From: an uncultured Ruminococcus sp.
Lineage (GTDB): Bacteria; Bacillota; Clostridia; RUG12999
Assembly (NCBI GenBank): GCA_902784805.1
Contig: CACZWD010000001.1
Span: 772 to 64,771 of the forward strand
Length of the DNA: 64,000 bases
Direction of reading: 5' to 3'
In this document: piece after piece, positions 1-64,000 of the stretch
Numbering within the stretch: position 1 is the stretch's first letter
How the letters are laid out: the number at the start of each line of letters is the position of its first letter
Notes under the pieces: generated by a model
Seen by the model: only the letters and a program-made list of their open reading frames with translations
What the model was told of the DNA's origin: nothing
The model's database searches: none
Translations under genes and position numbers: made by a program

Positions 1-959
1 GTAACCCTCCCGCTGACACAAAACAGCGTTATGTTACAAAGTTTTCTATACCGATATTTATTGTTGCTCTTACCGAGCTTTTGAAAAATGAGGGCGTTGA
101 TATTTTGTTTGATACGGTCGTTTCTAAGCCTGTCATGGAAGGCGGCGTATGCAGAGGCGTAATTGTGGAAAACAAAACGGGCAGAGAAATGTACCTTTGC
201 AAAATGATTGTTGATACAACGGGAGATGCCGATGTGCTTTACCGCGCGGGTGTACCGACGATTCAGGGGACGAATTTTCAAACTTTTCTCGCAAAAGGAG
301 TAACACTTGAAACGTGCGAGGAAGTTGTAAAAACGGGAGATATTGCAAAGCTTACCTGCGGTTATGATGGTGGTTTTGCCAATCTTTACGGTAAGAATCA
401 TCCCGAAGGACACAGGTTTTGGAAGGGTACCGATGCGCATGACGTAACAGATTATGTTGTGGAGTCACATATTAATTTGCTTAACAATATAAGAAATGAC
501 GACAGGAAAACAAGAGATATTATTCAGCTTCCCACAATGCCGCAGTTCCGCACAACAAGGTGCATTGAGGGGGATTATGTTTTTACGCAGGAAGATGTTT
601 ATAAGCATTTTGACGATTCCGTTGGAGCAATATGCGATTTTGAAAGAAAGAATTATCTTTATGAGGTACCTTTCGGTACACTTGTAAGGAAAGGTTTTCC
701 GAACATAATAACCGCGGGAAGATGTGCTTCCGGAAAAGGCTACGGCTGGGACCTTTTAAGAGTTATTCCGCCTGCAATAATAACAGGTCAGGCGGCGGGA
801 ATTGCCGCAAGTATGGCAATTGACAGCGGAAAGGCAATATATGACATTGATATTAAGAGCCTTCAAAAAACGCTTGAAGAACAAGACGTAATTATACATT
901 TTGACGATTCGCTTGTGATTCCGGGAGAAGCCGAAAAGGTTGATGTGGGACACATATAA
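1..959 (+). CDS. FAD-dependent oxidoreductase, 5'-truncated at the window edge. The reading frame is open back to nt 3, and the TTG at 81 is only the first start-like codon
   Basis: C-terminal part of a GidA/FAD_oxidored-like fold (…TAGRCASGKGYGWDLLRVIPPAIITGQAAGIAASMAI). No in-frame stop lies between nt 3 and 81, and no N-terminal GxGxxG is present, so the gene continues upstream of the window. Confidence 0.55.
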   Translation, partial: NPPADTKQRYVTKFSIPIFIVALTELLKNEGVDILFDTVVSKPVMEGGVCRGVIVENKTGREMYLCKMIVDTTGDADVLYRAGVPTIQGTNFQTFLAKGVTLETCEEVVKTGDIAKLTCGYDGGFANLYGKNHPEGHRFWKGTDAHDVTDYVVESHINLLNNIRNDDRKTRDIIQLPTMPQFRTTRCIEGDYVFTQEDVYKHFDDSVGAICDFERKNYLYEVPFGTLVRKGFPNIITAGRCASGKGYGWDLLRVIPPAIITGQAAGIAASMAIDSGKAIYDIDIKSLQKTLEEQDVIIHFDDSLVIPGEAEKVDVGHI

Positions 960-963
960 AAAA

Positions 964-1012
964 GAGCCTCGGTACGATGCAAATCTGCCGAGGCTTACTT
1001 AATAAATGTTTT
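964..1012 (+). terminator. Rho-independent terminator-like hairpin after the oxidoreductase gene
   Basis: GAGCCTCGG (964-972) pairs with CCGAGGCT (988-995), followed by a T-rich stretch. Confidence 0.4.
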
Positions 1013-1072
1013 TCGGTTAATAATCAAGAATAATAGCAAGGGTGAAGCTACCGAAGAAAAGAAGCATTATAC

Positions 1073-1101
1073 TTGACAAACAAGACGAAATTTTGTATAA
1101 T
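1073..1101 (+). promoter_or_regulatory. Sigma-A-type promoter for the GH26-like gene
   Basis: TTGACA (1073-1078), a 17-nt spacer, then TATAAT (1096-1101), about 70 nt upstream of the ATG at 1170. Confidence 0.6.
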
Positions 1102-1169
1102 TATTATGTGGTTTTATAGCAGTTGTATGATTTTATTTATCGGAAAGAGGAATTTACAGGAGAAAGAAC

Positions 1170-3149
1170 ATGAGAAAAAGTACGCTGATATCTTTTGTTA
1201 TTTTACTTGTTTTTACAGCGCGGCTTGTTTCATATGCGGCAGATATTCCAAAATCGCTTTGGGCGGATATTGACGCTTTCGGGGCTTATTACGCGGCGGG
1301 AAATGATGAGGGTATTTATTCTGAAGGCTGTAAAATAATTTCCGTTATGGAAGCGCAGCCGGAGTCGCAGACACGCACAGAGATGCTTGCGGGCAAATAT
1401 TATCAGGTCGCGCAGGCGGCGGAGGCGCTTGAGCTTTATGATGAAGCTGTGCGTTGTTACCTAAAATATATACCTTACGGCGAAATTATGGGCGAAACGG
1501 ACGGGGTGATTTTTGCAAGGAAAAAAGCGAAGCTTCTTGCAGGGCGGCTTAAAGTATTTTTTAAAGATTACTCGTTCTCACGTCCTGTTATATATTACGG
1601 CGCAAAATTTGAGCCGGAGGAAGGCGTGCTTTTCGGTTCGGTATATGATAAAGACAGCCGCGTGAACGGTTATGACAAGGAAAAAATCAAAGAGTTTTAC
1701 AGAAAAGTAAATTCGGCAAATCTTGTGTACCTTGAATTTGGTGATGATATTGAAGCTTATGGCAGATACGATAGGTTTTTCGGAGAAATAAAAAATTCGG
1801 GCGCGACGGTAATGTTTGCGTGGAATACGGCTTTGTTTTTGCCGGACATTGAGGAATATTCGGGGTATATAAAAAACACAATAGATTATCTCGGAAATAC
1901 AGGAGTTAATATTATTTTGAGGTTCAGCAATGAAATGAATGTTGCTCCAAACGGTGATAATCCGTCCGAATATATAAGGGCGTTTCGGTATGTTGCGGAC
2001 GTGGCGCATACAAAGAGCAATATTGCCGTTTGCTGGGCGCCTAACGATATAAGCGCGCTTGACAGGGGTTTTAAGGAATATTATCCCGGCGATGAATATG
2101 TAGATTGGATTGGCGTAAGCTTATATATGAACAGGTTTTTTAAAGGCGTGCCGAACCCTGATGCCAAGCAGCAGGATATTGACGATACGTATTTTCTTTG
2201 CGGAGATTATGCCGACCCGACTTTAAGGGTTTCGGATATTGTGGAGTTTATGCGGGCGGAGGATATAAAAAAGCCTCTCGCGATAACCGAATGCGGAACT
2301 CCGCAGAAAACAAATTTTACGGAAGACTGCCTTAAATGGGGTACTGCTCATATAGGAAAGCTTTACGGGGAGCTTGTAAGAAATTATCCGCAAATTAAAC
2401 TGATTTGCTATTTTAACATTGAGCGCAAGGACGAATCCCAAAGATACCAGCTTTATGACTGTCCGCAGCTTACGGAAGAATATATTAGAGCTGTAAGCGA
2501 TGATATTTTTCTTGACAGTGCGGAAAGACAAATCGGTTTTTGTTATAATCCTGTAATTTCTGATAGTATAAGCAGCGAAACTTTAGAGGTTTCGGCTTCG
2601 GCATATTATCCTCATACGGATTATGGTATGGTGACCTATTTTATTGACGGAATTTACGCCGGCGGCAGCGCTGTGGCTCCTTATAACTGCGTTCTTGATT
2701 TGAGCGGTCTTTCGGAAGGCAGTCATATTTTAAAGGTCAATTACGCGCAGGACGGAAAAGAGCTTCTTGTAAAGGAGTACGGTTTTAACTGTATTAAGCC
2801 GATAAATGTCATTTTAAACGGAGAAAAGCTTGTGTTCACCGATGTGGCGCCGTTTATAGTTGACGGACGCACATTAGTACCGCTTCGGGCAATTTTTGAA
2901 GCGCTTGGCGCTGAAATAGAGTGGAATGATGAAGCAAAAACAGTCACATCAAAGGGCAGGGGAGCAACGGTAAGCTTTACGATAGGAAGTCCGGAGCTTA
3001 TAAGAAACGGCGAAGTAATTGTTCTCGACGTGCCTTCGCAGATATATGAAAGCCGTACGGTTGTGCCTGTAAGAGCTATTGCGGAGAGCTTCGGCGCAAA
3101 GGTATCATGGATAGCCGAGTCACGGACAGTTGATATTATCAGCGAATAA
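1170..3149 (+). CDS. Secreted clan GH-A glycoside hydrolase (GH26-like, mannanase family) with C-terminal copper-amine-oxidase N-terminal-like repeat domains
   Basis: N-terminal signal peptide (MRKSTLISFVILLVFTARLVSYAAD). GH26-like catalytic motifs are present: RFSNEMN (acid/base Glu), ITECG (nucleophile Glu) and YPGDEYVDWIGVSLY. The C-terminal repeats (VAPFIVDGRTLVPLRAIFEALGAEIEWN, TVVPVRAIAESFGAKVSW) are typical of Cu-amine-oxidase N-domain 'stalk' repeats found on clostridial surface proteins. Confidence 0.7.
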   Translation: MRKSTLISFVILLVFTARLVSYAADIPKSLWADIDAFGAYYAAGNDEGIYSEGCKIISVMEAQPESQTRTEMLAGKYYQVAQAAEALELYDEAVRCYLKYIPYGEIMGETDGVIFARKKAKLLAGRLKVFFKDYSFSRPVIYYGAKFEPEEGVLFGSVYDKDSRVNGYDKEKIKEFYRKVNSANLVYLEFGDDIEAYGRYDRFFGEIKNSGATVMFAWNTALFLPDIEEYSGYIKNTIDYLGNTGVNIILRFSNEMNVAPNGDNPSEYIRAFRYVADVAHTKSNIAVCWAPNDISALDRGFKEYYPGDEYVDWIGVSLYMNRFFKGVPNPDAKQQDIDDTYFLCGDYADPTLRVSDIVEFMRAEDIKKPLAITECGTPQKTNFTEDCLKWGTAHIGKLYGELVRNYPQIKLICYFNIERKDESQRYQLYDCPQLTEEYIRAVSDDIFLDSAERQIGFCYNPVISDSISSETLEVSASAYYPHTDYGMVTYFIDGIYAGGSAVAPYNCVLDLSGLSEGSHILKVNYAQDGKELLVKEYGFNCIKPINVILNGEKLVFTDVAPFIVDGRTLVPLRAIFEALGAEIEWNDEAKTVTSKGRGATVSFTIGSPELIRNGEVIVLDVPSQIYESRTVVPVRAIAESFGAKVSWIAESRTVDIISE

Positions 3150-3176
3150 ACGAAATTTTAAATAAGGGAATTTTTT

Positions 3177-3749
3177 ATGAAAAAGAAAAATATTTTACCT
3201 CAGCTTTTGCTGACATTTATCAAAATAGGGCTTTTCACCTTCGGCGGCGGATACGCTATGATTTCCGTTATTGAGAATATCTGCGTTGAAAAAAAGAAGT
3301 GGATTACCCATGAAGATATGGTGAATGTAACGGTTATTGCAGAGTCAACTCCGGGACCTATTGCCATAAACTGCGCGACCTTTGTGGGTTATAAACAGGC
3401 AGGTGTACCCGGCTCAATTGCCGCGACCTTTGGTATAGTGCTTCCTTCGTTTATTGTTATAACGCTGATATCAATGTTTTTTGATAATTTTCTTGAAATA
3501 AGAATAGTAGCCGATGCTTTTAAGGGCATCAAGGTCGGCGTCGCGGTGCTTATTATTGATGTTGCCTTTAAGATGATAAAGAAAATGAAAAAAGATACCC
3601 TTTCGCTTATATTAATGGCAGGCTCTCTTTGCATTATGCTTGCTGTGAATATTTTTTCCGTTAAGTTTTCATCAATAAGCCTTTTGATTATTGCGGCAGT
3701 GATAAGTCTTATAGTTTTTGCCGTAAGGGAAGGAAGGGCAAAATTATGA
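3177..3749 (+). CDS. chrA: Short-chain chromate-ion transporter (CHR family), subunit 1 of a pair
   Basis: FGGGYAMISVIE and STPGPIAIN motifs, about 190 aa and multi-TM. Its stop overlaps the next start (ATGA), like the ywrA/ywrB paired short CHR proteins. Confidence 0.8.
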   Translation: MKKKNILPQLLLTFIKIGLFTFGGGYAMISVIENICVEKKKWITHEDMVNVTVIAESTPGPIAINCATFVGYKQAGVPGSIAATFGIVLPSFIVITLISMFFDNFLEIRIVADAFKGIKVGVAVLIIDVAFKMIKKMKKDTLSLILMAGSLCIMLAVNIFSVKFSSISLLIIAAVISLIVFAVREGRAKL

Positions 3750-4309
3750 TATATCTTGAGCTTTTTTACGCTTTTTTAAAGGTCGGTTGCTTCGCGTTCG
3801 GGGGCGCGTATGCCGCCATACCGCTTATACGTGATACGGTGCTTGCGTATGGCTGGCTGAACGACGAAACTCTCTCTTATCTTATTGCCGTAAGCGAAAG
3901 CACGCCGGGTCCTATAATGGTTAATCTCGCAACCTATGTGGGTAATACGCAGGGTGGAGTCTTTGGCGCGGCGCTTGCAACGCTTGGCGTAATTTTACCG
4001 GCATTTTTAATTATAATAATCATAATGTCACTTATAAAAAACGTTATGGATAACAGGTGTTTTAAAGCAGTGCTTGACGGGCTTAACGCCTGTGTTATCG
4101 GAATAATTGCCGCAACAGGGCTTTATATGCTTCTTAAAAGTTGCTTTTCTTTGAAAGAAGGTTTTTCTTATGACAAAAAAGCCGTTATTACAGCTGTGAT
4201 TTTAATTGCGGCAGGGGAAATATACAGAAAAATTAAAAAGAAAAAAATATCCCCGATAACAACAATTGTTCTGTCCGCTGTTATCGGGGCTGTGGTTTAC
4301 GGTTTTTAA
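3746..4309 (+). CDS. chrA: Short-chain chromate-ion transporter (CHR family), subunit 2
   Basis: FGGAYAAIPLI and STPGPIMVNLAT motifs. Paralogous to the upstream gene and translationally coupled to it. Confidence 0.8.
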   Translation: MIYLELFYAFLKVGCFAFGGAYAAIPLIRDTVLAYGWLNDETLSYLIAVSESTPGPIMVNLATYVGNTQGGVFGAALATLGVILPAFLIIIIIMSLIKNVMDNRCFKAVLDGLNACVIGIIAATGLYMLLKSCFSLKEGFSYDKKAVITAVILIAAGEIYRKIKKKKISPITTIVLSAVIGAVVYGF

Positions 4310-6786
4310 TCTATGCCGGTTACTTCGTAGCCGGCTTTTTCTACCGTTTCTTTCAAAACCTCATCCGAAACGTCTTTGGTAAGAGTAACAGTGGCTTTGC
4401 CGCCGTCATCAAGGCTGACCTCGGCAGTAACGCCGGTTATGGCGTTTAATGCTTCCGATACTCTTCCTGTGCAGTGGCTGCACATCATTCCTTTAATTTT
4501 AATGATTTTTGTCATTTTCCTTTCACTCTCCTTAATTTTTTTAGCGATATTATCTTTTTTCCCGAAATATCTGAGCCTGAGCGCGTTTGAAACAACAAAC
4601 AGACTTGACATACTCATGGCGAGCGAGCCTATCATGGGGTTAAGCTTTATACCGAAACGGGGGAAGAGCAGACCTGCGGCAATAGGTATACCGAGGACAT
4701 TATAGAAAAACGCCCAGAACAGGTTTTGCTTTATATTACGCATTACGGCGCGGCTTAACTCGTAGGCTTTCACACAATCAATGAAATCACCGTGCATAAG
4801 TATAACATCTGCGGAGTCAATCGCGGCGTCTGTGGAGCCTCCTATGGCAATACCTATATCCGCTCTCGCAAGCGCCGGCGCATCGTTTATGCCATCGCCT
4901 ATCATTGCCGTAACCTTGCCGTTTGTCATAAGTGAGCGGACAGCCGATTCTTTTTCGTCCGGCTTAACCTCCGCAACGATATTTTCAATGCCGGCTTTTG
5001 AGGCAATTGCTTTTGCGGTCTGTTTATTATCGCCTGTAAGCATTGTAATTTCAATTCCGTCTTTTTTTAGCTTAAAAACGGTATCCTTTACGTTTTCTCT
5101 TAAAATGTCGCTTACCGCAATCAAACCTATATAATTGCCGTCATAAGCGAAATATAAAACGGTTTTACCTTCTTTAAACAGGTTTGTATCCTCATTAAAA
5201 GTAATATTTCTGCTTTTCATAAGCTCGGCGTTGCCCGCGAGAATTTCTTTTTCATTGATTTTTCCGCTTATGCCGCCTCCCGGTATCTGTAAAAAGTCAT
5301 TGACTTCACTAAGCGGAATATTTGCCGCTTTTTCGGTTATCGCGGCGGAAAGAGGATGCTCCGATTTATTTTCAAGTGAAGCGGCGAGTGTTAAAAGCTC
5401 ATTTTCCGAAATGCCGTCCGAGGGAATAATATCGGTGACAGTCGGTTTGCCGTAGGTAAGAGTGCCTGTTTTGTCCGTAACGAGTGCCTTAATATCGGAC
5501 AGTGTTTCAAGCGCCCGCGCGTTTTTAAAAAGTATTCCCATTTGCGCTCCTCTGCCGGTTCCTGCCATAATTGCGGTGGGAGTTGCAAGTCCAAGAGCGC
5601 AGGGACAGGAAATAACAAGAACGGAAATCGCGAAATTAAGAGCTTCACCAAAATTTTTGCCGAGCAGTATCCATATAATAAAGGTTAGGACCGAAACGGC
5701 AATAACACAGGGAACAAACACACCGCATACTTTGTCGGCAATACGGGCGACAGGGGCTTTATCTGCCGCCGCGCCGCGTACAAGCTCAATAATTTTTGCA
5801 AAAAGCGTATCTTTTCCTACCGCTTCGGCACGGAAAGAAATATATCCGCTTTTAAGTATTGTCGCTCCCGTGACTTTTGAGCCTTTTTCTTTTGTAACGG
5901 GTATGCTTTCGCCTGTTATTGCGCTTTCATCGACAAGGCCGCTGCCGCCCGTAATAATGCCGTCGCAGGGAAAGCTTTCGCCTGTTTTGACAATTACTTC
6001 ATCGCCTGCGGCAAGCTCGCTTGCTTTTACGGTAATTTCTTTGCCGTCACGAATTATGCGGGCTTCCTGAGGCGCAAGCTTCATAAGCGCGGAAACAGCG
6101 TCGGAGGTGTGTTTTTTTGCTCGCGCTTCAAGATATTTTCCGACGGTTATTAAAGTTAAAATCATGGCGGCTGACTCAAAATATAAATTCATAGCGTATT
6201 TTTCAGCGTTTATAAAATCGCCTCTGCCGGAAAAAATACAGATACGGTAAAGCGAATATATGCCGTAAATCAGCGCTGCCGCCGAGCCTGTCGCCACAAG
6301 AGTATCCATATTCGGCGCTCCGTGCGTTACAGCTTTGAAGCCGCTTTTATAAAACTTAAAGTTGATAAAAATTATCGGTACGGCAAACAAAAGCTGAGTG
6401 AGGGCATAGACGGAAAGAAACTCGTTTTTCATAAAAAAGGCGGTAAAAGGCGCGCCTATCATATGACCCATAGATACATACATAAGCGGAACAAGAAAGA
6501 TTATTGAAAAAATAAGCCTTTTTTTCATAGCTTCCGCTTCGTCATCTTTATGGTAATTTTTACTGCTTTCACCGTGAAGCTTTGCGCCGTAGCCGCCGCT
6601 TTTGACGGCATTTATTATATCCGAAGCGCTGACGCTCGCGTCATGCTCCGCGACCATACTGTTTTCAAGCAAATTGACCTTTACATCACACACTCCGCTT
6701 AAGCTTTTTACGCTTTTCTCGACATGAGCGCTGCAAGCGGCACAGCTCATGCCCGTGATATCGAATTGTTCTTTAACAGTGCTCAT
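4306..6786 (-). CDS. copA: Copper-translocating P1B-type ATPase with an N-terminal HMA domain and an additional C-terminal HMA (CopZ-like) domain
   Basis: GMSCAACSAHVE (N-terminal HMA), CPC (SCPCALGLATP), DKTGTLT and GDGINDAP motifs. The C-terminal 70 aa (MTKIIKIKGMMCSHCTGRVSEALNAI…) form a second MxCxxC HMA domain. Confidence 0.85.
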   Translation of the reverse strand: MSTVKEQFDITGMSCAACSAHVEKSVKSLSGVCDVKVNLLENSMVAEHDASVSASDIINAVKSGGYGAKLHGESSKNYHKDDEAEAMKKRLIFSIIFLVPLMYVSMGHMIGAPFTAFFMKNEFLSVYALTQLLFAVPIIFINFKFYKSGFKAVTHGAPNMDTLVATGSAAALIYGIYSLYRICIFSGRGDFINAEKYAMNLYFESAAMILTLITVGKYLEARAKKHTSDAVSALMKLAPQEARIIRDGKEITVKASELAAGDEVIVKTGESFPCDGIITGGSGLVDESAITGESIPVTKEKGSKVTGATILKSGYISFRAEAVGKDTLFAKIIELVRGAAADKAPVARIADKVCGVFVPCVIAVSVLTFIIWILLGKNFGEALNFAISVLVISCPCALGLATPTAIMAGTGRGAQMGILFKNARALETLSDIKALVTDKTGTLTYGKPTVTDIIPSDGISENELLTLAASLENKSEHPLSAAITEKAANIPLSEVNDFLQIPGGGISGKINEKEILAGNAELMKSRNITFNEDTNLFKEGKTVLYFAYDGNYIGLIAVSDILRENVKDTVFKLKKDGIEITMLTGDNKQTAKAIASKAGIENIVAEVKPDEKESAVRSLMTNGKVTAMIGDGINDAPALARADIGIAIGGSTDAAIDSADVILMHGDFIDCVKAYELSRAVMRNIKQNLFWAFFYNVLGIPIAAGLLFPRFGIKLNPMIGSLAMSMSSLFVVSNALRLRYFGKKDNIAKKIKESERKMTKIIKIKGMMCSHCTGRVSEALNAITGVTAEVSLDDGGKATVTLTKDVSDEVLKETVEKAGYEVTGID

Positions 6787-6812
6787 ATAATCTCCTTTCC
6801 TTAAAGCGGCGG

Positions 6813-7532
6813 TTATTTATTTAATCTTAATATAGCGTGAAGCGTGTTGCCGTCCTCCGATTTTATTGTAACGATATAATCGTTTTCCGTTTCTTTTACA
6901 AGGCATTTTAACCTTTCGGCGTTTTTAACTTCTTTTTTATAAAGAATTTCAAAATTATCCGCCTGCGGCATTTCTTTTCCTATTGCCATAAGCGCAAGCG
7001 TCATATAATGCGTGTTGTTCATATGATAGTTCATATCAATCCAATCCGGCTGTACGGTATGAAAATAAACCTTGTCCGCGTTTTCGGGTTCTTTGAGCTT
7101 TACATTTATACCGTTTTCAAAGTTTGAGTATTCACCCCTGCCGTATTTTTCCGAAAGCTCCTCAGAGCAGCTGCAGGGCTCGTTTTTTTCTGTATTTACC
7201 TGTACCCACCGTGAAATCGCCTTGACAAGAAGGTCGCCGTTTTCGCCGCGAAGCTCAAATTCACGTTCCGAGTAAAACCGCCTTATTGAGCGTACCCAGG
7301 TATATGCCGTGACTTCTTCGGCGTATTCGGGTCTGCGCACTACCTCAACCTTCCACGCAAGAAGCAGCCAGGTTGTATGCGTTCTCTCGTATGTATCACG
7401 CAGGCCGTCACCGCACAGATTCGCGTGGATGCCTGCCATATTTTCAAAAAAAGTCAGAACAGATGAGTTTTTTACCTGTAATTTTTTATCTATATCCTTA
7501 AAGCCAATATAAAAGTTATGCTTTACCGTCAT
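6813..7532 (-). CDS. Acyl-ACP thioesterase (FatA/B-like)
   Basis: MTVKHNFYIGFKDID…VLTFFENMAGIHANLCG matches the acyl-ACP thioesterase family. The start was moved to the ATG at 7532, which has a GGAGG RBS 8 nt upstream. The longer ORF-track start would overlap the upstream gene. Confidence 0.65.
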   Translation of the reverse strand: MTVKHNFYIGFKDIDKKLQVKNSSVLTFFENMAGIHANLCGDGLRDTYERTHTTWLLLAWKVEVVRRPEYAEEVTAYTWVRSIRRFYSEREFELRGENGDLLVKAISRWVQVNTEKNEPCSCSEELSEKYGRGEYSNFENGINVKLKEPENADKVYFHTVQPDWIDMNYHMNNTHYMTLALMAIGKEMPQADNFEILYKKEVKNAERLKCLVKETENDYIVTIKSEDGNTLHAILRLNK

Positions 7533-7536
7533 ATAT

Positions 7537-8466
7537 TTATGCCTCCGTAATAAAATGCTTAATAAGAGTTTTTGCGGCATAAATATCTTTTTCCGATATG
7601 GTTTCGTTTGCGGTATTAAGATATCTGACCGGAACACATATTGCCGCCGCCTTGCTTCCTCCCGCAGCGCATTGCGCGGTGGGAGCTTCGGTTTGCTGCT
7701 CATTAAAAGAAGCGTATTGAACGGAAACGCTGTTTTTAAAGGCTGTTTCACGGAAATCCGATACAAGTGAAGGACTTAAAACGCTTCTGCCGTCCTTAAC
7801 GGCAATTACGGCGCCGCCTTTAAGCTTTATTTCGCTTTTGCCGCACGGAATATCATCGGCTTTTACCGTATCAAGAGCTATAAAGATATCGGGCATTACA
7901 GAGTTTATAACAGGCATTATTCCTCTGAAACCGACTTCTTTTTGGACGGTAAAGGCAAAATATAAATCATAATTTGAAGCTTTTATTTCATCTATAAGCT
8001 CCAGAAGAATGCTGCAGCAAAGCCGTGATAATGACCTGCCGCCGATAACCGCCATATCGCCCTCCGAAACAAGCTTTTCTGCTTCATCACGGGAATGGGC
8101 GTTAATATCAATAAATAAATCGCTTATTTTTATTTCGGAAACGTTTTTTTCAGCATTACAGAATACAGCGCCGCAGATTTTATCAGAAAAAACCACCTTT
8201 GAGTTTATAAGCTCAATGGGATTAAGCTGTCCCGCCGCGGCAAAGCGAAGGAAACCGTTTTCATCTATATGAGTTATCATGAGTGCGGGCTCGTCAATAT
8301 GGGCGGATAAAAGCAATTTTTTGCCGCTTCCGCCAATATGCACCGTTACGCTTCCCATAGCGTCACGGGTTGTTTCAGCCTTATTTTTAAGATAATTTTC
8401 AATATAATCGGCAGCCGCCGTTTCACAGGCGGGCGGAGCAAAAAGCTTTTGTAAATCGTTTTTCAT
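7537..8466 (-). CDS. M42 family metallopeptidase (FrvX/YsdC-like), first of three in tandem
   Basis: HIDEPALMITHIDENGFLRF and the M42 aminopeptidase/endoglucanase fold. A 4-nt start/stop overlap with the upstream gene. Confidence 0.75.
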   Translation of the reverse strand: MKNDLQKLFAPPACETAAADYIENYLKNKAETTRDAMGSVTVHIGGSGKKLLLSAHIDEPALMITHIDENGFLRFAAAGQLNPIELINSKVVFSDKICGAVFCNAEKNVSEIKISDLFIDINAHSRDEAEKLVSEGDMAVIGGRSLSRLCCSILLELIDEIKASNYDLYFAFTVQKEVGFRGIMPVINSVMPDIFIALDTVKADDIPCGKSEIKLKGGAVIAVKDGRSVLSPSLVSDFRETAFKNSVSVQYASFNEQQTEAPTAQCAAGGSKAAAICVPVRYLNTANETISEKDIYAAKTLIKHFITEA

Positions 8467-9476
8467 ATTTCGTCAATCCTTTCGGAGATTAATATAGCAA
8501 GGCTCCTGACAGCTTCAAAATCCTTTTTTGATATTACGCATGCGGGTGAGTGCAGATACCTGCAAGGCACTGCCATAGCAAGCGTTTTGCAGCCTTTTCC
8601 CGCGACTTGAATACGTCCGGCGTTGTTACCGCCGTTTCCCGTACGTTTTATCTGATAAGCTATACCGTTTTCATCGGCAAGTTTTTTCGCAAAGTTCAAA
8701 AAATCGCGGTTTGCAAGCGAGGACCTTTCCATAACCGAAAAAACCGCGCCGTTTCCCGCTGCGGTAACACGCCGGTGAATGGGAGTAAAGGCGCTGTCTG
8801 CACAAATTGTTCCTTCAACAATCAGCGCGTAATCCGGTTTTATTATGTTTGCCGCGACCGCAGCGCCGCGGCAGCCTATTTCCTCCTGAACGCTGAAAAC
8901 TGCGTAAAAATCATATGCGGGATTTGCTGTTTTAAGCATGTCAATAAGCACTGCCACGCCCACTCTGTCGTCAAGCGCTTTTGCTTTTATAAAACCGTCG
9001 CCAAATTCTTTATATTCACTGTCAAAACAGATATAATCGCCTTTTTCCGCAACCATTTCGGCTTCTTTTTTTGTGCTTACGCCAATATCAATAAGCATAT
9101 CACGCATTTTTATAACAGAATTTCGCTCTTCCGGGTAGCTTAAATGCACAGGATTTATGCCGATAATGCCCGGAACTCTTTTTTCGCCTACAATAACACG
9201 TTTTCCGGGAAGTATGCGGTCATCAATGCCGCCCACCTCGTCAAATTTCAGCCTGCCGCCTTCGGTTATGCCCGTTACGATAAAGCCCACCTCGTCCATA
9301 TGAGCGTCCGCCATAAATTTTTTCTTGGAGCTTTTACCTTTTTTAAAAGCGATAATATTACCCATATTATCTGTTTCGATACTGTCGCAAAACGGTGTTA
9401 TTTCGTTAATTATTATCTCTCTTATTTCGTCCTCGTATCCGCTCGGAGAGAAAGCGTCAGTCAGTTTTTTTAACAT
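8463..9476 (-). CDS. M42 family metallopeptidase, second of three in tandem
   Basis: HMDEVGFIVTGITEGGRLKF motif. Start set at the ATG at 9476 (MLKKLTD…), which has an AGGAGAG RBS. Confidence 0.75.
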   Translation of the reverse strand: MLKKLTDAFSPSGYEDEIREIIINEITPFCDSIETDNMGNIIAFKKGKSSKKKFMADAHMDEVGFIVTGITEGGRLKFDEVGGIDDRILPGKRVIVGEKRVPGIIGINPVHLSYPEERNSVIKMRDMLIDIGVSTKKEAEMVAEKGDYICFDSEYKEFGDGFIKAKALDDRVGVAVLIDMLKTANPAYDFYAVFSVQEEIGCRGAAVAANIIKPDYALIVEGTICADSAFTPIHRRVTAAGNGAVFSVMERSSLANRDFLNFAKKLADENGIAYQIKRTGNGGNNAGRIQVAGKGCKTLAMAVPCRYLHSPACVISKKDFEAVRSLAILISERIDEI

Positions 9477-10521
9477 AATGTAAAAAATCTCTCCTTTCAA
9501 AATTCGCGGAAAACTCCGTAATTAAGGTTATAAGCTTTTCGGTATCCTCAAAAGACGCGGTTTCAACAGGACTGTGCATATATTTAAGCGGAAAAGAAAC
9601 AAGCGCGCAGGGCACGCCGCTTTTTACCGTTTCAATCACAAAAGCGTCGGTGCCGTTGTCGCCGCCCTCAACCTCAATCTGAAACGGAAGGTTAAGGCTT
9701 CCGGCTGTTTTTATGAGCTTGTCCGTATAAAAGCGGTTAAGGCTCGGACCTTTGCATATAACGGGACCGCCGCCGATTTCATTTTCGGTGCGCCCTTCAC
9801 ATTCGGGAGTTTTCGCGAAAGTCGCGTCAATAACCAACGCCATATCGGGGTTTATGTTGTAAGCGGCGGTTTTGCCTCCCGACCTTCCCGTGTCTTCGGA
9901 AACGGTAAGCGCCACGCATATATTTGAGTTTAACGGCATATTTTTAAGACGCTTCGCGGCGCTTAAAACCGCATAGCAGCCGAGTTTATTATCAAGACCG
10001 CTCGCGGATACACAGCCTCCAAAATACCGTACCGTATTTCTAAAAGATATGGGTGAACCGAAAGGTACTTCTTTTTCAAGCTCGTCATTGTTTACTCCGG
10101 TATCGATAAGGAGCTTTTCAATACTTTCGGTTTTTTTCATTTCTTCCGCCGTAAGTATATGAGGAGGCCGTAAGCCTATTATACCGTAAAAATCCTTTGT
10201 TTTGCCGTGAATCACAACTTCAGCTCCGGGCAAAAGGCGGCTGTCAATACCGCCTGTCGGAGCAAAAGAGACAAAGCCGTTTTCATGAATTCCTTTCGAT
10301 ATCAGCCCGATAATATCATAATGCGCCGTCAGCATAACCGTTGGCGCATTGTTCTTTCCGCAGGGGATTATGCCTGTAAGGTTACCGCAGGCGTCTTCAT
10401 TTACATTTCCGAGAATATCCCCGACAATATTTTTAAGTTCACTGTTTGCAGACTTTTCAAAGCCTGATACACTGTTTATATTAAGCAGCTTTTCTATAAG
10501 CTCCAAAATATCGACCTCCAT
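9457..10521 (-). CDS. M42 family metallopeptidase, third of three in tandem
   Basis: AHYDIIGLI…GGIDSR, M42 fold, with a GGAGG RBS. Confidence 0.75.
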   Translation of the reverse strand: MEVDILELIEKLLNINSVSGFEKSANSELKNIVGDILGNVNEDACGNLTGIIPCGKNNAPTVMLTAHYDIIGLISKGIHENGFVSFAPTGGIDSRLLPGAEVVIHGKTKDFYGIIGLRPPHILTAEEMKKTESIEKLLIDTGVNNDELEKEVPFGSPISFRNTVRYFGGCVSASGLDNKLGCYAVLSAAKRLKNMPLNSNICVALTVSEDTGRSGGKTAAYNINPDMALVIDATFAKTPECEGRTENEIGGGPVICKGPSLNRFYTDKLIKTAGSLNLPFQIEVEGGDNGTDAFVIETVKSGVPCALVSFPLKYMHSPVETASFEDTEKLITLITEFSANFERRDFLHYVKKTD

Positions 10522-10527
10522 AAAAAA

Positions 10528-11877
10528 TTATAACTCGCTGACAAGCTTTTTAAATAAATTTCCTCTTTCTTCAAAATTGTTAAACATATCAAAGCTTGTG
10601 CTTGCCGGTGAAAGAACAACAACGTCACCGCTTTCGGCGTTTTCACGCGCCAGCTTAACCGCGTTTTCGTATGTATCGGCGCGGAATATCCGCGGAATAT
10701 TTTTTTCACCGCAGTTTTTTACGGCTTCTTCTATTTTATCCGAGGTTTTGCCGATTAAAATAAGCGTTTTGACATGCTCGCATATCGGCGCTCCGACTTC
10801 GTCATAGGGTATGCCTTTATCTTTTCCGCCCGCAATCAGTACAACGTTTTTGCCGAATACGGAAAGGGTATTTTTTGTTCTGTTGGGGCTTGAATCTATC
10901 GAGCTGTTATAGTATTTAACTCCGTCAAGCGTCCTGATAAGCTCGATGCGGTGTTCAACGCCTCCGAAATTTTCCGCGACATATTTAACGTCGTCACGGC
11001 TGACATAGCCGAGAGTTGCAGCAATGGCGGTCATATAGTTGTAAACATTGTGTTTGCCGACAATTTTTATAAGCGCGCTGTCAAGAAATTTCTCGCCCTT
11101 TACGCATATAATGCCGTTTTTAAGGCTTATATCCGCTGCGCCGTCAATGGAAAAACCAAGCTTTTCGGCGGAAGTTTCATCGCCTATGCGGCGGGTAATA
11201 TCATTATCAAGGTTTACAATAAATCTGTCGCCCGGCTTCTGAAAGCGCATGATGTTTTTCTTTGACGAAATATACTCGTCATAGTCTTTATGCCAGTCAA
11301 GATGATTCGGGGTGATGTTTGTAATTACAGCGGTTTTCGGGCTGTGCGTCATATCAAAAAGCTGAAAGCTCGAAAGCTCGACAATAACCTTATCTTCGGG
11401 CTTTATTTTTTCAATATCGCCGATTAAAGGTCTTCCGATATTGCCGCCGAGATGGCAGGTATAGCCCGCTTTTTGCAGCATTTTATAAATAAGCGTGGTG
11501 GTTGTTGTTTTCCCGTCGCTGCCCGTAACGCCGAAAATTTCACAAGGGCACAGCTCAAAGAACAAATCCATTTCGGAAGTTATTTTCGCGCCGTTTTTTC
11601 TTAAAACTTCAAACTGAGGCAAATCGGGACGCACGCCGGGACTGTGAAAAACAATTTCGGAATTTAAGCCTTCAAGGTAATTCTCACCGAGCTTAAGCGT
11701 TACGCCTTCCGCTTTCAGGTTTTCAAAATTTCCGCCTATATCCTCGCGTTTATCGCACGCCGTAACCGCGGCGCCGCAGGAAAGGAGGAGGGATATAAGC
11801 GGCATATTGCTTCTTCCGAGTCCTATAACACCGACTTTTTTGCCTTTTATATATTTTTTATATTCCTCAAAATTCAA
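10528..11877 (-). CDS. murD: UDP-N-acetylmuramoyl-L-alanine--D-glutamate ligase
   Basis: N-terminal GVIGLGRSN Rossmann motif and Mur ligase middle and C-terminal domains (GTNGKTTTT-like GSDGKTTTT). Confidence 0.9.
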   Translation of the reverse strand: MNFEEYKKYIKGKKVGVIGLGRSNMPLISLLLSCGAAVTACDKREDIGGNFENLKAEGVTLKLGENYLEGLNSEIVFHSPGVRPDLPQFEVLRKNGAKITSEMDLFFELCPCEIFGVTGSDGKTTTTTLIYKMLQKAGYTCHLGGNIGRPLIGDIEKIKPEDKVIVELSSFQLFDMTHSPKTAVITNITPNHLDWHKDYDEYISSKKNIMRFQKPGDRFIVNLDNDITRRIGDETSAEKLGFSIDGAADISLKNGIICVKGEKFLDSALIKIVGKHNVYNYMTAIAATLGYVSRDDVKYVAENFGGVEHRIELIRTLDGVKYYNSSIDSSPNRTKNTLSVFGKNVVLIAGGKDKGIPYDEVGAPICEHVKTLILIGKTSDKIEEAVKNCGEKNIPRIFRADTYENAVKLARENAESGDVVVLSPASTSFDMFNNFEERGNLFKKLVSEL

Positions 11878-11898
11878 GGTATGTGCCTCCCCGGAAAA

Positions 11899-12150
11899 TT
11901 AAAACTGATTAAGATAATTTTTTACAATTTCCTCAAGCAAATCATCTCGCTGAATCTGAGCGATAAGCGCTCTTGCGCCGTCATGACTTGTTATATAGGT
12001 CGGGTCGCCCGAAATAATATAACCTACCATCTGATTAACGGGGTTATATCCCTTTTCTTTAAGCGCCGCATATACTTTTTCAACTATGCCTTTAATAATT
12101 TCCGCTTTGTTTCTGTCTCCGTTAAAAATAAAAGTGTCCTGTGTTACCAT
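11899..12150 (-). CDS. ireB: IreB-family regulatory phosphoprotein (UPF0297)
   Basis: 83 aa; VYAALKEKGYNPVNQMVGYIISGDPTYITSHDGARALI is the conserved UPF0297/IreB core. Confidence 0.7.
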   Translation of the reverse strand: MVTQDTFIFNGDRNKAEIIKGIVEKVYAALKEKGYNPVNQMVGYIISGDPTYITSHDGARALIAQIQRDDLLEEIVKNYLNQF

Positions 12151-12171
12151 AGTAATATCCTCCTTAAATTT

Positions 12172-12546
12172 TTATTTTTCGCTTGTAAAATATCCTCTTA
12201 AATCCACCCTGGCGAGATATCCGTTTTTTGGGGGCACCGGACCGTCCTCGCAGGGGATAAACTTCATTTTTTCGCATAAATCTTTATATTCGTCAAGATT
12301 TGTATATACATCGTGAATACCGTGTAAATCAAGAAAATTCAGAGCGCTTGCGAGCGTAACATACCGCATTTCCTCTTTGTCGGTTTTAAGCGCTTCAATA
12401 TACGCGCCGCCCGGAACAATATTAAACTCAACCGCTCCCGTTAAGCTTTGCTCGTAAAGAAGCATACAAAGCCCTTTGATTTTTTTATCAAGATAAAGTT
12501 CCGCTTCGGGGATTTGTTCGGGAGTTGCCATTTTTATACTGAACAT
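12172..12546 (-). CDS. Hypothetical protein (about 124 aa), conserved-looking but of unknown function
   Basis: Uninterrupted ORF between ireB and rluB. Start chosen at the ATG at 12546, which has an AAAGGAA RBS. No recognisable motif. Confidence 0.4.
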   Translation of the reverse strand: MFSIKMATPEQIPEAELYLDKKIKGLCMLLYEQSLTGAVEFNIVPGGAYIEALKTDKEEMRYVTLASALNFLDLHGIHDVYTNLDEYKDLCEKMKFIPCEDGPVPPKNGYLARVDLRGYFTSEK

Positions 12547-12547
12547 T

Positions 12548-13285
12548 TTATTTTCCTTTCTTTTGCCTTGCAAGTAATTCAATTTCGGAAGGCTTTAAAT
12601 GCCGCCATTTTCCCTCTGGCAGATTTCCGAGAGTAACTCCGCCTATTGCAACCCGTTTAAGCCGGAGTACGGGAAAGCCTACTGCATCAAGCATACGCCG
12701 CACCTGTCTTTTCTTGCCCTCGCCGATTATAATTTTTACGGAAGATTCACGTTCCGTACCGCTTATCAGCTCAACCTCGGCGGGTTTTGTAACATAATCG
12801 CCTATATCAATGCCTGAACGGAGACGTTTTATTGCGGATACCGTAATAAGCCCTTTGACGCTTGCAATATATGTTTTTTTAAGATTTCCTTTCGGGTGCA
12901 TTATTGCGTTTGCAAAATCACCGTCGTTTGAAAGAAGCAGAAGCCCCTGCGTGTCATAATCAAGCCTTCCTACCGGATATATCCTCGCATGGACGTCCTC
13001 TGTCAGCTCCATAACCGTCGGACGGTTAAAATCGTCCGAGGTTGTGGTTATGTATCCCGCCGGTTTGTTAAGCATAATATAATATTTTTTTGTTTCCTGC
13101 CGTATAATATGCCCGTCAACCTCAACCTCATCGGTATCGGGGTTTATTTTAACGCCCATTTCGCGGATTATTTCACCGCTGACTTTAACTCTGCCCTCAC
13201 GTATAAGCTCTTCGGCTTTACGCCTTGAAGTTATGCCGCTTTCGGCAATATATTTTTGCAACCTTATAAGCTCCATATATTTCAT
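12548..13285 (-). CDS. rluB: 23S rRNA pseudouridine synthase (RluB/RsuA family)
   Basis: N-terminal S4 domain (RLQKYIAESGITSRRKAEELI) and the RsuA/RluB catalytic core (GRLDYDTQGLLLL). Confidence 0.8.
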   Translation of the reverse strand: MKYMELIRLQKYIAESGITSRRKAEELIREGRVKVSGEIIREMGVKINPDTDEVEVDGHIIRQETKKYYIMLNKPAGYITTTSDDFNRPTVMELTEDVHARIYPVGRLDYDTQGLLLLSNDGDFANAIMHPKGNLKKTYIASVKGLITVSAIKRLRSGIDIGDYVTKPAEVELISGTERESSVKIIIGEGKKRQVRRMLDAVGFPVLRLKRVAIGGVTLGNLPEGKWRHLKPSEIELLARQKKGK

Positions 13286-13301
13286 ACCTTTTTCTTTGTG
13301 T

Positions 13302-14420
13302 TTATTTATGACGGAAAAAGCTTATTATCCGCCAGAAAAAATTTGATTTTTTTGCCTTTTCGGCGGCGCAGGCAGCAACAAGGTTTGTTTCGCCGATTAA
13401 ATCTTTGCCGTCATAAAAGGATACTGTGCCGACCTTTTGCCCCTTTTTTACAGGTGCCGACAGGTTTTCGTCGGTTTTGCAGATTACTTTTACTTTACTG
13501 CACTTTTTTACGGCGGCGGAAATGTTTTCTTCAGCAAGACAGGGGACATCAGGCTGTTTGCCGCCATATACGCGTACGCAGCCGAAGCCCTGACCTTTTT
13601 CGGACAGCTTTTTAAGCTCGTAATTTTCAAAAGCGTAGTCAAACATTGCCATATGGTCGTTCCAGTCGTTGCGGTCGGAAAGAGTTACGCTTATAACCCT
13701 CATACCGTTTCTTGTTGCCGAGCCTACAAGTGTTCTGCCCGTTTCGGGCGTATAGCCCGTTTTTACGCCGTCCGCGCCGTCATAGAAGCGAAGCAGCTTG
13801 TTATTGTTTACAACAAGTTTTGTTTCAATATCATCATCTATTTCATAGCTTTTGGCGCTCACCATATCGGCAAAGCCGTCAAGTGTGAAAGCGTAACGCG
13901 TAATCTGCGCAAGGTCATAGGCAGTTGTATAATGTCCCTCCTCGTAAAGCCCGTGAGGGTTTTTAAAAGCGGTATCTTTAAGCCCAAGACTTACGGCCTT
14001 TTCCGTCATAAGCTTCGCGAAGTCCTCTATACTGTCACTCACATGAAGCGCCACTGCCGCCGCGGCGTCATTTCCCGATTTTAAAAGCATGCCGTAAAGA
14101 AGATGCTCAAGGTTTATTTTGTCTCCGGCTTTAAGATAAAGACTTGAGCCTTCAATGCCTTCGGCACGCCTGTCAACCGTTACGGTTTCGTCCGGACTGC
14201 ATCTTTCAAGCGCGATTACGGCTGTCATAATTTTTGTTGTACTTGCCATACCGCGCCTTTCATAAGCGTTTTTTTCTGCAATAACCCTGCCGGAAGCGGC
14301 GTCAATAATAACAGCGCTTTCGGCGCTCAATTCCATAGCGTCTGCCGTACCGCACAAAAAAGTAAAAATCAAAAATATGCAGCAAAAAATTTTAAAACTT
14401 TTCAAAAAATCACGTCCCAT
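13302..14420 (-). CDS. dacB: D-alanyl-D-alanine carboxypeptidase (S11, PBP5-like)
   Basis: Signal peptide plus SxxK (ASTTKIMTA), SGN and KTG motifs. Confidence 0.8.
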   Translation of the reverse strand: MGRDFLKSFKIFCCIFLIFTFLCGTADAMELSAESAVIIDAASGRVIAEKNAYERRGMASTTKIMTAVIALERCSPDETVTVDRRAEGIEGSSLYLKAGDKINLEHLLYGMLLKSGNDAAAAVALHVSDSIEDFAKLMTEKAVSLGLKDTAFKNPHGLYEEGHYTTAYDLAQITRYAFTLDGFADMVSAKSYEIDDDIETKLVVNNNKLLRFYDGADGVKTGYTPETGRTLVGSATRNGMRVISVTLSDRNDWNDHMAMFDYAFENYELKKLSEKGQGFGCVRVYGGKQPDVPCLAEENISAAVKKCSKVKVICKTDENLSAPVKKGQKVGTVSFYDGKDLIGETNLVAACAAEKAKKSNFFWRIISFFRHK

Positions 14421-14484
14421 AATACTATTAATGAAAGGCGTCCGCCGTTCATTATATATACTATGTTACAAAACTCTTTTTTTA

Positions 14485-14886
14485 TTACTCGGAAGTCTTA
14501 TCTGTTTTTTCGGTATAGGATTTTACAATGCCGTTAAGCTTATCAACCATCGGAGGAACCATATCGATAACTTTTTCAACCGTGGTTTGCTCCGATACCA
14601 TGGGAACAATACGTACATTACCTTCTTTAAGCACCATAAAACCCATAGGCTCTATCGAAAGTCCGCCGCCGCTGCCTCCTCCGAAAGGATATTCCTCTTT
14701 AATTGCGGATTTTGTGGGAATTTCAACGCCCGTAGCTCCAAAACCGCAGCTTACCTTCGTTACGGGAATTATAACGCTGCCGTCGGGAGCGTTCACCTCG
14801 TTTCCGACAACCGTGCTGACTTTTACTACCTCTTTTATGGAGTCCATCATTGTACCTATCATTTCATTGATGCTGCCTTTACTCAT
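14485..14886 (-). CDS. ytfJ: Sporulation protein YtfJ (GerW family)
   Basis: GerW/YtfJ signature (VIIPVTKVSCGFGATG…FGGGSGGG). Confidence 0.75.
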   Translation of the reverse strand: MSKGSINEMIGTMMDSIKEVVKVSTVVGNEVNAPDGSVIIPVTKVSCGFGATGVEIPTKSAIKEEYPFGGGSGGGLSIEPMGFMVLKEGNVRIVPMVSEQTTVEKVIDMVPPMVDKLNGIVKSYTEKTDKTSE

Positions 14887-15554
14887 GCCTTTTCACGGCT
14901 CCTTTCATCTTTTTGCTGTTTTTTTGTGCAGCGCCTGAGCTCGCGTACCGCGTCACGTAAATCTTTATTTGTTATATATGCCCGTATAAGGCAAAAAATA
15001 AGATATATCGGTGTTAGTCTAACCCAGGTTATGTTTTTTATGCTTATACCGTCGTGAACAACAAAATCCGGCGTTACCCGAACCTTGTATTCGTCCGTTT
15101 TAAAGCAGGTGTAAATCGTTGTAACGGCGGCGATAAGCGCGCCCGATACAGCGGAATACGCTATACCGCAGCTCATCGGGTCGTCAAGAGCGACCTTGCA
15201 CCAGACACATTCTCTTTTAAATTCGAGAACCTTTCCCGGCAGCCATTTCAGCTCACATATAATGCGGCATACTGCTTTGATTGTATCAATAACCTCTCCG
15301 GGAGTTTTTTTATCCTTTTCGGTTTTTTCTTCCCGCTCTTTTTCTTTCTTTTTTTCTTGGTTTTTCTTTTTGCCGCCTATGCTTTTCACAAAGCACCCGT
15401 AAGTTATTTTACCGCTCGTTTTAAAACCGTCTTTTTTGGTGTAGAGCAGTTCGGCATAAAAGCCTGTTTTTACGCATAGAAGAAGAATTATCAGCAGGAA
15501 CAATAAAAGCAGAAATATACCGAGCCATTTAATTACAGTAAGCAAAACGCTCAT
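14883..15554 (-). CDS. ytfI: DUF2953 sporulation-associated protein (YtfI-like)
   Basis: N-terminal TM segment and a lysine/glutamate-rich low-complexity region. Located immediately upstream of ytfJ, as in Bacillus. Confidence 0.55.
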   Translation of the reverse strand: MSVLLTVIKWLGIFLLLLFLLIILLLCVKTGFYAELLYTKKDGFKTSGKITYGCFVKSIGGKKKNQEKKKEKEREEKTEKDKKTPGEVIDTIKAVCRIICELKWLPGKVLEFKRECVWCKVALDDPMSCGIAYSAVSGALIAAVTTIYTCFKTDEYKVRVTPDFVVHDGISIKNITWVRLTPIYLIFCLIRAYITNKDLRDAVRELRRCTKKQQKDERSREKA

Positions 15555-16120
15555 TATTCATCAGCCTTTTCAGGATTTTCTTTTTCTCTGCCCTCATAAA
15601 ACATTGACTGAAGCGGCAAAGTATGTAGGTTTGGCAAATCCGCAACATTATTAATGCCGAAAGTCCGCAAAAATATGTCGGTAGTCCTGTAAAGCAGGGG
15701 CTTTCCGGGAGTTTCAAGCCTTCCGCATTCCTCTACAAGCCCTTTTTCAATAAGCCTTCCGAGCGCTCCGTCGCTGTTGACGCCTCTTACAAATTCAATG
15801 GTAGAGCGTGTAACGGGCTGATTATACGCTACAACCGAAAGGGTTTCGAGCGCCGCGTTTGAAAGCCCGCTTTGCCTTCTCGGTTCTATAAGCTTAACTA
15901 TATAGTCGTAATATTTTTCACTTGAACACAGATAATATTTGTTATCAACACTCTTTATGGCTATTCCCCGTTTTTCTTTTGCCCATTTCGCCGCAATATT
16001 ATTCGCAATTTCAGCGGCATTTGAAAGACCGAGAATACTGTTAAGCTCATCTGTGCTTACGGGGTCGCCGGAAGCAAAAAGCACAGATTCAATAACTGCC
16101 TCGGCTTCTTTTAAATCCAT
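15554..16120 (-). CDS. scpB: Segregation and condensation protein B
   Basis: EAVIESVLFASGDPVSTDEL…VAYNQPVTR, the ScpB winged-helix family. Confidence 0.85.
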   Translation of the reverse strand: MDLKEAEAVIESVLFASGDPVSTDELNSILGLSNAAEIANNIAAKWAKEKRGIAIKSVDNKYYLCSSEKYYDYIVKLIEPRRQSGLSNAALETLSVVAYNQPVTRSTIEFVRGVNSDGALGRLIEKGLVEECGRLETPGKPLLYRTTDIFLRTFGINNVADLPNLHTLPLQSMFYEGREKENPEKADE

Positions 16121-16147
16121 ATTAAAACCAGCCTTTCCGAATAAAAC

Positions 16148-16906
16148 CTATTCAAATTCTTCCATATCCTTTTCAGGGGGAAGTTCGCCGTCAAGCGTCA
16201 GAAGCATATCATCCGCGTTTTCGCTTACCGACATATTCCCGCGGCGCATAAGTTCAAGCACGGCGAGAAAAGTGGATACCGCCTCCGCCCGGCTTGTAAC
16301 GTCGGCAAAAAGCGCCGAAAAGGATAGGCTTTTTCTGCCCGCAAAACGCTTGTAAATGTGATAAATCCTTGTTTTTACAGGGACGGTTTCACGGCGGACA
16401 ATAGTTTCAAACGCTTCTTTTTTTACGGTTAAGCTATCAAGTTCTTTTTTTCTTTCCATAACGCTTTCAAAAGCCAGAAAAAGCTTTGAAAGCGGGATTT
16501 TTCCGTCAAATTCCTTAACTTTGGGAAGCTTTATTTCTTCAGCCGCGCGGTAAAAAACCGCGAAATCGGAAAATTGCCTTTCGGACAAAAATTTTGCCGC
16601 TTCTTTATATTTCGCGTACTCTATAAGCCTGTCAACAAGCTCGCTCCTCGGGTCACCTTCATCTTCTTTTTCCCCGCTGCCTGGAAGCAGCATTTTTGAT
16701 TTTATAAGAAGCAGCTGCGCCGCAAGCACAAGAAATTCGCCCGTGCCTTCCATATCTATTTCCTGAAGCCTCTCGACATATTCAATATATTGGTTTGTTA
16801 TTTCGGCAATCGGTATATCGTATATGCTCACTTTGTTTTTGTGCAGAAGCTGTAAAAGAAGGTCGAGAGGGCCTTCAAAAGTGAGGTTGTCAAGCTTAAA
16901 ATTCAT
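16148..16906 (-). CDS. scpA: Segregation and condensation protein A
   Basis: FEGPLDLLLQLLHKNKVSIYDIPIAEIT is the ScpA N-terminal signature. Confidence 0.85.
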   Translation of the reverse strand: MNFKLDNLTFEGPLDLLLQLLHKNKVSIYDIPIAEITNQYIEYVERLQEIDMEGTGEFLVLAAQLLLIKSKMLLPGSGEKEDEGDPRSELVDRLIEYAKYKEAAKFLSERQFSDFAVFYRAAEEIKLPKVKEFDGKIPLSKLFLAFESVMERKKELDSLTVKKEAFETIVRRETVPVKTRIYHIYKRFAGRKSLSFSALFADVTSRAEAVSTFLAVLELMRRGNMSVSENADDMLLTLDGELPPEKDMEEFE

Positions 16907-16915
16907 ATACTCACC

Positions 16916-17551
16916 TCATTTTAGTATAAGCCCTATAATAAAACCCGCGGTTTTATCAAGCCATGTAAGCACAAGATAACTGAACCTTCTGATTACAGGG
17001 TTTAAAACACCGATATATAAAAGGGCAAACATAAAAATCTGTATATAGGGTTCATAGCGGTAAACCTTATATTGTGTTTTCTCGGGTAAAAGCGATATAA
17101 CCACCTTTGAGCCGTCAAGAGGCGGAACAGGCAGCATATTAAATGCGGCAAGCGTCGCGTTAAGGGTAACGGCGGAGGCGAGATAGCTTTGCAAAAAACC
17201 GTCATAGCTGCCCGTTTTCAAAAAATTAAATTCAAAAATCACATAGCACAAAAGCGCTATGATAACATTTGAAAGGGGTCCCGCTATGGCAACAATTATC
17301 GGACCTAAACGTTTATATTTAAGCCGTGAAAAATTTACCGGCACGGGTTTTGCCCAGCCAAAGCCGAAAAACATCATCGCGAGTGTGCCAAAAATGTCAA
17401 GATGAGCAAGCGGATTAAGTGTAAGCCTTCCCATATCTTTTGCTGTTGTGTCGCCAAGTTTGTAAGCGGCAAGACCGTGTGACAGCTCATGCACGGAAAG
17501 CGAAAGCAGTATAATCGGCAGAAGATATATTTTTAAAATAAGATTATTCAT
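16916..17551 (-). CDS. Site-2 protease family (M50) membrane metalloprotease
   Basis: HELSHG zinc motif and multiple TM segments. Start set at the ATG at 17551, which has a GGAG RBS. Confidence 0.7.
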   Translation of the reverse strand: MNNLILKIYLLPIILLSLSVHELSHGLAAYKLGDTTAKDMGRLTLNPLAHLDIFGTLAMMFFGFGWAKPVPVNFSRLKYKRLGPIIVAIAGPLSNVIIALLCYVIFEFNFLKTGSYDGFLQSYLASAVTLNATLAAFNMLPVPPLDGSKVVISLLPEKTQYKVYRYEPYIQIFMFALLYIGVLNPVIRRFSYLVLTWLDKTAGFIIGLILK

Positions 17552-17707
17552 TATAACTCCATAACTCCCGAGATTCCAAATTAAGGTATTTTTAGCAGAA
17601 TATAACTCTACATTATATATTTTATTATATTTTACCCAAAAAGTCAAGGGATTTTACCTAAAAACACCGACCTTAAAAAATAAAATTTGCGATACTGACA
17701 AAAAATA

Positions 17708-17736
17708 CTTGTATCTTACAAAAATATGTGATATAA
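17708..17736 (+). promoter_or_regulatory. Sigma-A-type promoter with an extended -10, upstream of zapA
   Basis: TTGTAT (17708-17713), a 17-nt spacer, then TGTGATATAAT with the -10 hexamer TATAAT at 17731-17736. Confidence 0.5.
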
Positions 17737-17793
17737 TATATACATATATATGGTAAAATTGATAATATTTTACTTTGAAAAGGGGGAATTATC

Positions 17794-18135
17794 GTGGCGG
17801 ACACAAAAACCAGGGTTACGGTTATTATTGACGGCAAGGAATATACTGTTGTCGGTGATGAAAGCGAGAGCTATATTAAAAACATTGCGAAAAAAGTTGA
17901 CGATACCATTAATGCCGTGGCGAAGCTTACGGTAAGCTCCTCTATGAAGCTTGTGCTTGCGGCGCTTAATATTGCCGACGAAGCAGAGAAGAACAATGCC
18001 GAAATTTCAGAGCTTAAACAGCTTATTGCGATTTTGGAAGAAAAAAACAAAATTTTACAGGATAACCTCAATAATATGCGTCTGTCGGGCGCAAAACCGG
18101 GAGTAAATAACAATTATCATGAGGAAAGACGTTAA
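17794..18135 (+). CDS. zapA: Cell division protein ZapA
   Basis: VTVIIDGKEYTVVGDESESYIKNIAKKVDD and a coiled-coil C-terminus. GTG start with an AAAGGGGGAA RBS. Confidence 0.8.
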   Translation: MADTKTRVTVIIDGKEYTVVGDESESYIKNIAKKVDDTINAVAKLTVSSSMKLVLAALNIADEAEKNNAEISELKQLIAILEEKNKILQDNLNNMRLSGAKPGVNNNYHEERR

Positions 18136-20242
18136 AGCTTTTAAAAATAAACCGGAGCTGCTTGCCCCGGCAGGTAATTTTGCCTGCGTGCGGGCAGCCG
18201 TTGAGAGCGGCGCGGACAGTGTTTATCTGGGACTTACAGAGTTCGGTGCAAGGAGTTATGCCGACAACTTTACGGAGGAAACCTTTAAAGAGGCGGTCAG
18301 CTATTGTCATCTGCGCGGCGTTAAAGTTTATGTAACGCTTAATACCCTTGTTTCGGATAAAGAAATTCCGTTGGTTATGAAAAGCGCCGTTTTCGCGGCG
18401 GAAACCGGAGCGGACGCCGCACTCGTGCAGGATATGGGGCTTTTTGTGCTTTTAAGAAGGTATTTACCTTCGTTTCCTGTTCATATAAGCACGCAGGCGG
18501 CTGTTTTAAACAGTAACGCGGCAGCGTTTTACGGTGAGCTTGGCGCGGAGCGCTGTGTGCTGGCAAGGGAGCTTTCGTTTGAGGAAATACGGAGCATAAA
18601 GGATAAAAATCCGGAAACCGAAACGGAAATTTTTGTTCACGGCGCGCAATGCTATTGTTATTCGGGGCTTTGCCTTATGAGCAGCTTTTACGGAGGACGA
18701 AGCGGTAACCGCGGCAAGTGTGCGGGTCCGTGCAGACTTCCGTATATACTTTACGGCAGCGGCGGCAAAAAGCTTGAAAGCGGCTATCTTTTAAGCCCTG
18801 TTGATATGTGTCTCGGAAACAGAATTGATAAAGTGCTTTTAAGCGGCGCGGACTGCCTTAAAATTGAAGGCAGAATGAAAAGTGCCGAATATGTAGCGGC
18901 GGTAAGCGGTGCATACAGAAAAGCAATTGATGAAGAAAAACCGATTGAAACCGAAGAGCTTAAAAAGCTTGAAAGCGTTTTTAGCAGGGGAGGTTTTACG
19001 TCGGCATCTTTTGACGGAAAACCAAACCGTATAAAAAAAGATTCCTCAAATGATGACGCTTACGCAAAGCAGGATGAGAAGCTTCTTCGGATTTACGGAG
19101 AATATTCCTCCGAGAGCTGTAACAACAAAAAAACTCCGGTTGAATTTGTTTTCCGCGCGGAGGCGGGTAAAAGAGCAAGCCTTGAAACGGTTTACGGCAA
19201 ATTTGATTTTACGGTTGAAAGCAAAAATGACGTTCAGGCGGCAAAAGCCGCTCCGCTGTCGGAACAGCAAATATATAAACAGCTTGAAAAAACAGGAGCA
19301 TACCCTTTTTGGGCTGAGAAAATAAAAATAAACATAGCCGGAAAAATTTTTATCCCGGTAAGTGAAATAAACGAGCTTCGGCGAAATGCTCTTGAAGAAC
19401 TGTCAAGGCTTATAATTGAAAGCGGCAGGAGGAAAATCGCAAGCTTTAAAGTGCATTTGCCGGAGGCAGGAAAAAATATGGGTAAAACCTTTGCTTTCAC
19501 GGCTTTTGCGCGTGAAAAAAATCAGCTTGACGCTTTAAAAACAATGCCTGAAATAAGCGAAATATATTGCCCGGCAGGGCTTTATGCCGAAAACTATGGC
19601 GATGAGAGGCTTATTCCCGCTTTTCCGCCCGTTATACGTGAAAAAAACCTTGAAAAGTATATAAATTTACTGAAAAATTTAAAGGAACTCGGAGCGAAAA
19701 AACTTCTTGTTTCCGATATGGGTATTGCGAAAAAGGCGGCGGGGCTCGGCTATGAACTTATTGCTTCGGCTGACGCCAATATATTTAACTCCTATGCCGC
19801 GGAGGCATTTGAAAGCTTTGGTTTTAAAAAGCTTATGTTGTCCGGCGAGTTTTCGCTTCGTCAGATTGAGAATATAAAAAGCGTACTTCCGCTTGAAATT
19901 ATGGTTTACGGTAGGCTTGCCCTTATGAAAACAGCGAACTGTCCGTTAAAAGGTAAAGGTTTTTGCGGTAAAAACGTGTCGGACGCTTTTATTAGTGACC
20001 GTAAAGGAGAAAAGCTCGGCATAGTTTGCGACTGTCCGGACTGTACGGCATATATCTTAAATTCAAAGCCGCTTTATATGGCGGACAAGCTTGGTGATAT
20101 TCCTTGTAATATTTCTTCGCTGAATCTTTGTTTTACAACGGAAACGGCTGAAGATTGTAAGAAAATTATAAATTTGTATAATAGCGGTGATGCAGCCGAT
20201 TTCGGCTTTACGAGAGGGCATTTTTACAAAGCGGTTTTGTAG
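18119..20242 (+). CDS. U32 family peptidase (collagenase PrtC-like) with C-terminal DUF3656
   Basis: LLAPAGNFACVRAAVESGADSVYLG…FVHGAQCYCYSGLCLMSS (U32 motif). Confidence 0.8.
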   Translation: MRKDVKAFKNKPELLAPAGNFACVRAAVESGADSVYLGLTEFGARSYADNFTEETFKEAVSYCHLRGVKVYVTLNTLVSDKEIPLVMKSAVFAAETGADAALVQDMGLFVLLRRYLPSFPVHISTQAAVLNSNAAAFYGELGAERCVLARELSFEEIRSIKDKNPETETEIFVHGAQCYCYSGLCLMSSFYGGRSGNRGKCAGPCRLPYILYGSGGKKLESGYLLSPVDMCLGNRIDKVLLSGADCLKIEGRMKSAEYVAAVSGAYRKAIDEEKPIETEELKKLESVFSRGGFTSASFDGKPNRIKKDSSNDDAYAKQDEKLLRIYGEYSSESCNNKKTPVEFVFRAEAGKRASLETVYGKFDFTVESKNDVQAAKAAPLSEQQIYKQLEKTGAYPFWAEKIKINIAGKIFIPVSEINELRRNALEELSRLIIESGRRKIASFKVHLPEAGKNMGKTFAFTAFAREKNQLDALKTMPEISEIYCPAGLYAENYGDERLIPAFPPVIREKNLEKYINLLKNLKELGAKKLLVSDMGIAKKAAGLGYELIASADANIFNSYAAEAFESFGFKKLMLSGEFSLRQIENIKSVLPLEIMVYGRLALMKTANCPLKGKGFCGKNVSDAFISDRKGEKLGIVCDCPDCTAYILNSKPLYMADKLGDIPCNISSLNLCFTTETAEDCKKIINLYNSGDAADFGFTRGHFYKAVL

Positions 20243-20266
20243 GCGAATTTTCGGGGTGAATGTGTT

Positions 20267-20644
20267 ATGAAACAGTATTTTACTTTTACGGATTTGTTGA
20301 TTGCGACGGTAATTGTAATTATATGCGCAATCGGTTTAAAAACAACCGCATCGACCGATTCCGCCGAAAAAATTATTATTGAAACGGACGGCAAAATTTA
20401 TGCCTCTTATAATTTAAAATCTCTCGGCAAAGAAGCAAGGGATATTGAAATAAACACAAAATACGGAAAAAACATTTTGCGTATTGACTGCGAAGGAGCG
20501 GATATGATATACTCTGATTGCTTAAACCAGATAGATGTAAGACATAAAAAAATTACAAAGTCCGGCGAAATAATAGTCTGCGCGCCGCACAGGCTTACAG
20601 TATATATAAGCGGCAGCGGAGAAGCTGATGCCGTGAGCAGATAG
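20267..20644 (+). CDS. NusG domain II-containing protein
   Basis: Single N-terminal TM segment then a beta-rich domain. The family is typically paired with a Gx transporter. Confidence 0.5.
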   Translation: MKQYFTFTDLLIATVIVIICAIGLKTTASTDSAEKIIIETDGKIYASYNLKSLGKEARDIEINTKYGKNILRIDCEGADMIYSDCLNQIDVRHKKITKSGEIIVCAPHRLTVYISGSGEADAVSR

Positions 20645-20655
20645 AGGGAAACGTT

Positions 20656-21150
20656 ATGAAAGCGAAATTTGTAAAGCTTGGAATGTTTACGGCGCTTGCC
20701 ATGGCGCTTCAATGGGCAGAAACGCTTATACCTGTCGGTTTTTCGGTGCCGGGCGGCAAGCTTGGACTCGCGAATATAATAACAATGATAGTTATGCAGC
20801 TTTTTGGCGGCAGAAGCGCTCTTGCGGTAACTGTAATTCGCTGTTTGTTATCGGCTTTTTTATACGGAGGAGTAATGTCGCTGCCTTATTCACTTGCGGG
20901 AGGCATTATGTCACTTGCTTTAATGAAGCTTGTTTTAAAGCTTCACGGGGCAAGCCTTACGGGCGCGGCAATAGCCGGCGCTTTCGCGCACAATTTCGGA
21001 CAGGTGCTTGTTTCTTGTATTATTATGCAAAACATTTATATTATAAATTATCTTTGGGTTTTGGGGTTCGTTTCTGTCGGCGCGGGAGCGTTTACGGGAA
21101 TATGCGCGTCACTTTGCCTTAAAAAAATAAGTTTAAACAAAGGTGGCTGA
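20656..21150 (+). CDS. Gx transporter family protein (heptaprenyl diphosphate synthase component I-like)
   Basis: Small multi-TM protein with G-rich helices, in the conserved pairing with the NusG-II protein. Confidence 0.55.
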   Translation: MKAKFVKLGMFTALAMALQWAETLIPVGFSVPGGKLGLANIITMIVMQLFGGRSALAVTVIRCLLSAFLYGGVMSLPYSLAGGIMSLALMKLVLKLHGASLTGAAIAGAFAHNFGQVLVSCIIMQNIYIINYLWVLGFVSVGAGAFTGICASLCLKKISLNKGG

Positions 21151-21153
21151 TTT

Positions 21154-22847
<1,694 letters not shown>

Positions 22848-22871
22848 AACCTTTTTAAGGAATGACTTATT

Positions 22872-23708
22872 ATGTGGAACTTTATTAATCGAAATTATTG
22901 GAATGTTGTAATTGTCACTGCCGTTGTGCTTACACTTGTCAGCGGCATTGCGGTCATTGTAAGAGGTGACGGCACAGAAGCGGGCGGTATGACAAATGCA
23001 ATAAATACGGTTTTTACTCCCGTTAAATCTGCCATGGGTAAGGCCGGCGACGGCATAAGCGATTTTTTTGGCGATTTAATGAAAGGCAAGGCAGCTGTAC
23101 GAGAAAATAAGCAGCTCAAAAAACAAATAAAGCAGCTTGAAAATGAAAATGCTCGCTTTGAAGAGTATAAAAATGAAAACGAAAGATTAAGAAAAATACT
23201 TGACCTTAAAGAAAAGCAGGATGCGTATGTGACAGTTGCCTGTGAAGTTGTCGGCCGTTCTTTTTCAAACTGGAATAATGAATTTGTTGTCAACAAAGGG
23301 ACTTCCGGCGGAATAGACGTAGGAAACGTTGTAACAAGCAGCGGCGGGCTTGTGGGAAGTGTCACAATGGCAGGCAAAAACTGGGCGAGAGTAACCACAA
23401 TTCTTGACAGTTTTTCAAGTGTAAGCGCTACTGTTATTCGCTCGGGCGAATGTGGAATTGTCGAAGGTGATATTAAGCTTGCATCAGCAAACGAATGTGC
23501 GCTTAACTACACAGAAAAGGACGCGGATATAGCAATCGGTGATACGGTTGAAACATCGGGACTTGGCAATATGTATCCGAAAGGCATTGTAATCGGAAAG
23601 ATAAAAAATGTTGAAGCAAATGCCGGACAGATAACCAAAAAAATAACCGTGGATATTTCGGTGGATATTTACAATCTTAAAGAAGTTACGGTAATCACAG
23701 CATATTAG
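22872..23708 (+). CDS. mreC: Rod shape-determining protein MreC
   Basis: N-terminal TM segment, coiled coil (LKKQIKQLENENARFEEYKNENERL) and the C-terminal MreC beta domain. Confidence 0.8.
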   Translation: MWNFINRNYWNVVIVTAVVLTLVSGIAVIVRGDGTEAGGMTNAINTVFTPVKSAMGKAGDGISDFFGDLMKGKAAVRENKQLKKQIKQLENENARFEEYKNENERLRKILDLKEKQDAYVTVACEVVGRSFSNWNNEFVVNKGTSGGIDVGNVVTSSGGLVGSVTMAGKNWARVTTILDSFSSVSATVIRSGECGIVEGDIKLASANECALNYTEKDADIAIGDTVETSGLGNMYPKGIVIGKIKNVEANAGQITKKITVDISVDIYNLKEVTVITAY

Positions 23709-23730
23709 AGTGTAAAAAAGGGGAACAGCT

Positions 23731-24225
23731 ATGGTAATTTTTTTAAATTTTCTTATTTTTATATTTGCATATCTGCTTGACCTTGCTAAAATTTTTTCTT
23801 TTATATCCGTTTTCGGAATTATGCCACAGTTTGTTTTTGTGTGTCTTGTTTGCTTTTGTATTTTTTATGGCAAAGAACGTGGTCTTGTGCTTGCTGTTAT
23901 TATTGGCTTTATTACCGATTTTGCCACAGCAAGCCCGGTTGGTTCTCACGCATTAGTTTTTCTCGCGGTGTCGGTGGTTTGCGGCATTACATATGAAACG
24001 GTTTTTGAAAAAAATTATTTTACGGCGGCTTTAACGGTTTTTGTTTTAAGCTTCGGATATAATATCATAACTTACATTTTTCAGATATTTATGGGCAGAG
24101 AAGCGGGTTTTTTGTATGCGACCTTTCGCTATGTTTTGCCAACCTGCGTATATAACACGGTTGTTTCTCCGCTCCTATACTTTATAGTCGGAAAGGTATA
24201 TTACCGGAATGAAAGAATTTTTTAA
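23731..24225 (+). CDS. mreD: Rod shape-determining protein MreD
   Basis: Small polytopic membrane protein immediately after mreC. Confidence 0.6.
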   Translation: MVIFLNFLIFIFAYLLDLAKIFSFISVFGIMPQFVFVCLVCFCIFYGKERGLVLAVIIGFITDFATASPVGSHALVFLAVSVVCGITYETVFEKNYFTAALTVFVLSFGYNIITYIFQIFMGREAGFLYATFRYVLPTCVYNTVVSPLLYFIVGKVYYRNERIF

Positions 24226-26254
24226 GAGCAGAATAAATATAATAGGTTTTTTATGTGCTATCCTTGTGGCGATACTCATTGTCAGGGTAATTAATCTTCA
24301 GGTTATAAACGGTGAATATTATTCGGCAGTCGCGAACAGCAGAGGATATTCGTCAAAAACACTTGAAGCTCCAAGGGGAGAGATAACTGATAAATATGGC
24401 AGGATGATAGCAACCAACAAAACCGCCCAGACCGTTTTTATTGTGGATAACGGGCTTGAAGCGGGAGAGCTTAATGCTGCTCTTTCAAACCTTATTTTGC
24501 TTTCTGACCGTATAGAAAAACCATATGTTGATTCACTTCCGATAAGCATGGATAAGCCATACAAATTCAGTTTTAACGATGCATCGGAAGAACAAAAATG
24601 GAAGAAAAATTTTAAATTTGATGAGGACGAAACTGCTCCGGAGGTTTTTGAGTTTTTAAAAAATAAATATGAAATAGATGACAGTTTTGACGAAAATATG
24701 CTGCGCAGAATTATGGGGCTGCGTTTTGATATGCGCCGCAGCGGATTCGGGAAAACAACACCTTTTGAGTTTGTGCGTGATGTTGATATAAAAGTCATTT
24801 CGGAGCTTAAAGAAAATAAAGCGGCATATCCTTGTGTAAGCGTAGATATTATGCCTGTAAGAGATTATCCCCTCGGTAATACGGCGGCTCATATAATGGG
24901 TTATATAGGGCTTATAAACGAGGAGGAATACGCGGAACTTCGCGAAAAAGGTTACGGGATGCAGGATTATGTCGGCAAGACAGGGCTTGAAAAATACCTT
25001 GAAAGTGACCTTAAAGGCACAGACGGCAAGACAGGTATAGCCGTTGATGTAAACGGTAAAACCACTGTTATTAATGATGATATCGCTCCCGTGTCCGGTA
25101 ACCGTGTTATGCTCACGATAGATGTCAATATGCAGATGACAGCGGAAAACGCGTTGTCTGATGCAATCGGGCAGATACGTGAAAAAGAAGGAGCTGATTT
25201 TATAGGTGGCGGCGCGGCTGTCGCGATTGATGTAAATTCGGGCGCGGTGCTGACAATGGCAAGCAGCCCCGATTATAATCCGTCAACATTTAATAAGGAC
25301 TATAACAGCCTTGTTGAAGATAAGAACAAACCCATATATAACCGTGCGATTGTCGGAACATATTCGCCGGGTTCAACTTTTAAGCCACTTGTCGCGCTCG
25401 CGGGTTTAAATGAGGGTGTTATTACGGCAAATGAGAAAATTGAGTGCACGGGCAAGTATGAGTATTATGCGCCCAATTATACACCATCCTGCTGGATTCA
25501 CGGTTATTACGGAAAAAATCATGGCGACCTTAACGTTGTCGGTGCTCTTGAAAATTCCTGCAATATATTTTTCTTTGAAACCGGCAGAAGGCTTAAAATT
25601 AACAAAATTAATGAATACGCAAAAATGTTTGGATTTGGCGCTGAAACAGGCATTGAAATAGGTGGAGAATCGGCAGGCGTGGTTGCGGGACCGAAAGAAC
25701 GCGCGGAAACGGGCGGCGAATGGTATCCTGCAGATACTATTCAGGCGGCAATTGGACAGTCTGATAACAAATTTACAATTTTGCAGCTTGCGAATTATTG
25801 CGCGGCTCTCGCAAACAAAGGAACGCTTTATAAGCCGTATCTTGTCAGCTCTGTTGTATCGGGCAAAACAGGACAGAAAATTAAAAAGGCGTCTCCGCAG
25901 GTTATCAGGCAAATTGATATTGACGATAAATATTGGAATGTTGTTCATGAAGGTATGCTTGCCGTTACAACGGAAGGCAGCACGGCATCGGTTTTTGAGG
26001 ATGCTCCGTACTCTGTGGGCGGCAAAACGGGAACGGCGCAGACCAGCAGCATCAAAAACGACAGTTTATTTATAGCTTATGCGCCTTATGACGAACCAAA
26101 AATTGCCGTTGCCTGCATAATTGAAAACGGTGGTATTTTGGGAGAAGGTAATCAGGTTGTCGGCGTAGCGAAAAAAATTTTTGACAGTTATTTTGTCGGG
26201 AGTGAAGGAAATATAAACAGCGAACAAATCGAATATAACAAGCTGCTTAAATAA
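24209..26254 (+). CDS. mrdA: Penicillin-binding protein 2 (elongasome transpeptidase)
   Basis: PBP dimerisation domain plus transpeptidase motifs (SPGSTFKP, SCN, KTGT). Confidence 0.85.
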   Translation: MKEFFKSRINIIGFLCAILVAILIVRVINLQVINGEYYSAVANSRGYSSKTLEAPRGEITDKYGRMIATNKTAQTVFIVDNGLEAGELNAALSNLILLSDRIEKPYVDSLPISMDKPYKFSFNDASEEQKWKKNFKFDEDETAPEVFEFLKNKYEIDDSFDENMLRRIMGLRFDMRRSGFGKTTPFEFVRDVDIKVISELKENKAAYPCVSVDIMPVRDYPLGNTAAHIMGYIGLINEEEYAELREKGYGMQDYVGKTGLEKYLESDLKGTDGKTGIAVDVNGKTTVINDDIAPVSGNRVMLTIDVNMQMTAENALSDAIGQIREKEGADFIGGGAAVAIDVNSGAVLTMASSPDYNPSTFNKDYNSLVEDKNKPIYNRAIVGTYSPGSTFKPLVALAGLNEGVITANEKIECTGKYEYYAPNYTPSCWIHGYYGKNHGDLNVVGALENSCNIFFFETGRRLKINKINEYAKMFGFGAETGIEIGGESAGVVAGPKERAETGGEWYPADTIQAAIGQSDNKFTILQLANYCAALANKGTLYKPYLVSSVVSGKTGQKIKKASPQVIRQIDIDDKYWNVVHEGMLAVTTEGSTASVFEDAPYSVGGKTGTAQTSSIKNDSLFIAYAPYDEPKIAVACIIENGGILGEGNQVVGVAKKIFDSYFVGSEGNINSEQIEYNKLLK

Positions 26255-26277
26255 TATACAATTGGGAGGAAATATAT

Positions 26278-26892
26278 ATGGAATGTTGTAGAATTAAAGG
26301 AATAAAAAACGGCTTTAGAATAGTCGTTTCACAGGACGCTCCGTTCGAAGAGCTGATTAATGAAATAACCGAAAAAGTCGGTAATACAATGGAGCTTTTC
26401 AGGCTCAAAAAGGAGCTTGTGGTTGAGGTTGAACGTGGAAATTTAACGCATGAAAACAAATGCGAAATAACAAAGAAGCTCCTAAACATGCTTGATTTTA
26501 AGGCAATCATAACCTTTATAGACGAGCGTGAAATAGAAAAACGTAAAGCAGAGATTAAGGAAACAATATATCATGAAGGAACACTTCGTTCAGGACAGAA
26601 TATTGTTTCGGAGGGGCACCTGATTGTACTTGGCGATGTAAATCCGGGTGCGGAAATATCGGCGGTAGGCAATATTGTGGTACTTGGTCAGCTTAAAGGA
26701 ATTGCCCACGCAGGGGCGGAAGGCGACAAAAATGCCACAGTAGCGGCACTTAAATTGATACCCACACAGCTCAGAATTGCGGATATTATAACACGCGCAC
26801 CCGAAAATGACGTAAGCACCGAATATTATCCTGAAATCGCGAAAATAAAAGACGGAAGTATATATACATATCCTCTTTGTAAAACAAAATAA
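26278..26892 (+). CDS. minC: Septum site-determining protein MinC
   Basis: Conserved MinC C-terminal beta-helix (VLGDVNPGAEISAVGNIVVLG). Confidence 0.8.
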   Translation: MECCRIKGIKNGFRIVVSQDAPFEELINEITEKVGNTMELFRLKKELVVEVERGNLTHENKCEITKKLLNMLDFKAIITFIDEREIEKRKAEIKETIYHEGTLRSGQNIVSEGHLIVLGDVNPGAEISAVGNIVVLGQLKGIAHAGAEGDKNATVAALKLIPTQLRIADIITRAPENDVSTEYYPEIAKIKDGSIYTYPLCKTK

Positions 26893-27005
26893 ATAATTTA
26901 TGATATTATTTGAGAATTTAATTTAATAAAATTTTCAAAAAGGTATGGACTAATTGTAAAAAATGTGGTAAAATATATAGTGAATTAATTTGTGGAGGTT
27001 ATAAG

Positions 27006-27800
27006 ATGAGTGAAGTAATAGTTATAACATCCGGTAAAGGCGGCGTAGGAAAAACCACAACGACGGCAAACATAGGTACTGCTCTTGCGATGGCAGGCAA
27101 AAAAGTCGTTCTTGTTGACGCCGATATCGGACTTAGAAACCTTGATCTTGTTATGGGGCTTGAAAACAGAGTTGTTTATGATCTTGTAAATGTTATTGAA
27201 GGAACGTGCAGAGTAAAACAGGCGCTTATTAAGGACAAGCGTCATGACAGTTTATATATGCTTCCTGCTGCGCAAACGAGAGATAAAGATGCGGTTACCG
27301 CAGAGCAGATGAAAGAGCTGTGCGTTACCCTTAAGGAAGATTTTGATTATGTTATTCTTGACTGTCCGGCAGGTATAGAGCAGGGCTTTAAAAACGCGAT
27401 AGCAGGCGCGGATAAAGCTATTGTTGTTACAACCCCGGAGGTTTCGGCAGTAAGAGACGCCGACAGAATTATAGGTCTTCTTGAAGCAAACGAAATCAGA
27501 GACCCTAAGCTTCTTGTAAACCGTGTAAGGATAAATATGGTAAAATCCGGTGAAATGATGTCAGTTGAGGATATTGTAGAGCTTCTCGCAATAGGACTTA
27601 TAGGCGTTGTGCCTGATGATACAAGCATTATTACCACAACAAATAAGGGCGAGCCTGCCGCAATGAGCGACAAATCGCTTCCGGGAAAGGCGTACAGAAA
27701 TATTGCGGCAAGACTTATGGGTGAGGAAGTGCCGCTTATGGAGCTTGACAAAAAAGGTATTTTTGGCAGGCTTAAAGAGCGCTTTTCAAAAAAAGGCTGA
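27006..27800 (+). CDS. minD: Septum site-determining ATPase MinD
   Basis: ITSGKGGVGKTTTTAN deviant Walker A. Confidence 0.95.
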   Translation: MSEVIVITSGKGGVGKTTTTANIGTALAMAGKKVVLVDADIGLRNLDLVMGLENRVVYDLVNVIEGTCRVKQALIKDKRHDSLYMLPAAQTRDKDAVTAEQMKELCVTLKEDFDYVILDCPAGIEQGFKNAIAGADKAIVVTTPEVSAVRDADRIIGLLEANEIRDPKLLVNRVRINMVKSGEMMSVEDIVELLAIGLIGVVPDDTSIITTTNKGEPAAMSDKSLPGKAYRNIAARLMGEEVPLMELDKKGIFGRLKERFSKKG

Positions 27801-27916
27801 TTTTGAATGGAGGGAAATTAAGTCTGAAAAATATTTGTTTTTCAGGCGAAAAGTTTTAGGCCTTTTATTTAAGCTTGAAACTTTCAAAAATTTTACAGAA
27901 AGGCAAGGTTATAAAA

Positions 27917-28207
27917 ATGTTTGAAAATTTTTTTAAGCTCTTCTCTTCGGATAAATCAACAGGCGGTGTTGCGAAAGATAGGCTTCAGGTTCTTCTTAAA
28001 ATGGATCGTGAAAGCACTTCCGCCATACCTGAGGATATTATGGAAAAACTTCGTGAGGAGCTTATGCAGGTTATAAATAAGTATCTTGAAATAGAGCAAA
28101 ATGATCTTGACGTTAAGTTTGAGCGTAACACGGACAGCGAAGGCAGAGTAAGTACTGCGCTTGTAGCGAATATTCCGATTAACAAGGCAAAAATAAAATC
28201 GAAATAA
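27917..28207 (+). CDS. minE: Cell division topological specificity factor MinE
   Basis: MFENFFKLFSS…RLQVLL is the MinE N-terminus. ATG at 27917 preferred over the TTG at 27875 used in the ORF track. Confidence 0.75.
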   Translation: MFENFFKLFSSDKSTGGVAKDRLQVLLKMDRESTSAIPEDIMEKLREELMQVINKYLEIEQNDLDVKFERNTDSEGRVSTALVANIPINKAKIKSK

Positions 28208-28246
28208 TTTAGTTTTTAAAATATTATACGAAAGGAAAACAGTAAT

Positions 28247-28666
28247 ATGAATATTGCCCTTATTGCACAGGATAAGAAAAAAGAACTTATGGTACAGTTT
28301 TGTATTGCTTATAAATTTATTTTAGACAAGCATAATTTGTGTGCTACGGGAACTACGGGAAGACTTGTTTCCGAAGCAACCGGGCTTGCGGTTCACAAAT
28401 TTCTGTCAGGGGCACAAGGTGGAGACCAGCAGATAGCGGCAAGGATTTCATGCAACGAAATAGATATGGTGCTGTTTTTCCGTGATCCTCTCGATTCACT
28501 TCCGCACGAACCCGATATATCAACGTTGCTTAAACTTTGCGATATACATAATATACCGATTGCGACAAATGTTGCAACCGCTGAAGTGCTTATACATGGT
28601 CTTGAACGCGGTGACCTTGAGTGGCGTGATATTGTAAATCCAAAATCAAATACAGGTATTTCATAA
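28247..28666 (+). CDS. mgsA: Methylglyoxal synthase
   Basis: [16 protein letters not shown]…ATGTTG…GGDQQ signature. Confidence 0.9.
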
Positions 28667-28674
28667 AAAAACAA

Positions 28675-28702
28675 GCGGAAAAAACTCCGCTTAATTTTTT
28701 TT
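28675..28702 (+). terminator. Rho-independent terminator after mgsA
   Basis: GCGGAAAAAACTCCGC hairpin followed by TTAATTTTTTTT. Confidence 0.6.
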
Positions 28703-28720
28703 CAAAATCAAAACAATTAC

Positions 28721-28770
28721 GGCAGTTTTATTGGATGTATCAATTTAAAACTGCCGCCGTTTTTATTTTT
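28721..28770. terminator. Bidirectional terminator hairpin between mgsA (+) and the rubredoxin gene (-)
   Basis: GGCAGTTTTA…TAAAACTGCC stem followed by GTTTTTATTTTT. Confidence 0.5.
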
Positions 28771-28924
28771 ACTCAGCTGAAAAACTGTCTTTGCCTACTC
28801 CGCAAAGAGGACATTCAAAATCTTCGGGCAAATCCTCCCATTTTGTTCCGGGAGCAATGCCGTTTTCGGGCGAGCCCGCTTCTTCATCATAAACCCAGCC
28901 GCATACATCGCATACGTATTTCAT
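28769..28924 (-). CDS. rd: Rubredoxin (51 aa); not in the supplied ORF track because it is under 60 aa
   Basis: Translates to [51 protein letters not shown], with two CxxCG knuckles. A perfect GGAGGTG RBS lies 7 nt upstream, and the TAA stop is at 28769-28771. Confidence 0.85.
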
Positions 28925-29131
28925 TCGATTCACCTCCATTATTTTTATTATTAAAATAATCTAAGCGCAGATGCCCCCGTCTCTAAGGCGGTAGGATCCA
29001 TTTCAAAATTTCAATGGAAGTTTTAATCTCACGTTGAAATTTTGAGAAGCTAACGCTTTCTGCGCTTGCTTGCAATCTATCCGGGGCTTTGCTCTACCTC
29101 AGCAAAGTAGGAGCGTTGCTCCGATTTAAAA

Positions 29132-30994
29132 TCACTTTTGTAAAACAAAATCCGATTTTGGGTGTTTACAAAGAGGACAAACCCAGTCGTCCGGAAGCTT
29201 CTCAAAGGGTACGCTTTCGACTTCCTCGTCGTAAATATAGCCGCAGATTTTACATACCCATACCTTACCCGCAGATTCTTTTATCTGAGGTTTGGGCTTA
29301 ATATGCTCAAAGTAGTAAGAATATGTTACGGAAGGAGCGTTTGAAAGCATATCGCTTTCGGTAATTTCGGCAATAAACAGGGTATGAGTGCCAAGGTCCT
29401 CCGTTTTTACAACTTTTGCCGAAATAAACGCGTTTGTGTATTTTGGTATGTAATAGATACCGTTTTCGCTTCGCAAAAGCACGTCGTTTTTCTCAAACTT
29501 ATTGACATCTTTGCCGCTTTTAAAGCCGAAATGCTCAAACACACGGAACGGAACGTCTTCTGTCAGAACGGAAACGTTAAATAAGCCTGTGTTGATAATC
29601 ATATCGTGAGTATAATTTTTCTTGTTGACAGCAATGGAAATTCTTGTGGGATTTTCCGCAACCTGCATAACAGTGTTTATGATACAGCCGTTATCCTTGC
29701 TGCCGTCTTTTGCCGTAAGCACAAACAGCCCGTAGCTGAGCTTCTGAAAAGCAACTGTATTTATAACGCCCGGAGCGGTAGAAACAGTATCGTCATTTTT
29801 ATGAATGTCTTTGTAAACCGCGTCGGCAAGCGCTTCGATTTTTTGAAGTCCGTCGTTTTTAAGGCTTGATTTTATAGTAACCCCTTCTTCAAGGAAGGTC
29901 GTATTTTTAAGCCCCGACAACAGCTCTTTCATAAGCTTGCCGCTTGTGGGAGCCCATGAACCGTTTTCAATAAAAGATATTGTACGGTTTCCGAGATTAT
30001 GCGCCGCAAGGTCATGAAGCAAATCCTCCATTTTTACAAAAATACCGGCGTTATACGTGGTTGACGCAAAAATAAGATGACTGTATTTAAAGCAGGCGGC
30101 AATGATTTCGGAAGCGTGAGTTACCGAAACGTCGAACATAACGGTTTTTATTCCCTTTTCACGCAGTTTTGAAGAAACAATTTCCGCCGCGTTTTCGGTG
30201 TTTCCGTAAACGGAAGCATACGCAATTACAACGCCGGTTTCTTCGGGTGAATATGTGCTCCATTTCGTGTATTTTGCGATAAAGTCGCTGATGTGCTTTC
30301 TCCATACAAAGCCGTGAAGCGGACAAATCATCTCAATTTCAAGCGCAGCCGCTTTTTTCAGCACAGCCTGAACCTGAGCGCCGTATTTGCCGACAATGTT
30401 TGTGTAATAACGCCTTGCCTCAAGCATATAATCGGCAGAAAAGTCAACCTCATCGGCAAAAATGGCGCCGTTAAGCGCGCCGAAAGTGCCAAATGCGTCA
30501 GCCGAAAACAGAGTTTTTGAGGTTATATCATAGGTCATCATAACTTCAGGCCAATGAACCATGGGCGCCATAATAAAGGTAAGCTCATGCGTGCCTATTT
30601 TTAAGGTATCGCCTTCTTTAACAATATTAAAATCTGACTTAACATCAAAAAACTGAGCCATCATTTTGGCGGTTTTATCGTTACAAACAATTTTCGCGTC
30701 AGGATAAATTTTAAGGAGCTGTTCGAGCGTTGCCGAATGGTCGGGCTCCATATGCTGGACAACAATATAGTTAAGGCTTTCGCCGCAGAGAGCGTGGGAA
30801 ACGTTTTCAAAGAATACTTTTCCGACAGCTTTGTCAACCGTGTCAAAAAGGACGTTTTTACCATCGCTTTTTAAAAGGTAAGAATTATAAGAAACACCTT
30901 TATTAAGCGGATAAACGCCTTCAAATATGGATATGCGGCGGTCGTTTCCGCCAACCCAGATAAGGTCGTTGCTAATTTTTTTTGTACAATGCAT
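29132..30994 (-). CDS. fprA: Multi-domain flavodiiron protein (metallo-beta-lactamase + flavodoxin core, fused to a flavin-reductase-like domain and a C-terminal rubredoxin domain)
   Basis: HxExDH diiron motif ([10 protein letters not shown]) in the beta-lactamase domain, then a flavodoxin-like domain ([18 protein letters not shown]). A flavin reductase (NADH:FMN oxidoreductase-like) domain follows (FVLTAKDG…GLFNVSVL). The C-terminal [12 protein letters not shown]…[13 protein letters not shown] is a rubredoxin. Confidence 0.85.
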
Positions 30995-31042
30995 TTATTT
31001 ATTCAATCCTTTCAGTTAATATATGTTATCTCAATAAAAAGC

Positions 31043-32059
31043 TTAAAGCTTTTGCCCAAGTTTTACCGAAGGAAGAGCGTTAAGCGTAAGCTCAGCCTTT
31101 TTGCCGCTTAAAAATTCATAGTACCCGGCGCAGGCAATCATAGCGGCGTTGTCGGTGCAAAGCACAGGTTCGGGATAATAAAGTTTAAAGCCCTTTTTTT
31201 CGGCTTCTTTCGTCATTTTTTCGCGTAAACGCGTGTTTGAAGCAACACCTCCGGCAAGGCAAACGGTGTTTACGTTTTTTTGTTTGGCGGCGGCTATTGT
31301 ATTGCCTATAAGTATATCGATGACAGCCTCCTGAAATGAAGCTGCAATATCGGCGCGGCAAATTTTTTCGCCTTTTTGCTCCATATTATGCACATAATTC
31401 ATAACAGCAGTCTTTACGCCGCTGAAGCTGAAATCAAAACAATCGTCAAACCGTACTCTCGGAAACTTAACCGCTTTACCGTTACCTTCTTTTGAAAGCT
31501 TATCAATTTTTGGTCCTCCCGGATAGCCCAGACCAAGCACACGAGCAATTTTATCGTATGCTTCACCTGCGGCGTCGTCACGTGTCCTGCCAAGGATTTC
31601 AAAATTCAGATAGTCATCGGCGTAAACTATATGACTGTGACCGCCGGACGCGACAAGACAAATAAAGGGCGGTTTAAGCTCTTTATGAGCAAGGTAATTT
31701 GCCGCGATATGTCCTTCAATATGGTGTACGGGCACAAGTGGTAAACCTGCGGCGTACGCAAGCGATTTCGCAAAAGAAACACCGACCAGAAGGGCGCCGA
31801 CAAGTCCCGGACCTGCCGTAACCGCAATAGCCGAAAGCCCGGAAAGGCTGACGTTTGCTTCTTTAAGTGCCTTTTCGGTAACAGTATAAATAGCCTCAGT
31901 ATGTTTTCTGGAAGCAATTTCCGGCACTACGCCGCCATAATACGAGTGTATATCAATTTGCGATGCGATAATGTTTGAAAGTATGTCCTTGCCGTCCGCC
32001 ACGACAGCTGCTGCGGTTTCATCGCAGGAGCTTTCAATTCCGAGAATAAGTTTTTTCAT
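31043..32059 (-). CDS. tsaD: tRNA N6-adenosine threonylcarbamoyltransferase
   Basis: [15 protein letters not shown]…HHIEGH… Kae1/TsaD family. Confidence 0.9.
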
Positions 32060-32185
32060 ATTTATATTTATGCCTTTCTGTAAAAACCAAAAATAACCTT
32101 TAATTAATTATAGCATCTTTTTTATTTAAAGTCAATTGTTTGAAAACGTATTTTAAAACTTTTATTTAAAAAATATATTTTTCTC

Positions 32186-32214
32186 TTGATTTTAGAAGTA
32201 TAATATAGTATAAT
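32186..32214 (+). promoter_or_regulatory. Sigma-A-type promoter upstream of rodA
   Basis: TTGATT (32186-32191), a 17-nt spacer, then TATAAT (32209-32214). GGAGG RBS at 32246-32250 (AAGGAGG spans 32244-32250), 9 nt upstream of the ATG at 32260. Confidence 0.5.
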
Positions 32215-32259
32215 AAAAAGGGATTTTATGTAAAAATAAAAAAAGAAGGAGGCATCGCA

Positions 32260-33369
32260 ATGAACGAATTGAAACGTATTTTTAGCGGAACAGATAAACT
32301 CTTGCTTTTTGTGGTTATTTTATCCGCGCTTTTCGGGATTATGGCGATAATGTCGTCAACCAGAATATATGAAACAAATAAATACGTGATTGTGCAGTGC
32401 GGTGCTTTTATAGTGGGGCTTATCGCTCTTTTTGTGGTTATGATTCCGGATTATAATTCTTTTCCCGCTGTAGCGAAATATTTTTATGCTTTAAGTATAT
32501 TTTTGCTTTTGCTTGTCCTTTTTATAGGCACAGGCGAGGAGGAAGCGGGAGCAAAAAGCTGGATACGTTTCGGAGCGGTGGGCGTGCAGCCTTCCGAATT
32601 TGTCAAAATATTGTTCATCATAACCTTTTCAAGCCATCTCTCCGCCGTTGAAGAATATGTTAATTCGCCCATTCCGCTTATGGGGCTTTTCGCGCATGGC
32701 GGGCTTATTATATTGCTTATACTTTTTCAGCCGGATTATGGTACGGCAATGGTGTATATTTTTATGATGCTTTGCATGCTCTTTGCCGCGAAATTAAGCT
32801 ATAAATATATTATCGGAGCTTTCGGAGCGTTTTTGCCGGTAAGCGTTATTATGTGGTTTTTTGTTTTGAAACCGTATCAGAAAGATCGCTTTCTCGATTT
32901 TATTCATCCGGAGCGAGATATGGTCGGCTCGGGTTATCACGTTGTACAGTCAAAGGTCGCGATAGGCTCCGGCGGAATAATCGGTAAAGGTCTTTTTCGC
33001 GGCACGCTTATTCAGTCGGGAGCGCTTCCCGCAAGCCATACGGATTTTATTTTCTCATCCGTTGCCGAGGAGTTTGGTTTTGTCGGCTGTTCGATTGTAA
33101 TAGGGTTGCTTTTTATAATAATTTTTAAATGTATATATACCGCGTCCGCTTCAAGAACAAGCATTGGCTCATATATGTGTATAGGTGTCGCGGCAATGTT
33201 TGTTTTTCATGTATATGAAAATATTGCCATGTGTATGGGACTTATGCCGGTAACGGGCATACCGCTGCCGTTTTTCAGCTATGGCGGCTCGTCGCTTGTA
33301 ACAGCTTTTGTGGCGGTCGGTCTTGTTATGAATGTATCCTCAAGAACGGGTACAGCAACTATTCAGTAA
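32260..33369 (+). CDS. rodA: SEDS-family peptidoglycan glycosyltransferase (RodA/FtsW/SpoVE)
   Basis: 10-TM protein with the conserved GA…SEFVK and SxxxxEExG (FIFSSVAEEFGFVG) motifs. Confidence 0.8.
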   Translation: MNELKRIFSGTDKLLLFVVILSALFGIMAIMSSTRIYETNKYVIVQCGAFIVGLIALFVVMIPDYNSFPAVAKYFYALSIFLLLLVLFIGTGEEEAGAKSWIRFGAVGVQPSEFVKILFIITFSSHLSAVEEYVNSPIPLMGLFAHGGLIILLILFQPDYGTAMVYIFMMLCMLFAAKLSYKYIIGAFGAFLPVSVIMWFFVLKPYQKDRFLDFIHPERDMVGSGYHVVQSKVAIGSGGIIGKGLFRGTLIQSGALPASHTDFIFSSVAEEFGFVGCSIVIGLLFIIIFKCIYTASASRTSIGSYMCIGVAAMFVFHVYENIAMCMGLMPVTGIPLPFFSYGGSSLVTAFVAVGLVMNVSSRTGTATIQ

Positions 33370-33388
33370 AGAAAGGCTATGAGTTTTT

Positions 33389-34201
33389 ATGGATAACAGG
33401 TGTATCGGAGTGTTTGATTCGGGGCTGGGCGGTCTTACCTGCGTTAAAGAAATTATGAAGATACTTCCGAATGAAAATATAGTATATTTTGGCGATACGG
33501 GCAGAGTTCCTTACGGAACAAGAAGCGCCGAAACGCTTATAAAATATACTGTAAGCGATATACGTTTTTTAAAGCAGTTTAACCCGAAGCTTATTGTGAT
33601 TGCCTGCGGAACGGCAAGCGCAACGGCGCTTGATGTGGTTAAAAATAAATTTGACGTAAACATTATGGGAGTGGTTGTTCCTTCCGCGTCTGCCGCCGCA
33701 GCCGCTACCAAAAACGGCAGGATAGGCGTTATCGGCACAAGCAGAAGCATAAATTCGGGAAAATACGAACAGACGCTTAAATCAATAGACAAAGGTTTTA
33801 AAGTTTTTTCAAAAGCCTGTCCTATGTTTGTTCCTCTCGTCGAAAACGGGTATCTTGACGCGAAGGTTACATATATGATAGCCGAAGAATATCTTGCTCC
33901 GCTTATAAGCGCAAAGGTTGATACAATAATTCTCGGCTGCACGCATTATCCGCTTATAAAAAAAGTTATCGGGGATATTGTCGGAGAAAGCGTAACCCTT
34001 ATCGACTCCGGTAAAGAGGTTGCGAGGCAGATTCGCTTTGAAATAGAGTCGGGCAAGGTGGAGGCGGCAGGAGAGCATTCCGGTAACCGTTTTTATATAA
34101 GCGACAGAGTCGAAAGCTTTACCGATATGGCGGAAATGTTCCTTGAAACAAAAATTGAGGGTGAAGTTGAAAAAATAGATATTGAAAAATATATGGTCTG
34201 A
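33389..34201 (+). CDS. murI: Glutamate racemase
   Basis: GVFDSGLGGLT…VIACGTAS…LGCTHYP motifs. Confidence 0.9.
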   Translation: MDNRCIGVFDSGLGGLTCVKEIMKILPNENIVYFGDTGRVPYGTRSAETLIKYTVSDIRFLKQFNPKLIVIACGTASATALDVVKNKFDVNIMGVVVPSASAAAAATKNGRIGVIGTSRSINSGKYEQTLKSIDKGFKVFSKACPMFVPLVENGYLDAKVTYMIAEEYLAPLISAKVDTIILGCTHYPLIKKVIGDIVGESVTLIDSGKEVARQIRFEIESGKVEAAGEHSGNRFYISDRVESFTDMAEMFLETKIEGEVEKIDIEKYMV

Positions 34202-34219
34202 TATTTTGAGGAAGTACGA

Positions 34220-34651
34220 ATGAAAATAAATATAAAGGTTATGTATATTAATGCGCTGCAAGGTGAAGAAGGTGAATGTTGCCGGTTTTCGTGCGAGGGA
34301 GAGCTTTACGGAAGGGCAGATAAAACATTTTTAAAATATACCGAGCCGGAAGAAAACGGCGGCGGAAGGGTGGTTCTGAGAGCGGAAAAAAATGTTGTTA
34401 CAATGAACAGACAGGCAGACGCGGTTTCAAGCTTCAGGTTTGAAAAAGGCAAAACGCATTTAAGCCGTTATTTTACGCCTTACGGTACATTTTTAACAAG
34501 TGTGACAACAAACACTCTTACAGTGCGGCAAAGTGAAGCGGGTGGAAAAATTGAAATGGAATATTTGCTTACCGTTGCCGGTGACAGTCTTGACAGTCCT
34601 TCTGCTGAAAAAATGGAAAACAAATTAAGTATTTCATATTTTGTAATATAA
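34220..34651 (+). CDS. DUF1934 domain protein (YwiB-like), the usual upstream partner of argS in Firmicutes
   Basis: About 140-aa beta-rich protein immediately 5' of argS. Confidence 0.55.
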   Translation: MKINIKVMYINALQGEEGECCRFSCEGELYGRADKTFLKYTEPEENGGGRVVLRAEKNVVTMNRQADAVSSFRFEKGKTHLSRYFTPYGTFLTSVTTNTLTVRQSEAGGKIEMEYLLTVAGDSLDSPSAEKMENKLSISYFVI

Positions 34652-34674
34652 AAATAAAAAGGAAGAAAGAACGT

Positions 34675-36357
34675 ATGAAAAACATTGTTGAGGAAATTAA
34701 AAATCAGATTAACGTAATTATAACCGAAGCTTTTGAGAAAACCGGTGCTTCGTGTGATTTTCCCTGTGGATTTGTAATTGAAAAGCCCAGAGAAAAAGCT
34801 CACGGCGATTTTTCGGCAAACATCGCGATGCTGCTCGCCAAACCGCTCGGAAAGGCACCAAGAGTTATTGCGCAGGAGCTTCTGTCGGTTATGGATTTTT
34901 CGGATAGCTTTATTGAAAAAGCCGAAATTGCCGGTCCCGGCTTTATAAACTTTTTTTTAAACGGCAGACAAAGAGAAAAAGCGGTTAAAATAATTCTGGA
35001 GGAAGGTAAGGATTACGGAAAAAGTGACAACTTAAAGGGCAAAAAAATTATGGTTGAGTTTGTAAGCGCAAATCCGACGGGACCTATGCATATGGGCAAC
35101 GCCAGGGGAGGAGCGCTCGGAGACAGCCTTGCCGCCGTGCTTGAATACGCGGGCGCTGATGTTACGAGAGAGTTTTATTTAAACGATGCCGGCGCGCAGA
35201 TAGTTAAGCTCGCGAAATCGCTTGACGCAAGATTTATGCAGCATTTTCTGGGCGAGGACGCCGTGGAATTTCCGGAGGACGGTTATCACGGTAATGATAT
35301 AAAAGAGCATATGGAGCGTTTTATTGCAGAAACGGGAGATAAATACTTAAATGTTCCGGAGGAAGAACGAAAAAAAGTAATTACCGATTATGTTCTTGAA
35401 AAAAATATCGCGGCGCTTCATACCGACCTTGAGGCTTATAAAATACATTATGACGTATGGTTTCCCGAAAGCGACCTCTATAAAAGCGGCGAGGTTGATG
35501 AAACCATAGAACAGCTTAAAAAATCGGATTATACCTACGAAAAGGACGGAGCTTTATGGTTCAAATCAACCGAATTCGGGCTTGAAAAGGACGATGTGCT
35601 TGTAAGAAACACCGGCATACCGACATATTTTGCGGTTGATATTGCCTATCACAGAAACAAATTTCTTATAAGAGGCTTTGACAAGGTTATAAACGTATGG
35701 GGCGCGGACCATCACGGTCATGTGGCGAGAATGAAGGGCGCCATGCAGGCGCTCGGAATAAATCCCGACAGGCTTCATGTTGTGCTTATGCAGCTTGTAA
35801 GGCTTATGCAGGACGGTGAGGTTGTAAGAATTTCAAAGCGTACCGGAAATATGATAACCTTAAACGACCTTATTGATGAAATCGGGCTTGAACCCGCAAG
35901 GTTTTTCTTTAATCTTCGTCAGGCGGAAAGTCACCTTGAGTTTGACCTTGACCTTGCGAAAAGTAAGACAAGCGAAAACCCCGTTTTTTATGTTCAATAT
36001 GCTCACGCCAGAATATGCAGCGTTCTGAGGCTTCTTGAAAGTGAGGGCGTGAAGCTGAAAAATGCTGAAGATATTAATTTCTCGCTTCTTTCGGCGGAGG
36101 AGGAAAAAGAGCTTATTGATAAGCTTGCGGCATATCCCGAAGAGCTTGCGGCTGCCGCGGAGCATTACGACCCTTCAAGGCTTACAAGATACGCCGTTGA
36201 GCTTGCGTCAGCTTTTCACAGCTTTTATAACGCCTGCCACATAAATGGCGTGGAGAAAGAGCTTATGCAGGCGAGGCTTGCGCTTGCGGTATGCGTTAAG
36301 ACGGTGCTTTACTCCGACCTTTCATTGCTTGGCGTTGAAGCCCCCGAAAAGATGTAG
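34675..36357 (+). CDS. argS: Arginine--tRNA ligase
   Basis: HMGNARGG (HIGH-type) and class I ArgRS anticodon-binding domain. Ends in TAG. Confidence 0.95.
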   Translation: MKNIVEEIKNQINVIITEAFEKTGASCDFPCGFVIEKPREKAHGDFSANIAMLLAKPLGKAPRVIAQELLSVMDFSDSFIEKAEIAGPGFINFFLNGRQREKAVKIILEEGKDYGKSDNLKGKKIMVEFVSANPTGPMHMGNARGGALGDSLAAVLEYAGADVTREFYLNDAGAQIVKLAKSLDARFMQHFLGEDAVEFPEDGYHGNDIKEHMERFIAETGDKYLNVPEEERKKVITDYVLEKNIAALHTDLEAYKIHYDVWFPESDLYKSGEVDETIEQLKKSDYTYEKDGALWFKSTEFGLEKDDVLVRNTGIPTYFAVDIAYHRNKFLIRGFDKVINVWGADHHGHVARMKGAMQALGINPDRLHVVLMQLVRLMQDGEVVRISKRTGNMITLNDLIDEIGLEPARFFFNLRQAESHLEFDLDLAKSKTSENPVFYVQYAHARICSVLRLLESEGVKLKNAEDINFSLLSAEEEKELIDKLAAYPEELAAAAEHYDPSRLTRYAVELASAFHSFYNACHINGVEKELMQARLALAVCVKTVLYSDLSLLGVEAPEKM

Positions 36358-36373
36358 AAAAGGGAGAAAAGAT

Positions 36374-37150
36374 ATGTTACTTGCGATAGATATAGGTAAT
36401 ACACATATTGTAATAGGTGGTTTTGAAGACGAAAAACTACAGTTTGTTTCAAGAATATCTACAAACGTCCGCAAAACCACAGACGAATACGCTTCAAAGC
36501 TGCGCTCGGTGCTCACGCTTCACGGCGCGAGCGCCTACATTATAAACGGAGCGGTCATTTCATCGGTTGTGCCGCCGATAAGCAGTATAATGAAAGAGGC
36601 GATAAAGCTTGTTTATGGAGTGGAGCCTTTAATAGTCAGTCCCGGCATAAAAACAGGGCTTAATATGTATGTGGAAAATCCCGCTTCGGTCGGTGCGGAC
36701 CTTATATGCGCTTCCGTTGGAGCGAAAGCGCACTATAAAATGCCTGCCGTTATTATTGATATGGGTACTGCAACGAAAATGATAATTCTCGATAAGGACG
36801 GCGCTTTTTCAGGCGTTACAATAGCGCCCGGTGTTGAAATCGCGCTTAAAGCGCTTGCCGGCGGAACAGCGCAGCTTCCGCAGATTGATTTAAACGCCGA
36901 AGCGGTCTTAATAGGCAAAAACACAATAGAATGTATGCGTTCGGGAGTAATTTTCGGTAACGCCTCAATGATTGACGGTATGATAGACCGCTTTGAGGAC
37001 GAGCTTAAAGCCAGCCTTACAAAAATCGCGACAGGAGGGCTTTCGGGAGTTATAATTCCGCACTGCAAACACAAAATTACTTTAAACAGCAGCCTTGTGC
37101 TTGAAGGTCTGCGCATAATATACGAAAAAAACAAAAAAATAAAAAAATAA
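36374..37150 (+). CDS. coaX: Type III pantothenate kinase
   Basis: MLLAIDIGNTHIVIG… is the Bvg accessory factor/CoaX signature. Start at the ATG at 36374 with an AAAGGGAGAAAAG RBS. The longer ORF-track start lies inside argS. Confidence 0.85.
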   Translation: MLLAIDIGNTHIVIGGFEDEKLQFVSRISTNVRKTTDEYASKLRSVLTLHGASAYIINGAVISSVVPPISSIMKEAIKLVYGVEPLIVSPGIKTGLNMYVENPASVGADLICASVGAKAHYKMPAVIIDMGTATKMIILDKDGAFSGVTIAPGVEIALKALAGGTAQLPQIDLNAEAVLIGKNTIECMRSGVIFGNASMIDGMIDRFEDELKASLTKIATGGLSGVIIPHCKHKITLNSSLVLEGLRIIYEKNKKIKK

Positions 37151-37223
37151 AAACCATGTTAAACTTTGCGTTGTATTTCTTTAAACAGAAAACGACAGCA
37201 TTAAAAATAATGGAGGAATTATT

Positions 37224-37808
37224 ATGAACAAAGAAAACAACTTGAAACAAAACGCAACGTCAACCGAAAAATTGGTGATGTATGCAATCCTTACGGCAAT
37301 TGTAGTTGTACTGCAGTGGCTCGGCTCGTTTATACACTTTGGTGTATTTTCGATTAACCTCGCGCTTGCGCCCATAATTATCGGGGCCGCAATTGGAGGA
37401 CCGATAACCGGCGCATGGCTCGGTCTTGTGTGCGCAGCTGTCATTTTGTATAAAGACAGCGGTCCCTTTCTTGCTGTAAATGTCGCGGGTACTGTCATTA
37501 CAGTGCTTTTAAAGGGTGTTTTGTCAGGCCTTCTTGCGGGAGTGACGTATAAGCTTATTGAAAGTAAAAACCGCCTTGCGGCAGTAGTGGCGTCGGGCAT
37601 TGTTTGCCCCGTTGTAAATACAGGCATATTTTTATTGGGCTGCAAAGTATTTTTTATGGAACAGCTTAAAGGCTGGGGTTTTACATCAATATGGAAGTAT
37701 ATGGTACTCGGAATAGGTATGAATTTTGTTATTGAGCTTCTGATTAACCTTGTTTTAAGCTCGGTAATTGTAAGGCTTATTGAAATTAAAATAAACAAGA
37801 AATATTGA
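37224..37808 (+). CDS. ECF transporter S component (substrate-capture subunit, possibly pantothenate-specific)
   Basis: About 190-aa 6-TM protein with the G-rich helices typical of ECF S units. The pantothenate guess comes only from its position between coaX and an amidohydrolase. Confidence 0.5.
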   Translation: MNKENNLKQNATSTEKLVMYAILTAIVVVLQWLGSFIHFGVFSINLALAPIIIGAAIGGPITGAWLGLVCAAVILYKDSGPFLAVNVAGTVITVLLKGVLSGLLAGVTYKLIESKNRLAAVVASGIVCPVVNTGIFLLGCKVFFMEQLKGWGFTSIWKYMVLGIGMNFVIELLINLVLSSVIVRLIEIKINKKY

Positions 37809-38668
37809 AAAGAGGAAAAATATTGTTACCTGTAATTGACGCTCATTGTCACATATATCCTGACAAAATCGCCGCGAAAGCGACCGCCGCAACGGAGGTT
37901 TTTTACGGCATTAATCATACCGAGCTTGACGGTACGGTTTCTCTGCTTATTAAGGAGGGCACAAAAGCAGGCGTAAGTCATTTTGTGGTGCAGTCCGTCG
38001 CGACAACGCCTCAGCAGGTTTCGTCAATCAATCGCTTTATTGCGGAAACGGTCAAAAAAAGCGGCGGCAGATTTACGGGGCTCGGAACGCTTCACCCCGA
38101 CAGCGCCGATATTAAGGGCGATATTGAGGAGCTTATTTCCCTTGGACTTAAAGGAGTAAAGCTTCACCCTGATATTCAGCGTTTTAAGATTGACGATTAC
38201 CGTTGCCTTAAAATATATGAAAATTGTGAAGGAAAGCTGCCGATTCTTATACATACGGGGGATAGTCGATATGATTATTCCAACACAAACAGGCTTATGC
38301 CGATACTCGAAATATATAAAGAGCTTACGGTAATAGGCGCTCATTTCGGCGGCTGGTCTCTTTGGGAAAAGGCGACAAAAGAGCTTTCCGTGAAAAAATT
38401 TCCAAACTTTTATGTGGATTGCTCGTCCGCTTTTTACGCGCTTTCGGACGAAAAAATAAAAGAGCTTATTTTCGATTACGGAGATGACAGAGTGCTTTTC
38501 GGAACGGATTATCCTATGTGGAATCCGAGAGTTGAAGTTAAGCGTTTTTTGTCACTCGGTTTAAGCGAAAAGACACAGGAAAAAATTTTGTACAAAAATG
38601 CCTGCAAGCTGTTTGGAATCGAAATGCCCGAACCTGTTGCGGACGAAAAAATTGATTTGGAGCTTTAA
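37805..38668 (+). CDS. Amidohydrolase-family (TIM-barrel metal-dependent hydrolase, PF04909-like) protein
   Basis: N-terminal IDAHCHIYP metal-binding HxH motif; …KLHPD…IHTGD. Confidence 0.6.
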   Translation: MKRGKILLPVIDAHCHIYPDKIAAKATAATEVFYGINHTELDGTVSLLIKEGTKAGVSHFVVQSVATTPQQVSSINRFIAETVKKSGGRFTGLGTLHPDSADIKGDIEELISLGLKGVKLHPDIQRFKIDDYRCLKIYENCEGKLPILIHTGDSRYDYSNTNRLMPILEIYKELTVIGAHFGGWSLWEKATKELSVKKFPNFYVDCSSAFYALSDEKIKELIFDYGDDRVLFGTDYPMWNPRVEVKRFLSLGLSEKTQEKILYKNACKLFGIEMPEPVADEKIDLEL

Positions 38669-38669
38669 A

Positions 38670-39365
38670 ATGACAGATAAAGGGCTTATAAAAGAGCTTT
38701 TCAGCCGTACAGGGGTAAATTTCTTAATTAAACGGTCGTCAAGAAAAACATTAGCCGTTTATTTTACTATGGGGAAAGCCCCGGAAATACGTTGTAATTA
38801 CAACTTTCCGGACAAAATAATAATTGATTTTATATTAAAAAATAATAATAAAATTATGCGGAAATTGCATAAGACAGAAGTTACAGACGCAAAGTTTAAA
38901 CCGGAAATCGGCGGAAAAGTTATGTTTTTGGGCGAGGAATATGACATAATGTCAGGAAATGGTTGCAAATTTGACCGTGAGAAAAAAATTTTTTATGTAC
39001 CGAAGGACGGCAATGCGTCCAATATAAAAACTTTTTTTGAACAGAAATGCAGAGAAAAGCTTAAAGATATTGTTTTATCCGACAGGCTGCCATATTTTTC
39101 TGAGATTATGGGATTACGTCCTGTTAAAGCTTCAATAGGCAGAGCAAAAACCTCGTGGGGTGTTTGCGGCGGACAAAATGTGAGATTTTCGTTTTATCTT
39201 GCCATTGCGGATATGAAAACGATTGATTATGTTATTGTTCATGAGCTTGCTCATTTAAGACACAAAAATCACGGAAAAGGATTTTGGAATGAGGTTGAAA
39301 CATTTTTCCCCGATTATAAAGTGTCAAGAGCAAAACTGAAAACTTATTCAAAGGCAATATTTTAA
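38670..39365 (+). CDS. M48-family metallohydrolase, YgjP-like (DUF45)
   Basis: C-terminal VIVHELAHLRHKNHGKGFW is the HExxH…H zinc motif of YgjP/SprT-like proteins. Start set at the ATG at 38670. Confidence 0.7.
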   Translation: MTDKGLIKELFSRTGVNFLIKRSSRKTLAVYFTMGKAPEIRCNYNFPDKIIIDFILKNNNKIMRKLHKTEVTDAKFKPEIGGKVMFLGEEYDIMSGNGCKFDREKKIFYVPKDGNASNIKTFFEQKCREKLKDIVLSDRLPYFSEIMGLRPVKASIGRAKTSWGVCGGQNVRFSFYLAIADMKTIDYVIVHELAHLRHKNHGKGFWNEVETFFPDYKVSRAKLKTYSKAIF

Positions 39366-39376
39366 GTTTTTAAGAG

Positions 39377-39418
39377 GTTGTGGCATACCGATTTTAAAAA
39401 TCGGTATGCCACAACCCA
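39377..39418. terminator. Perfect ~20-bp inverted repeat hairpin between convergent genes (bidirectional terminator or a protein-binding palindrome)
   Basis: GGTTGTGGCATACCGATTTT·AA·AAAATCGGTATGCCACAACC. A second, weaker hairpin (AAACTGAGCCC…GGGCTGTCAGTTT) lies at 39449-39478. Confidence 0.5.
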
Positions 39419-39521
39419 TTTGTGTGTGAAGAAAAAATATTGCTTAAGCGGACAAACTGAGCCCTGGGCTGTCAGTTTATGGGGGAGGGAAATATACCAT
39501 TTCCGAGAACAAGTTCGAGCA

Positions 39522-41069
39522 TCAAATATTTTCTTCGGTAAGACGTTTTTTTTCAGCCTCCTGAATTTCAGGGAAAGCCGAAAGCATAGGCTCGATTTTT
39601 TTATGTTTAATGTTTCTGTCAACGTAGTTGTGGGTAAGCTTAATTACAAGCCCCGAAAGAGATAAAACGCCGATTAAGTTTGGCATCATCATAAGTCCGT
39701 TAAAGGTATCCGAAATATCCCAGGCAAGCGACGAAGTAAGGACAGCTCCGAACATAACCATTACAACGTGCATAATTTTAAATATAACCGTACTCTTTGT
39801 GCCAAACAGATATTCCCACGCTTTTGTGCCGTAATGAGACCAGCCGAGAACTGTTGTAAAGGCAAACAAAAACATTGCAATCGCAATAAATTTTGAGCCT
39901 ATATGTCCCCAAGCAAAAACGCTGTCAAACGCCGCGCCGACAAGAACAGCGTCCGAAGCCGCGGAAATTTCGCCGGTCGCGAGGTTATATACTCCCGAAG
40001 TCAAGATAACAAGCGCTGTCATTGTACAAACAACCATTGTGTCGGCAAACACTTCAAATATGCCCCACATACCCTGCTGTACAGGCTCGATTACATTTGA
40101 ATTTGAGTGTACCATAACCGACGAGCCGAGACCTGCTTCATTTGAGAAAACACCTCTTTTAAAGCCTTGAGTCATAACCGTGCTTATAACATATCCCACA
40201 CCGCCGCCGAGAGCCGCGATAGGCTTAAAGGCGTTTACAAAAATCGCTTTAAACGCGGCGCCTATATGTGCGAAATTTGTGCCGATAATTATAAGTGAGC
40301 CAATTACAAAAACAATAACCATAAAAGGAACGACTTTTTCGGCAAACGAAGCGATACGCTTTAACCCGCCAAGTATGATAAGACCCGCGAGAATCATAAT
40401 TATGACGCCTATTATTATACTGTAAAGAGATACGGCACTGTCACCGGAGCCCATAACCGTTACGCTCGACAAGGCTTTAATATCAAAAGCCGAGGTTATG
40501 TTCGCTACAATTTTATTAACCTGTCCCATACAGCCGATACCGAAAGAAGCGAGAACCGCGAAAATTGAGAACAGCACAGCAAGGACAGAGGCAAGACCGC
40601 CGCAGCCCTTGAACTTTCCAAGACCGTCTTTTATGTAATACATAGCGCCGCCCGACCATTCGCCGTCAGCGTTTTTGCGGCGGTAGTATATACCTAAAAT
40701 GTTTTCGGAGTAATTTGTCATCATACCGAAAAACGCCGCAATCCACATCCAGAATACAGCTCCCGCGCCGCCGATATGAATTGCCGCGGCAACTCCGGCA
40801 ATATTACCTGTGCCGATTGTTGCGGCAAGAGCAGTACAAAGCGCCTGGAAAGGCGAAATCGCTTTTCCTTTTGTGTGAGCGATTACTTTTTTGTCAAAAA
40901 GGCTGCCAATAGTGTTTTTCCACCAGTGCTTAATGTGAGATACCTGAAAAAACTTTGTGCATAAGGTTAAAATGATACCCGACGCAATAAGCAGCCAAAC
41001 GCCGATTTTCGTCCAGACAAATGTGTTGATAACATCGTTAAAATCCGCTAATTTTTCCAAGAAAAACAT
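39522..41069 (-). CDS. Sodium:alanine/glycine symporter (AGCS family)
   Basis: ALCTALAATIGTGNIAGVAAAI and GGPGAVFWMW-like motifs, 11-12 TM segments. Start moved to the ATG at 41069 with a GGAGG RBS. The 5' part of the long ORF-track ORF is the riboswitch leader. Confidence 0.85.
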   Translation of the reverse strand: MFFLEKLADFNDVINTFVWTKIGVWLLIASGIILTLCTKFFQVSHIKHWWKNTIGSLFDKKVIAHTKGKAISPFQALCTALAATIGTGNIAGVAAAIHIGGAGAVFWMWIAAFFGMMTNYSENILGIYYRRKNADGEWSGGAMYYIKDGLGKFKGCGGLASVLAVLFSIFAVLASFGIGCMGQVNKIVANITSAFDIKALSSVTVMGSGDSAVSLYSIIIGVIIMILAGLIILGGLKRIASFAEKVVPFMVIVFVIGSLIIIGTNFAHIGAAFKAIFVNAFKPIAALGGGVGYVISTVMTQGFKRGVFSNEAGLGSSVMVHSNSNVIEPVQQGMWGIFEVFADTMVVCTMTALVILTSGVYNLATGEISAASDAVLVGAAFDSVFAWGHIGSKFIAIAMFLFAFTTVLGWSHYGTKAWEYLFGTKSTVIFKIMHVVMVMFGAVLTSSLAWDISDTFNGLMMMPNLIGVLSLSGLVIKLTHNYVDRNIKHKKIEPMLSAFPEIQEAEKKRLTEENI

Positions 41070-41091
41070 ATATATTCCTCCTATAATAATA

Positions 41092-41127
41092 TACAAAAAA
41101 ACGGGCTGTGAAAACTCACATCCCGGC
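41092..41127 (-). terminator. Intrinsic terminator forming the expression platform of the glycine riboswitch
   Basis: On the minus strand: GGGATGTGA-GTTT-TCACAGCCC (9-bp stem with one mismatch) followed by GTTTTTTTG, positioned between the aptamer and the AGCS start codon. Confidence 0.55.
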
Positions 41128-41159
41128 AAAAGAAAAATACAAAAATATAAATTTATATT

Positions 41160-41338
41160 ATGTATCCGTCCTTTTGCCTGAGAGATTAGCCGGCTGTTGT
41201 TATGCCGGCGTTGCACCTTCGGCACCCGCTTTTTTCGGCGGGCTTCTCCGGATAGCCATCTGCATACAGTCCTCACCCTTTTGCATAAAGGGAACCTGAG
41301 AGTGTTACTCCTTCGGTTGCGTAAACGCATTTCCTGCA
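41160..41338 (-). ncRNA. Glycine riboswitch: one complete aptamer plus an upstream partial/ghost aptamer
   Basis: The minus strand reads …CCGGAGAAGCCCGCCGAAAAAAGCGGGUGCCGAAGGUGCAACGCCGGCAUAACAACAGCCGGCUAAUCUCUCAGGCAAAAGGACGG. This reproduces the glycine-aptamer hallmarks GGAGAG…P2…CCGAAGGxGCAA…P3…CUCUCAGGCAAAAGGAC. An upstream element ACCGAAGGAGUAACACUCUCAGG…CAAAAGGG repeats parts of the consensus. Confidence 0.75.
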
Positions 41339-41422
41339 TACGTCATCTGACTTTATTAACTGTTTAAGTATAGCATATTATTTTAAAATTGTCAATACTT
41401 TTAACAAATTTGTAATAAAGAT

Positions 41423-41450
41423 TGACTTTAAAAAAATCTTGTAGTATAAT
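41423..41450 (+). promoter_or_regulatory. Sigma-A-type promoter for the plus-strand polysaccharide operon
   Basis: TTGACT (41423-41428), a 16-nt spacer, then TATAAT (41445-41450). GGAGG RBS at 41475-41479 precedes the ATG at 41492. Confidence 0.5.
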
Positions 41451-41491
41451 ATATCTGTAAGTTTTTAAATAACCGGAGGTTGTCAAGAAGA

Positions 41492-42538
41492 ATGGACAAG
41501 CTTTTTATGTGCGGCTTTTTTGCGGACGGAAAGAATATTTATAATGGTCAGGCAATAAAAACACATGAAACATATAATTTGCTGAAAGATAAATTCGGAA
41601 AAGAAAAAATTGATTATGTTGATACTTATAATTGGAAAAAACGTCCATTAAACCTTATAAAAAATTTTTTTGTAAAAGCAAAAAAAGCCGGTTACATTAT
41701 TATGCTTCCCGCGCATAACGGCGTTAAAGTTTTTTCGTTGCTGTTACTGATTGCGAAAAAAATATTTAAGTGTAAAATATATTACGATGTTATAGGCGGC
41801 TGGCTGCCCGAAATGACAAAGAAAAACATAAAGCTTGAAAAGCGCCTTAAACGGTTTGACGGCATATGGGTTGAAACAAAAAATATGAAGGCTGCGCTTG
41901 AGAATCAAGGCTTTACGAATATAGGTATAGTGCCTAATTTTAAAAATATAACCCCTCTTAAAGAGGAAGAGCTTATTTTTAATACGGAAAAACCGTTTAA
42001 ATTTTGTTTTTTTGCGAGAGTTACAAAGGAAAAAGGTGTTGAAGAGGCTGTTAAGGCAATTAAAGAAATCAACAAAAAATACGGTAACAATACGGCAGTG
42101 CTTGATATATACGGACCGGTTAATTCTGATTACACCGAAGGTTTTGAAAAACTAAAAGTGAGTTTTGATAAAAGTATAAGGTATATGGGTGTTGTGCCGC
42201 CGGAAAAAAGCGTTGAAACAATTAAAAATTATTTCGCGCTTCTTTTTCCGACAAAATTTTATACGGAAGGCGTCCCGGGTACGATTGTTGACGCTTACGC
42301 GGCAGGCGTCCCGGTTATAACGTCAAGATGGCAAAGCTGCTTTGATATTTTTGAGGAAAACATAACAGGGCGCAGCTTTGAGTTTGAAAATTATGAGGAT
42401 TTTTTTGAAAAATTATCAGAAGCGGTGGGGCAGCCGGAGGATTTTTTAAAAATGAAAAAAAATTGTATTAACTTGTCTGCCTCATACACTCCCGAATACG
42501 CAATAAAAAAAATAGAAAAATTATTTGATAAAAATTAA
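41492..42538 (+). CDS. GT-B fold glycosyltransferase (GT4-like)
   Basis: C-terminal EGVPGTIVDAYAAGVPVITSRWQ matches the E-x7-E region of GT4/GT1 retaining transferases. Confidence 0.65.
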   Translation: MDKLFMCGFFADGKNIYNGQAIKTHETYNLLKDKFGKEKIDYVDTYNWKKRPLNLIKNFFVKAKKAGYIIMLPAHNGVKVFSLLLLIAKKIFKCKIYYDVIGGWLPEMTKKNIKLEKRLKRFDGIWVETKNMKAALENQGFTNIGIVPNFKNITPLKEEELIFNTEKPFKFCFFARVTKEKGVEEAVKAIKEINKKYGNNTAVLDIYGPVNSDYTEGFEKLKVSFDKSIRYMGVVPPEKSVETIKNYFALLFPTKFYTEGVPGTIVDAYAAGVPVITSRWQSCFDIFEENITGRSFEFENYEDFFEKLSEAVGQPEDFLKMKKNCINLSASYTPEYAIKKIEKLFDKN

Positions 42539-42550
42539 GGATGATATGCC

Positions 42551-43459
42551 GTGAGTTTTAATATATATAATCTTAAAAAATGGTATCTTATGCTTACCGG
42601 CAAAAGTATACTTCATGTTGATCAAGATATAGGAAAAATTTTTGAGACAGATAGAATAAAAGGATATTATAACAACCTTACCGATAAAGTTACAATGGAG
42701 CCGGAGCTTTTAACGAATGAGAAATTGCCGGAGCTGAAAACGGAAAGCGGCGAAACAGTTTTTTTCCCCGTCGCTGTTTTTCAATACGGACTTGGCGCGT
42801 ATGACCTTTATTTACAGACGGCGGATAATAAATATATTGATAAATTTAATCAATGTGTAAAGTGGACGATGGCAAATCAAGAAGAAAGCGGCGCTTGGAG
42901 TAATTTTTTCTTTGTATATAAAGATAATCCGTATGGCGCGATGTGCCAGGGAGAAGGAGCGTCGCTGCTTTTAAGAGCGTATAAGGAAACAAATGATGAA
43001 AAATATCTTGAAGCGGCAAGGAAAGCGATAGCCTTTATGCTTAAAGATGTGAAGAACGGCGGTACAACAAGTTATGACGGTGAAGATGTTATTCTTCTTG
43101 AATATACACATTTAAAACCTGTTATGAACGGTTGGATATTTGCTCTTTGGGGGCTTTACGATTTTAATATTGTTTCTCCCGAAGAGGAAAATATTAATGT
43201 CTATGAGAAAACGCTAAATTCTCTTATAAAGTATTTGCCGAGTTTTGACGGCAAATATTGGAGTATGTACGATTTGGATGGTAAAATTGCAAGCCCGTTT
43301 TATCATAACCTTCATATTGCGCAGATGCAGGCTGTGTATAAAATTACAGGTGAGAAAATATTTGCGGATTACGCGGAAAAATGGAAGAACGATAGCAAAA
43401 GCAAGATAAAAAAAGCGAGAGCTTTTGTAAAAAAAGCTTTTCAGAAAATAGCAGAGTAG
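42551..43459 (+). CDS. D-glucuronyl C5-epimerase C-terminal-domain family protein
   Basis: Resembles the (alpha/alpha)6-barrel C-terminal domain of heparosan/glucuronyl C5-epimerases (…GWIFALWGLYDF…YWSMYDLDG…YHNLHIAQMQAVYKITGE). Confidence 0.55.
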   Translation: MSFNIYNLKKWYLMLTGKSILHVDQDIGKIFETDRIKGYYNNLTDKVTMEPELLTNEKLPELKTESGETVFFPVAVFQYGLGAYDLYLQTADNKYIDKFNQCVKWTMANQEESGAWSNFFFVYKDNPYGAMCQGEGASLLLRAYKETNDEKYLEAARKAIAFMLKDVKNGGTTSYDGEDVILLEYTHLKPVMNGWIFALWGLYDFNIVSPEEENINVYEKTLNSLIKYLPSFDGKYWSMYDLDGKIASPFYHNLHIAQMQAVYKITGEKIFADYAEKWKNDSKSKIKKARAFVKKAFQKIAE

Positions 43460-43467
43460 GTTGTTAA

Positions 43468-44565
43468 ATGAAAAGAGTTTTATGTATAGTCGGAGGAATG
43501 AATGCGGGCGGCGCGGAAACATTCCTTATGAAAGTTTACCGCAGACTTGATAAAAATAAATACCAAATGGATTTTGCGGTTGCAAACGATGGCTGTTATG
43601 ATGAAGAAATACGCCTTATGGGCGGAAAAATATTTAAAATAACACCTAAAAGTCAAGGGTTTTTGAAAAATTTTTTGTCGGTGAAAAAACTTGTCAAAAA
43701 CGAGGGGTATAAATATGTTTTGCGTACATCGCAACATTCGCTTTCGGCAATGGAGCTTTTGGCGGCAAGGCTTGGAGGAGCTAAGAAGCTTATTTACAGG
43801 TCAAGTAATTCAAACACAATAGACGGGAGCAAAAAAGGCTTATTATTACATAAATTATGCGGCTTTATGCCGATATTTTTTGCGAATGTGCGTATTGCGC
43901 CTTCAACAGAGGCAGCTGAATTTATGTTTGGAAAAGACTGCGTAAAAAAAGGTAAAGCAACAATTTTAAACAATGGTATTGACATGAGGATTTTTAACTA
44001 TAATGGGCAAAACAGAAACGAATGTCGTGAAGAATTTAAGCTTAAAAATAAGTTTGTTGTAGGTCATATCGGAAGGTTTAGCGCACAAAAAAATCATGAC
44101 TTTTTGCTTGAAATATTTGCTGAAATAAAGAAAAAAAAAGAAGATTCAATCCTTTTAATTGTCGGTGGAGGCGAGCTTGAAGCAGAAATAAAGCAAAAAG
44201 CAAAGGAACTGAATGTTTTTGATAATATAGTTTTTACGGGTGTTCGAAGTGATGTTTCAAAGCTCTTAAGCGCAATGGACGTTTTTGTTTTTCCTTCGTT
44301 TTATGAAGGTATGCCAAACACGGTTATCGAGGCACAGGCAGAAGGACTTCCTTGTATAATATCCGATACAATAACAAAGGAAGCGGATATTACAGGGCTT
44401 GTAAAATATTTGCCACTTGATTTGTCGGCAGAAAAGTGGGCGGACGAAGTTATTGATTGCGTGTCTGCCGAACGCAAAGAAACAAAAGATGATTTTGTAA
44501 AAAATGGATATGATATAGATAGTGTGACAGATAAATTTATACAGTTTGTGTTTGGAGATAAATAA
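43468..44565 (+). CDS. Glycosyltransferase family 4 (GT-B)
   Basis: N-terminal VGGMNAGGAETFL and C-terminal FPSFYEGMPNTVIEAQAEGLPCIISD motifs. Confidence 0.8.
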   Translation: MKRVLCIVGGMNAGGAETFLMKVYRRLDKNKYQMDFAVANDGCYDEEIRLMGGKIFKITPKSQGFLKNFLSVKKLVKNEGYKYVLRTSQHSLSAMELLAARLGGAKKLIYRSSNSNTIDGSKKGLLLHKLCGFMPIFFANVRIAPSTEAAEFMFGKDCVKKGKATILNNGIDMRIFNYNGQNRNECREEFKLKNKFVVGHIGRFSAQKNHDFLLEIFAEIKKKKEDSILLIVGGGELEAEIKQKAKELNVFDNIVFTGVRSDVSKLLSAMDVFVFPSFYEGMPNTVIEAQAEGLPCIISDTITKEADITGLVKYLPLDLSAEKWADEVIDCVSAERKETKDDFVKNGYDIDSVTDKFIQFVFGDK

Positions 44566-45815
44566 TGAAAATAGGAACAAATAAAATACCGAATTATATA
44601 GTAAATGTATTGACAGTTTTTTTATTATTTACATTTACATCACTTAATAAAATCACTTGGGGAAGATACGCTTTTCTCGGAATTACAGCTATTATTTTTG
44701 TGATCTCAGCAAGCACATATTGCGGCGGAGTGAAATTTAGCGTGCAACCGTTTCATATTTTTTTGTTTGCTTTTGCTGTTTATTGCGGTATTTCTTCGTT
44801 TTGGGCCGTAAATCCGGCAATGTCGATATCCGATTTTAAAACAATATGTTCAATACTTATATGCTATTCTGTTATATATGCTCACTATCAAAAAGAAAAT
44901 AGTATTAATGTACTTTTTGATATTATCAAGTATTCAGGATTAGCCGTTGCTTTGTATACTATTTGTTTTTATGGATTAGATGACATGATTATATCGGCAA
45001 GTGATGAAAATTTAAGATTGGGAAATTCTTTTGCAAATGTTAACAATATTGGAGTTGTTATGGCTTTTACAATCATTATGATTTTTAAAAATTTTATTAC
45101 AAAGAGAAATTATAAAGAGCTGCTTTTAATGGCACCTTGTATTGTTGTTATTGCCGCAACACAGAGCAGAAAAGCAATGATAAGTGCAACTTTTGGAATA
45201 TTTTTAATGTTGATTGTGATTAATGAAAAGAATAAAAATTTTTATAAAAGGTTTTTTAAATTCTTTTGTGTTATTGCTATATTTGTTTTTTGTATATATG
45301 CTATTTCAAAGTTTTCAGCGTTTGTTGGCATGTCCGAACGTTTACAAAGTATGCTGGATGCGTTTAACGGAGACAAGGGAGCTGACAGTTCATCACTTAA
45401 ACGTTTGAACATGATACGTTATGGAATAAATAGTTTTAAACAGCATCCGTTTTTTGGGATAGGTATAAAAAACACATATATTATAACCCGAAGATATTGG
45501 GGAGTCAATACATATTTACATAACAATTATGTTGAGCTTTTAGCAGGCGGAGGAATATTTGGTTTCACAATATATTATTCAATATATGTATATCTAATAT
45601 ATAATGTTATAAAGTATAAAAATGTCGACAGAGAAAATTTTGGAGTTTTTACAGTATTATTAATTATTATGCTTGTTCTTGATTACGGCATAGTTACGTA
45701 TTATTCAAAGTTACAATATTTTTATTTTATGATAATGTTTTTACATATTGATTTAGTAAAGAAAAGAGTGGAATGTTTCAGTGAAGATACAAAAAATCCT
45801 CAAAGCGGCATATAA
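44565..45815 (+). CDS. wzy: O-antigen/capsule repeat-unit polymerase (Wzy / O-antigen ligase family)
   Basis: About 12 TM segments with a large loop containing the RxxxxxxxxG-like motif (TQSRKAMISATFG). AT-rich, as usual for wzy. Confidence 0.65.
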   Translation: MKIGTNKIPNYIVNVLTVFLLFTFTSLNKITWGRYAFLGITAIIFVISASTYCGGVKFSVQPFHIFLFAFAVYCGISSFWAVNPAMSISDFKTICSILICYSVIYAHYQKENSINVLFDIIKYSGLAVALYTICFYGLDDMIISASDENLRLGNSFANVNNIGVVMAFTIIMIFKNFITKRNYKELLLMAPCIVVIAATQSRKAMISATFGIFLMLIVINEKNKNFYKRFFKFFCVIAIFVFCIYAISKFSAFVGMSERLQSMLDAFNGDKGADSSSLKRLNMIRYGINSFKQHPFFGIGIKNTYIITRRYWGVNTYLHNNYVELLAGGGIFGFTIYYSIYVYLIYNVIKYKNVDRENFGVFTVLLIIMLVLDYGIVTYYSKLQYFYFMIMFLHIDLVKKRVECFSEDTKNPQSGI

Positions 45816-46698
45816 ATACATATTCAATAAAAATTACAGATTTTTAATAAATTCAGAGTTGCACTTTTACGATAAGATGCCTGATGAAAAATTTTTAAAG
45901 AAAAAGTTTAAAGCTGTTATGGGTAAAGGTCTTGATCTTGAAAACCCAATAACATTTAACGAAAAATTGCAATGGCTTAAGCTTTATGATAGAAAGCCTG
46001 AGTATACTATGATGGCGGATAAGTATGAGGTTAGAAAATATATAGCGAATAGGCTTGGGGAAGAGTACTTAATTCCACTAATTGGCGTGTGGGACAACCC
46101 TGACGATATTGATTTTGATAAGCTGCCTGATAAGTTTGTGCTTAAATGTAATCATAATTCCGGTCTTGGTATGTGTATATGCAAAGACAAATCGAAACTC
46201 AATATAAAAAAGGTTAAAAGAAAATTAAAAAAAGGCTTGAAACAGGATTATTATTTGACGTGTCGCGAATGGCCGTACAAAGAAATTAAGCGTAAAATAA
46301 TTGCGGAAAAATACATGGAGGATAGTACTGGAGAACTTATGGACTATAAATTTATGTGTTTTAATGGAAAAGTTAAATGTATTTTTACCTGTACGGAACG
46401 CTTTGATAATGATGGGCTTAAAGTCACTTTTTTTGATACAAATTGGCGAAAGCTGAATTTCAAACGACATTACCCGACCTCAGAAATAGACATCAGCAAA
46501 CCTGAAAATCTTGATGAAATGATATGTTTTGCGGAAATGCTTTCAAAAGATATTAATTTTTTACGAGTTGATTTTTATAATATTAACGGAAAAATATATT
46601 TTGGGGAATTAACATTTTTTCCTGGTTCGGGTTATGAAGAATTTACTCCCGAAAGTGTTGATGAAGAACTTGGAAATCTTATAAATATAACCGTATGA
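45781..46698 (+). CDS. TupA-like ATP-grasp amidoligase (teichuronopeptide biosynthesis family)
   Basis: …NPITFNEKLQWLKLYDRKP…DKFVLKCNHNSG…IYFGELTFFPGSGYEEF matches the TupA-like ATPgrasp family. The start (GTG at 45781) is uncertain. Confidence 0.65.
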   Translation: MKIQKILKAAYKYIFNKNYRFLINSELHFYDKMPDEKFLKKKFKAVMGKGLDLENPITFNEKLQWLKLYDRKPEYTMMADKYEVRKYIANRLGEEYLIPLIGVWDNPDDIDFDKLPDKFVLKCNHNSGLGMCICKDKSKLNIKKVKRKLKKGLKQDYYLTCREWPYKEIKRKIIAEKYMEDSTGELMDYKFMCFNGKVKCIFTCTERFDNDGLKVTFFDTNWRKLNFKRHYPTSEIDISKPENLDEMICFAEMLSKDINFLRVDFYNINGKIYFGELTFFPGSGYEEFTPESVDEELGNLINITV

Positions 46699-46773
46699 TA
46701 AAAGATTTATTTATTATTGAATTAAGGAGTAATGTCCTTTATTGAAATAAGGATGTTTTAAAGGAAAAGAGAT

Positions 46774-47901
46774 ATGAATATTATTATTGGAGCAGATATA
46801 GTGCCGACAAAAACTAATGACGATTTATTTGAGGTCGGAAATGCCGAAGCTTTAATGGAAAATGAGTTAACACATTTTTTGAATACTTCTGATTACCGTA
46901 TATTTAATCTTGAAACGCCTCTTACGGATACAGAGGCGCCCATATCAAAAAACGGACCGAATTTAATCGCAAGCGCAAAATCTGTGAACGGATATAAAGC
47001 TATTGGCGTAAATCTTTTAACCGTTGCAAATAATCATATTATGGATCAAGGCGAGCAGGGTTTTTTTTCAACACTAAAATTACTTAAAAAAAACGGAATT
47101 GATTATGTCGGCGCAGGAGAAAATGTTAGAACCGCAAGAGAACCGTATGTCTTTGAAATTGACAACATAAAAATTGGCGTTTATGCTTGTGCGGAGCATG
47201 AGTTTTCGATAGCAACAGAAAATATGGCAGGCGCAAATCCATTTGAGCCGTTAGATTCTTTTGACCACATCTGTGAGCTTAAACAGAAATGTGATAGAGT
47301 TATTGTTTTATATCATGGTGGAAAGGAACATTACAGATATCCATCACCTTATTTACAGAAGATATGCCGTAAATTTATTGAAAAGGGTGCTGATATTATA
47401 GTTTGTCAGCATAGTCATTGTGTAGGCTGTGAAGAAAAATACCTGCAAGGCACAATAGTTTACGGGCAGGGAAATTTTATATTCGACGCGCAAGATAATG
47501 AGTTTTGGAAAACAAGCCTTTTAATTTCCGTCAATGAAGAATTTAACATAAAATATATACCGTTAATAAAAAAAGGAAACGGTGTGAGATTTGCAAAAAA
47601 AAATGAAGCAAACAACATTCTTGATGGATTTAAAAAAAGAAGTGAGCAGATAAAACAGGCGGGTTTTTTAGAAAAGAAATATGCCGAGTTCGCCAAAGAA
47701 AATATTTATAATTATCTTTTAAACATATCCGGTATAAGGTATAGTTTTTTTATGAGAGTATTAAATAAAATCAGCAGAGGAAAATTTATTGTTTTTTTTA
47801 TAAAGAGAAAATACAAACAAAACAAGGTTTTAAAAATTATTAATTATATGGATTGTGAATCCCACAGAGAGCTTTTTTTAAAAGGTTTGGAAAGTATGTG
47901 A
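46774..47901 (+). CDS. CapA/PgsA-family protein (PGA_cap, metallophosphatase fold)
   Basis: NLETPLTDTE…GVNLLTVANNHIMDQG…VLYHGGKEH…VCQHSHC are the hallmark blocks of the poly-gamma-glutamate CapA family. Confidence 0.7.
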   Translation: MNIIIGADIVPTKTNDDLFEVGNAEALMENELTHFLNTSDYRIFNLETPLTDTEAPISKNGPNLIASAKSVNGYKAIGVNLLTVANNHIMDQGEQGFFSTLKLLKKNGIDYVGAGENVRTAREPYVFEIDNIKIGVYACAEHEFSIATENMAGANPFEPLDSFDHICELKQKCDRVIVLYHGGKEHYRYPSPYLQKICRKFIEKGADIIVCQHSHCVGCEEKYLQGTIVYGQGNFIFDAQDNEFWKTSLLISVNEEFNIKYIPLIKKGNGVRFAKKNEANNILDGFKKRSEQIKQAGFLEKKYAEFAKENIYNYLLNISGIRYSFFMRVLNKISRGKFIVFFIKRKYKQNKVLKIINYMDCESHRELFLKGLESM

Positions 47902-47964
47902 TATGGGGGAAAGAAACAATTTAAAGTTTTTGATATGAACCCCATTTCAGTAAATGTTGGGTTG

Positions 47965-48032
47965 AATAAAGTTTCGCACACATGTTGTATTTTATATGAA
48001 TATACGTGCGAAACTTTATTTCGTTTTATATT
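47965..48032. terminator. Bidirectional terminator between the two convergent polysaccharide operons
   Basis: Perfect 15-bp inverted repeat AATAAAGTTTCGCAC (47965-47979) and GTGCGAAACTTTATT (48006-48020) followed by TCGTTTTATATTATTA. Confidence 0.6.
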
Positions 48033-48033
48033 A

Positions 48034-49038
48034 TTATGCGTCTTTTTTGATAAGCAGCTTCTTTTTTAAGCAGCCGGATAAAGGCAACTCTATATATTTA
48101 TGTATACAATAAGCAAGAATCATATTTATTGCAAGCAGGGCAATAATAATACATATTGATTGAAAGTTGAATACTTTGATTTTTAAATTATATAGTACGA
48201 GATATGTCACTTTTTGGTGTATTAAATAAAGAGGATATGATATTGCCGATAAAAAAACAAGCGGTTTGTCATATTTAAACTTTATATTTGTTTTCGCGAA
48301 GATAAATATAAGCAGCGCTGAAATTAATACAAATACAGCTTTTGCCGAAACAGGTATAATTAAAGCGAATATAATGGCAATGTTAAAATAAGACAAAAAA
48401 GCTTTTTTGTTTTTTATAATTAACGCGATGGACATACCGATAATAAACTCATGCGCGTGTTCCGCCAAGAATAACACATTGAAAAATGTGTAAAGCCTGC
48501 CGGCGAACACCATTTTACCGAACAATTTATATATTATAACCACAAACAGCCATAACGTATTTATTTTTTCAATATGTTTTATCAGTTTCAGTTTAATCAG
48601 TCCGGCAATTATTAATGAAAAACCGACTTCATAAAGCAACGTCCAATAAACGCCGTCAACACAAGGCGTCATCAAAAATTCCTGCAGCATTGTAAAATTT
48701 ATCAGCGTAGGTATGACACCGATAAAACTTGCTTTATCAAGTAAAACTGTAAAAATTGTGGTGAATATTATCCCAAACCAATATGCGGGATAAAGACGTA
48801 TAGCTCTTTTTAAAAGAAAATTAGAAGCTTTTGTATCGGATTTCATATTATTAATAACAAGATACCCCGTTATCATGAAAAATACAGCCACAGCCCAGCA
48901 GCCCCACCACAAACCTATGTGGTTTTTTTCGTGTTCAAGCCCGATATATGAGTCCCACTATCTGACGGTATAGTGATATAAGGCGATAAACACGGCGCAT
49001 ATACCGCGAATATAATCAAGACCATATATTTTTTTCAT
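48034..49038 (-). pseudogene. Acyltransferase family 3 (O-acyltransferase) gene interrupted by a single in-frame TAG
   Basis: Reading from the ATG at 49038 gives MKKIYGLDYIRGICAVFIALYHYTVR-TAG-WDSYIGLEHEKNHIGLWWGCWAVAVFFMITGYLV…. This is the canonical acyltransferase-3 N-terminus continuing in the same frame into the ORF-track ORF 48034..48912. Only the TAG at 48958-48960 breaks it. Confidence 0.7.
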
Positions 49039-49081
49039 AATGCTTCACAATCCTTTTAAAATATTTTTTGTTTTTTGCCGG

Positions 49082-50155
49082 TTAATATAAATATTTCAAG
49101 AAATTATATTTTTGACTGAGTTTTATTATAATAAATGAAATGACGCCGCAAATTAACAGTGTACTAAAAAATAAAATGGTACATTTATATATTGAATGTA
49201 TATCATAATTTGCAGAAATATATTTGTTTAAAAGAATCATTATAGAACCATGGGAACAATATATAATTGTCGAAGTTTTTCTAAATATGGTATAAATCGG
49301 CTTATATTCAAGCGGTATTTTTAAGCATAAAATAAGTAATGAAGCCGATAACAATGGTAACATCATACAGGTTGTTCCCGATTTCGGCATATAATCTGTC
49401 GTGGTATAAAACAGCAAAAAAATCTCCGCAGCGGTTAAAATAAATAAGAAAGTAAATATAATTAATGCTTTTTTTACGGAGATATTAATACTTTCTTCAT
49501 GCTCTGCTATGATTTTACCTATAACAAAAAATATCAAAGCAAACGGGAAAGATATATAAAACGTTCCCCAATAGTGATTTATAAGATCAAATATTTTATT
49601 TAAGTGTTCTCCTGTCAAAAAATTATAGTAAGTCATAAGAAGACATATAATATAACAGAAAACAGCGATACCGATTGCAAGGCGGTTTTTGCCTTTATCT
49701 GTTTTACAGGCGAAAAACAAAAGTATAGCATCTATGATGCATGCCATTAAAAACCAGGAAGCGGGAAAGCCGTTGCCGAGTATAATATCACGAATAAGAA
49801 TAATAAACGATTTTAAAGACATATTATTTGGAAATCCGAGTTTAAACACCGCTACATAAACACCGTTTAACAAAAACCATACCGAATATAGTATAAACAG
49901 ACGTTTACAGTAATTAAAAACTCTCATGTGCGGCTCGGGACTTTTTTTCATCCCTCTGAATAAAAAATAACTGCTGGTTACAAAGAAAAACGGAACGGCT
50001 ATTCTGCAAATTACAAATATAATAAAAACGTAACCATAGCCATAAACAGAATTTTGGCGCAGAGAAAAATTACCGACCTGACAAGAATGTAACAAAATTA
50101 TAAGAATCGAAAAAACAAATTTTAAAATGTCTATTGATGCGTTTTTACTTTTCAT
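49082..50155 (-). CDS. Acyltransferase family 3 (membrane O-acyltransferase)
   Basis: N-terminal IDILKFVFSILIILLHS and 10 TM segments. Confidence 0.75.
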   Translation of the reverse strand: MKSKNASIDILKFVFSILIILLHSCQVGNFSLRQNSVYGYGYVFIIFVICRIAVPFFFVTSSYFLFRGMKKSPEPHMRVFNYCKRLFILYSVWFLLNGVYVAVFKLGFPNNMSLKSFIILIRDIILGNGFPASWFLMACIIDAILLFFACKTDKGKNRLAIGIAVFCYIICLLMTYYNFLTGEHLNKIFDLINHYWGTFYISFPFALIFFVIGKIIAEHEESINISVKKALIIFTFLFILTAAEIFLLFYTTTDYMPKSGTTCMMLPLLSASLLILCLKIPLEYKPIYTIFRKTSTIIYCSHGSIMILLNKYISANYDIHSIYKCTILFFSTLLICGVISFIIIKLSQKYNFLKYLY

Positions 50156-51210
50156 TTCGTTTTCCTTTCTCCGATAATTACAGGAACGGTATATCTTATT
50201 ATTATTGTCAGCCCATATGATATAATAACCGTAACAAAGGATATTGCGGTAACAACAAGAAAATTATCCGCCTGTGGGAAAGCGGCGTTACAGATATGGC
50301 AAAGCTTTTGAATAATAGGCTTATGAAGTAAAAAAATAGGCATCGTGCTTTTCCCCAAAGCAATAAGCGGTGAAATATTAAGTCGCATTTTTGTAACAAA
50401 AGCTGAAAAAGATGTCAGCATAACAGTTCCGAGCATTGCGTCCATAATATATAAAAAGTAATTTCCGTATTCCGAGCTTGCCATATCGACATTGTTTATT
50501 TGTATATACTTTAAATTTAATTTAAAAGTAAAGAACAAGAAAACAAAAGTAAAAACCGTAAAAAACAATAAATTTACGCCGCTGTAAAATTTAACGTATT
50601 TTCTGGTTATCACTTTAAAAATATATCCGAAAAGTATAAAGGCACATGCCATTGGCGCAACGTTAACACACCACGGATAGCCGATTTTAATGTGCGGAAG
50701 AAAATAGGAAATCATGCTTAAAACAAATGCAAATACCATTATGGTAAAATATTTGTATGGATTTTTGCATTTCAGCGAATTTACAAAACACATAATTATC
50801 TCCGTAAAGCAAACCGCCGCAAACATACACGGCAAAAACCATATTGATGTCAGGGAATCGGCAGCTTTAAAGCCGTACTGACTGCCGTACAAAATATATA
50901 GAAATGATTTAATACTGAAGGAGCCTTGTTTTATGCCGTTTAAAGCGGCATAAAACAAGGACCAGAAGGCGGCGGGGATAATTAATCTTTTTAATTTTCC
51001 GAAAACAAATAGTTTTGTTAAAAAACCTTTGTTTTCGTGAGAAGATAAATTATATGTCAAGCCGTAAACAAAAAAGAATACAGGCATATGAAAAGAGTAT
51101 ATAAACTGTTTAAGGGCATTGTCACAAAGGGGGGCGTGCGCAAATACTACCAAAAAAATAGCAAATGCTTTTAACACATCGACATAATCATATCTTTTCA
51201 TAAATATCAT
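50152..51210 (-). CDS. Acyltransferase family 3 (membrane O-acyltransferase)
   Basis: RYDYVDVLKAFAIFLVVFAHAP N-terminus. Start is ambiguous: TTG at 51216, ATG at 51210 or ATG at 51201. Confidence 0.7.
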   Translation of the reverse strand: MIFMKRYDYVDVLKAFAIFLVVFAHAPLCDNALKQFIYSFHMPVFFFVYGLTYNLSSHENKGFLTKLFVFGKLKRLIIPAAFWSLFYAALNGIKQGSFSIKSFLYILYGSQYGFKAADSLTSIWFLPCMFAAVCFTEIIMCFVNSLKCKNPYKYFTIMVFAFVLSMISYFLPHIKIGYPWCVNVAPMACAFILFGYIFKVITRKYVKFYSGVNLLFFTVFTFVFLFFTFKLNLKYIQINNVDMASSEYGNYFLYIMDAMLGTVMLTSFSAFVTKMRLNISPLIALGKSTMPIFLLHKPIIQKLCHICNAAFPQADNFLVVTAISFVTVIISYGLTIIIRYTVPVIIGERKTK

Positions 51211-52163
51211 CACCAATTTTGCAATAATATATTTGTACTTACTTCATTGAACATTCTTATACGCGCTTCAACCGTACCTCCCGCTATATGCGGCGTTACA
51301 ATAACATTTTTCATATTCTCATTCCACATACCGAAAACCTTATCGGCGTCAACATCCATACCTATACAAAAGCAGTCGTTGTCACGGGCTTTTTTAAAAA
51401 GGTGAGCGTTATCGGTAAGCTCCGACCTTGATACAGATATAAAAACCGCATTGTTCTTCATATTATTTATTCTTGAAGCGGAAATAATGCCTTCCGTTTC
51501 GGGCGTGTACGGTAAATTCAGCGAAATTATATCGGAAGATTTTATAAGCTCGTCAAGTTCCGTAAACACCACTCCGTCATCAGATAAATCGGTATGCTTT
51601 TCAGGATTTCTTGTCCATGAGATTCGTTCCATTCCGAATGCCTTTGCCATTTTAAGTACGGCTCCGGCAGTACCGCCTGCGCCGATAATGCCAATAGTCA
51701 AACCATAAAGGTCATGCGGTTTATAACGCATTTCCTTCTTGTTTTTGCCAAGCGCAGCCGTAATTTTGCCGTCAATGAACTGTTTTTTCAGCGCGATTAT
51801 AAGTCCAAAAATATGTTCTGCCACGGATATTTTATTGGCATTCGGCGCATTTACAACCTTGATAATATTTTTTTTGTCATCGGGAATACTGATATGATCC
51901 GTGCCTATGGATGCGGTTGCTATTATTTTTTTGCAAGGGGGGGTGTTTTTTAACATATTTTCGGTTATCTTTTGCGCAGTGCTTATGATTATAATATCGT
52001 ATTCATCTATAAGCTTTTTGAGTTCATTTCCACAAGGACGTTCTTTACCTTTCGGGTGAAGAATTACTTTAATATTATTTTTTTCCAGAAGCTCCGAAGC
52101 GGATTTAGGGAAATCGTCAAATACCGAATATGCTATCATATCAATTCTCTCCAAAGTAGTCAT
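51210..52163 (-). CDS. D-isomer-specific 2-hydroxyacid dehydrogenase family protein (NAD-binding)
   Basis: GIIGAGGTAGAVLKMAKAFGM Rossmann motif and a catalytic R/E/H framework (VTPHIAGGT). Confidence 0.8.
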   Translation of the reverse strand: MTTLERIDMIAYSVFDDFPKSASELLEKNNIKVILHPKGKERPCGNELKKLIDEYDIIIISTAQKITENMLKNTPPCKKIIATASIGTDHISIPDDKKNIIKVVNAPNANKISVAEHIFGLIIALKKQFIDGKITAALGKNKKEMRYKPHDLYGLTIGIIGAGGTAGAVLKMAKAFGMERISWTRNPEKHTDLSDDGVVFTELDELIKSSDIISLNLPYTPETEGIISASRINNMKNNAVFISVSRSELTDNAHLFKKARDNDCFCIGMDVDADKVFGMWNENMKNVIVTPHIAGGTVEARIRMFNEVSTNILLQNW

Positions 52164-53880
52164 TTAAATATTGTGCCGCAAACGTTCTGTCACAGGCGGC
52201 TTTTTTTTCGGCAGGCATATTTTTGAGTAAATCTATTAAAATATCTGTTGTTACCCTGCTGTCCTTTAAAAATATAGAAATATAGCTCGGTGTGCAGCCG
52301 TAAAGCGAAGAAAGGAAGTAATCCAGACAATAGCCCCACGGATTTGTCTTTATTACATTCGCAAAATACTCAGATATTTCATCATATATCTCTATGGTGC
52401 TGTAACAATTACCTTCAGAATTAAGAACGGGAATAATAAGCTCGGTGCAAAGATTTCCCGCGCCTTTTCCCATACCCGTAATGCTTGCATCAAGCATAAG
52501 ATCATGGTTTAATGGACAGTTCACTGCCACGCAAGCGTTTGCAAACGCCAACTGTCTGTTGTTGTGGGCGTGAAAACCGATTTTCATAGTGCTGCTTACG
52601 TGATGGTCAACCAGATCAAGCATATGAAGAAGAGAAACGCTGTCCATTTGTCCGAAACTGTCAACAACATAAAAAGCTTTTGCTTCCGGTAATTCTTTAT
52701 TACAACAAGCTATCAGCTCTAAAAATTCATCATCGGAATAGCGTATTGAAACCATAGGCTGAATATATAATTCGTAGCCGCGCTGCAATATTTTTTTGGC
52801 ATTTATTATTGCATCGCGCCAATTTTCTTTATGAAAAGCGTATCTTATACCATCAATACCGGAAACGTCGGCAGCTTGCAATTTATCCAAATCAAAGGTG
52901 CCGTAATCTATCATCGCAAGGTATTTAACACCTGTTTTTTTGCCTGATTTAAGTATAGTGTTTTTAATACTTGTTGGATTATCAAAACAGGTATGACCGT
53001 CATCCAAGCCTGTTTTTTCGTTTATATAGCCACATTCTATATATTCAACACCTGAATTTTCAAGACATTCCTTTATTTTAATTGCCCGTTTTAAACCAAA
53101 ATCAAATTTTATTACGATACCACCGTCGCGCAAAGTACAATCGAGAAGCTGAATTTTCCGTGTTTTCTTGGCTGTACGCATAACTCTATCGGCAATATCC
53201 AGGTCATTATCTGTCGTAATTTTAAAATTACTTGTGTGTCCTGTGACAATTTTTATTTTATATCCTGCCTTAAGCATAAGCTGAGTTGTGCCGGTAACGG
53301 CGCTTTTGTCGCTGTTACCGAAACGGTTAAGGGTATCATGTAAAAGCTTTAAATTAAAGCCGGAGGGAGTTTGTCCATTATATAAGCTGTTACGATCAAG
53401 TGTGCCTGTTATAAAATCTTTATCATTGTATGAAATAAACATCGTATCCGTTGTCGGTATTACCGTAAGGGCAAGTCCGGCTTCTTTTGTTGCTTTAATA
53501 CAATCATCAATCATTTGTTCGCTTACAAAAGGACGCACAGAATCGTGGCAAATAAGAATATCGCTGTCATTAAGTCCGGTTCTTTCTATAATATCATCCA
53601 TAATATTTACAAATGAATCAATGCGTTCTTTGCCGCCGGAAACTATGCGAATCCTTTGAAGCTCATTTTTTGAAAAATGCTGCTTAAACAGATTTTCAGC
53701 GTATTCCGTCCACTCCGGATGTACGGCGATATATATAATATCAATGTTTGTATTATCAATGAATTTACGAAGCGTCAGAAGTATAATCGGAACTCCGCCT
53801 ATTGATATGAACTGTTTTGGTATAGAGTGACGTTCTATTCGCTTTCCTGTTCCTCCTGCTAAAATTGCTGCATATATCAT
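52141..53880 (-). CDS. Bifunctional protein: N-terminal IspD/TarI-like cytidylyltransferase fused to a C-terminal HMGL-like (DmpG/pyruvate-carboxyltransferase TIM-barrel) domain
   Basis: N-terminus AAILAGGTGKRIERHSIPKQFISIGGVPII is the IspD-family signature. C-terminal half has LLDCTLRDGG (DRE-TIM) and FHAHNNRQLAFANACVAV (HxH), as in 4-hydroxy-2-oxovalerate aldolase/HMG-CoA lyase-like enzymes. AAAGGGGAAAAAAT RBS. Confidence 0.7.
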   Translation of the reverse strand: MIYAAILAGGTGKRIERHSIPKQFISIGGVPIILLTLRKFIDNTNIDIIYIAVHPEWTEYAENLFKQHFSKNELQRIRIVSGGKERIDSFVNIMDDIIERTGLNDSDILICHDSVRPFVSEQMIDDCIKATKEAGLALTVIPTTDTMFISYNDKDFITGTLDRNSLYNGQTPSGFNLKLLHDTLNRFGNSDKSAVTGTTQLMLKAGYKIKIVTGHTSNFKITTDNDLDIADRVMRTAKKTRKIQLLDCTLRDGGIVIKFDFGLKRAIKIKECLENSGVEYIECGYINEKTGLDDGHTCFDNPTSIKNTILKSGKKTGVKYLAMIDYGTFDLDKLQAADVSGIDGIRYAFHKENWRDAIINAKKILQRGYELYIQPMVSIRYSDDEFLELIACCNKELPEAKAFYVVDSFGQMDSVSLLHMLDLVDHHVSSTMKIGFHAHNNRQLAFANACVAVNCPLNHDLMLDASITGMGKGAGNLCTELIIPVLNSEGNCYSTIEIYDEISEYFANVIKTNPWGYCLDYFLSSLYGCTPSYISIFLKDSRVTTDILIDLLKNMPAEKKAACDRTFAAQYLNDYFGEN

Positions 53881-53945
53881 ATTTTTTCCCCTTTGTAATT
53901 AACTCTTTATATAATACTATATTAATTTTAATAAATTAGCATGTT

Positions 53946-55886
53946 TTATAAATTAAAATGCTCAACTATCCTTTTACAATTATTATTATCTCTGAAATCG
54001 TCCATCTTATATAGCAAAGCATTGCGTTCATCTTTATAATCATCTATATCTTTGTACACTGTGTCAAGAAAATCAAAGAGTTCTGCGTTTGTTTTAATTT
54101 TTTGTCCCGGCATATAATCATAGACATTATCCATTATAAAGCCTCTTTTATATACATCTATATCGTTAATAAAGAAGCCTATTGGTTTGTTCATCTGCAA
54201 GAAATCAAAGCTTACAGACGAATAGTCTGATAACATAGCGTCTGCATACCCTATCATTTCATACAACTGCAAATTAATATCTAAAAGATTATCATCTGTT
54301 AAATATAAAATATTGGATAGCAAAACTCGTTTCATAAAATCTAATGTCTGAAGATGGTGTACTTTAACAATCATTAACATTTTTTTGTTTTTGAGAAATT
54401 CGTTTAGTTCTTGCAATTCATCTTCATTTGATATTGTGTTTATTGAATAGATATTAAGAAACTCACCGTCCGTCCAGTATTTTGCTTGTCTAAAAGTTGG
54501 CATACACAGAATAATTTTTTGATATGTATCCTCACTTATATATTTTGATAATTTTTTCTTTATATCTATAGTTTTATACATCAAATCAAGCCTCGGTCTA
54601 CCTATGACAAGCATTTGTTCATCTTTTGCTCCCATAGCTTTAGAATACAGTTGTTTTGACCATTCTGACGATATACAATGAAAGTTTAAAAAACCGCTTA
54701 AGTCTTTACCAGCACCTTTTAATGGGATTCCATGTGACAAAGTCACAACTGTCTGATCTTTCTTCCATTTTTTCAGCCACCATGGATGCGTAAAAAAGAA
54801 ATATCTGGCTCTTGCAACATAATACCTAAGTCTTATGCTTTCATAAAAATTTGTAGGTGAAATAAATACAACATTTTCCATATTCATTTTCTTGAATCTG
54901 TTTATATTCTGTACCTTCCACACAAATCTGTATTTCTTATTATAGCCATGCTCGATCATGTATTCGAACAATGCTCTGCCATTATCACAAAAGTCACCCT
55001 CGGTTTCAAAAAACAGGGTATTGTTCGTTTTTACAATTTTAGGCATAACGGAAGAAATTATATTCATACTAAATTTTATCGCATAATTCTTTGATTTTGA
55101 AACAAGCTTCTTTAAAAATCCGACAAAGCCAACTTTCATTAGTAACAATCGTAATCTGTTTCTTCTGTACCATTTTTTGTATTTTTGTCTTCCTAATGTA
55201 CCCCCATATTTGCTATAATAATATTTCTGTTTTTTTAGATAAAGGTTTTCGAGACTTCCAAACCATGAGCCATTAAAATGATGTATTGAGACTGTGTTGT
55301 CCGTAAGTGCTATATTTCCGGTTTCATAACTTTTTGGACAAAAATAATCCTTCGGATACATAGTCAGAATACCCTCAATATTTTGATATGTATTATTGAG
55401 TTCTATATTATATTTTTCCTTTGTCATATTTGTTATTGTGATAACGTTGGTTGTATTGTCAAAGGTGCCGTCGGGTTTTACGAAATGTCTGTCATCATAG
55501 TATGATAAAAGATAGCCTACCCATTCGCCGTGGTTTTCCGACCCCATAAGGGCGGTGGGAATATGGGTTTCATCCTCAAAACCCGAAAAAGCGGTACAGC
55601 TTAAAAAGCTGTCGGGACTTTTTATAAGCTCGACATCGGTATCCATATAAAGACCGCCTTCGTTATATAAGGCGTAAAGTCTTACATAGTCCGTTATGAA
55701 CGCCCATTTTTTGTTTTCATATGCTTCCCGTACATATGTATTTGAATTTACATCAAAGTTTTTTTCGTTCCATTCCTTTATCTCATAATCGGGACAATAT
55801 TTTTTCCAGCTTTCTATATATCGTTTGGTTTCCTCCGGAAGAGGATTTCCACCAAACCAGCAATAGTGTATTATTTTTGGTATCAT
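53946..55886 (-). CDS. Fusion of a GT32-like DXD glycosyltransferase domain with a TagB/TagF-like CDP-polyol phosphotransferase domain
   Basis: N-terminal 230 aa: IIHYCWFGGNPLPE…YVRLYALYNEGGLYMDTDVEL (Gly_transf_sug/Caps_synth type). C-terminal about 400 aa has the Glyphos_transf architecture (…VTLSHGIPLKGAGKD…MLSDYSSVSFDFLQMNKPIGFF). Confidence 0.7.
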   Translation of the reverse strand: MIPKIIHYCWFGGNPLPEETKRYIESWKKYCPDYEIKEWNEKNFDVNSNTYVREAYENKKWAFITDYVRLYALYNEGGLYMDTDVELIKSPDSFLSCTAFSGFEDETHIPTALMGSENHGEWVGYLLSYYDDRHFVKPDGTFDNTTNVITITNMTKEKYNIELNNTYQNIEGILTMYPKDYFCPKSYETGNIALTDNTVSIHHFNGSWFGSLENLYLKKQKYYYSKYGGTLGRQKYKKWYRRNRLRLLLMKVGFVGFLKKLVSKSKNYAIKFSMNIISSVMPKIVKTNNTLFFETEGDFCDNGRALFEYMIEHGYNKKYRFVWKVQNINRFKKMNMENVVFISPTNFYESIRLRYYVARARYFFFTHPWWLKKWKKDQTVVTLSHGIPLKGAGKDLSGFLNFHCISSEWSKQLYSKAMGAKDEQMLVIGRPRLDLMYKTIDIKKKLSKYISEDTYQKIILCMPTFRQAKYWTDGEFLNIYSINTISNEDELQELNEFLKNKKMLMIVKVHHLQTLDFMKRVLLSNILYLTDDNLLDINLQLYEMIGYADAMLSDYSSVSFDFLQMNKPIGFFINDIDVYKRGFIMDNVYDYMPGQKIKTNAELFDFLDTVYKDIDDYKDERNALLYKMDDFRDNNNCKRIVEHFNL

Positions 55887-57427
55887 ACCTTAGCACCTTT
55901 CATTAAAAGCTTATTTTTAAGAATCTCACGTTCGTGTTTGTCGAGCATTATGAAGTAATTTATCACGCATGCCCCAATACCCATCAGTGCAATATCCAAA
56001 AGCAGCAGTATCCAACTGTTTATCGGTATCAGCATTTTTATGCCTAAAGCTAATACACTGACTATTGCTACAGAAATAATATTTTTGAGTATCAGAGGGA
56101 AAAAGGTGTGCCATTTGAAGCCGAGACATACGGCTCCATACACCGGCAAAAATGTCAGAGCGCGTATTATACTCATTATTGTGCTTACGCCAACCACTAT
56201 GTACATTTTCATATTCTCATCGGTAGTGTGTGTTAAAAGTATAAATACCAAAAGAGTCGATACACATGCATTCATAAGCAAAAATAGTGAAGACTGCCTT
56301 ACCTTGTTTGCGACGGTAAAAATATTCCACAAGGGTTCAAGCGACAAAGAAAATATGAATGCCCCTGCACCGAGTATCGATAACCGCTGAAGAAGGACGG
56401 CATCCTGCGTAGGCAACCAAAGAGCATAAAATTCCCTGCTGTACACATATAAAAAAGCCACAGGTATGCAGGCAAAAAAACCGAGTAACTTGATCGCAGA
56501 GTTAAGCTGCTGCCTTATATCCTCAAAATCATTTTTGGCATAGCTTATGGTAAGCTGCGGCGCAAATACGCTTGCAATCATTCCGAAAACTGATAAAATC
56601 TGCGTGGACAAGGTTTTGGAAATAGATACCGTTCCCATTGCCGAAACGCCAACAAAGAGGTTTGTTATGAGCAAATCTAATCCTGTTGAGAGAGTTCCGC
56701 TTAATTTTGAAATGCTGTTCCACATACCTGACATGATGAGCGTCTTTATTTTGCCAAGATCAAGATATTGTTTTTTAATTTTTACTGTCGGCAACAATTT
56801 TTTGGTATAATAAAAATTTATTGCAATTACGTACAATCCGCATACTAATGTTGAAATTCCCAGATACCATATATGCGGTTTAAAAAACATAAATGCGAAT
56901 ATAAGTATGACTACCTTTATAGCATTTGATTCAATATTTCTGAGTGAAGCCAGATAAAGCTTGTTTTTTGCAAATGTTGCCACGTTCAAAACATTACCAA
57001 TCAAACTCAATAAAAAGTTTGCAAAAAGCAACGCCCACAAAAGAGTAACATCACCAAGTATGTTTTTTGGCACATTTATAATTTTATCCAGGAATACTAA
57101 AACAAATACAGCCAATATAGTCAGTACTGATGACACAACTGCGTTTGCAGCTATAATAGAGGTAAAGAACCTATTGGTATCTTCGTATTCTTCTCTATGT
57201 ATACTTATGGTGATAAACCGTCCTGCCATTGAGTTTAACGCTGTTGTAATTATTGTAGCGTAGCTTATAAAATTATTTGCAAGCCCTACAAAACCATACG
57301 CCTCACGTCCTATATGCTTAACGATATATGGCGTTAGAAAAAAGCTTATGCAGACATTAATTCCAAAAGCAATTATTTGAGCTGCCATATTTATTGCAAG
57401 CTGCTTGTTTTTGTTCATTTTATCCAT
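55883..57427 (-). CDS. wzx: Oligosaccharide repeat-unit flippase (Wzx, MOP superfamily)
   Basis: 14 predicted TM segments, polysaccharide-biosynthesis-protein family N-terminus. Confidence 0.75.
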   Translation of the reverse strand: MDKMNKNKQLAINMAAQIIAFGINVCISFFLTPYIVKHIGREAYGFVGLANNFISYATIITTALNSMAGRFITISIHREEYEDTNRFFTSIIAANAVVSSVLTILAVFVLVFLDKIINVPKNILGDVTLLWALLFANFLLSLIGNVLNVATFAKNKLYLASLRNIESNAIKVVILIFAFMFFKPHIWYLGISTLVCGLYVIAINFYYTKKLLPTVKIKKQYLDLGKIKTLIMSGMWNSISKLSGTLSTGLDLLITNLFVGVSAMGTVSISKTLSTQILSVFGMIASVFAPQLTISYAKNDFEDIRQQLNSAIKLLGFFACIPVAFLYVYSREFYALWLPTQDAVLLQRLSILGAGAFIFSLSLEPLWNIFTVANKVRQSSLFLLMNACVSTLLVFILLTHTTDENMKMYIVVGVSTIMSIIRALTFLPVYGAVCLGFKWHTFFPLILKNIISVAIVSVLALGIKMLIPINSWILLLLDIALMGIGACVINYFIMLDKHEREILKNKLLMKGAKV

Positions 57428-57455
57428 CTCACAATCGTATTGTCCTTTTTTAATA

Positions 57456-58517
57456 TCAACCTTTTAAAGATGTAATTACAGAAAGTATTTTTTGCAAAAC
57501 AAAAACCTTTTTATCGCAGATTTTTCTGTAAAAAATCCATACTTTCAAGTAATATTTCAATCCACGCAAATTATATACTTTAAATGGAGAACAGAGTGAC
57601 TTTTTAAGCCAGCCTTTTACCGAACAAACAACATCCTTTTCGGTTACCTGCTCATTAAATATATATGCGGCATCTTCAAAAGAAGCAGCTTTTAAAAACT
57701 CATTCATAATAATCTGAGTAAAGATAAAATTTTCTTTTTTACCTAATTTAAAACCTCTTTTTTCGGCATATGCCTTAAAATCGTAACAAAGATTTATAAT
57801 TCTTTTAAATGGTAATTCTTTTATTGAGTTCATAATGGAGGTTTTACGTAAAGGATAATGATACAATATATCTTTAATAACCACTAATTTTTTCTGATAA
57901 AGCGCAACACGCAAGGCAAACGATAAATCCTCGGCAAAAATCACCTTATTATTCGCAAAAATAATACCGTTATTTTTTATAATATTTGCTCTGAAAAATC
58001 TGTTACAAGCGTTCCAGCCCGTCTTGCAATAATTAACCGCTATTTCTTCAATATAATCAAGTTTTTCGTTCGCCTTCTCGGTATAATATTCCAAAGGCTT
58101 AAATTTTGTTGCAAACAGTAAATTTCCGGCTTCGTCCTCTTTATAATAATTGAATACTACAATATCACATTTTTTTTCCTCACATACCTTCACGCAAATT
58201 TCTATTAAATTTAATTCAATATAATCATCGGGGTCATAGAAAAAAATATAATCCCCTTTTACTGCTTTTAATCCTGCGTTGCGGGCATCTGATAATCCGC
58301 CGTTTTTTTTATGTATAACCTCAATTCTGCTGTCAACGTTTTTATAGCTTTCGCATATACTATATGAATTGTCCGTTGAACCGTCATCGACCAATATTAT
58401 CTGAAGATTTTTATAGGTCTGATTTATGGCAGCATCAATACTTCTTTGTATATAATTCTCAACATTGTATATAGGAAGAATTAAACTGACTAAACCGGTA
58501 TTATCCATTTTTTTCAC
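57456..58517 (-). CDS. Glycosyltransferase family 2 (GT-A)
   Basis: SLILPIYNVENYIQRSIDAAINQTYKNLQIILVDDGSTDNS. Confidence 0.85.
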   Translation of the reverse strand: MKKMDNTGLVSLILPIYNVENYIQRSIDAAINQTYKNLQIILVDDGSTDNSYSICESYKNVDSRIEVIHKKNGGLSDARNAGLKAVKGDYIFFYDPDDYIELNLIEICVKVCEEKKCDIVVFNYYKEDEAGNLLFATKFKPLEYYTEKANEKLDYIEEIAVNYCKTGWNACNRFFRANIIKNNGIIFANNKVIFAEDLSFALRVALYQKKLVVIKDILYHYPLRKTSIMNSIKELPFKRIINLCYDFKAYAEKRGFKLGKKENFIFTQIIMNEFLKAASFEDAAYIFNEQVTEKDVVCSVKGWLKKSLCSPFKVYNLRGLKYYLKVWIFYRKICDKKVFVLQKILSVITSLKG

Positions 58518-59484
58518 TTCGCAATCTTTTTTGTTTTTTTAAAAATTCAATCGTTTTTTCGGTCGGGTAAGGAAATATATATGAAATGCAGGCTCTTAAG
58601 ACTTTTTTTACGGGTACACCGCGAAGTATATTAAAAGAAAAGTTTGTTCTGTATACCTTAACCAATTCCTTATATTTTTCCTTTGCACCCTCTTGCTTAC
58701 GGCATTTGCTGTATTCGGTCACAGCGTAATAAAGCCCGCTTGTTAGGCAACTGAATATTAAAAAATTCGGACAATTTTCACTGATATAGTATGATGCTCG
58801 CTGAAAAAAAGATTCGGCACGATCAACCATATTTTTTATAACAATTTTTGTATTCATTATACTACCCGAACGGTTAACATAGTAGTATAATCTATCAGAT
58901 AAACAAACAACACATTTTGTGTGCAGCATTACTTTGTGAATAACAAATGTATCTTCATATAATCTGCCCTTGGGGTAACGTAAGTTGTTAAAAATATTTT
59001 TTATATACAATTTATTCCATGCAACAGTCCAATGTACATTTGGAGGAGGATTAAAAAGAAAATCTCTTCCTGACATTACCGTATCAGATTGTACGCTGCT
59101 ATAATCATATGTGTCATCAATAACTTTAACTACATTACAGACTGCTATCTCCGCATTGTTTTCTTTAAGTGATTTATAAAGCTTTTCATACATATCGGGC
59201 GCGATATAATCATCACTGTCAACAAAACCTATATATTCTCCTGTTGCTTTATCAATTCCCGCATTTCGGGCATCTGACAGACCGCCGTTTTCTTTATGTA
59301 TAACAACAACTCTGTCATCTTTTTCTGCATACTCATCACATATTATTCCGCAATTATCCGGCGAACCGTCATCAACAAGGATAACCTCAATATTTGAATA
59401 TGTTTGCGCTAAAATACTGTCAACACATTTATGTATATAGGGCTCAACATTATACACAGGCACAATGATGCTTATTTTTTCCAT
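58501..59484 (-). CDS. Glycosyltransferase family 2 (GT-A)
   Basis: SIIVPVYNVEPYIHKCVDSILAQTYSNIEVILVDDGSPDN. Confidence 0.85.
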   Translation of the reverse strand: MEKISIIVPVYNVEPYIHKCVDSILAQTYSNIEVILVDDGSPDNCGIICDEYAEKDDRVVVIHKENGGLSDARNAGIDKATGEYIGFVDSDDYIAPDMYEKLYKSLKENNAEIAVCNVVKVIDDTYDYSSVQSDTVMSGRDFLFNPPPNVHWTVAWNKLYIKNIFNNLRYPKGRLYEDTFVIHKVMLHTKCVVCLSDRLYYYVNRSGSIMNTKIVIKNMVDRAESFFQRASYYISENCPNFLIFSCLTSGLYYAVTEYSKCRKQEGAKEKYKELVKVYRTNFSFNILRGVPVKKVLRACISYIFPYPTEKTIEFLKKQKRLRSEKNG

Positions 59485-59504
59485 AGAAATTCCATCCTTT
59501 AAGT

Positions 59505-60455
59505 TTATCTAAGATATTTATCTCTTAACCTGTAATATATATATTTTAAATAATCGCCTGTGTAATATTTGATACGTTCGTTTATTTCCGCTCGTGCGTT
59601 ATATGGGTTTATTTCTTTTATTGTATTGACAGAAGGAAGTTCTGCGTCGGGTTTAGCCGTAAAACCGCCGGGACCAATATAAAAGGCGTTACAGTCTTCC
59701 GAAATAGTTTCTTTAAAATCTCGCTTTTTGAAATGTATATATATATATTCATCCTTAAAGCATTTTTTATGCTTATAATAGGCTCTGAACACTTTACCAT
59801 TCTGCCAGTAAAATAACTGTTTATTATAATTATTTAAACAAAAAGCCAATTTAAAACGCTTGTATGCGGATGATATGTCCGCAAATACGAGCTTTTTATA
59901 TATTTTAAAATTATTAAAATTATATAATCTATAAATTCCGGACCATTCGTCAAAACCATATATTGCTTCATTTTCAAACACAGTTTTATAGTCGTGCATA
60001 CTGCCGAAAAGTTTATATCTGTTATTTACTTCTTTGGTATTTCTGTAAAGTGAAAGATGACCGAGGGAAAGTATCTTATCATATTCACTCAAAATATTTT
60101 CCGTGATAAATCCGCGGATGTCGCCAAAAATCAAATCAAAATCACAATGTCCCCAGAAGTCATAGCCGGATAAATAGTCTTCAAAAATATTTCCATATAC
60201 TACTTTAAAATCACAGCATTTATAAGGTTTATATAACGCTGTGTCCAATCCGAGCTTTTCATCGGCAAGCTTTTTCATTTCCTGTAATGTCATGGGGATA
60301 TGCTTAACATTTGGAGGTAAATTATCAATTTTATTATCTCCGAAAATTATGAAGTCAATGTCCGGATTATAGGAACAGGATTTTAACCATAAATTAATGT
60401 ATTCAGGCAATTTACCGAAATAAACACCTATAATACATATTGTAGTCCTATTCAT
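59505..60455 (-). CDS. Capsule-locus protein of unknown family, possibly a DXD-type glycosyltransferase
   Basis: Soluble about 316-aa protein with a CDFDLIFGD acidic motif, first gene of the minus-strand operon. Start set at the ATG at 60455 with an AGGGGGA RBS. A TTTACA-17-TATAAT promoter on the minus strand at about 60497-60530. Confidence 0.35.
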   Translation of the reverse strand: MNRTTICIIGVYFGKLPEYINLWLKSCSYNPDIDFIIFGDNKIDNLPPNVKHIPMTLQEMKKLADEKLGLDTALYKPYKCCDFKVVYGNIFEDYLSGYDFWGHCDFDLIFGDIRGFITENILSEYDKILSLGHLSLYRNTKEVNNRYKLFGSMHDYKTVFENEAIYGFDEWSGIYRLYNFNNFKIYKKLVFADISSAYKRFKLAFCLNNYNKQLFYWQNGKVFRAYYKHKKCFKDEYIYIHFKKRDFKETISEDCNAFYIGPGGFTAKPDAELPSVNTIKEINPYNARAEINERIKYYTGDYLKYIYYRLRDKYLR

Positions 60456-60722
60456 GGATAAGCAAGTCCCCCTTCTGTAAAATGAAAAAGCCCGGAGTTC
60501 TGTTTTTTTAATTATAAAACGGCTAAAATTTTTGTGTAAAAATAACAAATTATTAAAACTAACCGGCTGTATAATTTACATAATCTATTTTATTTTACCA
60601 TACTTTTAGAAATAAAGCAATAGTTTTTTTAAAAAATATGCAATTTCAGAACGAACTATACTAAAAAAATTAAAACAGAATAAAAATATACGAGATAAGG
60701 TGCTTTTTCAGCAGAAAAAATA

Positions 60723-61052
60723 TTAAAAAACAAGCCCTGCCGCGTAAACCGCTATACAGGCAAAAACCGCAACGGTAAGAAGGCTTCTTTCAAGATATGA
60801 AAGGATAACGGCAACGGTAAAGCCGACAGCCGCGGGAATTATGTCCTGCGGCGTTTGCGCACCTATGATGCGGAAAACATCGGGAATTACCATAGCGCTT
60901 AAAACAGCATAGGGGATATAATGCAGCATACTTTTTACAAAAGGCGAAGTTATTTTTCGTCTGAAAAGCACAAACGGTATCATTCTTACGGCATATGTAA
61001 CAAGTGCCATAACAAATATATATTGCAAGGTTTTATTCATTTTTATAATCAT
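60723..61052 (-). CDS. azlD: Branched-chain amino acid exporter small subunit AzlD
   Basis: 109-aa, 3-4 TM segments, AzlD family. Confidence 0.7.
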   Translation of the reverse strand: MIIKMNKTLQYIFVMALVTYAVRMIPFVLFRRKITSPFVKSMLHYIPYAVLSAMVIPDVFRIIGAQTPQDIIPAAVGFTVAVILSYLERSLLTVAVFACIAVYAAGLVF

Positions 61053-61079
61053 TCCTTTTTTTATTCACATTTACCTTTT

Positions 61080-61793
61080 TTATTCGGTATTGTCCTCCTT
61101 AAACGGGGCAATAAGCGATGCGAACGCGGAAGCCGAAACCGCGCAGATTATAATAGCAAAGCCGGGAGATATGTTAAAAGGAAGCGGCGCGTATTTTATT
61201 AAGCAGTTTAAAGCGGCAGCAAAGATTGCCGCGCAAAAAATGCCTTTGTCCTTTTTTGCGGGCGGAATTACAATTGCTATAAACATAGCGTAAATGGCAA
61301 TACCGAGAGCCGCTGTAATATCGGAAGGAAGAGCACTGCCGATTATAGCTCCGCATGCTGTCCCGAGAGACCAGCCTATAAAGGGCAGGGTTGCGAGCCC
61401 ATACATATAAGAGGGCGTAACAGGGCACTTCCGCGTTGCGGCAACCGCAAAAATTTCATCTGTTATAAAAAAAGATGTAAAAAAACGGTGAACCGTTCCG
61501 AAGGAAGGGCTCAGACGCTGTGAAAGAGCAATGCCCATAAGGGAATAGCGGAGGTTTATTATAAATTGTGTGAGCGCTGTTTCAAAAAGCGTACCCGCCG
61601 CCGCGATAACGCTGATACCCGCCACCTGTCCCGCCGAAGTGAGGTTGGTTACGGATATAAGTATAGCGTAAATTGCTTTAATTCCGAGATTTACCGTTGT
61701 TATTCCGAAACCGAAGGATATCGGGAAATAGCCGAGTCCTATCGGCATACCCGCAAAAAAACCTTCTTTATATGCTGATTTTGTATTTGCCAT
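61080..61793 (-). CDS. azlC: Branched-chain amino acid exporter AzlC family
   Basis: GFFAGMPIGLGYFPISFGFG is the AzlC signature. Start moved to the ATG at 61793 to avoid overlap with recN. Confidence 0.7.
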   Translation of the reverse strand: MANTKSAYKEGFFAGMPIGLGYFPISFGFGITTVNLGIKAIYAILISVTNLTSAGQVAGISVIAAAGTLFETALTQFIINLRYSLMGIALSQRLSPSFGTVHRFFTSFFITDEIFAVAATRKCPVTPSYMYGLATLPFIGWSLGTACGAIIGSALPSDITAALGIAIYAMFIAIVIPPAKKDKGIFCAAIFAAALNCLIKYAPLPFNISPGFAIIICAVSASAFASLIAPFKEDNTE

Positions 61794-61809
61794 AGTAAAA
61801 TAATTCCTT

Positions 61810-63477
61810 TTATCCGTGTTTTTTAGCTTTTTCAAGCAATTCTTTTGCCTGATTTAGAGCGGCGGCGGTTAAATCACTGCCTGAATTAATCCGCGCGATT
61901 TCCCGTATTCTGCCGCTTTCGTCAAGCGGTGTAATATAAGTTTTTGTTCTTGAGCCTTCTGTAAGCTTTTCAATTTTATAATGATGTTTTCCCGCCGCTG
62001 CAATATGTCCAAGGTGGGTAATTACAAGAGTTTGTTTTTTTTCGGATACCATTTGCAGCTTTGCCGCGACCTTTTCGGCAGCTCTGCCGCTTACACCGCT
62101 GTCAATTTCATCAAAAACATATGTTTCCGCGTCGTCTGTGCGTGCCATTATGCACTTTATCGCAAGCATAATACGGCTCAGCTCGCCGCCCGAAGCTATT
62201 TTTGAAAGCGGCTTTACATCCTCGCCGCGGTTTGGCGATATAAAAAATTCAACACCGTCACAGCCCAGACCGCCATAGGGTACTTTTTTTATATCCACAA
62301 CAAACTTGCTGCCCTGCATATTAAGCTCCTCAAGCTGTTTTTCAATTTCGGCGGAAAGCTTTTCAGCATTTTTCAGGCGGATATTATGAAGCTCCTCGGC
62401 TTTTTTTTCTATATCACGCTTTAAAACAATAAGGTTTTCATCAAGCTCATTTTCAAGCAAAGCATTTTCTTTAAGCTCTTTAAGCCGGTTTTGCGAAGCT
62501 TCGAGCCTGTTTAAAATATCAGCTTCCGTCGCGCCGTATTTACGCTCAAGTTTTTTTATGACATCAAGCCTGTCGGTGATTTCCTCAAGCTCGCCGAAAA
62601 CGTAATTTTCTTCCTTCAGAACGCCGCTTCGGTTAATATCGTCAAGTATGTATAACGCTTCCTTTAAGGACGCCGCGGTTTTTTCGAGAGCTTTATCAAA
62701 ACCCGACGCGTATTCAAGCTTTGCAGCGGCAATATCCATATTTTCTCTTGCGCAGCCCGCGTCGTCAAAAAGCATTGAAACAGCCTGCGCTTTGGCCTGC
62801 GCGATTTTTTCTCTGTTTATAAGCGCTGTACGTTTTTCGGAAAGCGCCTGCTCCTCGCCGGGCATCAGAGCGGCGGCTTCAATTTCATTTATTTCATATT
62901 CGAGAAAATCAATCTCACTATTCCTTTTCTCCGCCATTTCTTTAAGAGCTTTACGTTTTTTGGCGGCCGAAATATATGCTTTATAGCTTTCGCGATAGCT
63001 TTTGAGCTTGTCGCTAAGTTCATCGGCACACCATTTGTCAAGCAAAATAATATGCTTTTCGGGAGCGTAAAGCTGAAAAGCGTCCTGCTGACCGTGGATA
63101 TTTATAAGAAGATATCCGATACTTTTGAGAACGGAAAGAGGACATTGTTCGCCGTTTATGCGGCAGACGGATTTTCCGGAAATGTTTATTTCACGGTTTA
63201 TTTGAAGAAGTCCGTCCTCCGGTTTATCTATGCCGCAGCTTTGAAGAATTTTGAAAACCTTATCATCAGGCATAAAAAGACCGCCTACAAATGCCATGGT
63301 TTCGCCCGTGCGTATTAATTCACGGTTTGAACGGACACCCGTAAGCATGGATATCGAATCTATAAGTATTGATTTACCGGCGCCTGTTTCGCCGGTAAGC
63401 ACATTAAGACCGTCTTTAAAATCAATATCGGCTTCTTCAATAACGGCAATATTTTTGATTTTTAAATGAAGCAGCAT
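61810..63477 (-). CDS. recN: DNA repair protein RecN
   Basis: Walker A GETGAGKS at the N-terminus, long coiled coil, and C-terminal signature/Walker B region. Confidence 0.9.
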   Translation of the reverse strand: MLLHLKIKNIAVIEEADIDFKDGLNVLTGETGAGKSILIDSISMLTGVRSNRELIRTGETMAFVGGLFMPDDKVFKILQSCGIDKPEDGLLQINREINISGKSVCRINGEQCPLSVLKSIGYLLINIHGQQDAFQLYAPEKHIILLDKWCADELSDKLKSYRESYKAYISAAKKRKALKEMAEKRNSEIDFLEYEINEIEAAALMPGEEQALSEKRTALINREKIAQAKAQAVSMLFDDAGCARENMDIAAAKLEYASGFDKALEKTAASLKEALYILDDINRSGVLKEENYVFGELEEITDRLDVIKKLERKYGATEADILNRLEASQNRLKELKENALLENELDENLIVLKRDIEKKAEELHNIRLKNAEKLSAEIEKQLEELNMQGSKFVVDIKKVPYGGLGCDGVEFFISPNRGEDVKPLSKIASGGELSRIMLAIKCIMARTDDAETYVFDEIDSGVSGRAAEKVAAKLQMVSEKKQTLVITHLGHIAAAGKHHYKIEKLTEGSRTKTYITPLDESGRIREIARINSGSDLTAAALNQAKELLEKAKKHG

Positions 63478-63493
63478 AATTACAAAACCACCA

Positions 63494-63952
63494 TTATTTC
63501 AAAATTCTGTTAAGATATGAAACAAGCTTTACGGCTTCCTTTTCATCACGCATAATTAAAAGGAGAGTGTCATCGCCTGCAATGCTGCCGACAATGGAAT
63601 GATTGGCTATACAGCTGTCAACAGCGGCGGCAGCAGCGTTTGCCATACCCGGAAGGGTTTTAACAACGACCTGATTAAGAGCGTAATCAATTTCTGTCAT
63701 AGATTCCCCCAGAATGATATTGAGCCTTGATTCCGTATCGCTGCTTCCGGTTTCGCCGGCGGAGGTAGCGTAACGATAACCGCCGCCCGGAGCCGCAACC
63801 TTAATGAGCCTGAGTTCTCTTATATCTCTGGAAACAGTCGCCTGAGTCGCGTCGTAGCCCTCCCGTCTTAAAGCCGCAACGAGCTCCTCCTGGGTTTCGA
63901 CAATATCTTTTCTTATAATTTCAAGTATTTTAGCGTGCCGACCGTATTTCAT
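63494..63952 (-). CDS. argR: Arginine repressor
   Basis: N-terminal winged helix (TQATVSRDIRELRL) and a C-terminal arginine-binding/oligomerisation domain (GDDT). Confidence 0.85.
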   Translation of the reverse strand: MKYGRHAKILEIIRKDIVETQEELVAALRREGYDATQATVSRDIRELRLIKVAAPGGGYRYATSAGETGSSDTESRLNIILGESMTEIDYALNQVVVKTLPGMANAAAAAVDSCIANHSIVGSIAGDDTLLLIMRDEKEAVKLVSYLNRILK

Positions 63953-64000
63953 TATTACACCTCCCGATAATCTTCTCTTAATTTTATACGTAAAAGCTCG

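Follow-up and report, generated by a model that had tools for sequence, protein, structure and literature searches.

Which activated precursor does a cell make with a protein that joins an IspD-type cytidylyltransferase to a DRE-TIM (HMGL-like) domain, encoded beside a D-2-hydroxyacid dehydrogenase in a polysaccharide locus? The question is raised by a gene cassette of an uncultured Ruminococcus sp.; the window, that is, the whole stretch of DNA analysed, is 64,000 nucleotides long. The answer we favour, with a probability of roughly 45%, is that the cassette makes and attaches a non-canonical CDP-activated hydroxy-acid phosphate, not ribitol or glycerol phosphate, by an aldol step, a reduction, CDP activation and phosphodiester transfer.

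The fusion gene (52141-53880, minus strand) is a single frame of 579 amino acids with no stop or frameshift. Its product can be sub-divided into a TarI/IspD-type cytidylyltransferase domain (residues 1–236; 53173..53880) and a DRE-TIM/HMGL-like domain (residues 237–579, with the stop codon; 52141..53172). The initial annotation had placed both domains in one polypeptide, and Pfam bears this out with IspD (PF01128, residues 3–235; E 2e-42, 145.9 bits, cutoff 27) as well as HMGL-like (PF00682; E 6.5e-19, 68.8 bits, cutoff 29); the motifs that it quoted (AAILAGGTGKR, LLDCTLRDGG, and FHAHNNRQLAFANA) are all found. The fusion also proved to be widespread, with more than 120 cluster representatives being full-length, colinear homologues (63–75% identity) from gut and rumen Bacillota, Bacteroidota, and Spirochaetota. 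Since, in addition, the two domains have the same mean column identity (0.76 each) and four independent contigs carry an identical protein, the fusion is neither chance nor an assembly artefact.

The N-terminal domain lies within the NCBIfam ribitol-5-phosphate cytidylyltransferase subfamily (NF001183; 220 bits, cutoff 166) and matches the TarI structures 3f1c, 4jis, 6xhp, and 2vsh in the PDB (E ~1e-42 to 1e-45) at 32–37% identity to TarI. An AF2 model of the domain superposes on TarI from S. aureus and S. pneumoniae with a target TM of 0.88–0.94, and the MEP/ribitol-phosphate-family motifs HDxxRP, DT, R163, QTP, and K220 are kept. All of this, together with NCBI protein names that follow ribitol-5-phosphate cytidylyltransferase, would suit an ordinary CDP-ribitol or other CDP-alditol pathway, in which the TarI-like domain does its standard reaction while the DRE-TIM domain and the dehydrogenase supply a pentitol or pentulose phosphate by an unrecognised route or act as non-catalytic accessories. 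We consider such a pathway unlikely, as domain annotation of the host locus reveals neither a TarJ- or Bcs1-type reductase nor TagD or any other CDP-alcohol pathway, and the DRE-TIM domain has all of its metal and catalytic-core residues and is conserved as much as the transferase domain. To our knowledge, there is no route by which a DRE-TIM enzyme and a 2-hydroxyacid dehydrogenase yield a pentitol phosphate.

Altered motifs in the transferase point the same way. An invariant, clade-specific TGTTQ takes the place of the TarI [ST]DACK, and GHTSNFK that of GExxN[IL]K, so that two acidic residues conserved in TarI are gone (D to G and E to H) from fused and split forms alike; these changes would fit a substrate bearing an extra carboxylate. 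TarI/TarJ and Bcs1, as well as AbpA/AbpB (CDP-arabinitol), likewise combine an IspD-fold cytidylyltransferase with a dedicated oxidoreductase (fused in Bcs1), and TarI/TarJ and Bcs1 provide a CDP-activated alcohol phosphate for TagF-like or LicD phosphotransferases and teichoic-acid-like polymers. Here, however, the cytidylyltransferase is joined to a DRE-TIM metallolyase domain rather than to an SDR/MDR reductase, and the reductase belongs to the D-2-hydroxyacid dehydrogenases, which normally act on 2-oxo carboxylates. Furthermore, some loci possess a separate canonical IspD+SDR pair (L003 and L010) or TagD+TagF pair (L001) besides the cassette, which is, therefore, not simply the supply of CDP-ribitol or CDP-glycerol for its locus.

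Assigning the C-terminal domain requires more caution. The initial annotation called it DmpG-type, and the closest characterised relatives are indeed the class II pyruvate aldolases DmpG and BphI, which act on 4-hydroxy-2-oxovalerate (1nvm, 8ih7, and 4lrs in the PDB, E 1e-8 to 1e-12); they rank after 3dxi (E 2e-27), an uncharacterised "putative aldolase" deposited as a structural-genomics entry. The TIM barrel is shared, as is the DRE (LRDG) arginine, Arg251, and the same holds for the metal site (Asp252 plus His437-x-His439), which the initial annotation had named as possibly missing. The domain is nevertheless no bona fide DmpG: it scores 85–90 bits with the DmpG-type NCBIfam models against cutoffs of 229–286, the catalytic His21 is replaced by Ile (Ile, Cys, or Tyr across the subfamily), the hydrophobic aldehyde pocket "LLLPGIG" reads "AMIDYGT", and the cassette has no DmpF dehydrogenase partner and belongs to glycan biosynthesis rather than to aromatic catabolism. 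Because His21 is not kept, the reaction class is uncertain, and "aldolase" should be taken as a putative, family-level name. We located no characterised member of the subfamily and no published characterisation of it in open-access text.

Among 177 members of this subfamily, D247, R251, D252, E282, R346, D407, H437, H439, and D464 vary little or not at all, and the 121 fusions show no variation in the catalytic residues. Two positions set the IspD-linked clade apart from the other members (N257 to I/V/L and R459 to H), and since both are otherwise conserved, its substrate may differ from that of the paralogues linked to KdsB.

Those paralogues (35–45% identity) provide independent support for a step that would yield a phosphorylated 2-oxo acid. 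They are fused to CMP-ulosonate-type (KdsB/NeuA-type) synthetases, with CTP_transf_3 as the general case and, in P0170, a domain resembling KpsU/KdsB (1gq9, E 2.5e-34). Phosphatases adjoin them: in L021/L022 the enzyme is of the KdsC family (TIGR01670, 158.9 bits, cutoff 107), L018 has a HAD hydrolase, and L017 has an NT5C protein. L017 and L021 also have polysialyltransferase-like genes close by, and NeuB- or KdsA-type Pfam domains are absent from the proteins annotated at the paralogue loci. The paralogues hold the synthase position in operons that otherwise resemble Kdo, Kdn, and sialic acid pathways (KdsA/NeuB, KdsC-type, KdsB/NeuA), which suggests that the subfamily makes 3-deoxy-2-ulosonate phosphates.

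The same context bears on the possibility that the DRE-TIM domain is a lyase or decarboxylase that trims a common metabolite; the small 2-oxo acid left over, once reduced and phosphorylated (to glycerate phosphate, lactate phosphate, or similar), would then be CDP-activated. The DRE-TIM superfamily includes HMG-CoA lyase and oxaloacetate decarboxylase/carboxyltransferase domains, the base that DmpG uses in the synthase direction (His21) is absent, and some clostridial lipoteichoic acids contain glycerate phosphate units. An analogue exists in F420 biosynthesis, where CofC/FbiD nucleotide-activates 2-phospholactate, PEP, or 3-phosphoglycerate. Set against this, domain annotation finds no kinase in the cassette that would phosphorylate a small hydroxy acid, and the KdsC-family phosphatase, KdsB-like synthetase, and sialyltransferase-like genes around the paralogues, with no NeuB/KdsA-type domain, argue for an ulosonate phosphate that is built, not degraded. 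We regard trimming as the least probable of the alternatives.

The dehydrogenase gene (51210..52163, minus strand; PF02826, E 4.5e-37; PF00389, E 5.3e-20) overlaps the 3' end of the fusion ORF, and its true start is probably the ATG at 52139, giving 309 amino acids. In the PDB it comes closest to archaeal glyoxylate reductases and a phosphoglycerate dehydrogenase (PGDH), with E values of 1e-31 to 1e-34, and the catalytic residues, Arg in VSRSE and His in TPHIAGGT, do not vary among 15 orthologues from the module. The presence of PGDH among the best matches (TIGR01327, 151.7 bits in NCBIfam; 1wwk, E 2e-34) raises the prospect of an oxidative enzyme like SerA or PdxB, which would oxidise a phosphorylated hydroxy acid such as 3-phosphoglycerate to a phosphorylated 2-oxo acid for the DRE-TIM domain to extend, by aldol or Claisen chemistry, to a branched, MEP-like hydroxy-acid phosphate that the IspD domain activates. 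The native substrate of IspD is itself a branched polyol phosphate, the DRE-TIM enzymes include Claisen condensing enzymes acting on 2-oxo acids (homocitrate, citramalate, and isopropylmalate synthases are weak matches here), and an invariant Arg42-Pro43 in the substrate domain of the dehydrogenase could bind a phosphate. We doubt this direction all the same, as the cofactor loop ("SWTRNPE") has no Asp of the kind typical of NAD+-dependent PGDH (1wwk, "LYDPYP") and is like that of NADPH-accepting glyoxylate reductases ("YSRTRK"), the acyl-CoA-dependent synthases score below 48 bits where DmpG-type aldolases score 85–90, and the KdsC/KdsB surroundings of the paralogues point to linear ulosonates.

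Gene order around the fusion is conserved. The dehydrogenase follows it on the 3' side in all 14 distinct loci examined, from three phyla, and so the pairing proposed in the initial annotation is constant; the enzyme trio described there is incomplete, however, with one or two Acyl_transf_3 genes belonging to the cassette as well (9 of the 14 loci, plus the window). Its proposal of a TagF-like consumer stands in a broader form, as 11 of the 14 loci and the window possess a phosphotransferase that is TagF-like in some and LicD in others; in 8 cases it directly precedes the fusion. One split version (L019) reads IspD, HMGL, dehydrogenase, AT3, AT3, LicD, an order that matches the fused form. We regard the fusion and the dehydrogenase, together with one or two AT3 genes and a CDP-alcohol phosphotransferase, as a mobile, horizontally spread cassette.

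In the window, the genes described here between 48034 and 57427 all lie on the minus strand. Two Acyl_transf_3 (PF01757) membrane O-acyltransferases are associated with the cassette: AT3a (50152..51216; E 1.7e-25), with homologues of 37–39% identity one to three genes from the fusion–dehydrogenase pair in L008, L010, and L013, and AT3b (49082..50155; E 1.9e-20), with a homologue of 48% identity directly 3' of the dehydrogenase in L015. The membership of a third such gene (48034..48912; E 2.2e-18) is uncertain. Upstream of the fusion, the gene at 53946..55886 encodes a Gly_transf_sug glycosyltransferase domain (PF04488, ~55197-55886; E 3.4e-16) and a TagF-like Glyphos_transf domain (PF04464, ~53961-55052; E 1.2e-43), and its product is the presumed consumer of the CDP-activated compound. 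A Wzx-type flippase (55883..57427; PF01943, E 5.6e-10) marks the host as a Wzx/Wzy-dependent polysaccharide locus, which also contains Wzy_C (44565..45815) and GT1/GT2 genes and forms a low-GC island (0.30–0.36 vs 0.40–0.45 in the flanks).

Within the favoured pathway, we infer the chemistry of each step, the aldehyde, and the order of the second and third steps. With its divalent metal, the DRE-TIM domain would bind a 2-oxo acid, either pyruvate or an enolate derived from oxaloacetate, and add it to a phosphorylated aldehyde (e.g., glyceraldehyde-3-P, erythrose-4-P, or ribose/arabinose-5-P), giving the omega-phosphate of a 4-hydroxy-2-oxo acid, in other words a 3-deoxy-2-ulosonate phosphate. 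Using NAD(P)H, the dehydrogenase would then convert this by reduction of its 2-oxo group into a 3-deoxy-aldonate phosphate, and the TarI-like domain would link CMP from CTP to the terminal phosphate. These two steps may be reversed; in CDP-arabinitol and CDP-glucitol synthesis, cytidylyl transfer precedes reduction. No phosphatase adjoins the cassette in the IspD-linked loci, where a single weak HAD-like match lies ~9.5 kb upstream in L007, and the phosphate would, therefore, be retained for activation. The logic is that of Kdo, Kdn, and sialic acid synthesis, in which a 3-deoxy-2-oxo acid phosphate is built and CTP activation follows, but the window cassette has no phosphatase, adds a 2-oxo reductase, employs a phosphotransferase, and uses an IspD-type synthetase that would form a CDP diester through the phosphate instead of a CMP glycoside.

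Phosphonate biosynthesis provides precedents for such enzymes. RhiG of the rhizocticin pathway is an HMGL-like aldolase downstream of phosphonoacetaldehyde formation, VlpB is a 2-Hacid_dh enzyme that reduces phosphonopyruvate, and phosphonate decorations are CMP-activated by cytidylyltransferases (PMC8942020). By its described role, RhiG is a case of an HMGL-like aldolase whose pathway includes an anionic aldehyde that bears phosphorus, and VlpB shows a member of its family reducing a phosphorus-bearing 2-oxo acid. Since domain annotation of the window locus finds neither PEP mutase nor phosphonopyruvate decarboxylase, a phosphate ester rather than a phosphonate would be the product here.

Finally, the TagF-like domain would pass the phospho-hydroxy-acid to a sugar set by its fused glycosyltransferase domain, and the AT3 enzymes would acylate the product. 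The PDB likenesses of this bifunctional glycosyltransferase and phosphotransferase are weak (TagF, 3l7i; the capsule polymerase Cps3D, 8qoy; TarL, 8va1); Cps3D and Bcs3 also fuse a glycosyltransferase to a TagF-like domain, and 8qoy is among the few matches (E ~1e-8), but theirs are ABC-transporter-type systems. As the window locus is of the Wzx/Wzy type, the enzyme more likely adds a side chain of sugar and phospho-substituent than polymerises a backbone. We know of no described polysaccharide with a phosphodiester-linked 3-deoxy-aldonic acid; in the favoured reading, the substituent would be phosphodiester-linked to a Wzx/Wzy-made surface polysaccharide and probably O-acylated.

The minus-strand ORF at 52141..53880 encodes, in a single 579-aa frame, a TarI/IspD-type cytidylyltransferase (residues 1–236) followed by a DRE-TIM/HMGL-like domain (residues 237–579). 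Pfam places IspD and HMGL-like domains in this one polypeptide, and neither a stop codon nor a frameshift lies between them; the fusion described in the initial annotation is therefore real. More than 120 cluster representatives recovered in a homologue search share this two-domain layout colinearly, at 63–75% identity, and are carried by Oscillospiraceae, Lachnospiraceae, Prevotella, Paludibacteraceae, Bacteroidaceae, and Treponema MAGs from animal guts, and four contigs encode a protein identical to that of the window. Mean column identity across 121 aligned fusions is 0.76 for each domain, and both are therefore under selection. Public databases already hold these sequences under the label "D-ribitol-5-phosphate cytidylyltransferase", which is a mislabelling of the fusion, by automatic annotation, as a plain ribitol-5-phosphate cytidylyltransferase.

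The N-terminal half belongs to the IspD family (PF01128, residues 3–235, E 2e-42, 145.9 bits against a cutoff of 27). The motifs examined were the GxG-K-R P-loop, the lysine of PKQF, HDxxRP, DT, R...QTP, and the lysine of NxK(I/V)TT; the fusion carries them as AGGTGKR, PKQF, HDSVRPF, TDT, DRNSLYNGQTP, and NFKITTD, invariant in 42–121 fusions. Formation of CDP-ribitol is possible, because this part of the protein passes the cutoff of the ribitol-5-phosphate cytidylyltransferase subfamily (NF001183, 220.2 bits against 166) and the AF2 model of the fusion (mean pLDDT 84) superposes on the TarI structures 6xhq and 2vsh with Foldseek target TM scores of 0.90–0.94. The best 50 Foldseek matches in the PDB are all TarI/IspD-family structures and add nothing to the sequence search. 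Set against CDP-ribitol are the motifs of TarI proper, [ST]-D-A-C-K and G-E-x-x-N-[IL]-K, both of which are absent from the cytidylyltransferases of this system, whether fused or, as in one locus (L019), encoded separately. They are replaced by T-G-T-T-Q (residues 196–200, window 53280–53294) and G-H-T-S-N-F-K (residues 214–220, window 53226–53246), which are invariant in the fusions and common to the split enzyme. As judged from these motifs, the loss of TarI's two acidic residues fits what would be expected if the substrate bears an additional carboxylate. The two replacement motifs could also be useful as a specificity signature for this group of enzymes.

The C-terminal half matches the HMGL-like family (PF00682, E 6.5e-19, 68.8 bits against a cutoff of 29) and keeps the Asp and His-x-His metal ligands (D252, H437, and H439) together with the arginine of the (D)RE motif (R251). 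These residues are at least 99% conserved in 121 fusions and 177 members of the wider subfamily, which disposes of the concern, raised initially, that the metal site might have been lost. The best solved relative is 3dxi (E 2e-27), a structural-genomics "putative aldolase", followed by DmpG-type aldolases (E 1e-8 to 1e-12); acyl-CoA-dependent synthases are far weaker matches. Among the NCBIfam models, residues 238–492 likewise come nearest to DmpG-type 4-hydroxy-2-oxovalerate aldolases, at scores well under the equivalog cutoffs (TIGR03217, 85.1 bits against 286; NF006049, 89.8 bits against 229). The metal site and the arginine are common to DmpG and the fusion, but the catalytic His21 of DmpG (RDGSH) is replaced by Ile in the fusion (RDGGI) and, elsewhere in the subfamily, by Cys or Tyr, "AMIDYGT" stands where DmpG has its hydrophobic aldehyde pocket "LLLPGIG", and DmpF, the acylating acetaldehyde dehydrogenase that partners DmpG, was not found in the locus at 41480–60548. 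With the metal site kept and the features of DmpG lost, the domain is therefore a DRE-TIM metalloenzyme other than DmpG.

The gene downstream of the fusion (51210..52163, minus strand) encodes a D-isomer-specific 2-hydroxyacid dehydrogenase (PF02826, 127.6 bits; PF00389, 71.9 bits). As listed, the ORF begins at ATG 52163, within the fusion gene; the true start is likely ATG 52139, directly after the fusion's TGA ("TGATATG"), and the public annotation of the same contig has a 309-aa dehydrogenase that matches this start. The junction suggests translational coupling of the two genes. The GxGxxG motif (GAGGTAG), the catalytic Arg (VSRSE), and the catalytic His (TPHIAGGT) are invariant in 15 orthologues. 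The protein fits none of the characterised subfamilies compared (PGDH, glyoxylate reductase, PdxB, and GhrB), all equivalog models in NCBIfam being far under cutoff (for instance, PGDH 151.7 against 454 and glyoxylate reductase 140.7 against 455). Its cofactor loop, "SWTRNPE", has no Asp and is like that of NADPH-accepting archaeal glyoxylate reductases ("YSRTRK") and unlike that of the phosphoglycerate dehydrogenase 1wwk ("LYDPYP").

Upstream of the fusion, the minus-strand gene at 53946..55886 encodes a DXD glycosyltransferase domain joined to a TagF-like CDP-alcohol phosphotransferase domain (PF04464, residues 279–642, 149.9 bits against a cutoff of 22.1), with weak PDB matches to TagF, Cps3D, and TarL. 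It resembles the multi-domain TagF-like capsule polymerases weakly, and in a Wzx/Wzy locus it more likely adds a sugar and a phospho-substituent. Downstream of the dehydrogenase lie three tandem Acyl_transf_3 (AT3) genes (48034–51216).

All of these genes sit in a low-GC island at about 41480–60548 (GC 0.30–0.36 against 0.40–0.45 in the flanks), which is a Wzx/Wzy-type polysaccharide locus: in addition to the three AT3 genes it contains two GT1 and two GT2 glycosyltransferase genes, Wzy, and Wzx. It also encodes a glucuronyl C5-epimerase-like protein (42551–43459), a TupA-like ATP-grasp protein, that is, a teichuronopeptide-type ligase (45781–46698), a metallophosphatase-like PGA_cap protein (46774–47901), and a DUF6625 protein (59505–60548). 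Together these genes hint that the glycan also undergoes uronic-acid epimerisation and amidation with amino acids. The island is flanked by a Na+/alanine symporter gene on one side and by genes for AzlC/AzlD-like small membrane proteins, RecN, and ArgR on the other, and a low-GC segment between housekeeping genes is consistent with either acquisition by horizontal transfer or a hypervariable island subject to replacement.

The same genes travel together elsewhere. We compared 14 distinct loci from three phyla (L001, L003, L005, L007–L016, and L019), and in all of them the dehydrogenase gene lies directly 3' of the fusion or one gene away. Eleven of the 14 loci, and the window, also encode a TagF-like or LicD phosphotransferase, whose gene directly precedes the fusion in eight; AT3 genes occur within a few genes of the fusion–dehydrogenase pair in nine of the 14 and in the window. 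The split version in L019 runs IspD (242 aa), HMGL-like (339 aa, 57% identical), dehydrogenase, AT3, AT3, LicD. This conserved neighbourhood, the split arrangement included, therefore defines a mobile cassette of cytidylyltransferase, aldolase-like enzyme, dehydrogenase, acyltransferase(s), and phosphotransferase, present in animal-gut members of Bacillota, Bacteroidota, and Spirochaetota at 60–75% protein identity. AT3 pairs recur next to it in other phyla (L019, L010, and L013), which points to O-acylation of the installed substituent, perhaps at two sites. We also considered ATP-grasp ligases, which would suggest carboxylate amidation, as part of the cassette, and rejected them as not conserved: TupA-like genes occur in the window and L019 and two ATPgrasp_ST genes in L003, with no homologue in the remaining loci. 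A contig scan with a single protein query gave 12 close MAG loci, none of them from a cultured organism whose glycan structure is known.

Gene content bears on what the cassette makes. In logic it is like TarIJ, Bcs1, and AbpAB, systems that provide TagF or LicD enzymes with a CDP-activated polyol phosphate; it departs from their defining features because the type of reductase and the TarI motifs differ. No ribulose-5-phosphate reductase partner (MDR-type TarJ or SDR) was found in 41480–60548, where the 2-hydroxyacid dehydrogenase stands instead, and the annotated proteins of that locus include no TagD, TarIJ, SDR reductase, or other CDP-alcohol pathway enzyme. Canonical pairs do occur alongside the cassette in other loci, namely IspD plus SDR, of the CDP-ribitol type, in L003 (14822–16536) and L010 (14924–16608), and TagD plus TagF, of the CDP-glycerol type, in L001 (15830–17423); their presence argues that the cassette product differs from CDP-ribitol and CDP-glycerol. 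In such loci the same glycan may carry two different phosphodiester substituents.

HMGL-like, 2-hydroxyacid dehydrogenase, and cytidylyltransferase genes co-occurring might also point to a phosphonate pathway. Phosphonate biosynthesis does offer enzymatic precedents for the chemistry proposed below: RhiG, an HMGL-like aldolase acting after phosphonoacetaldehyde formation, and VlpB, a 2-hydroxyacid dehydrogenase that reduces phosphonopyruvate (PMC8942020). We ruled a phosphonate pathway out for the window locus since neither PEP mutase nor phosphonopyruvate decarboxylase is present among its fully annotated genes.

The aldolase-like domain has a far larger family around it. An exhaustive representative search of the 3dxi-like subfamily gave about 3,200 clusters at 50% identity, 487 of them at E < 1e-30, comprising standalone proteins of ~340 aa, proteins of ~530 aa with an additional C-terminal domain, and fusions to a CTP_transf_3 cytidylyltransferase (at either end), LicD, an HpcH/HpaI aldolase, or GT2. 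A ~770-aa form with HMGL-like, middle, and KdsB/KpsU-like CMP synthetase domains has more than 6,000 matches at E < 1e-20, with Aliarcobacter butzleri, an Arcobacter species, Priestia megaterium, and many metagenomes among its hosts. It is annotated merely as "CMP-Kdo synthetase"; its C-terminal domain resembles the capsule CMP-Kdo synthetase KpsU (1gq9, E 2.5e-34), and the middle domain, shared with the ~530-aa form, has a marginal MptE-like match (E 0.0095, under cutoff).

Loci with the ~770-aa or CTP_transf_3–HMGL forms include L017 (9001–14593), L018 (9001–11924), L020 (356–4417), and L021 (1956–5125). In four paralogue loci a phosphatase gene lies immediately downstream: that of L021 and L022 encodes a KdsC-family enzyme (TIGR01670 scores 158.9 bits, cutoff 107), that of L018 a HAD hydrolase, and that of L017 an NT5C protein. 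Polysialyltransferase-like genes are nearby in L017 and L021. No NeuB- or KdsA-type Pfam domain was found among the annotated proteins of the paralogue loci. The simplest reading of this context is that the subfamily would provide the 3-deoxy-2-ulosonate phosphate that KdsA or NeuB provides elsewhere, through an aldol reaction in which a pyruvate-type enolate adds to a sugar phosphate; the loci appear to represent a DRE-TIM-type ulosonate-phosphate synthase route that has gone unrecognised and takes the place of KdsA/NeuB. Two positions that are otherwise conserved set the IspD-linked clade apart from the KdsB-linked majority: N257 is replaced by I/V/L, and R459 by an invariant H. The clade may therefore use another aldehyde or act on a CDP-linked intermediate.

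The initial annotation had proposed that the fusion and the dehydrogenase make a non-canonical CDP-activated precursor for the neighbouring TagF-like phosphotransferase. We consider this the best available explanation, with a probability of about 0.45; as a putative pathway it has gained independent support from gene context. The first intermediate would be a 4-hydroxy-2-oxo acid omega-phosphate, which would be reduced to a 2-hydroxy acid phosphate and converted to a CDP-diester (cytidylyl transfer could come before or after reduction), from which the phosphodiester-linked substituent would be formed. Paralogue operons and the cassette differ in ways that fit this order of steps. The former have a phosphatase, whereas none adjoins the cassette (one weak HAD-like match lies ~9.5 kb upstream in L007); a CMP-glycoside-forming synthetase in the former corresponds to an IspD-type enzyme in the cassette, and enzymes of this type require a phosphate ester; a sialyltransferase-like gene gives way to a phosphotransferase; and the 2-oxo acid reductase is extra in the cassette. 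Further support comes from the cofactor loop of the dehydrogenase, from the acidic residues lost by the cytidylyltransferase, and from RhiG and VlpB as precedents.

A more specific version, which we put forward tentatively and consider rather unlikely as a whole, is that the 3dxi-like subfamily forms a third class of 3-deoxy-2-ulosonate-phosphate synthases beside KdsA and NeuB, and that the cassette branch reduces and CDP-activates the product. Skipping dephosphorylation and CMP-activation, this branch would go via a 3-deoxy-aldonate phosphate to a carboxylated "teichoic-like" building block, for example, CDP-3-deoxyhexonate from glyceraldehyde-3-phosphate or CDP-3-deoxyoctonate from ribose-5-phosphate, which LicD or TagF would graft onto the surface glycans of many gut and rumen bacteria in three phyla.

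In a full-text search of the open-access literature, we found no study characterising the function of either the fusion or the 3dxi family, and none connecting that family with glycan biosynthesis. Phosphodiester-linked polyols such as glycerol phosphate and ribitol phosphate influence how bacterial surfaces are charged, how phages and antibodies recognise them, and how innate immunity senses them. To our knowledge, the known set of their precursors is very small, and a phosphodiester-linked 3-deoxy-aldonic acid has not been described in any polysaccharide. If the proposed pathway is correct, it would give a function to a large unannotated aldolase-like family, including the ~770-aa proteins, and a carboxyl-bearing phospho-hydroxy-acid, if installed, would give the glycans of gut commensals an additional building block and, with it, a novel determinant of antigenicity and charge.

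What the first reader, a model, noticed from the sequence alone, without database searches (positions are those of the whole stretch)
53946..55886. Single polypeptide combining a GT32-like DXD glycosyltransferase and a TagB/TagF-like CDP-polyol phosphotransferase
The N-terminal about 230 aa carry the Gly_transf_sug/Caps_synth motif block (IIHYCWFGG…YMDTDVEL). The C-terminal about 400 aa have the CDP-glycerol glycerophosphotransferase architecture. A fusion like this would add a sugar and then a phospho-polyol (or the reverse) without releasing the intermediate. That makes it a built-in primer-plus-phosphotransferase unit. It sits directly upstream of the IspD::aldolase gene, which fits substrate channelling of the unusual CDP-activated donor.
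Basis: partly seen in the sequence, partly recalled or inferred. Interest (0 to 1): 0.6.

Follow-up and report, generated by a model that had tools for sequence, protein, structure and literature searches.

The report
Two-enzyme capsule protein: sugar plus phosphate-group transferase
This gene really does fuse a sugar-adding enzyme to a teichoic-acid-type phosphate-group-adding enzyme within a gut bacterium's capsule gene cluster, but it is an untested variant of a known kind of bifunctional enzyme, and other bacteria make the same two enzymes as separate proteins.

Summary
ORF 53946-55886 (minus strand, 646 aa) has three parts:
- aa 1-210: a Gly_transf_sug (GT32-type) DXD glycosyltransferase.
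- aa 211-285: a strongly basic helical linker.
- aa 286-646: a TagF-like (Glyphos_transf) phosphotransferase.

HMM scores, AlphaFold models (pLDDT 91 and 95) and fold searches support both domains. The DTD motif and both catalytic histidines (H385 and H510, equivalent to TagF H444 and H584) are invariant in 33 fused homologues.

The gene's start codon overlaps the stop codon of a Wzx flippase gene. It sits directly upstream of an IspD::HMGL-like gene and a 2-hydroxyacid dehydrogenase gene, inside a low-GC Wzx/Wzy polysaccharide island.

The fusion is recurrent but a minority form. GT32, TagF-like and Wzx occur together fused in other combinations or as separate adjacent genes, so covalent channelling is not required.

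The most likely function is to add a probably alpha-linked sugar and a phospho-X group from a CDP donor to the lipid-linked repeat unit before flipping.

The closest precedents are the GT/TagF-like capsule polymerases of Gram-negative bacteria and the pneumococcal wzx-wchX-gtp module.

Verdict: a new variant of a known kind, of moderate interest. The unidentified CDP donor is the more intriguing open question.

The parts
53946..55886 (-). Complete ORF (646 aa plus stop codon) of the bifunctional GT32::TagF-like protein
   Evidence: The identical ORF is present on L001 and L002. The AlphaFold2 model has mean pLDDT 91.3.
55257..55886 (-). N-terminal GT-A glycosyltransferase domain (aa 1-210), Gly_transf_sug / GT32 type
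   Evidence: PF04488 at 60 bits. The domain-only model has pLDDT 94.9. Foldseek matches: YeGT at E 8e-8, SetA, PaToxG, Och1 (9n3s) at E 2e-6. GT8 glycogenin matches only at 3e-4.
55635..55643 (-). DXD motif, D82-T83-D84
   Evidence: Codons verified. D82 and D84 are invariant in 33 fusion homologues and in 34 mixed GT32 proteins.
55032..55256 (-). Basic helical linker (aa 211-285), a probable membrane-interface segment
   Evidence: Helices 211-227, 229-242 and 244-284 in the model. It has 19 K/R against 1 D/E and a hydrophobic run LLLMKVGFVGFL. Its sequence is poorly conserved but it is net basic in all 33 homologues. The Foldseek alignments to TagF and TarL span about 430 columns, more than the 361-residue catalytic domain, so they probably include the linker. 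TarL has a 35-residue amphipathic helix at the same place (PMC10901376).
53949..55031 (-). C-terminal TagF-like GT-B phosphotransferase domain (aa 286-646)
   Evidence: PF04464 at 150 bits. phmmer hits to TagF 3l7i, Cps3D 8qoy and TarL 8va1. Foldseek matches: TagF at E 8e-22, TarL at 5e-21, Cps3D at 9e-18, Bcs3 at 2e-14.
54732..54734 (-). His385, equivalent to the catalytic base TagF H444 / TarL H300
   Evidence: Alignment to TagF wild type and its H444N variant. Invariant in 33 homologues. Codon verified. Role taken from PMC10901376.
54357..54359 (-). His510, equivalent to the second essential histidine, TagF H584 / TarL H433
   Evidence: Alignment to TagF and its histidine-to-alanine variant 3l7m. 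Invariant in 33 homologues. Codon verified.
55883..57427 (-). Wzx-type flippase (Polysacc_synt); its stop codon overlaps the fusion's start codon (ATGA)
   Evidence: A Wzx gene directly precedes the fusion in L083, L084, L085 and L087.
52141..53880 (-). IspD (TarI-like cytidylyltransferase) fused to an HMGL-like DRE-TIM domain; presumed maker of the CDP-activated donor
   Evidence: Widespread conserved cassette.
51210..52163 (-). D-2-hydroxyacid dehydrogenase family enzyme, second gene of the donor cassette
   Evidence: It accompanies IspD::HMGL-like in L088, L089 and L090.
44565..45815 (+). Wzy_C-type repeat-unit polymerase in the same low-GC island
57456..59484 (-). Two GT2 glycosyltransferase genes upstream of wzx in the same operon-like run
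   Evidence: A GT2 gene precedes the Wzx-fusion pair in L083, L084, L085 and L087.

Best explanation
The gene encodes a bifunctional enzyme that acts on the cytoplasmic face of the membrane in a Wzx/Wzy-dependent capsule or exopolysaccharide pathway.

**What each part does**
- The N-terminal GT32-type GT-A domain (DTD motif, presumably metal-dependent) transfers a hexose from a nucleotide sugar. The linkage is probably alpha, because GT32 and the nearest structural neighbours are retaining enzymes.
- The C-terminal TagF-like GT-B domain uses His385 as base and His510 to stabilise the leaving group. It transfers a phospho-X group from a CDP-X donor and releases CMP.
- The basic helical linker holds both domains at the membrane surface.

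**Pathway**
- Both additions are made to the undecaprenyl-diphosphate-linked repeat unit.
- The translationally coupled Wzx then flips the repeat unit, and Wzy polymerises it.
- CDP-X is most likely made by the two genes immediately downstream (IspD::HMGL-like and the 2-hydroxyacid dehydrogenase). Its chemical identity is unknown.

**Shown:** domain identities, conserved catalytic residues, recurrence of the architecture, synteny with Wzx and cytidylyltransferase genes, and the existence of split and re-shuffled versions.

**Inferred:** enzyme activities, substrates, stereochemistry, the order of the two steps, one addition per repeat unit rather than polymerisation, and use of the neighbouring cassette's product.
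For: **Domains and fold:**

**Invariant residues:** D82/D84, H385 and H510 are unchanged in 33 fusion homologues of 28-60% identity.

**Coupling to Wzx**
- The start codon overlaps the wzx stop codon.
- GT2-Wzx-fusion order is conserved in L083, L084, L085 and L087.
- GT32, TagF-like and Wzx recur in other fusion states:
  - GT32 next to a Wzx::TagF-like fusion (L091).
  - Wzx, TagF-like, GT32 and EpsG as separate genes in Treponema (L046).

**Pathway type:** Wzy is in the island, and no ABC transporter was found among the island's genes or among the 14 flanking ORFs that I scanned; window 1-29000 was not scanned.

**Donor genes beside the fusion or pair**
- A cytidylyltransferase or nucleotidyltransferase gene of varying family lies close to the fusion in five of six contexts.
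- The exception is L084.
- A cytidylyltransferase also lies beside the split or re-fused pair in L091 and L092.
- No LicD or Stealth phosphotransferase is present in this island, so the TagF-like domain is the only recognisable consumer of the cassette's product.
- Elsewhere the same cassette sits next to LicD or a stand-alone Glyphos_transf gene.

**Precedent:** in pneumococcal serogroup 23 the gene order is wzx, wchX (Gro-2-P transferase), gtp1-3 (CDP-2-glycerol synthesis) in a Wzy-dependent locus.
Against: - There is no biochemical data for any member of this fusion family.
- No initiating phosphoglycosyltransferase is present in the island.
- Among close homologues the adjacent cytidylyltransferase family varies (TagD-like, IspD plus SDR, IspD::HMGL-like), and one context (L084) shows none. 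Adjacency therefore does not fix donor specificity.
- The stand-alone Glyphos_transf next to the cassette in L090 is only distantly related to this C-terminal domain.
- The small L091 locus (epimerase, GT32, Wzx::TagF-like, AsnB, TagD) shows no Wzy or other glycosyltransferase in the 16.7 kb examined. A polymerase-type mode would fit that locus as well.
- The Trp that precedes the catalytic His in TarL and in most family members is Ser384 here.
Confidence: 0.6

Rival explanations
1. The protein is a self-contained polymerase. Like Cps1B, Cps3D and Cps7D of Gram-negative group 2 capsules, its two domains alternate processively to build a teichoic-acid-like poly(glycosyl-X-phosphate) chain (wall teichoic acid type II-like) on a lipid primer.
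For: - One polypeptide carrying a glycosyltransferase domain and a TagF-like domain is exactly the architecture of the characterised polymerases (PMC5974469; structures 8qoy and 8a0c are hit).
- TagF-like enzymes that polymerise carry an extra N-terminal domain, whereas primases do not (PMC10901376).
- The compact L091 locus has GT32, Wzx::TagF-like and TagD but no Wzy or further glycosyltransferases in view.
Against: - No ABC exporter (TagGH or KpsMT type) was found among the island's genes or among the 14 flanking ORFs scanned; window 1-29000 was not scanned.
- Wzx is translationally coupled to the gene, and Wzy is present.
- Four further glycosyltransferase genes in the island imply a complex repeat unit.
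- There is no TPR domain, which most known polymerases have.
- The glycosyltransferase domain belongs to a different family from those of the known polymerases.
Confidence: 0.2
2. The TagF-like domain transfers a hexose-1-phosphate from a UDP-sugar, as in the known GT-A/TagF-like polymerases CslB, Cps1B and Ccs2. It does not use a CDP-activated donor, and the neighbouring IspD::HMGL-like cassette serves another enzyme.
For: - In the characterised enzymes, the GT-A-then-TagF-like domain order goes with hexose-phosphate transfer (PMC5974469).
- Homologue P0014 has no cytidylyltransferase gene in 13 kb of context.
- DUF6625 (59505-60548) is uncharacterised and cannot be excluded as a consumer of the CDP donor.
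Against: - A cytidylyltransferase or nucleotidyltransferase gene lies close to the fusion in five of six contexts.
- A cytidylyltransferase also lies beside the split or re-fused pair in L091 and L092.
- No other recognisable phosphotransferase is in the island.
- The best sequence and fold matches are the CDP-glycerol and CDP-ribitol enzymes TagF and TarL.
Confidence: 0.1
3. One half is catalytically dead and serves only as a scaffold or membrane anchor for the other, so the protein is in effect monofunctional.
For: Ser384 replaces the Trp that stacks on the catalytic His in TarL and is present in most family members. No activity data exist.
Against: - The DXD motif, both catalytic His residues and about 30 further positions spread over both halves are invariant across 33 homologues down to 28% identity.
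- Both halves fold with high confidence.
- Several other close homologues also lack the Trp but keep the His.
Confidence: 0.05

Closest known systems
TagF-like capsule polymerases of Gram-negative group 2 capsules (CslB, Cps1B, Cps12B, Ccs2 = GT-A/TagF-like; Cps3D, Cps7D = TagF-like/GT-B; Bcs3)
   Same: - One polypeptide combines a glycosyltransferase domain with a TagF-like phosphotransferase domain.
- The two catalytic His residues and a DXD motif are conserved.
- The N-terminal GT-A then TagF-like order matches Cps1B and CslB (PMC5974469).
- Cps3D and Bcs3 structures are significant fold matches.
   Different: - The GT-A domain here is GT32-type and nearest to retaining enzymes. In the known polymerases it is modelled on the inverting K4CP domain.
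- There is no TPR domain, and the protein is roughly half the size (646 aa, against 1246 aa for Cps1B and an 1149-aa chain for Cps3D).
- The locus is Wzx/Wzy-type, not ABC-transporter-type.
- The hosts are anaerobic gut Bacillota, Bacteroidota and Treponema rather than Pasteurellaceae and Neisseria.
- A cytidylyltransferase is next door, whereas the known GT-A/TagF-like enzymes transfer hexose-1-phosphate from UDP-sugars.
Pneumococcal wzx-wchX-gtp1-gtp2-gtp3 module (glycerol-2-phosphate side group in serogroups 15 and 23)
   Same: A phosphotransferase gene lies immediately after wzx and immediately before the genes that make its CDP-activated donor, in a Wzy-dependent locus. The phosphotransferase adds one phospho-polyol per repeat unit. 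That WchX is a Glyphos_transf-family protein is from memory, not tested here.
   Different: - WchX is a stand-alone protein without a glycosyltransferase domain.
- The donor genes are three separate genes there, against a fused IspD::HMGL-like gene plus one dehydrogenase here.
- I could not test whether Gtp1 and Gtp3 belong to the 2-Hacid_dh and HMGL-like families, because no sequences were available.
TagF (S. epidermidis) and TarL (S. aureus) wall teichoic acid polymerases
   Same: - GT-B fold, with Foldseek E 8e-22 and 5e-21.
- Catalytic His pair.
- A basic or amphipathic helix precedes the GT-B domain.
- The donor is CDP-activated.
   Different: - Sequence identity is only about 20%.
- Their N-terminal domains are non-catalytic (Ig-like in TarL), not a glycosyltransferase.
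- They act in ABC-transporter-dependent teichoic acid synthesis and are processive.
GT32 / Gly_transf_sug glycosyltransferases (fungal Och1) and the related bacterial toxin GT-A enzymes (YeGT, SetA, PaToxG, Lgt1, TcdA/B)
   Same: PF04488 match, DXD motif, and a GT-A fold with these proteins as the best structural neighbours.
   Different: - Structural similarity is moderate (TM-score 0.4-0.57, 11-20% identity).
- The toxins glycosylate host proteins, and Och1 acts on N-glycans.
- Here the domain sits in polysaccharide loci and is fused promiscuously to other glycan-modifying domains: GT2, GT4, pyruvyl transferase, epimerase_2, GtrA and a second GT32.

Membership tests
TagF-like phosphotransferases (Pfam Glyphos_transf, PF04464) | Profile match above the curated threshold over most of the domain | tested here: met
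   150 bits against a cut-off of 22.1, covering profile positions 7-363 of 367.
TagF-like phosphotransferases (Pfam Glyphos_transf, PF04464) | GT-B two-Rossmann fold superposable on TagF and TarL | tested here: met
   Model pLDDT 91. Foldseek matches: TagF at E 8e-22 (TM-score 0.70 normalised to target), TarL at 5e-21, Cps3D and Bcs3.
TagF-like phosphotransferases (Pfam Glyphos_transf, PF04464) | Two invariant catalytic histidines (TagF H444/H584; TarL H300/H433) | tested here: met
   H385 and H510 align to them and are invariant in 33 homologues.
TagF-like phosphotransferases (Pfam Glyphos_transf, PF04464) | Membrane-binding basic or amphipathic helices preceding the GT-B domain | tested here: inconclusive
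   The linker is helical, has 19 K/R against 1 D/E and contains a hydrophobic run. Its hydrophobic moment is only moderate, 0.3-0.4.
TagF-like phosphotransferases (Pfam Glyphos_transf, PF04464) | Transfer of a phospho-alditol or phospho-sugar from a nucleotide-diphosphate donor with release of the nucleoside monophosphate | not testable with these tools
   This needs an enzyme assay.
GT32 / Gly_transf_sug (PF04488) glycosyltransferases | Profile match above the curated threshold | tested here: met
   60 bits against a cut-off of 23. Homologues also hit Caps_synth PF05704.
GT32 / Gly_transf_sug (PF04488) glycosyltransferases | DXD metal and nucleotide-sugar binding motif | tested here: met
   D82-T-D84, invariant.
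GT32 / Gly_transf_sug (PF04488) glycosyltransferases | GT-A fold closest to GT32 and toxin-type retaining enzymes rather than another DXD family such as GT8 | tested here: met
   YeGT at 8e-8, SetA, PaToxG, and Och1 (GT32) at 2e-6. GT8 glycogenin and 3tzt match at only 3e-4 to 5e-4.
GT32 / Gly_transf_sug (PF04488) glycosyltransferases | Retaining stereochemistry (alpha-linked product) | not testable with these tools
   Inferred from family knowledge only.
TagF-like capsule polymerase family (Litschko et al. 2018) | Glycosyltransferase domain and TagF-like domain in one polypeptide | tested here: met
TagF-like capsule polymerase family (Litschko et al. 2018) | The glycosyltransferase domain is K4CP-like GT-A (inverting) or TarM-like GT-B | tested here: not met
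   The N-terminal domain is GT32-type, and no K4CP or TarM structure is among the 50 listed fold matches.
TagF-like capsule polymerase family (Litschko et al. 2018) | ABC-transporter-dependent (group 2) capsule locus | tested here: not met
   Wzx and Wzy are present. No ABC transporter was found among the island's genes or among the 14 flanking ORFs scanned; window 1-29000 was not scanned.
TagF-like capsule polymerase family (Litschko et al. 2018) | TPR domain (present in most members) | tested here: not met
   All 646 residues are accounted for by the two domains and the linker.
TagF-like capsule polymerase family (Litschko et al. 2018) | Processive synthesis of an alternating polymer | not testable with these tools
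   This needs in vitro polymerisation assays.
Pneumococcal WchX/Gtp-type side-group module | Phosphotransferase gene between wzx and the CDP-donor genes in a Wzy-dependent locus | tested here: met
   Window order: wzx, fusion, IspD::HMGL-like, 2-Hacid_dh, with Wzy in the island. Pneumococcal order.
Pneumococcal WchX/Gtp-type side-group module | Sequence homology of the donor genes to Gtp1, Gtp2 and Gtp3, and of the TagF-like domain to WchX | not tested
   No pneumococcal sequences could be fetched, and the Gtp biochemistry paper is not in the library.

The most novel reading that the evidence does not exclude
The IspD::HMGL-like plus 2-hydroxyacid dehydrogenase cassette makes a CDP-activated donor not yet described. 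One possibility is a phosphorylated hydroxy-acid or deoxy-aldonate built by an aldol-type or enolpyruvate-type step and then reduced. This fusion protein would then install that residue, together with an alpha-linked sugar, on capsule repeat units. Because the cassette is highly conserved across gut Bacillota, Bacteroidota and Spirochaetota, that would be a widespread, chemically new phosphodiester-linked capsule substituent. The GT32::TagF-like enzyme would be its dedicated two-step installer.
Probability: 0.25. Interest if true: 0.7.

Novelty: new variant of a known kind. Interest (0 to 1): 0.4.

Why it matters
Bifunctional GT/TagF-like enzymes are valued tools for cell-free synthesis of teichoic-acid-like vaccine antigens. 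So far they are known only from ABC-transporter-dependent capsules of Gram-negative pathogens.

This family would extend the principle in three directions:
- to a different glycosyltransferase family (GT32-type, probably alpha-linking);
- to Wzx/Wzy pathways;
- to abundant gut commensals.

It also gives a compact 646-aa enzyme to test.

The recurring association of GT32, TagF-like and Wzx in every fusion state gives a rule of thumb for spotting phosphodiester-containing repeat units in uncharacterised capsule loci.

The neighbouring donor cassette is annotated in databases as a ribitol-5-phosphate cytidylyltransferase, but it carries an extra DRE-TIM domain and a partner dehydrogenase. That points to an unidentified activated donor in many gut bacteria.

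Tried and rejected
1. **Literature.** Searches for the architecture (PF04488 with PF04464; GT32 with glycerophosphotransferase; TagF-like with Wzx and Wzy; IspD with HMGL) found nothing describing this fusion or the cassette.
2. **CDP-2-glycerol test.** I tried to test whether the cassette equals the pneumococcal Gtp1-3 pathway.
   - The key paper is not held.
   - Bentley et al. has no supplementary text held.
   - Other papers give only gene order and generic names.
   - The idea remains an untested lead.
3. **Stand-alone Glyphos_transf beside the cassette in L090.** I checked whether it is a close relative of this C-terminal domain, which would have indicated a donor-specific clade. It is only distantly related.
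4. **Stand-alone HMGL-like gene in L074 (Bacillus).** It lies in a Kdo-type locus and is not informative.
5. **DUF6625 (59505-60548).** I checked it as a possible alternative phosphotransferase. It has no PDB or NCBIfam match and remains unknown.
6. **AFDB fold search.** The afdb50 library was not available.
7. **Genome scan bias.** The scan's peptide patterns all came from the GT32 half, so most of the 80 loci returned are GT32-only proteins. I re-screened them by tblastn with each domain separately.
8. **Source organism.** It could not be named. The nearest fused homologues are from Oscillospiraceae and other Clostridia MAGs.
Full report

Yes. An uninterrupted 646-codon ORF occupies 53946-55886 on the minus strand. 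Two independently assembled metagenome contigs (L001, L002) encode the identical protein with the same neighbours.

Pfam finds two domains:
- Gly_transf_sug (PF04488) at aa 17-96: 60 bits, cut-off 23.
- Glyphos_transf (PF04464) at aa 279-642: 150 bits, cut-off 22, nearly the whole profile.

The next gene downstream on the same strand, 65 nt away, is IspD fused to an HMGL-like domain.

**2. Domain anatomy**

An AlphaFold2 model built on 33 homologues is confident: mean pLDDT 91.3, with no segment below 50. Its pTM is only 0.69, so the relative orientation of the two halves is less certain.

*C-terminal half.* It matches TagF, TarL and the capsule multienzymes Cps3D and Bcs3.

| Structure | Foldseek E-value |
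|---|---|
| TagF | 8e-22 |
| TarL | 5e-21 |
| Cps3D | 9e-18 |
| Bcs3 | 2e-14 |

phmmer finds the same proteins by sequence. In that alignment His385 (SHGIPLK) pairs with TagF H444, and His510 (KVHHLQ) pairs with TagF H584. These are the two histidines essential in TagF, TagB and TarL (H300/H433), acting as base and as leaving-group or transition-state stabiliser (PMC10901376).

*N-terminal half.* Modelled alone (pLDDT 94.9), it is a GT-A fold. Its best solved neighbours are retaining DXD enzymes: YeGT (8e-8), SetA, PaToxG, the GT32 enzyme Och1 (2e-6), Lgt1 and TcdA/B. GT8 enzymes score two to three orders of magnitude worse.

*Linker.* Between the domains lie about 75 helical residues with 19 Lys/Arg against 1 Asp/Glu and a hydrophobic run, LLLMKVGFVGFL. 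Its sequence is poorly conserved, but it is net basic in every homologue. TarL has a 35-residue amphipathic membrane-binding helix at the equivalent position. I read the linker as a membrane-interface element. This is an inference.

**3. Is the fusion an accident of this genome?**

No. The large protein collection holds dozens of 90% clusters with the same two-domain architecture, 600-700 aa long and 28-60% identical.

In an alignment of 33 of them, D82, D84, H385, H510 and about 30 other positions spread over both halves are invariant. Both halves are therefore under selection for function.

The hosts span several groups:
- Oscillospiraceae and other Clostridia.
- A Bacteroidota-type locus with UpxY/UpxZ-like genes.

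Treponema carries the two domains as separate genes (see section 4).

One member is annotated at NCBI simply as 'CDP-glycerol glycerophosphotransferase family protein'.

The fused form is nevertheless a minority. At 50% clustering, only about five full-length fused representatives appear among the best 150 of 13,336 hits. The nearest relatives of each half are mostly stand-alone proteins of about 250 aa and about 390 aa.

The GT32 domain is also fused to many other partners: GT2, GT4, pyruvyl transferase, epimerase_2, GtrA and a second GT32.

**4. Genomic context and what it implies**

*The island.* The gene lies in a low-GC island, 41480-60548 (GC 0.334 against 0.42 in the flanks). The island is flanked by housekeeping genes. 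It encodes:
- two GT4, two GT2 and DUF6625;
- a glucuronyl C5-epimerase-like protein;
- Wzy;
- a TupA-like ATP-grasp enzyme and a PGA_cap protein;
- three Acyl_transf_3 proteins;
- Wzx.

No ABC exporter and no initiating phosphoglycosyltransferase is present among the island's genes or among the 14 flanking ORFs I scanned; window 1-29000 was not scanned.

*Coupling to Wzx.* The fusion's ATG overlaps the wzx stop codon (ATGA). In four homologous loci a GT2 gene and wzx directly precede the fusion.

*Fusion states.* GT32, TagF-like and (in most cases) Wzx recur in every fusion state:

| Arrangement | Locus |
|---|---|
| Wzx, then GT32::TagF-like | this window |
| GT32, then Wzx::TagF-like | L091 |
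| Wzx, TagF-like, GT32, EpsG as separate genes | Treponema L046 |
| TagF-like, then GT32 as separate genes | Clostridia MAG L042 |
| GT32, then TagF-like in the same frame but with three stop codons in the linker region | six L. plantarum plasmids, e.g. L092 |

This pattern is strong evidence that the activities work on the same lipid-linked intermediate. It equally shows that covalent linkage of the two transferases is optional.

**5. The donor**

A cytidylyltransferase or nucleotidyltransferase gene lies close to the fusion in five of six contexts, and beside the split or re-fused pair in two more. Its family varies.

| Context | Adjacent donor gene(s) |
|---|---|
| This window | IspD::HMGL-like plus 2-Hacid_dh |
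| L083 | TagD-like |
| L086 | TagD-like (CTP_transf_like) |
| L085 | IspD plus SDR |
| L087 | NTP_transferase plus SDR |
| L084 | none seen |
| L091 (GT32, then Wzx::TagF-like) | TagD-like |
| L092 (split pair) | TagD-like |

The IspD::HMGL-like plus 2-Hacid_dh pair is itself a widespread cassette:
- Its fusion protein has more than 120 clusters at 63-75% identity, from Oscillospiraceae, Paludibacteraceae, Prevotella and Treponema. NCBI names it 'D-ribitol-5-phosphate cytidylyltransferase'.
- Elsewhere it sits beside LicD or a stand-alone Glyphos_transf, which are other phosphotransferases that use CDP donors.
- In this island the TagF-like domain is the only recognisable phosphotransferase.

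The product is unknown. The DRE-TIM domain's best solved relative is an uncharacterised 'putative aldolase', 3dxi. The dehydrogenase resembles phosphoglycerate dehydrogenases and glyoxylate reductases.

One lead could not be tested. In pneumococcal serogroup 23 the order wzx, wchX (Gro-2-P transferase), gtp1 (dehydrogenase), gtp2 (nucleotidyltransferase), gtp3 is the same layout. If Gtp1 and Gtp3 turn out to be 2-Hacid_dh and HMGL-like proteins, the donor is simply CDP-2-glycerol.

**6. Mechanism**

*Most likely (confidence 0.6).* The GT32 domain adds a hexose, probably alpha-linked. The TagF-like domain adds phospho-X from CDP-X. Both act on the undecaprenyl-diphosphate-linked repeat unit at the inner face of the membrane. 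Wzx then flips the unit and Wzy polymerises it. The order of the two steps and the identities of the sugar and of X are not determined.

*Rivals.*
- **Alternating polymerase (0.2).** The protein would work like Cps1B or Cps7D. The architecture and the sparse L091 locus favour this. The Wzx/Wzy context, the apparent absence of an ABC exporter, the four other glycosyltransferases and the missing TPR domain count against it.
- **Hexose-1-phosphate transfer from a UDP-sugar (0.1).** This is what the known GT-A/TagF-like enzymes do.
- **One dead domain (0.05).** Conservation of the catalytic residues contradicts this.

**7. Comparison with what is known**

A glycosyltransferase plus a TagF-like domain in one chain is established for Gram-negative group 2 capsule polymerases (PMC5974469). 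In those enzymes, single-domain mutants complement each other in trans.

This protein differs from them in four ways:
- its glycosyltransferase family (GT32-type instead of K4CP-like GT-A or TarM-like GT-B);
- the lack of a TPR domain;
- its size;
- its Wzx/Wzy context.

It therefore fails several membership criteria of that polymerase family while working on the same principle. Functionally, the nearest analogue for the C-terminal half is probably pneumococcal WchX.

No paper in the searchable library describes this fusion.

**8. Verdict**

The domains, the adjacency and a plausible donor link hold. 'Primer', 'no release of the intermediate' and 'channelling' do not.
- It is a new variant of a known kind, with interest about 0.4.
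- The more open question is the chemistry of the neighbouring donor cassette.

Noticed in passing
window 51210-53880 (-); L088 9001-11682; L090 9001-12734: IspD::HMGL-like plus 2-hydroxyacid dehydrogenase is a widespread cassette. Its fusion protein is 63-75% identical across Oscillospiraceae, Paludibacteraceae, Prevotella and Treponema, and NCBI annotates it as ribitol-5-phosphate cytidylyltransferase. Its product is unknown. It sits next to LicD or TagF-like phosphotransferases. The DRE-TIM domain reads DCTLRDGGI, so (from my recollection of DmpG, not tested here) it lacks a His at the position of the DmpG catalytic base.
   Followed up: partly
L091 6162-9691 (protein P0059): An 896-aa Wzx::TagF-like fusion (Polysacc_synt at aa 15-287, Glyphos_transf at aa 532-892) lies directly after a stand-alone GT32 gene and before AsnB-like and TagD-like genes. 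The locus is compact, with no Wzy or other glycosyltransferase in view.
   Followed up: partly
L092 8995-10989 (Lactiplantibacillus plantarum SRCM103426 plasmid NZ_CP035176.1, and five similar plasmids): GT32 (238 aa) and TagF-like (383 aa) genes lie in the same order and the same reading frame as the fusion, but three stop codons separate them in the linker region. A TagD-like cytidylyltransferase, an AsnB-like gene and a flippase follow. This is either a broken fusion or the pre-fusion state, and it is in a culturable organism.
   Followed up: partly
L088 18208-19731 (protein P0043): A 538-aa protein with two tandem GT32 / Caps_synth domains lies in a locus that also carries the IspD::HMGL-like cassette, three LicD genes, a Stealth protein and a second IspD plus SDR pair.
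   Followed up: no
window 41480-60548: Low-GC island (0.334 against 0.42 in the flanks) between a Na:Ala symporter gene and AzlC, RecN and ArgR genes. It carries Wzx and Wzy but no initiating phosphoglycosyltransferase, Wzz or CpsD-type regulator, so initiation must be encoded elsewhere.
   Followed up: partly
window 48034-51216 (-): Three consecutive Acyl_transf_3 (membrane O-acyltransferase) genes lie directly downstream of the donor cassette, which suggests heavy O-acylation of the polymer.
   Followed up: no
window 42551-43459 (+), 45781-46698 (+), 46774-47901 (+): A D-glucuronyl C5-epimerase C-terminal-like protein, a TupA-like ATP-grasp enzyme and a PGA_cap (CapA-like) protein lie in the divergent half of the island. 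This hints at an epimerised uronic acid and amino-acid or peptide decoration.
   Followed up: no
window 59505-60548 (-): A DUF6625 protein (309 bits to PF20330) heads the minus-strand gene run. It has no PDB or NCBIfam match. It contains an HCDFDLIFGD stretch that could be a DXD-like motif. Its function is unknown, and it cannot be excluded as another transferase.
   Followed up: partly
window 54735-54737 (Ser384): The residue before the catalytic His is Ser here. It is Cys, Gly or Thr in some close homologues. TarL has Trp299, proposed to stack on the protonated His, and most family members keep Trp.
   Followed up: no
L042 6854-10065: In a Clostridia MAG, a TPP-dependent enzyme of about 370 aa lies just upstream of the split TagF-like and GT32 pair. 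Its size and domains resemble a phosphonopyruvate decarboxylase (my own comparison, not tested), which hints that some relatives may handle phosphonate-type donors.
   Followed up: no
L074 8785-16078 (Bacillus sp. ISL-41): A stand-alone GT32 gene lies next to a Kdo-type gene set (KdsA-, KdsD- and KdsB-like), three MptE-like (DUF115) genes and a 540-aa HMGL-like protein. This is a different context for both the GT32 and HMGL-like modules.
   Followed up: no
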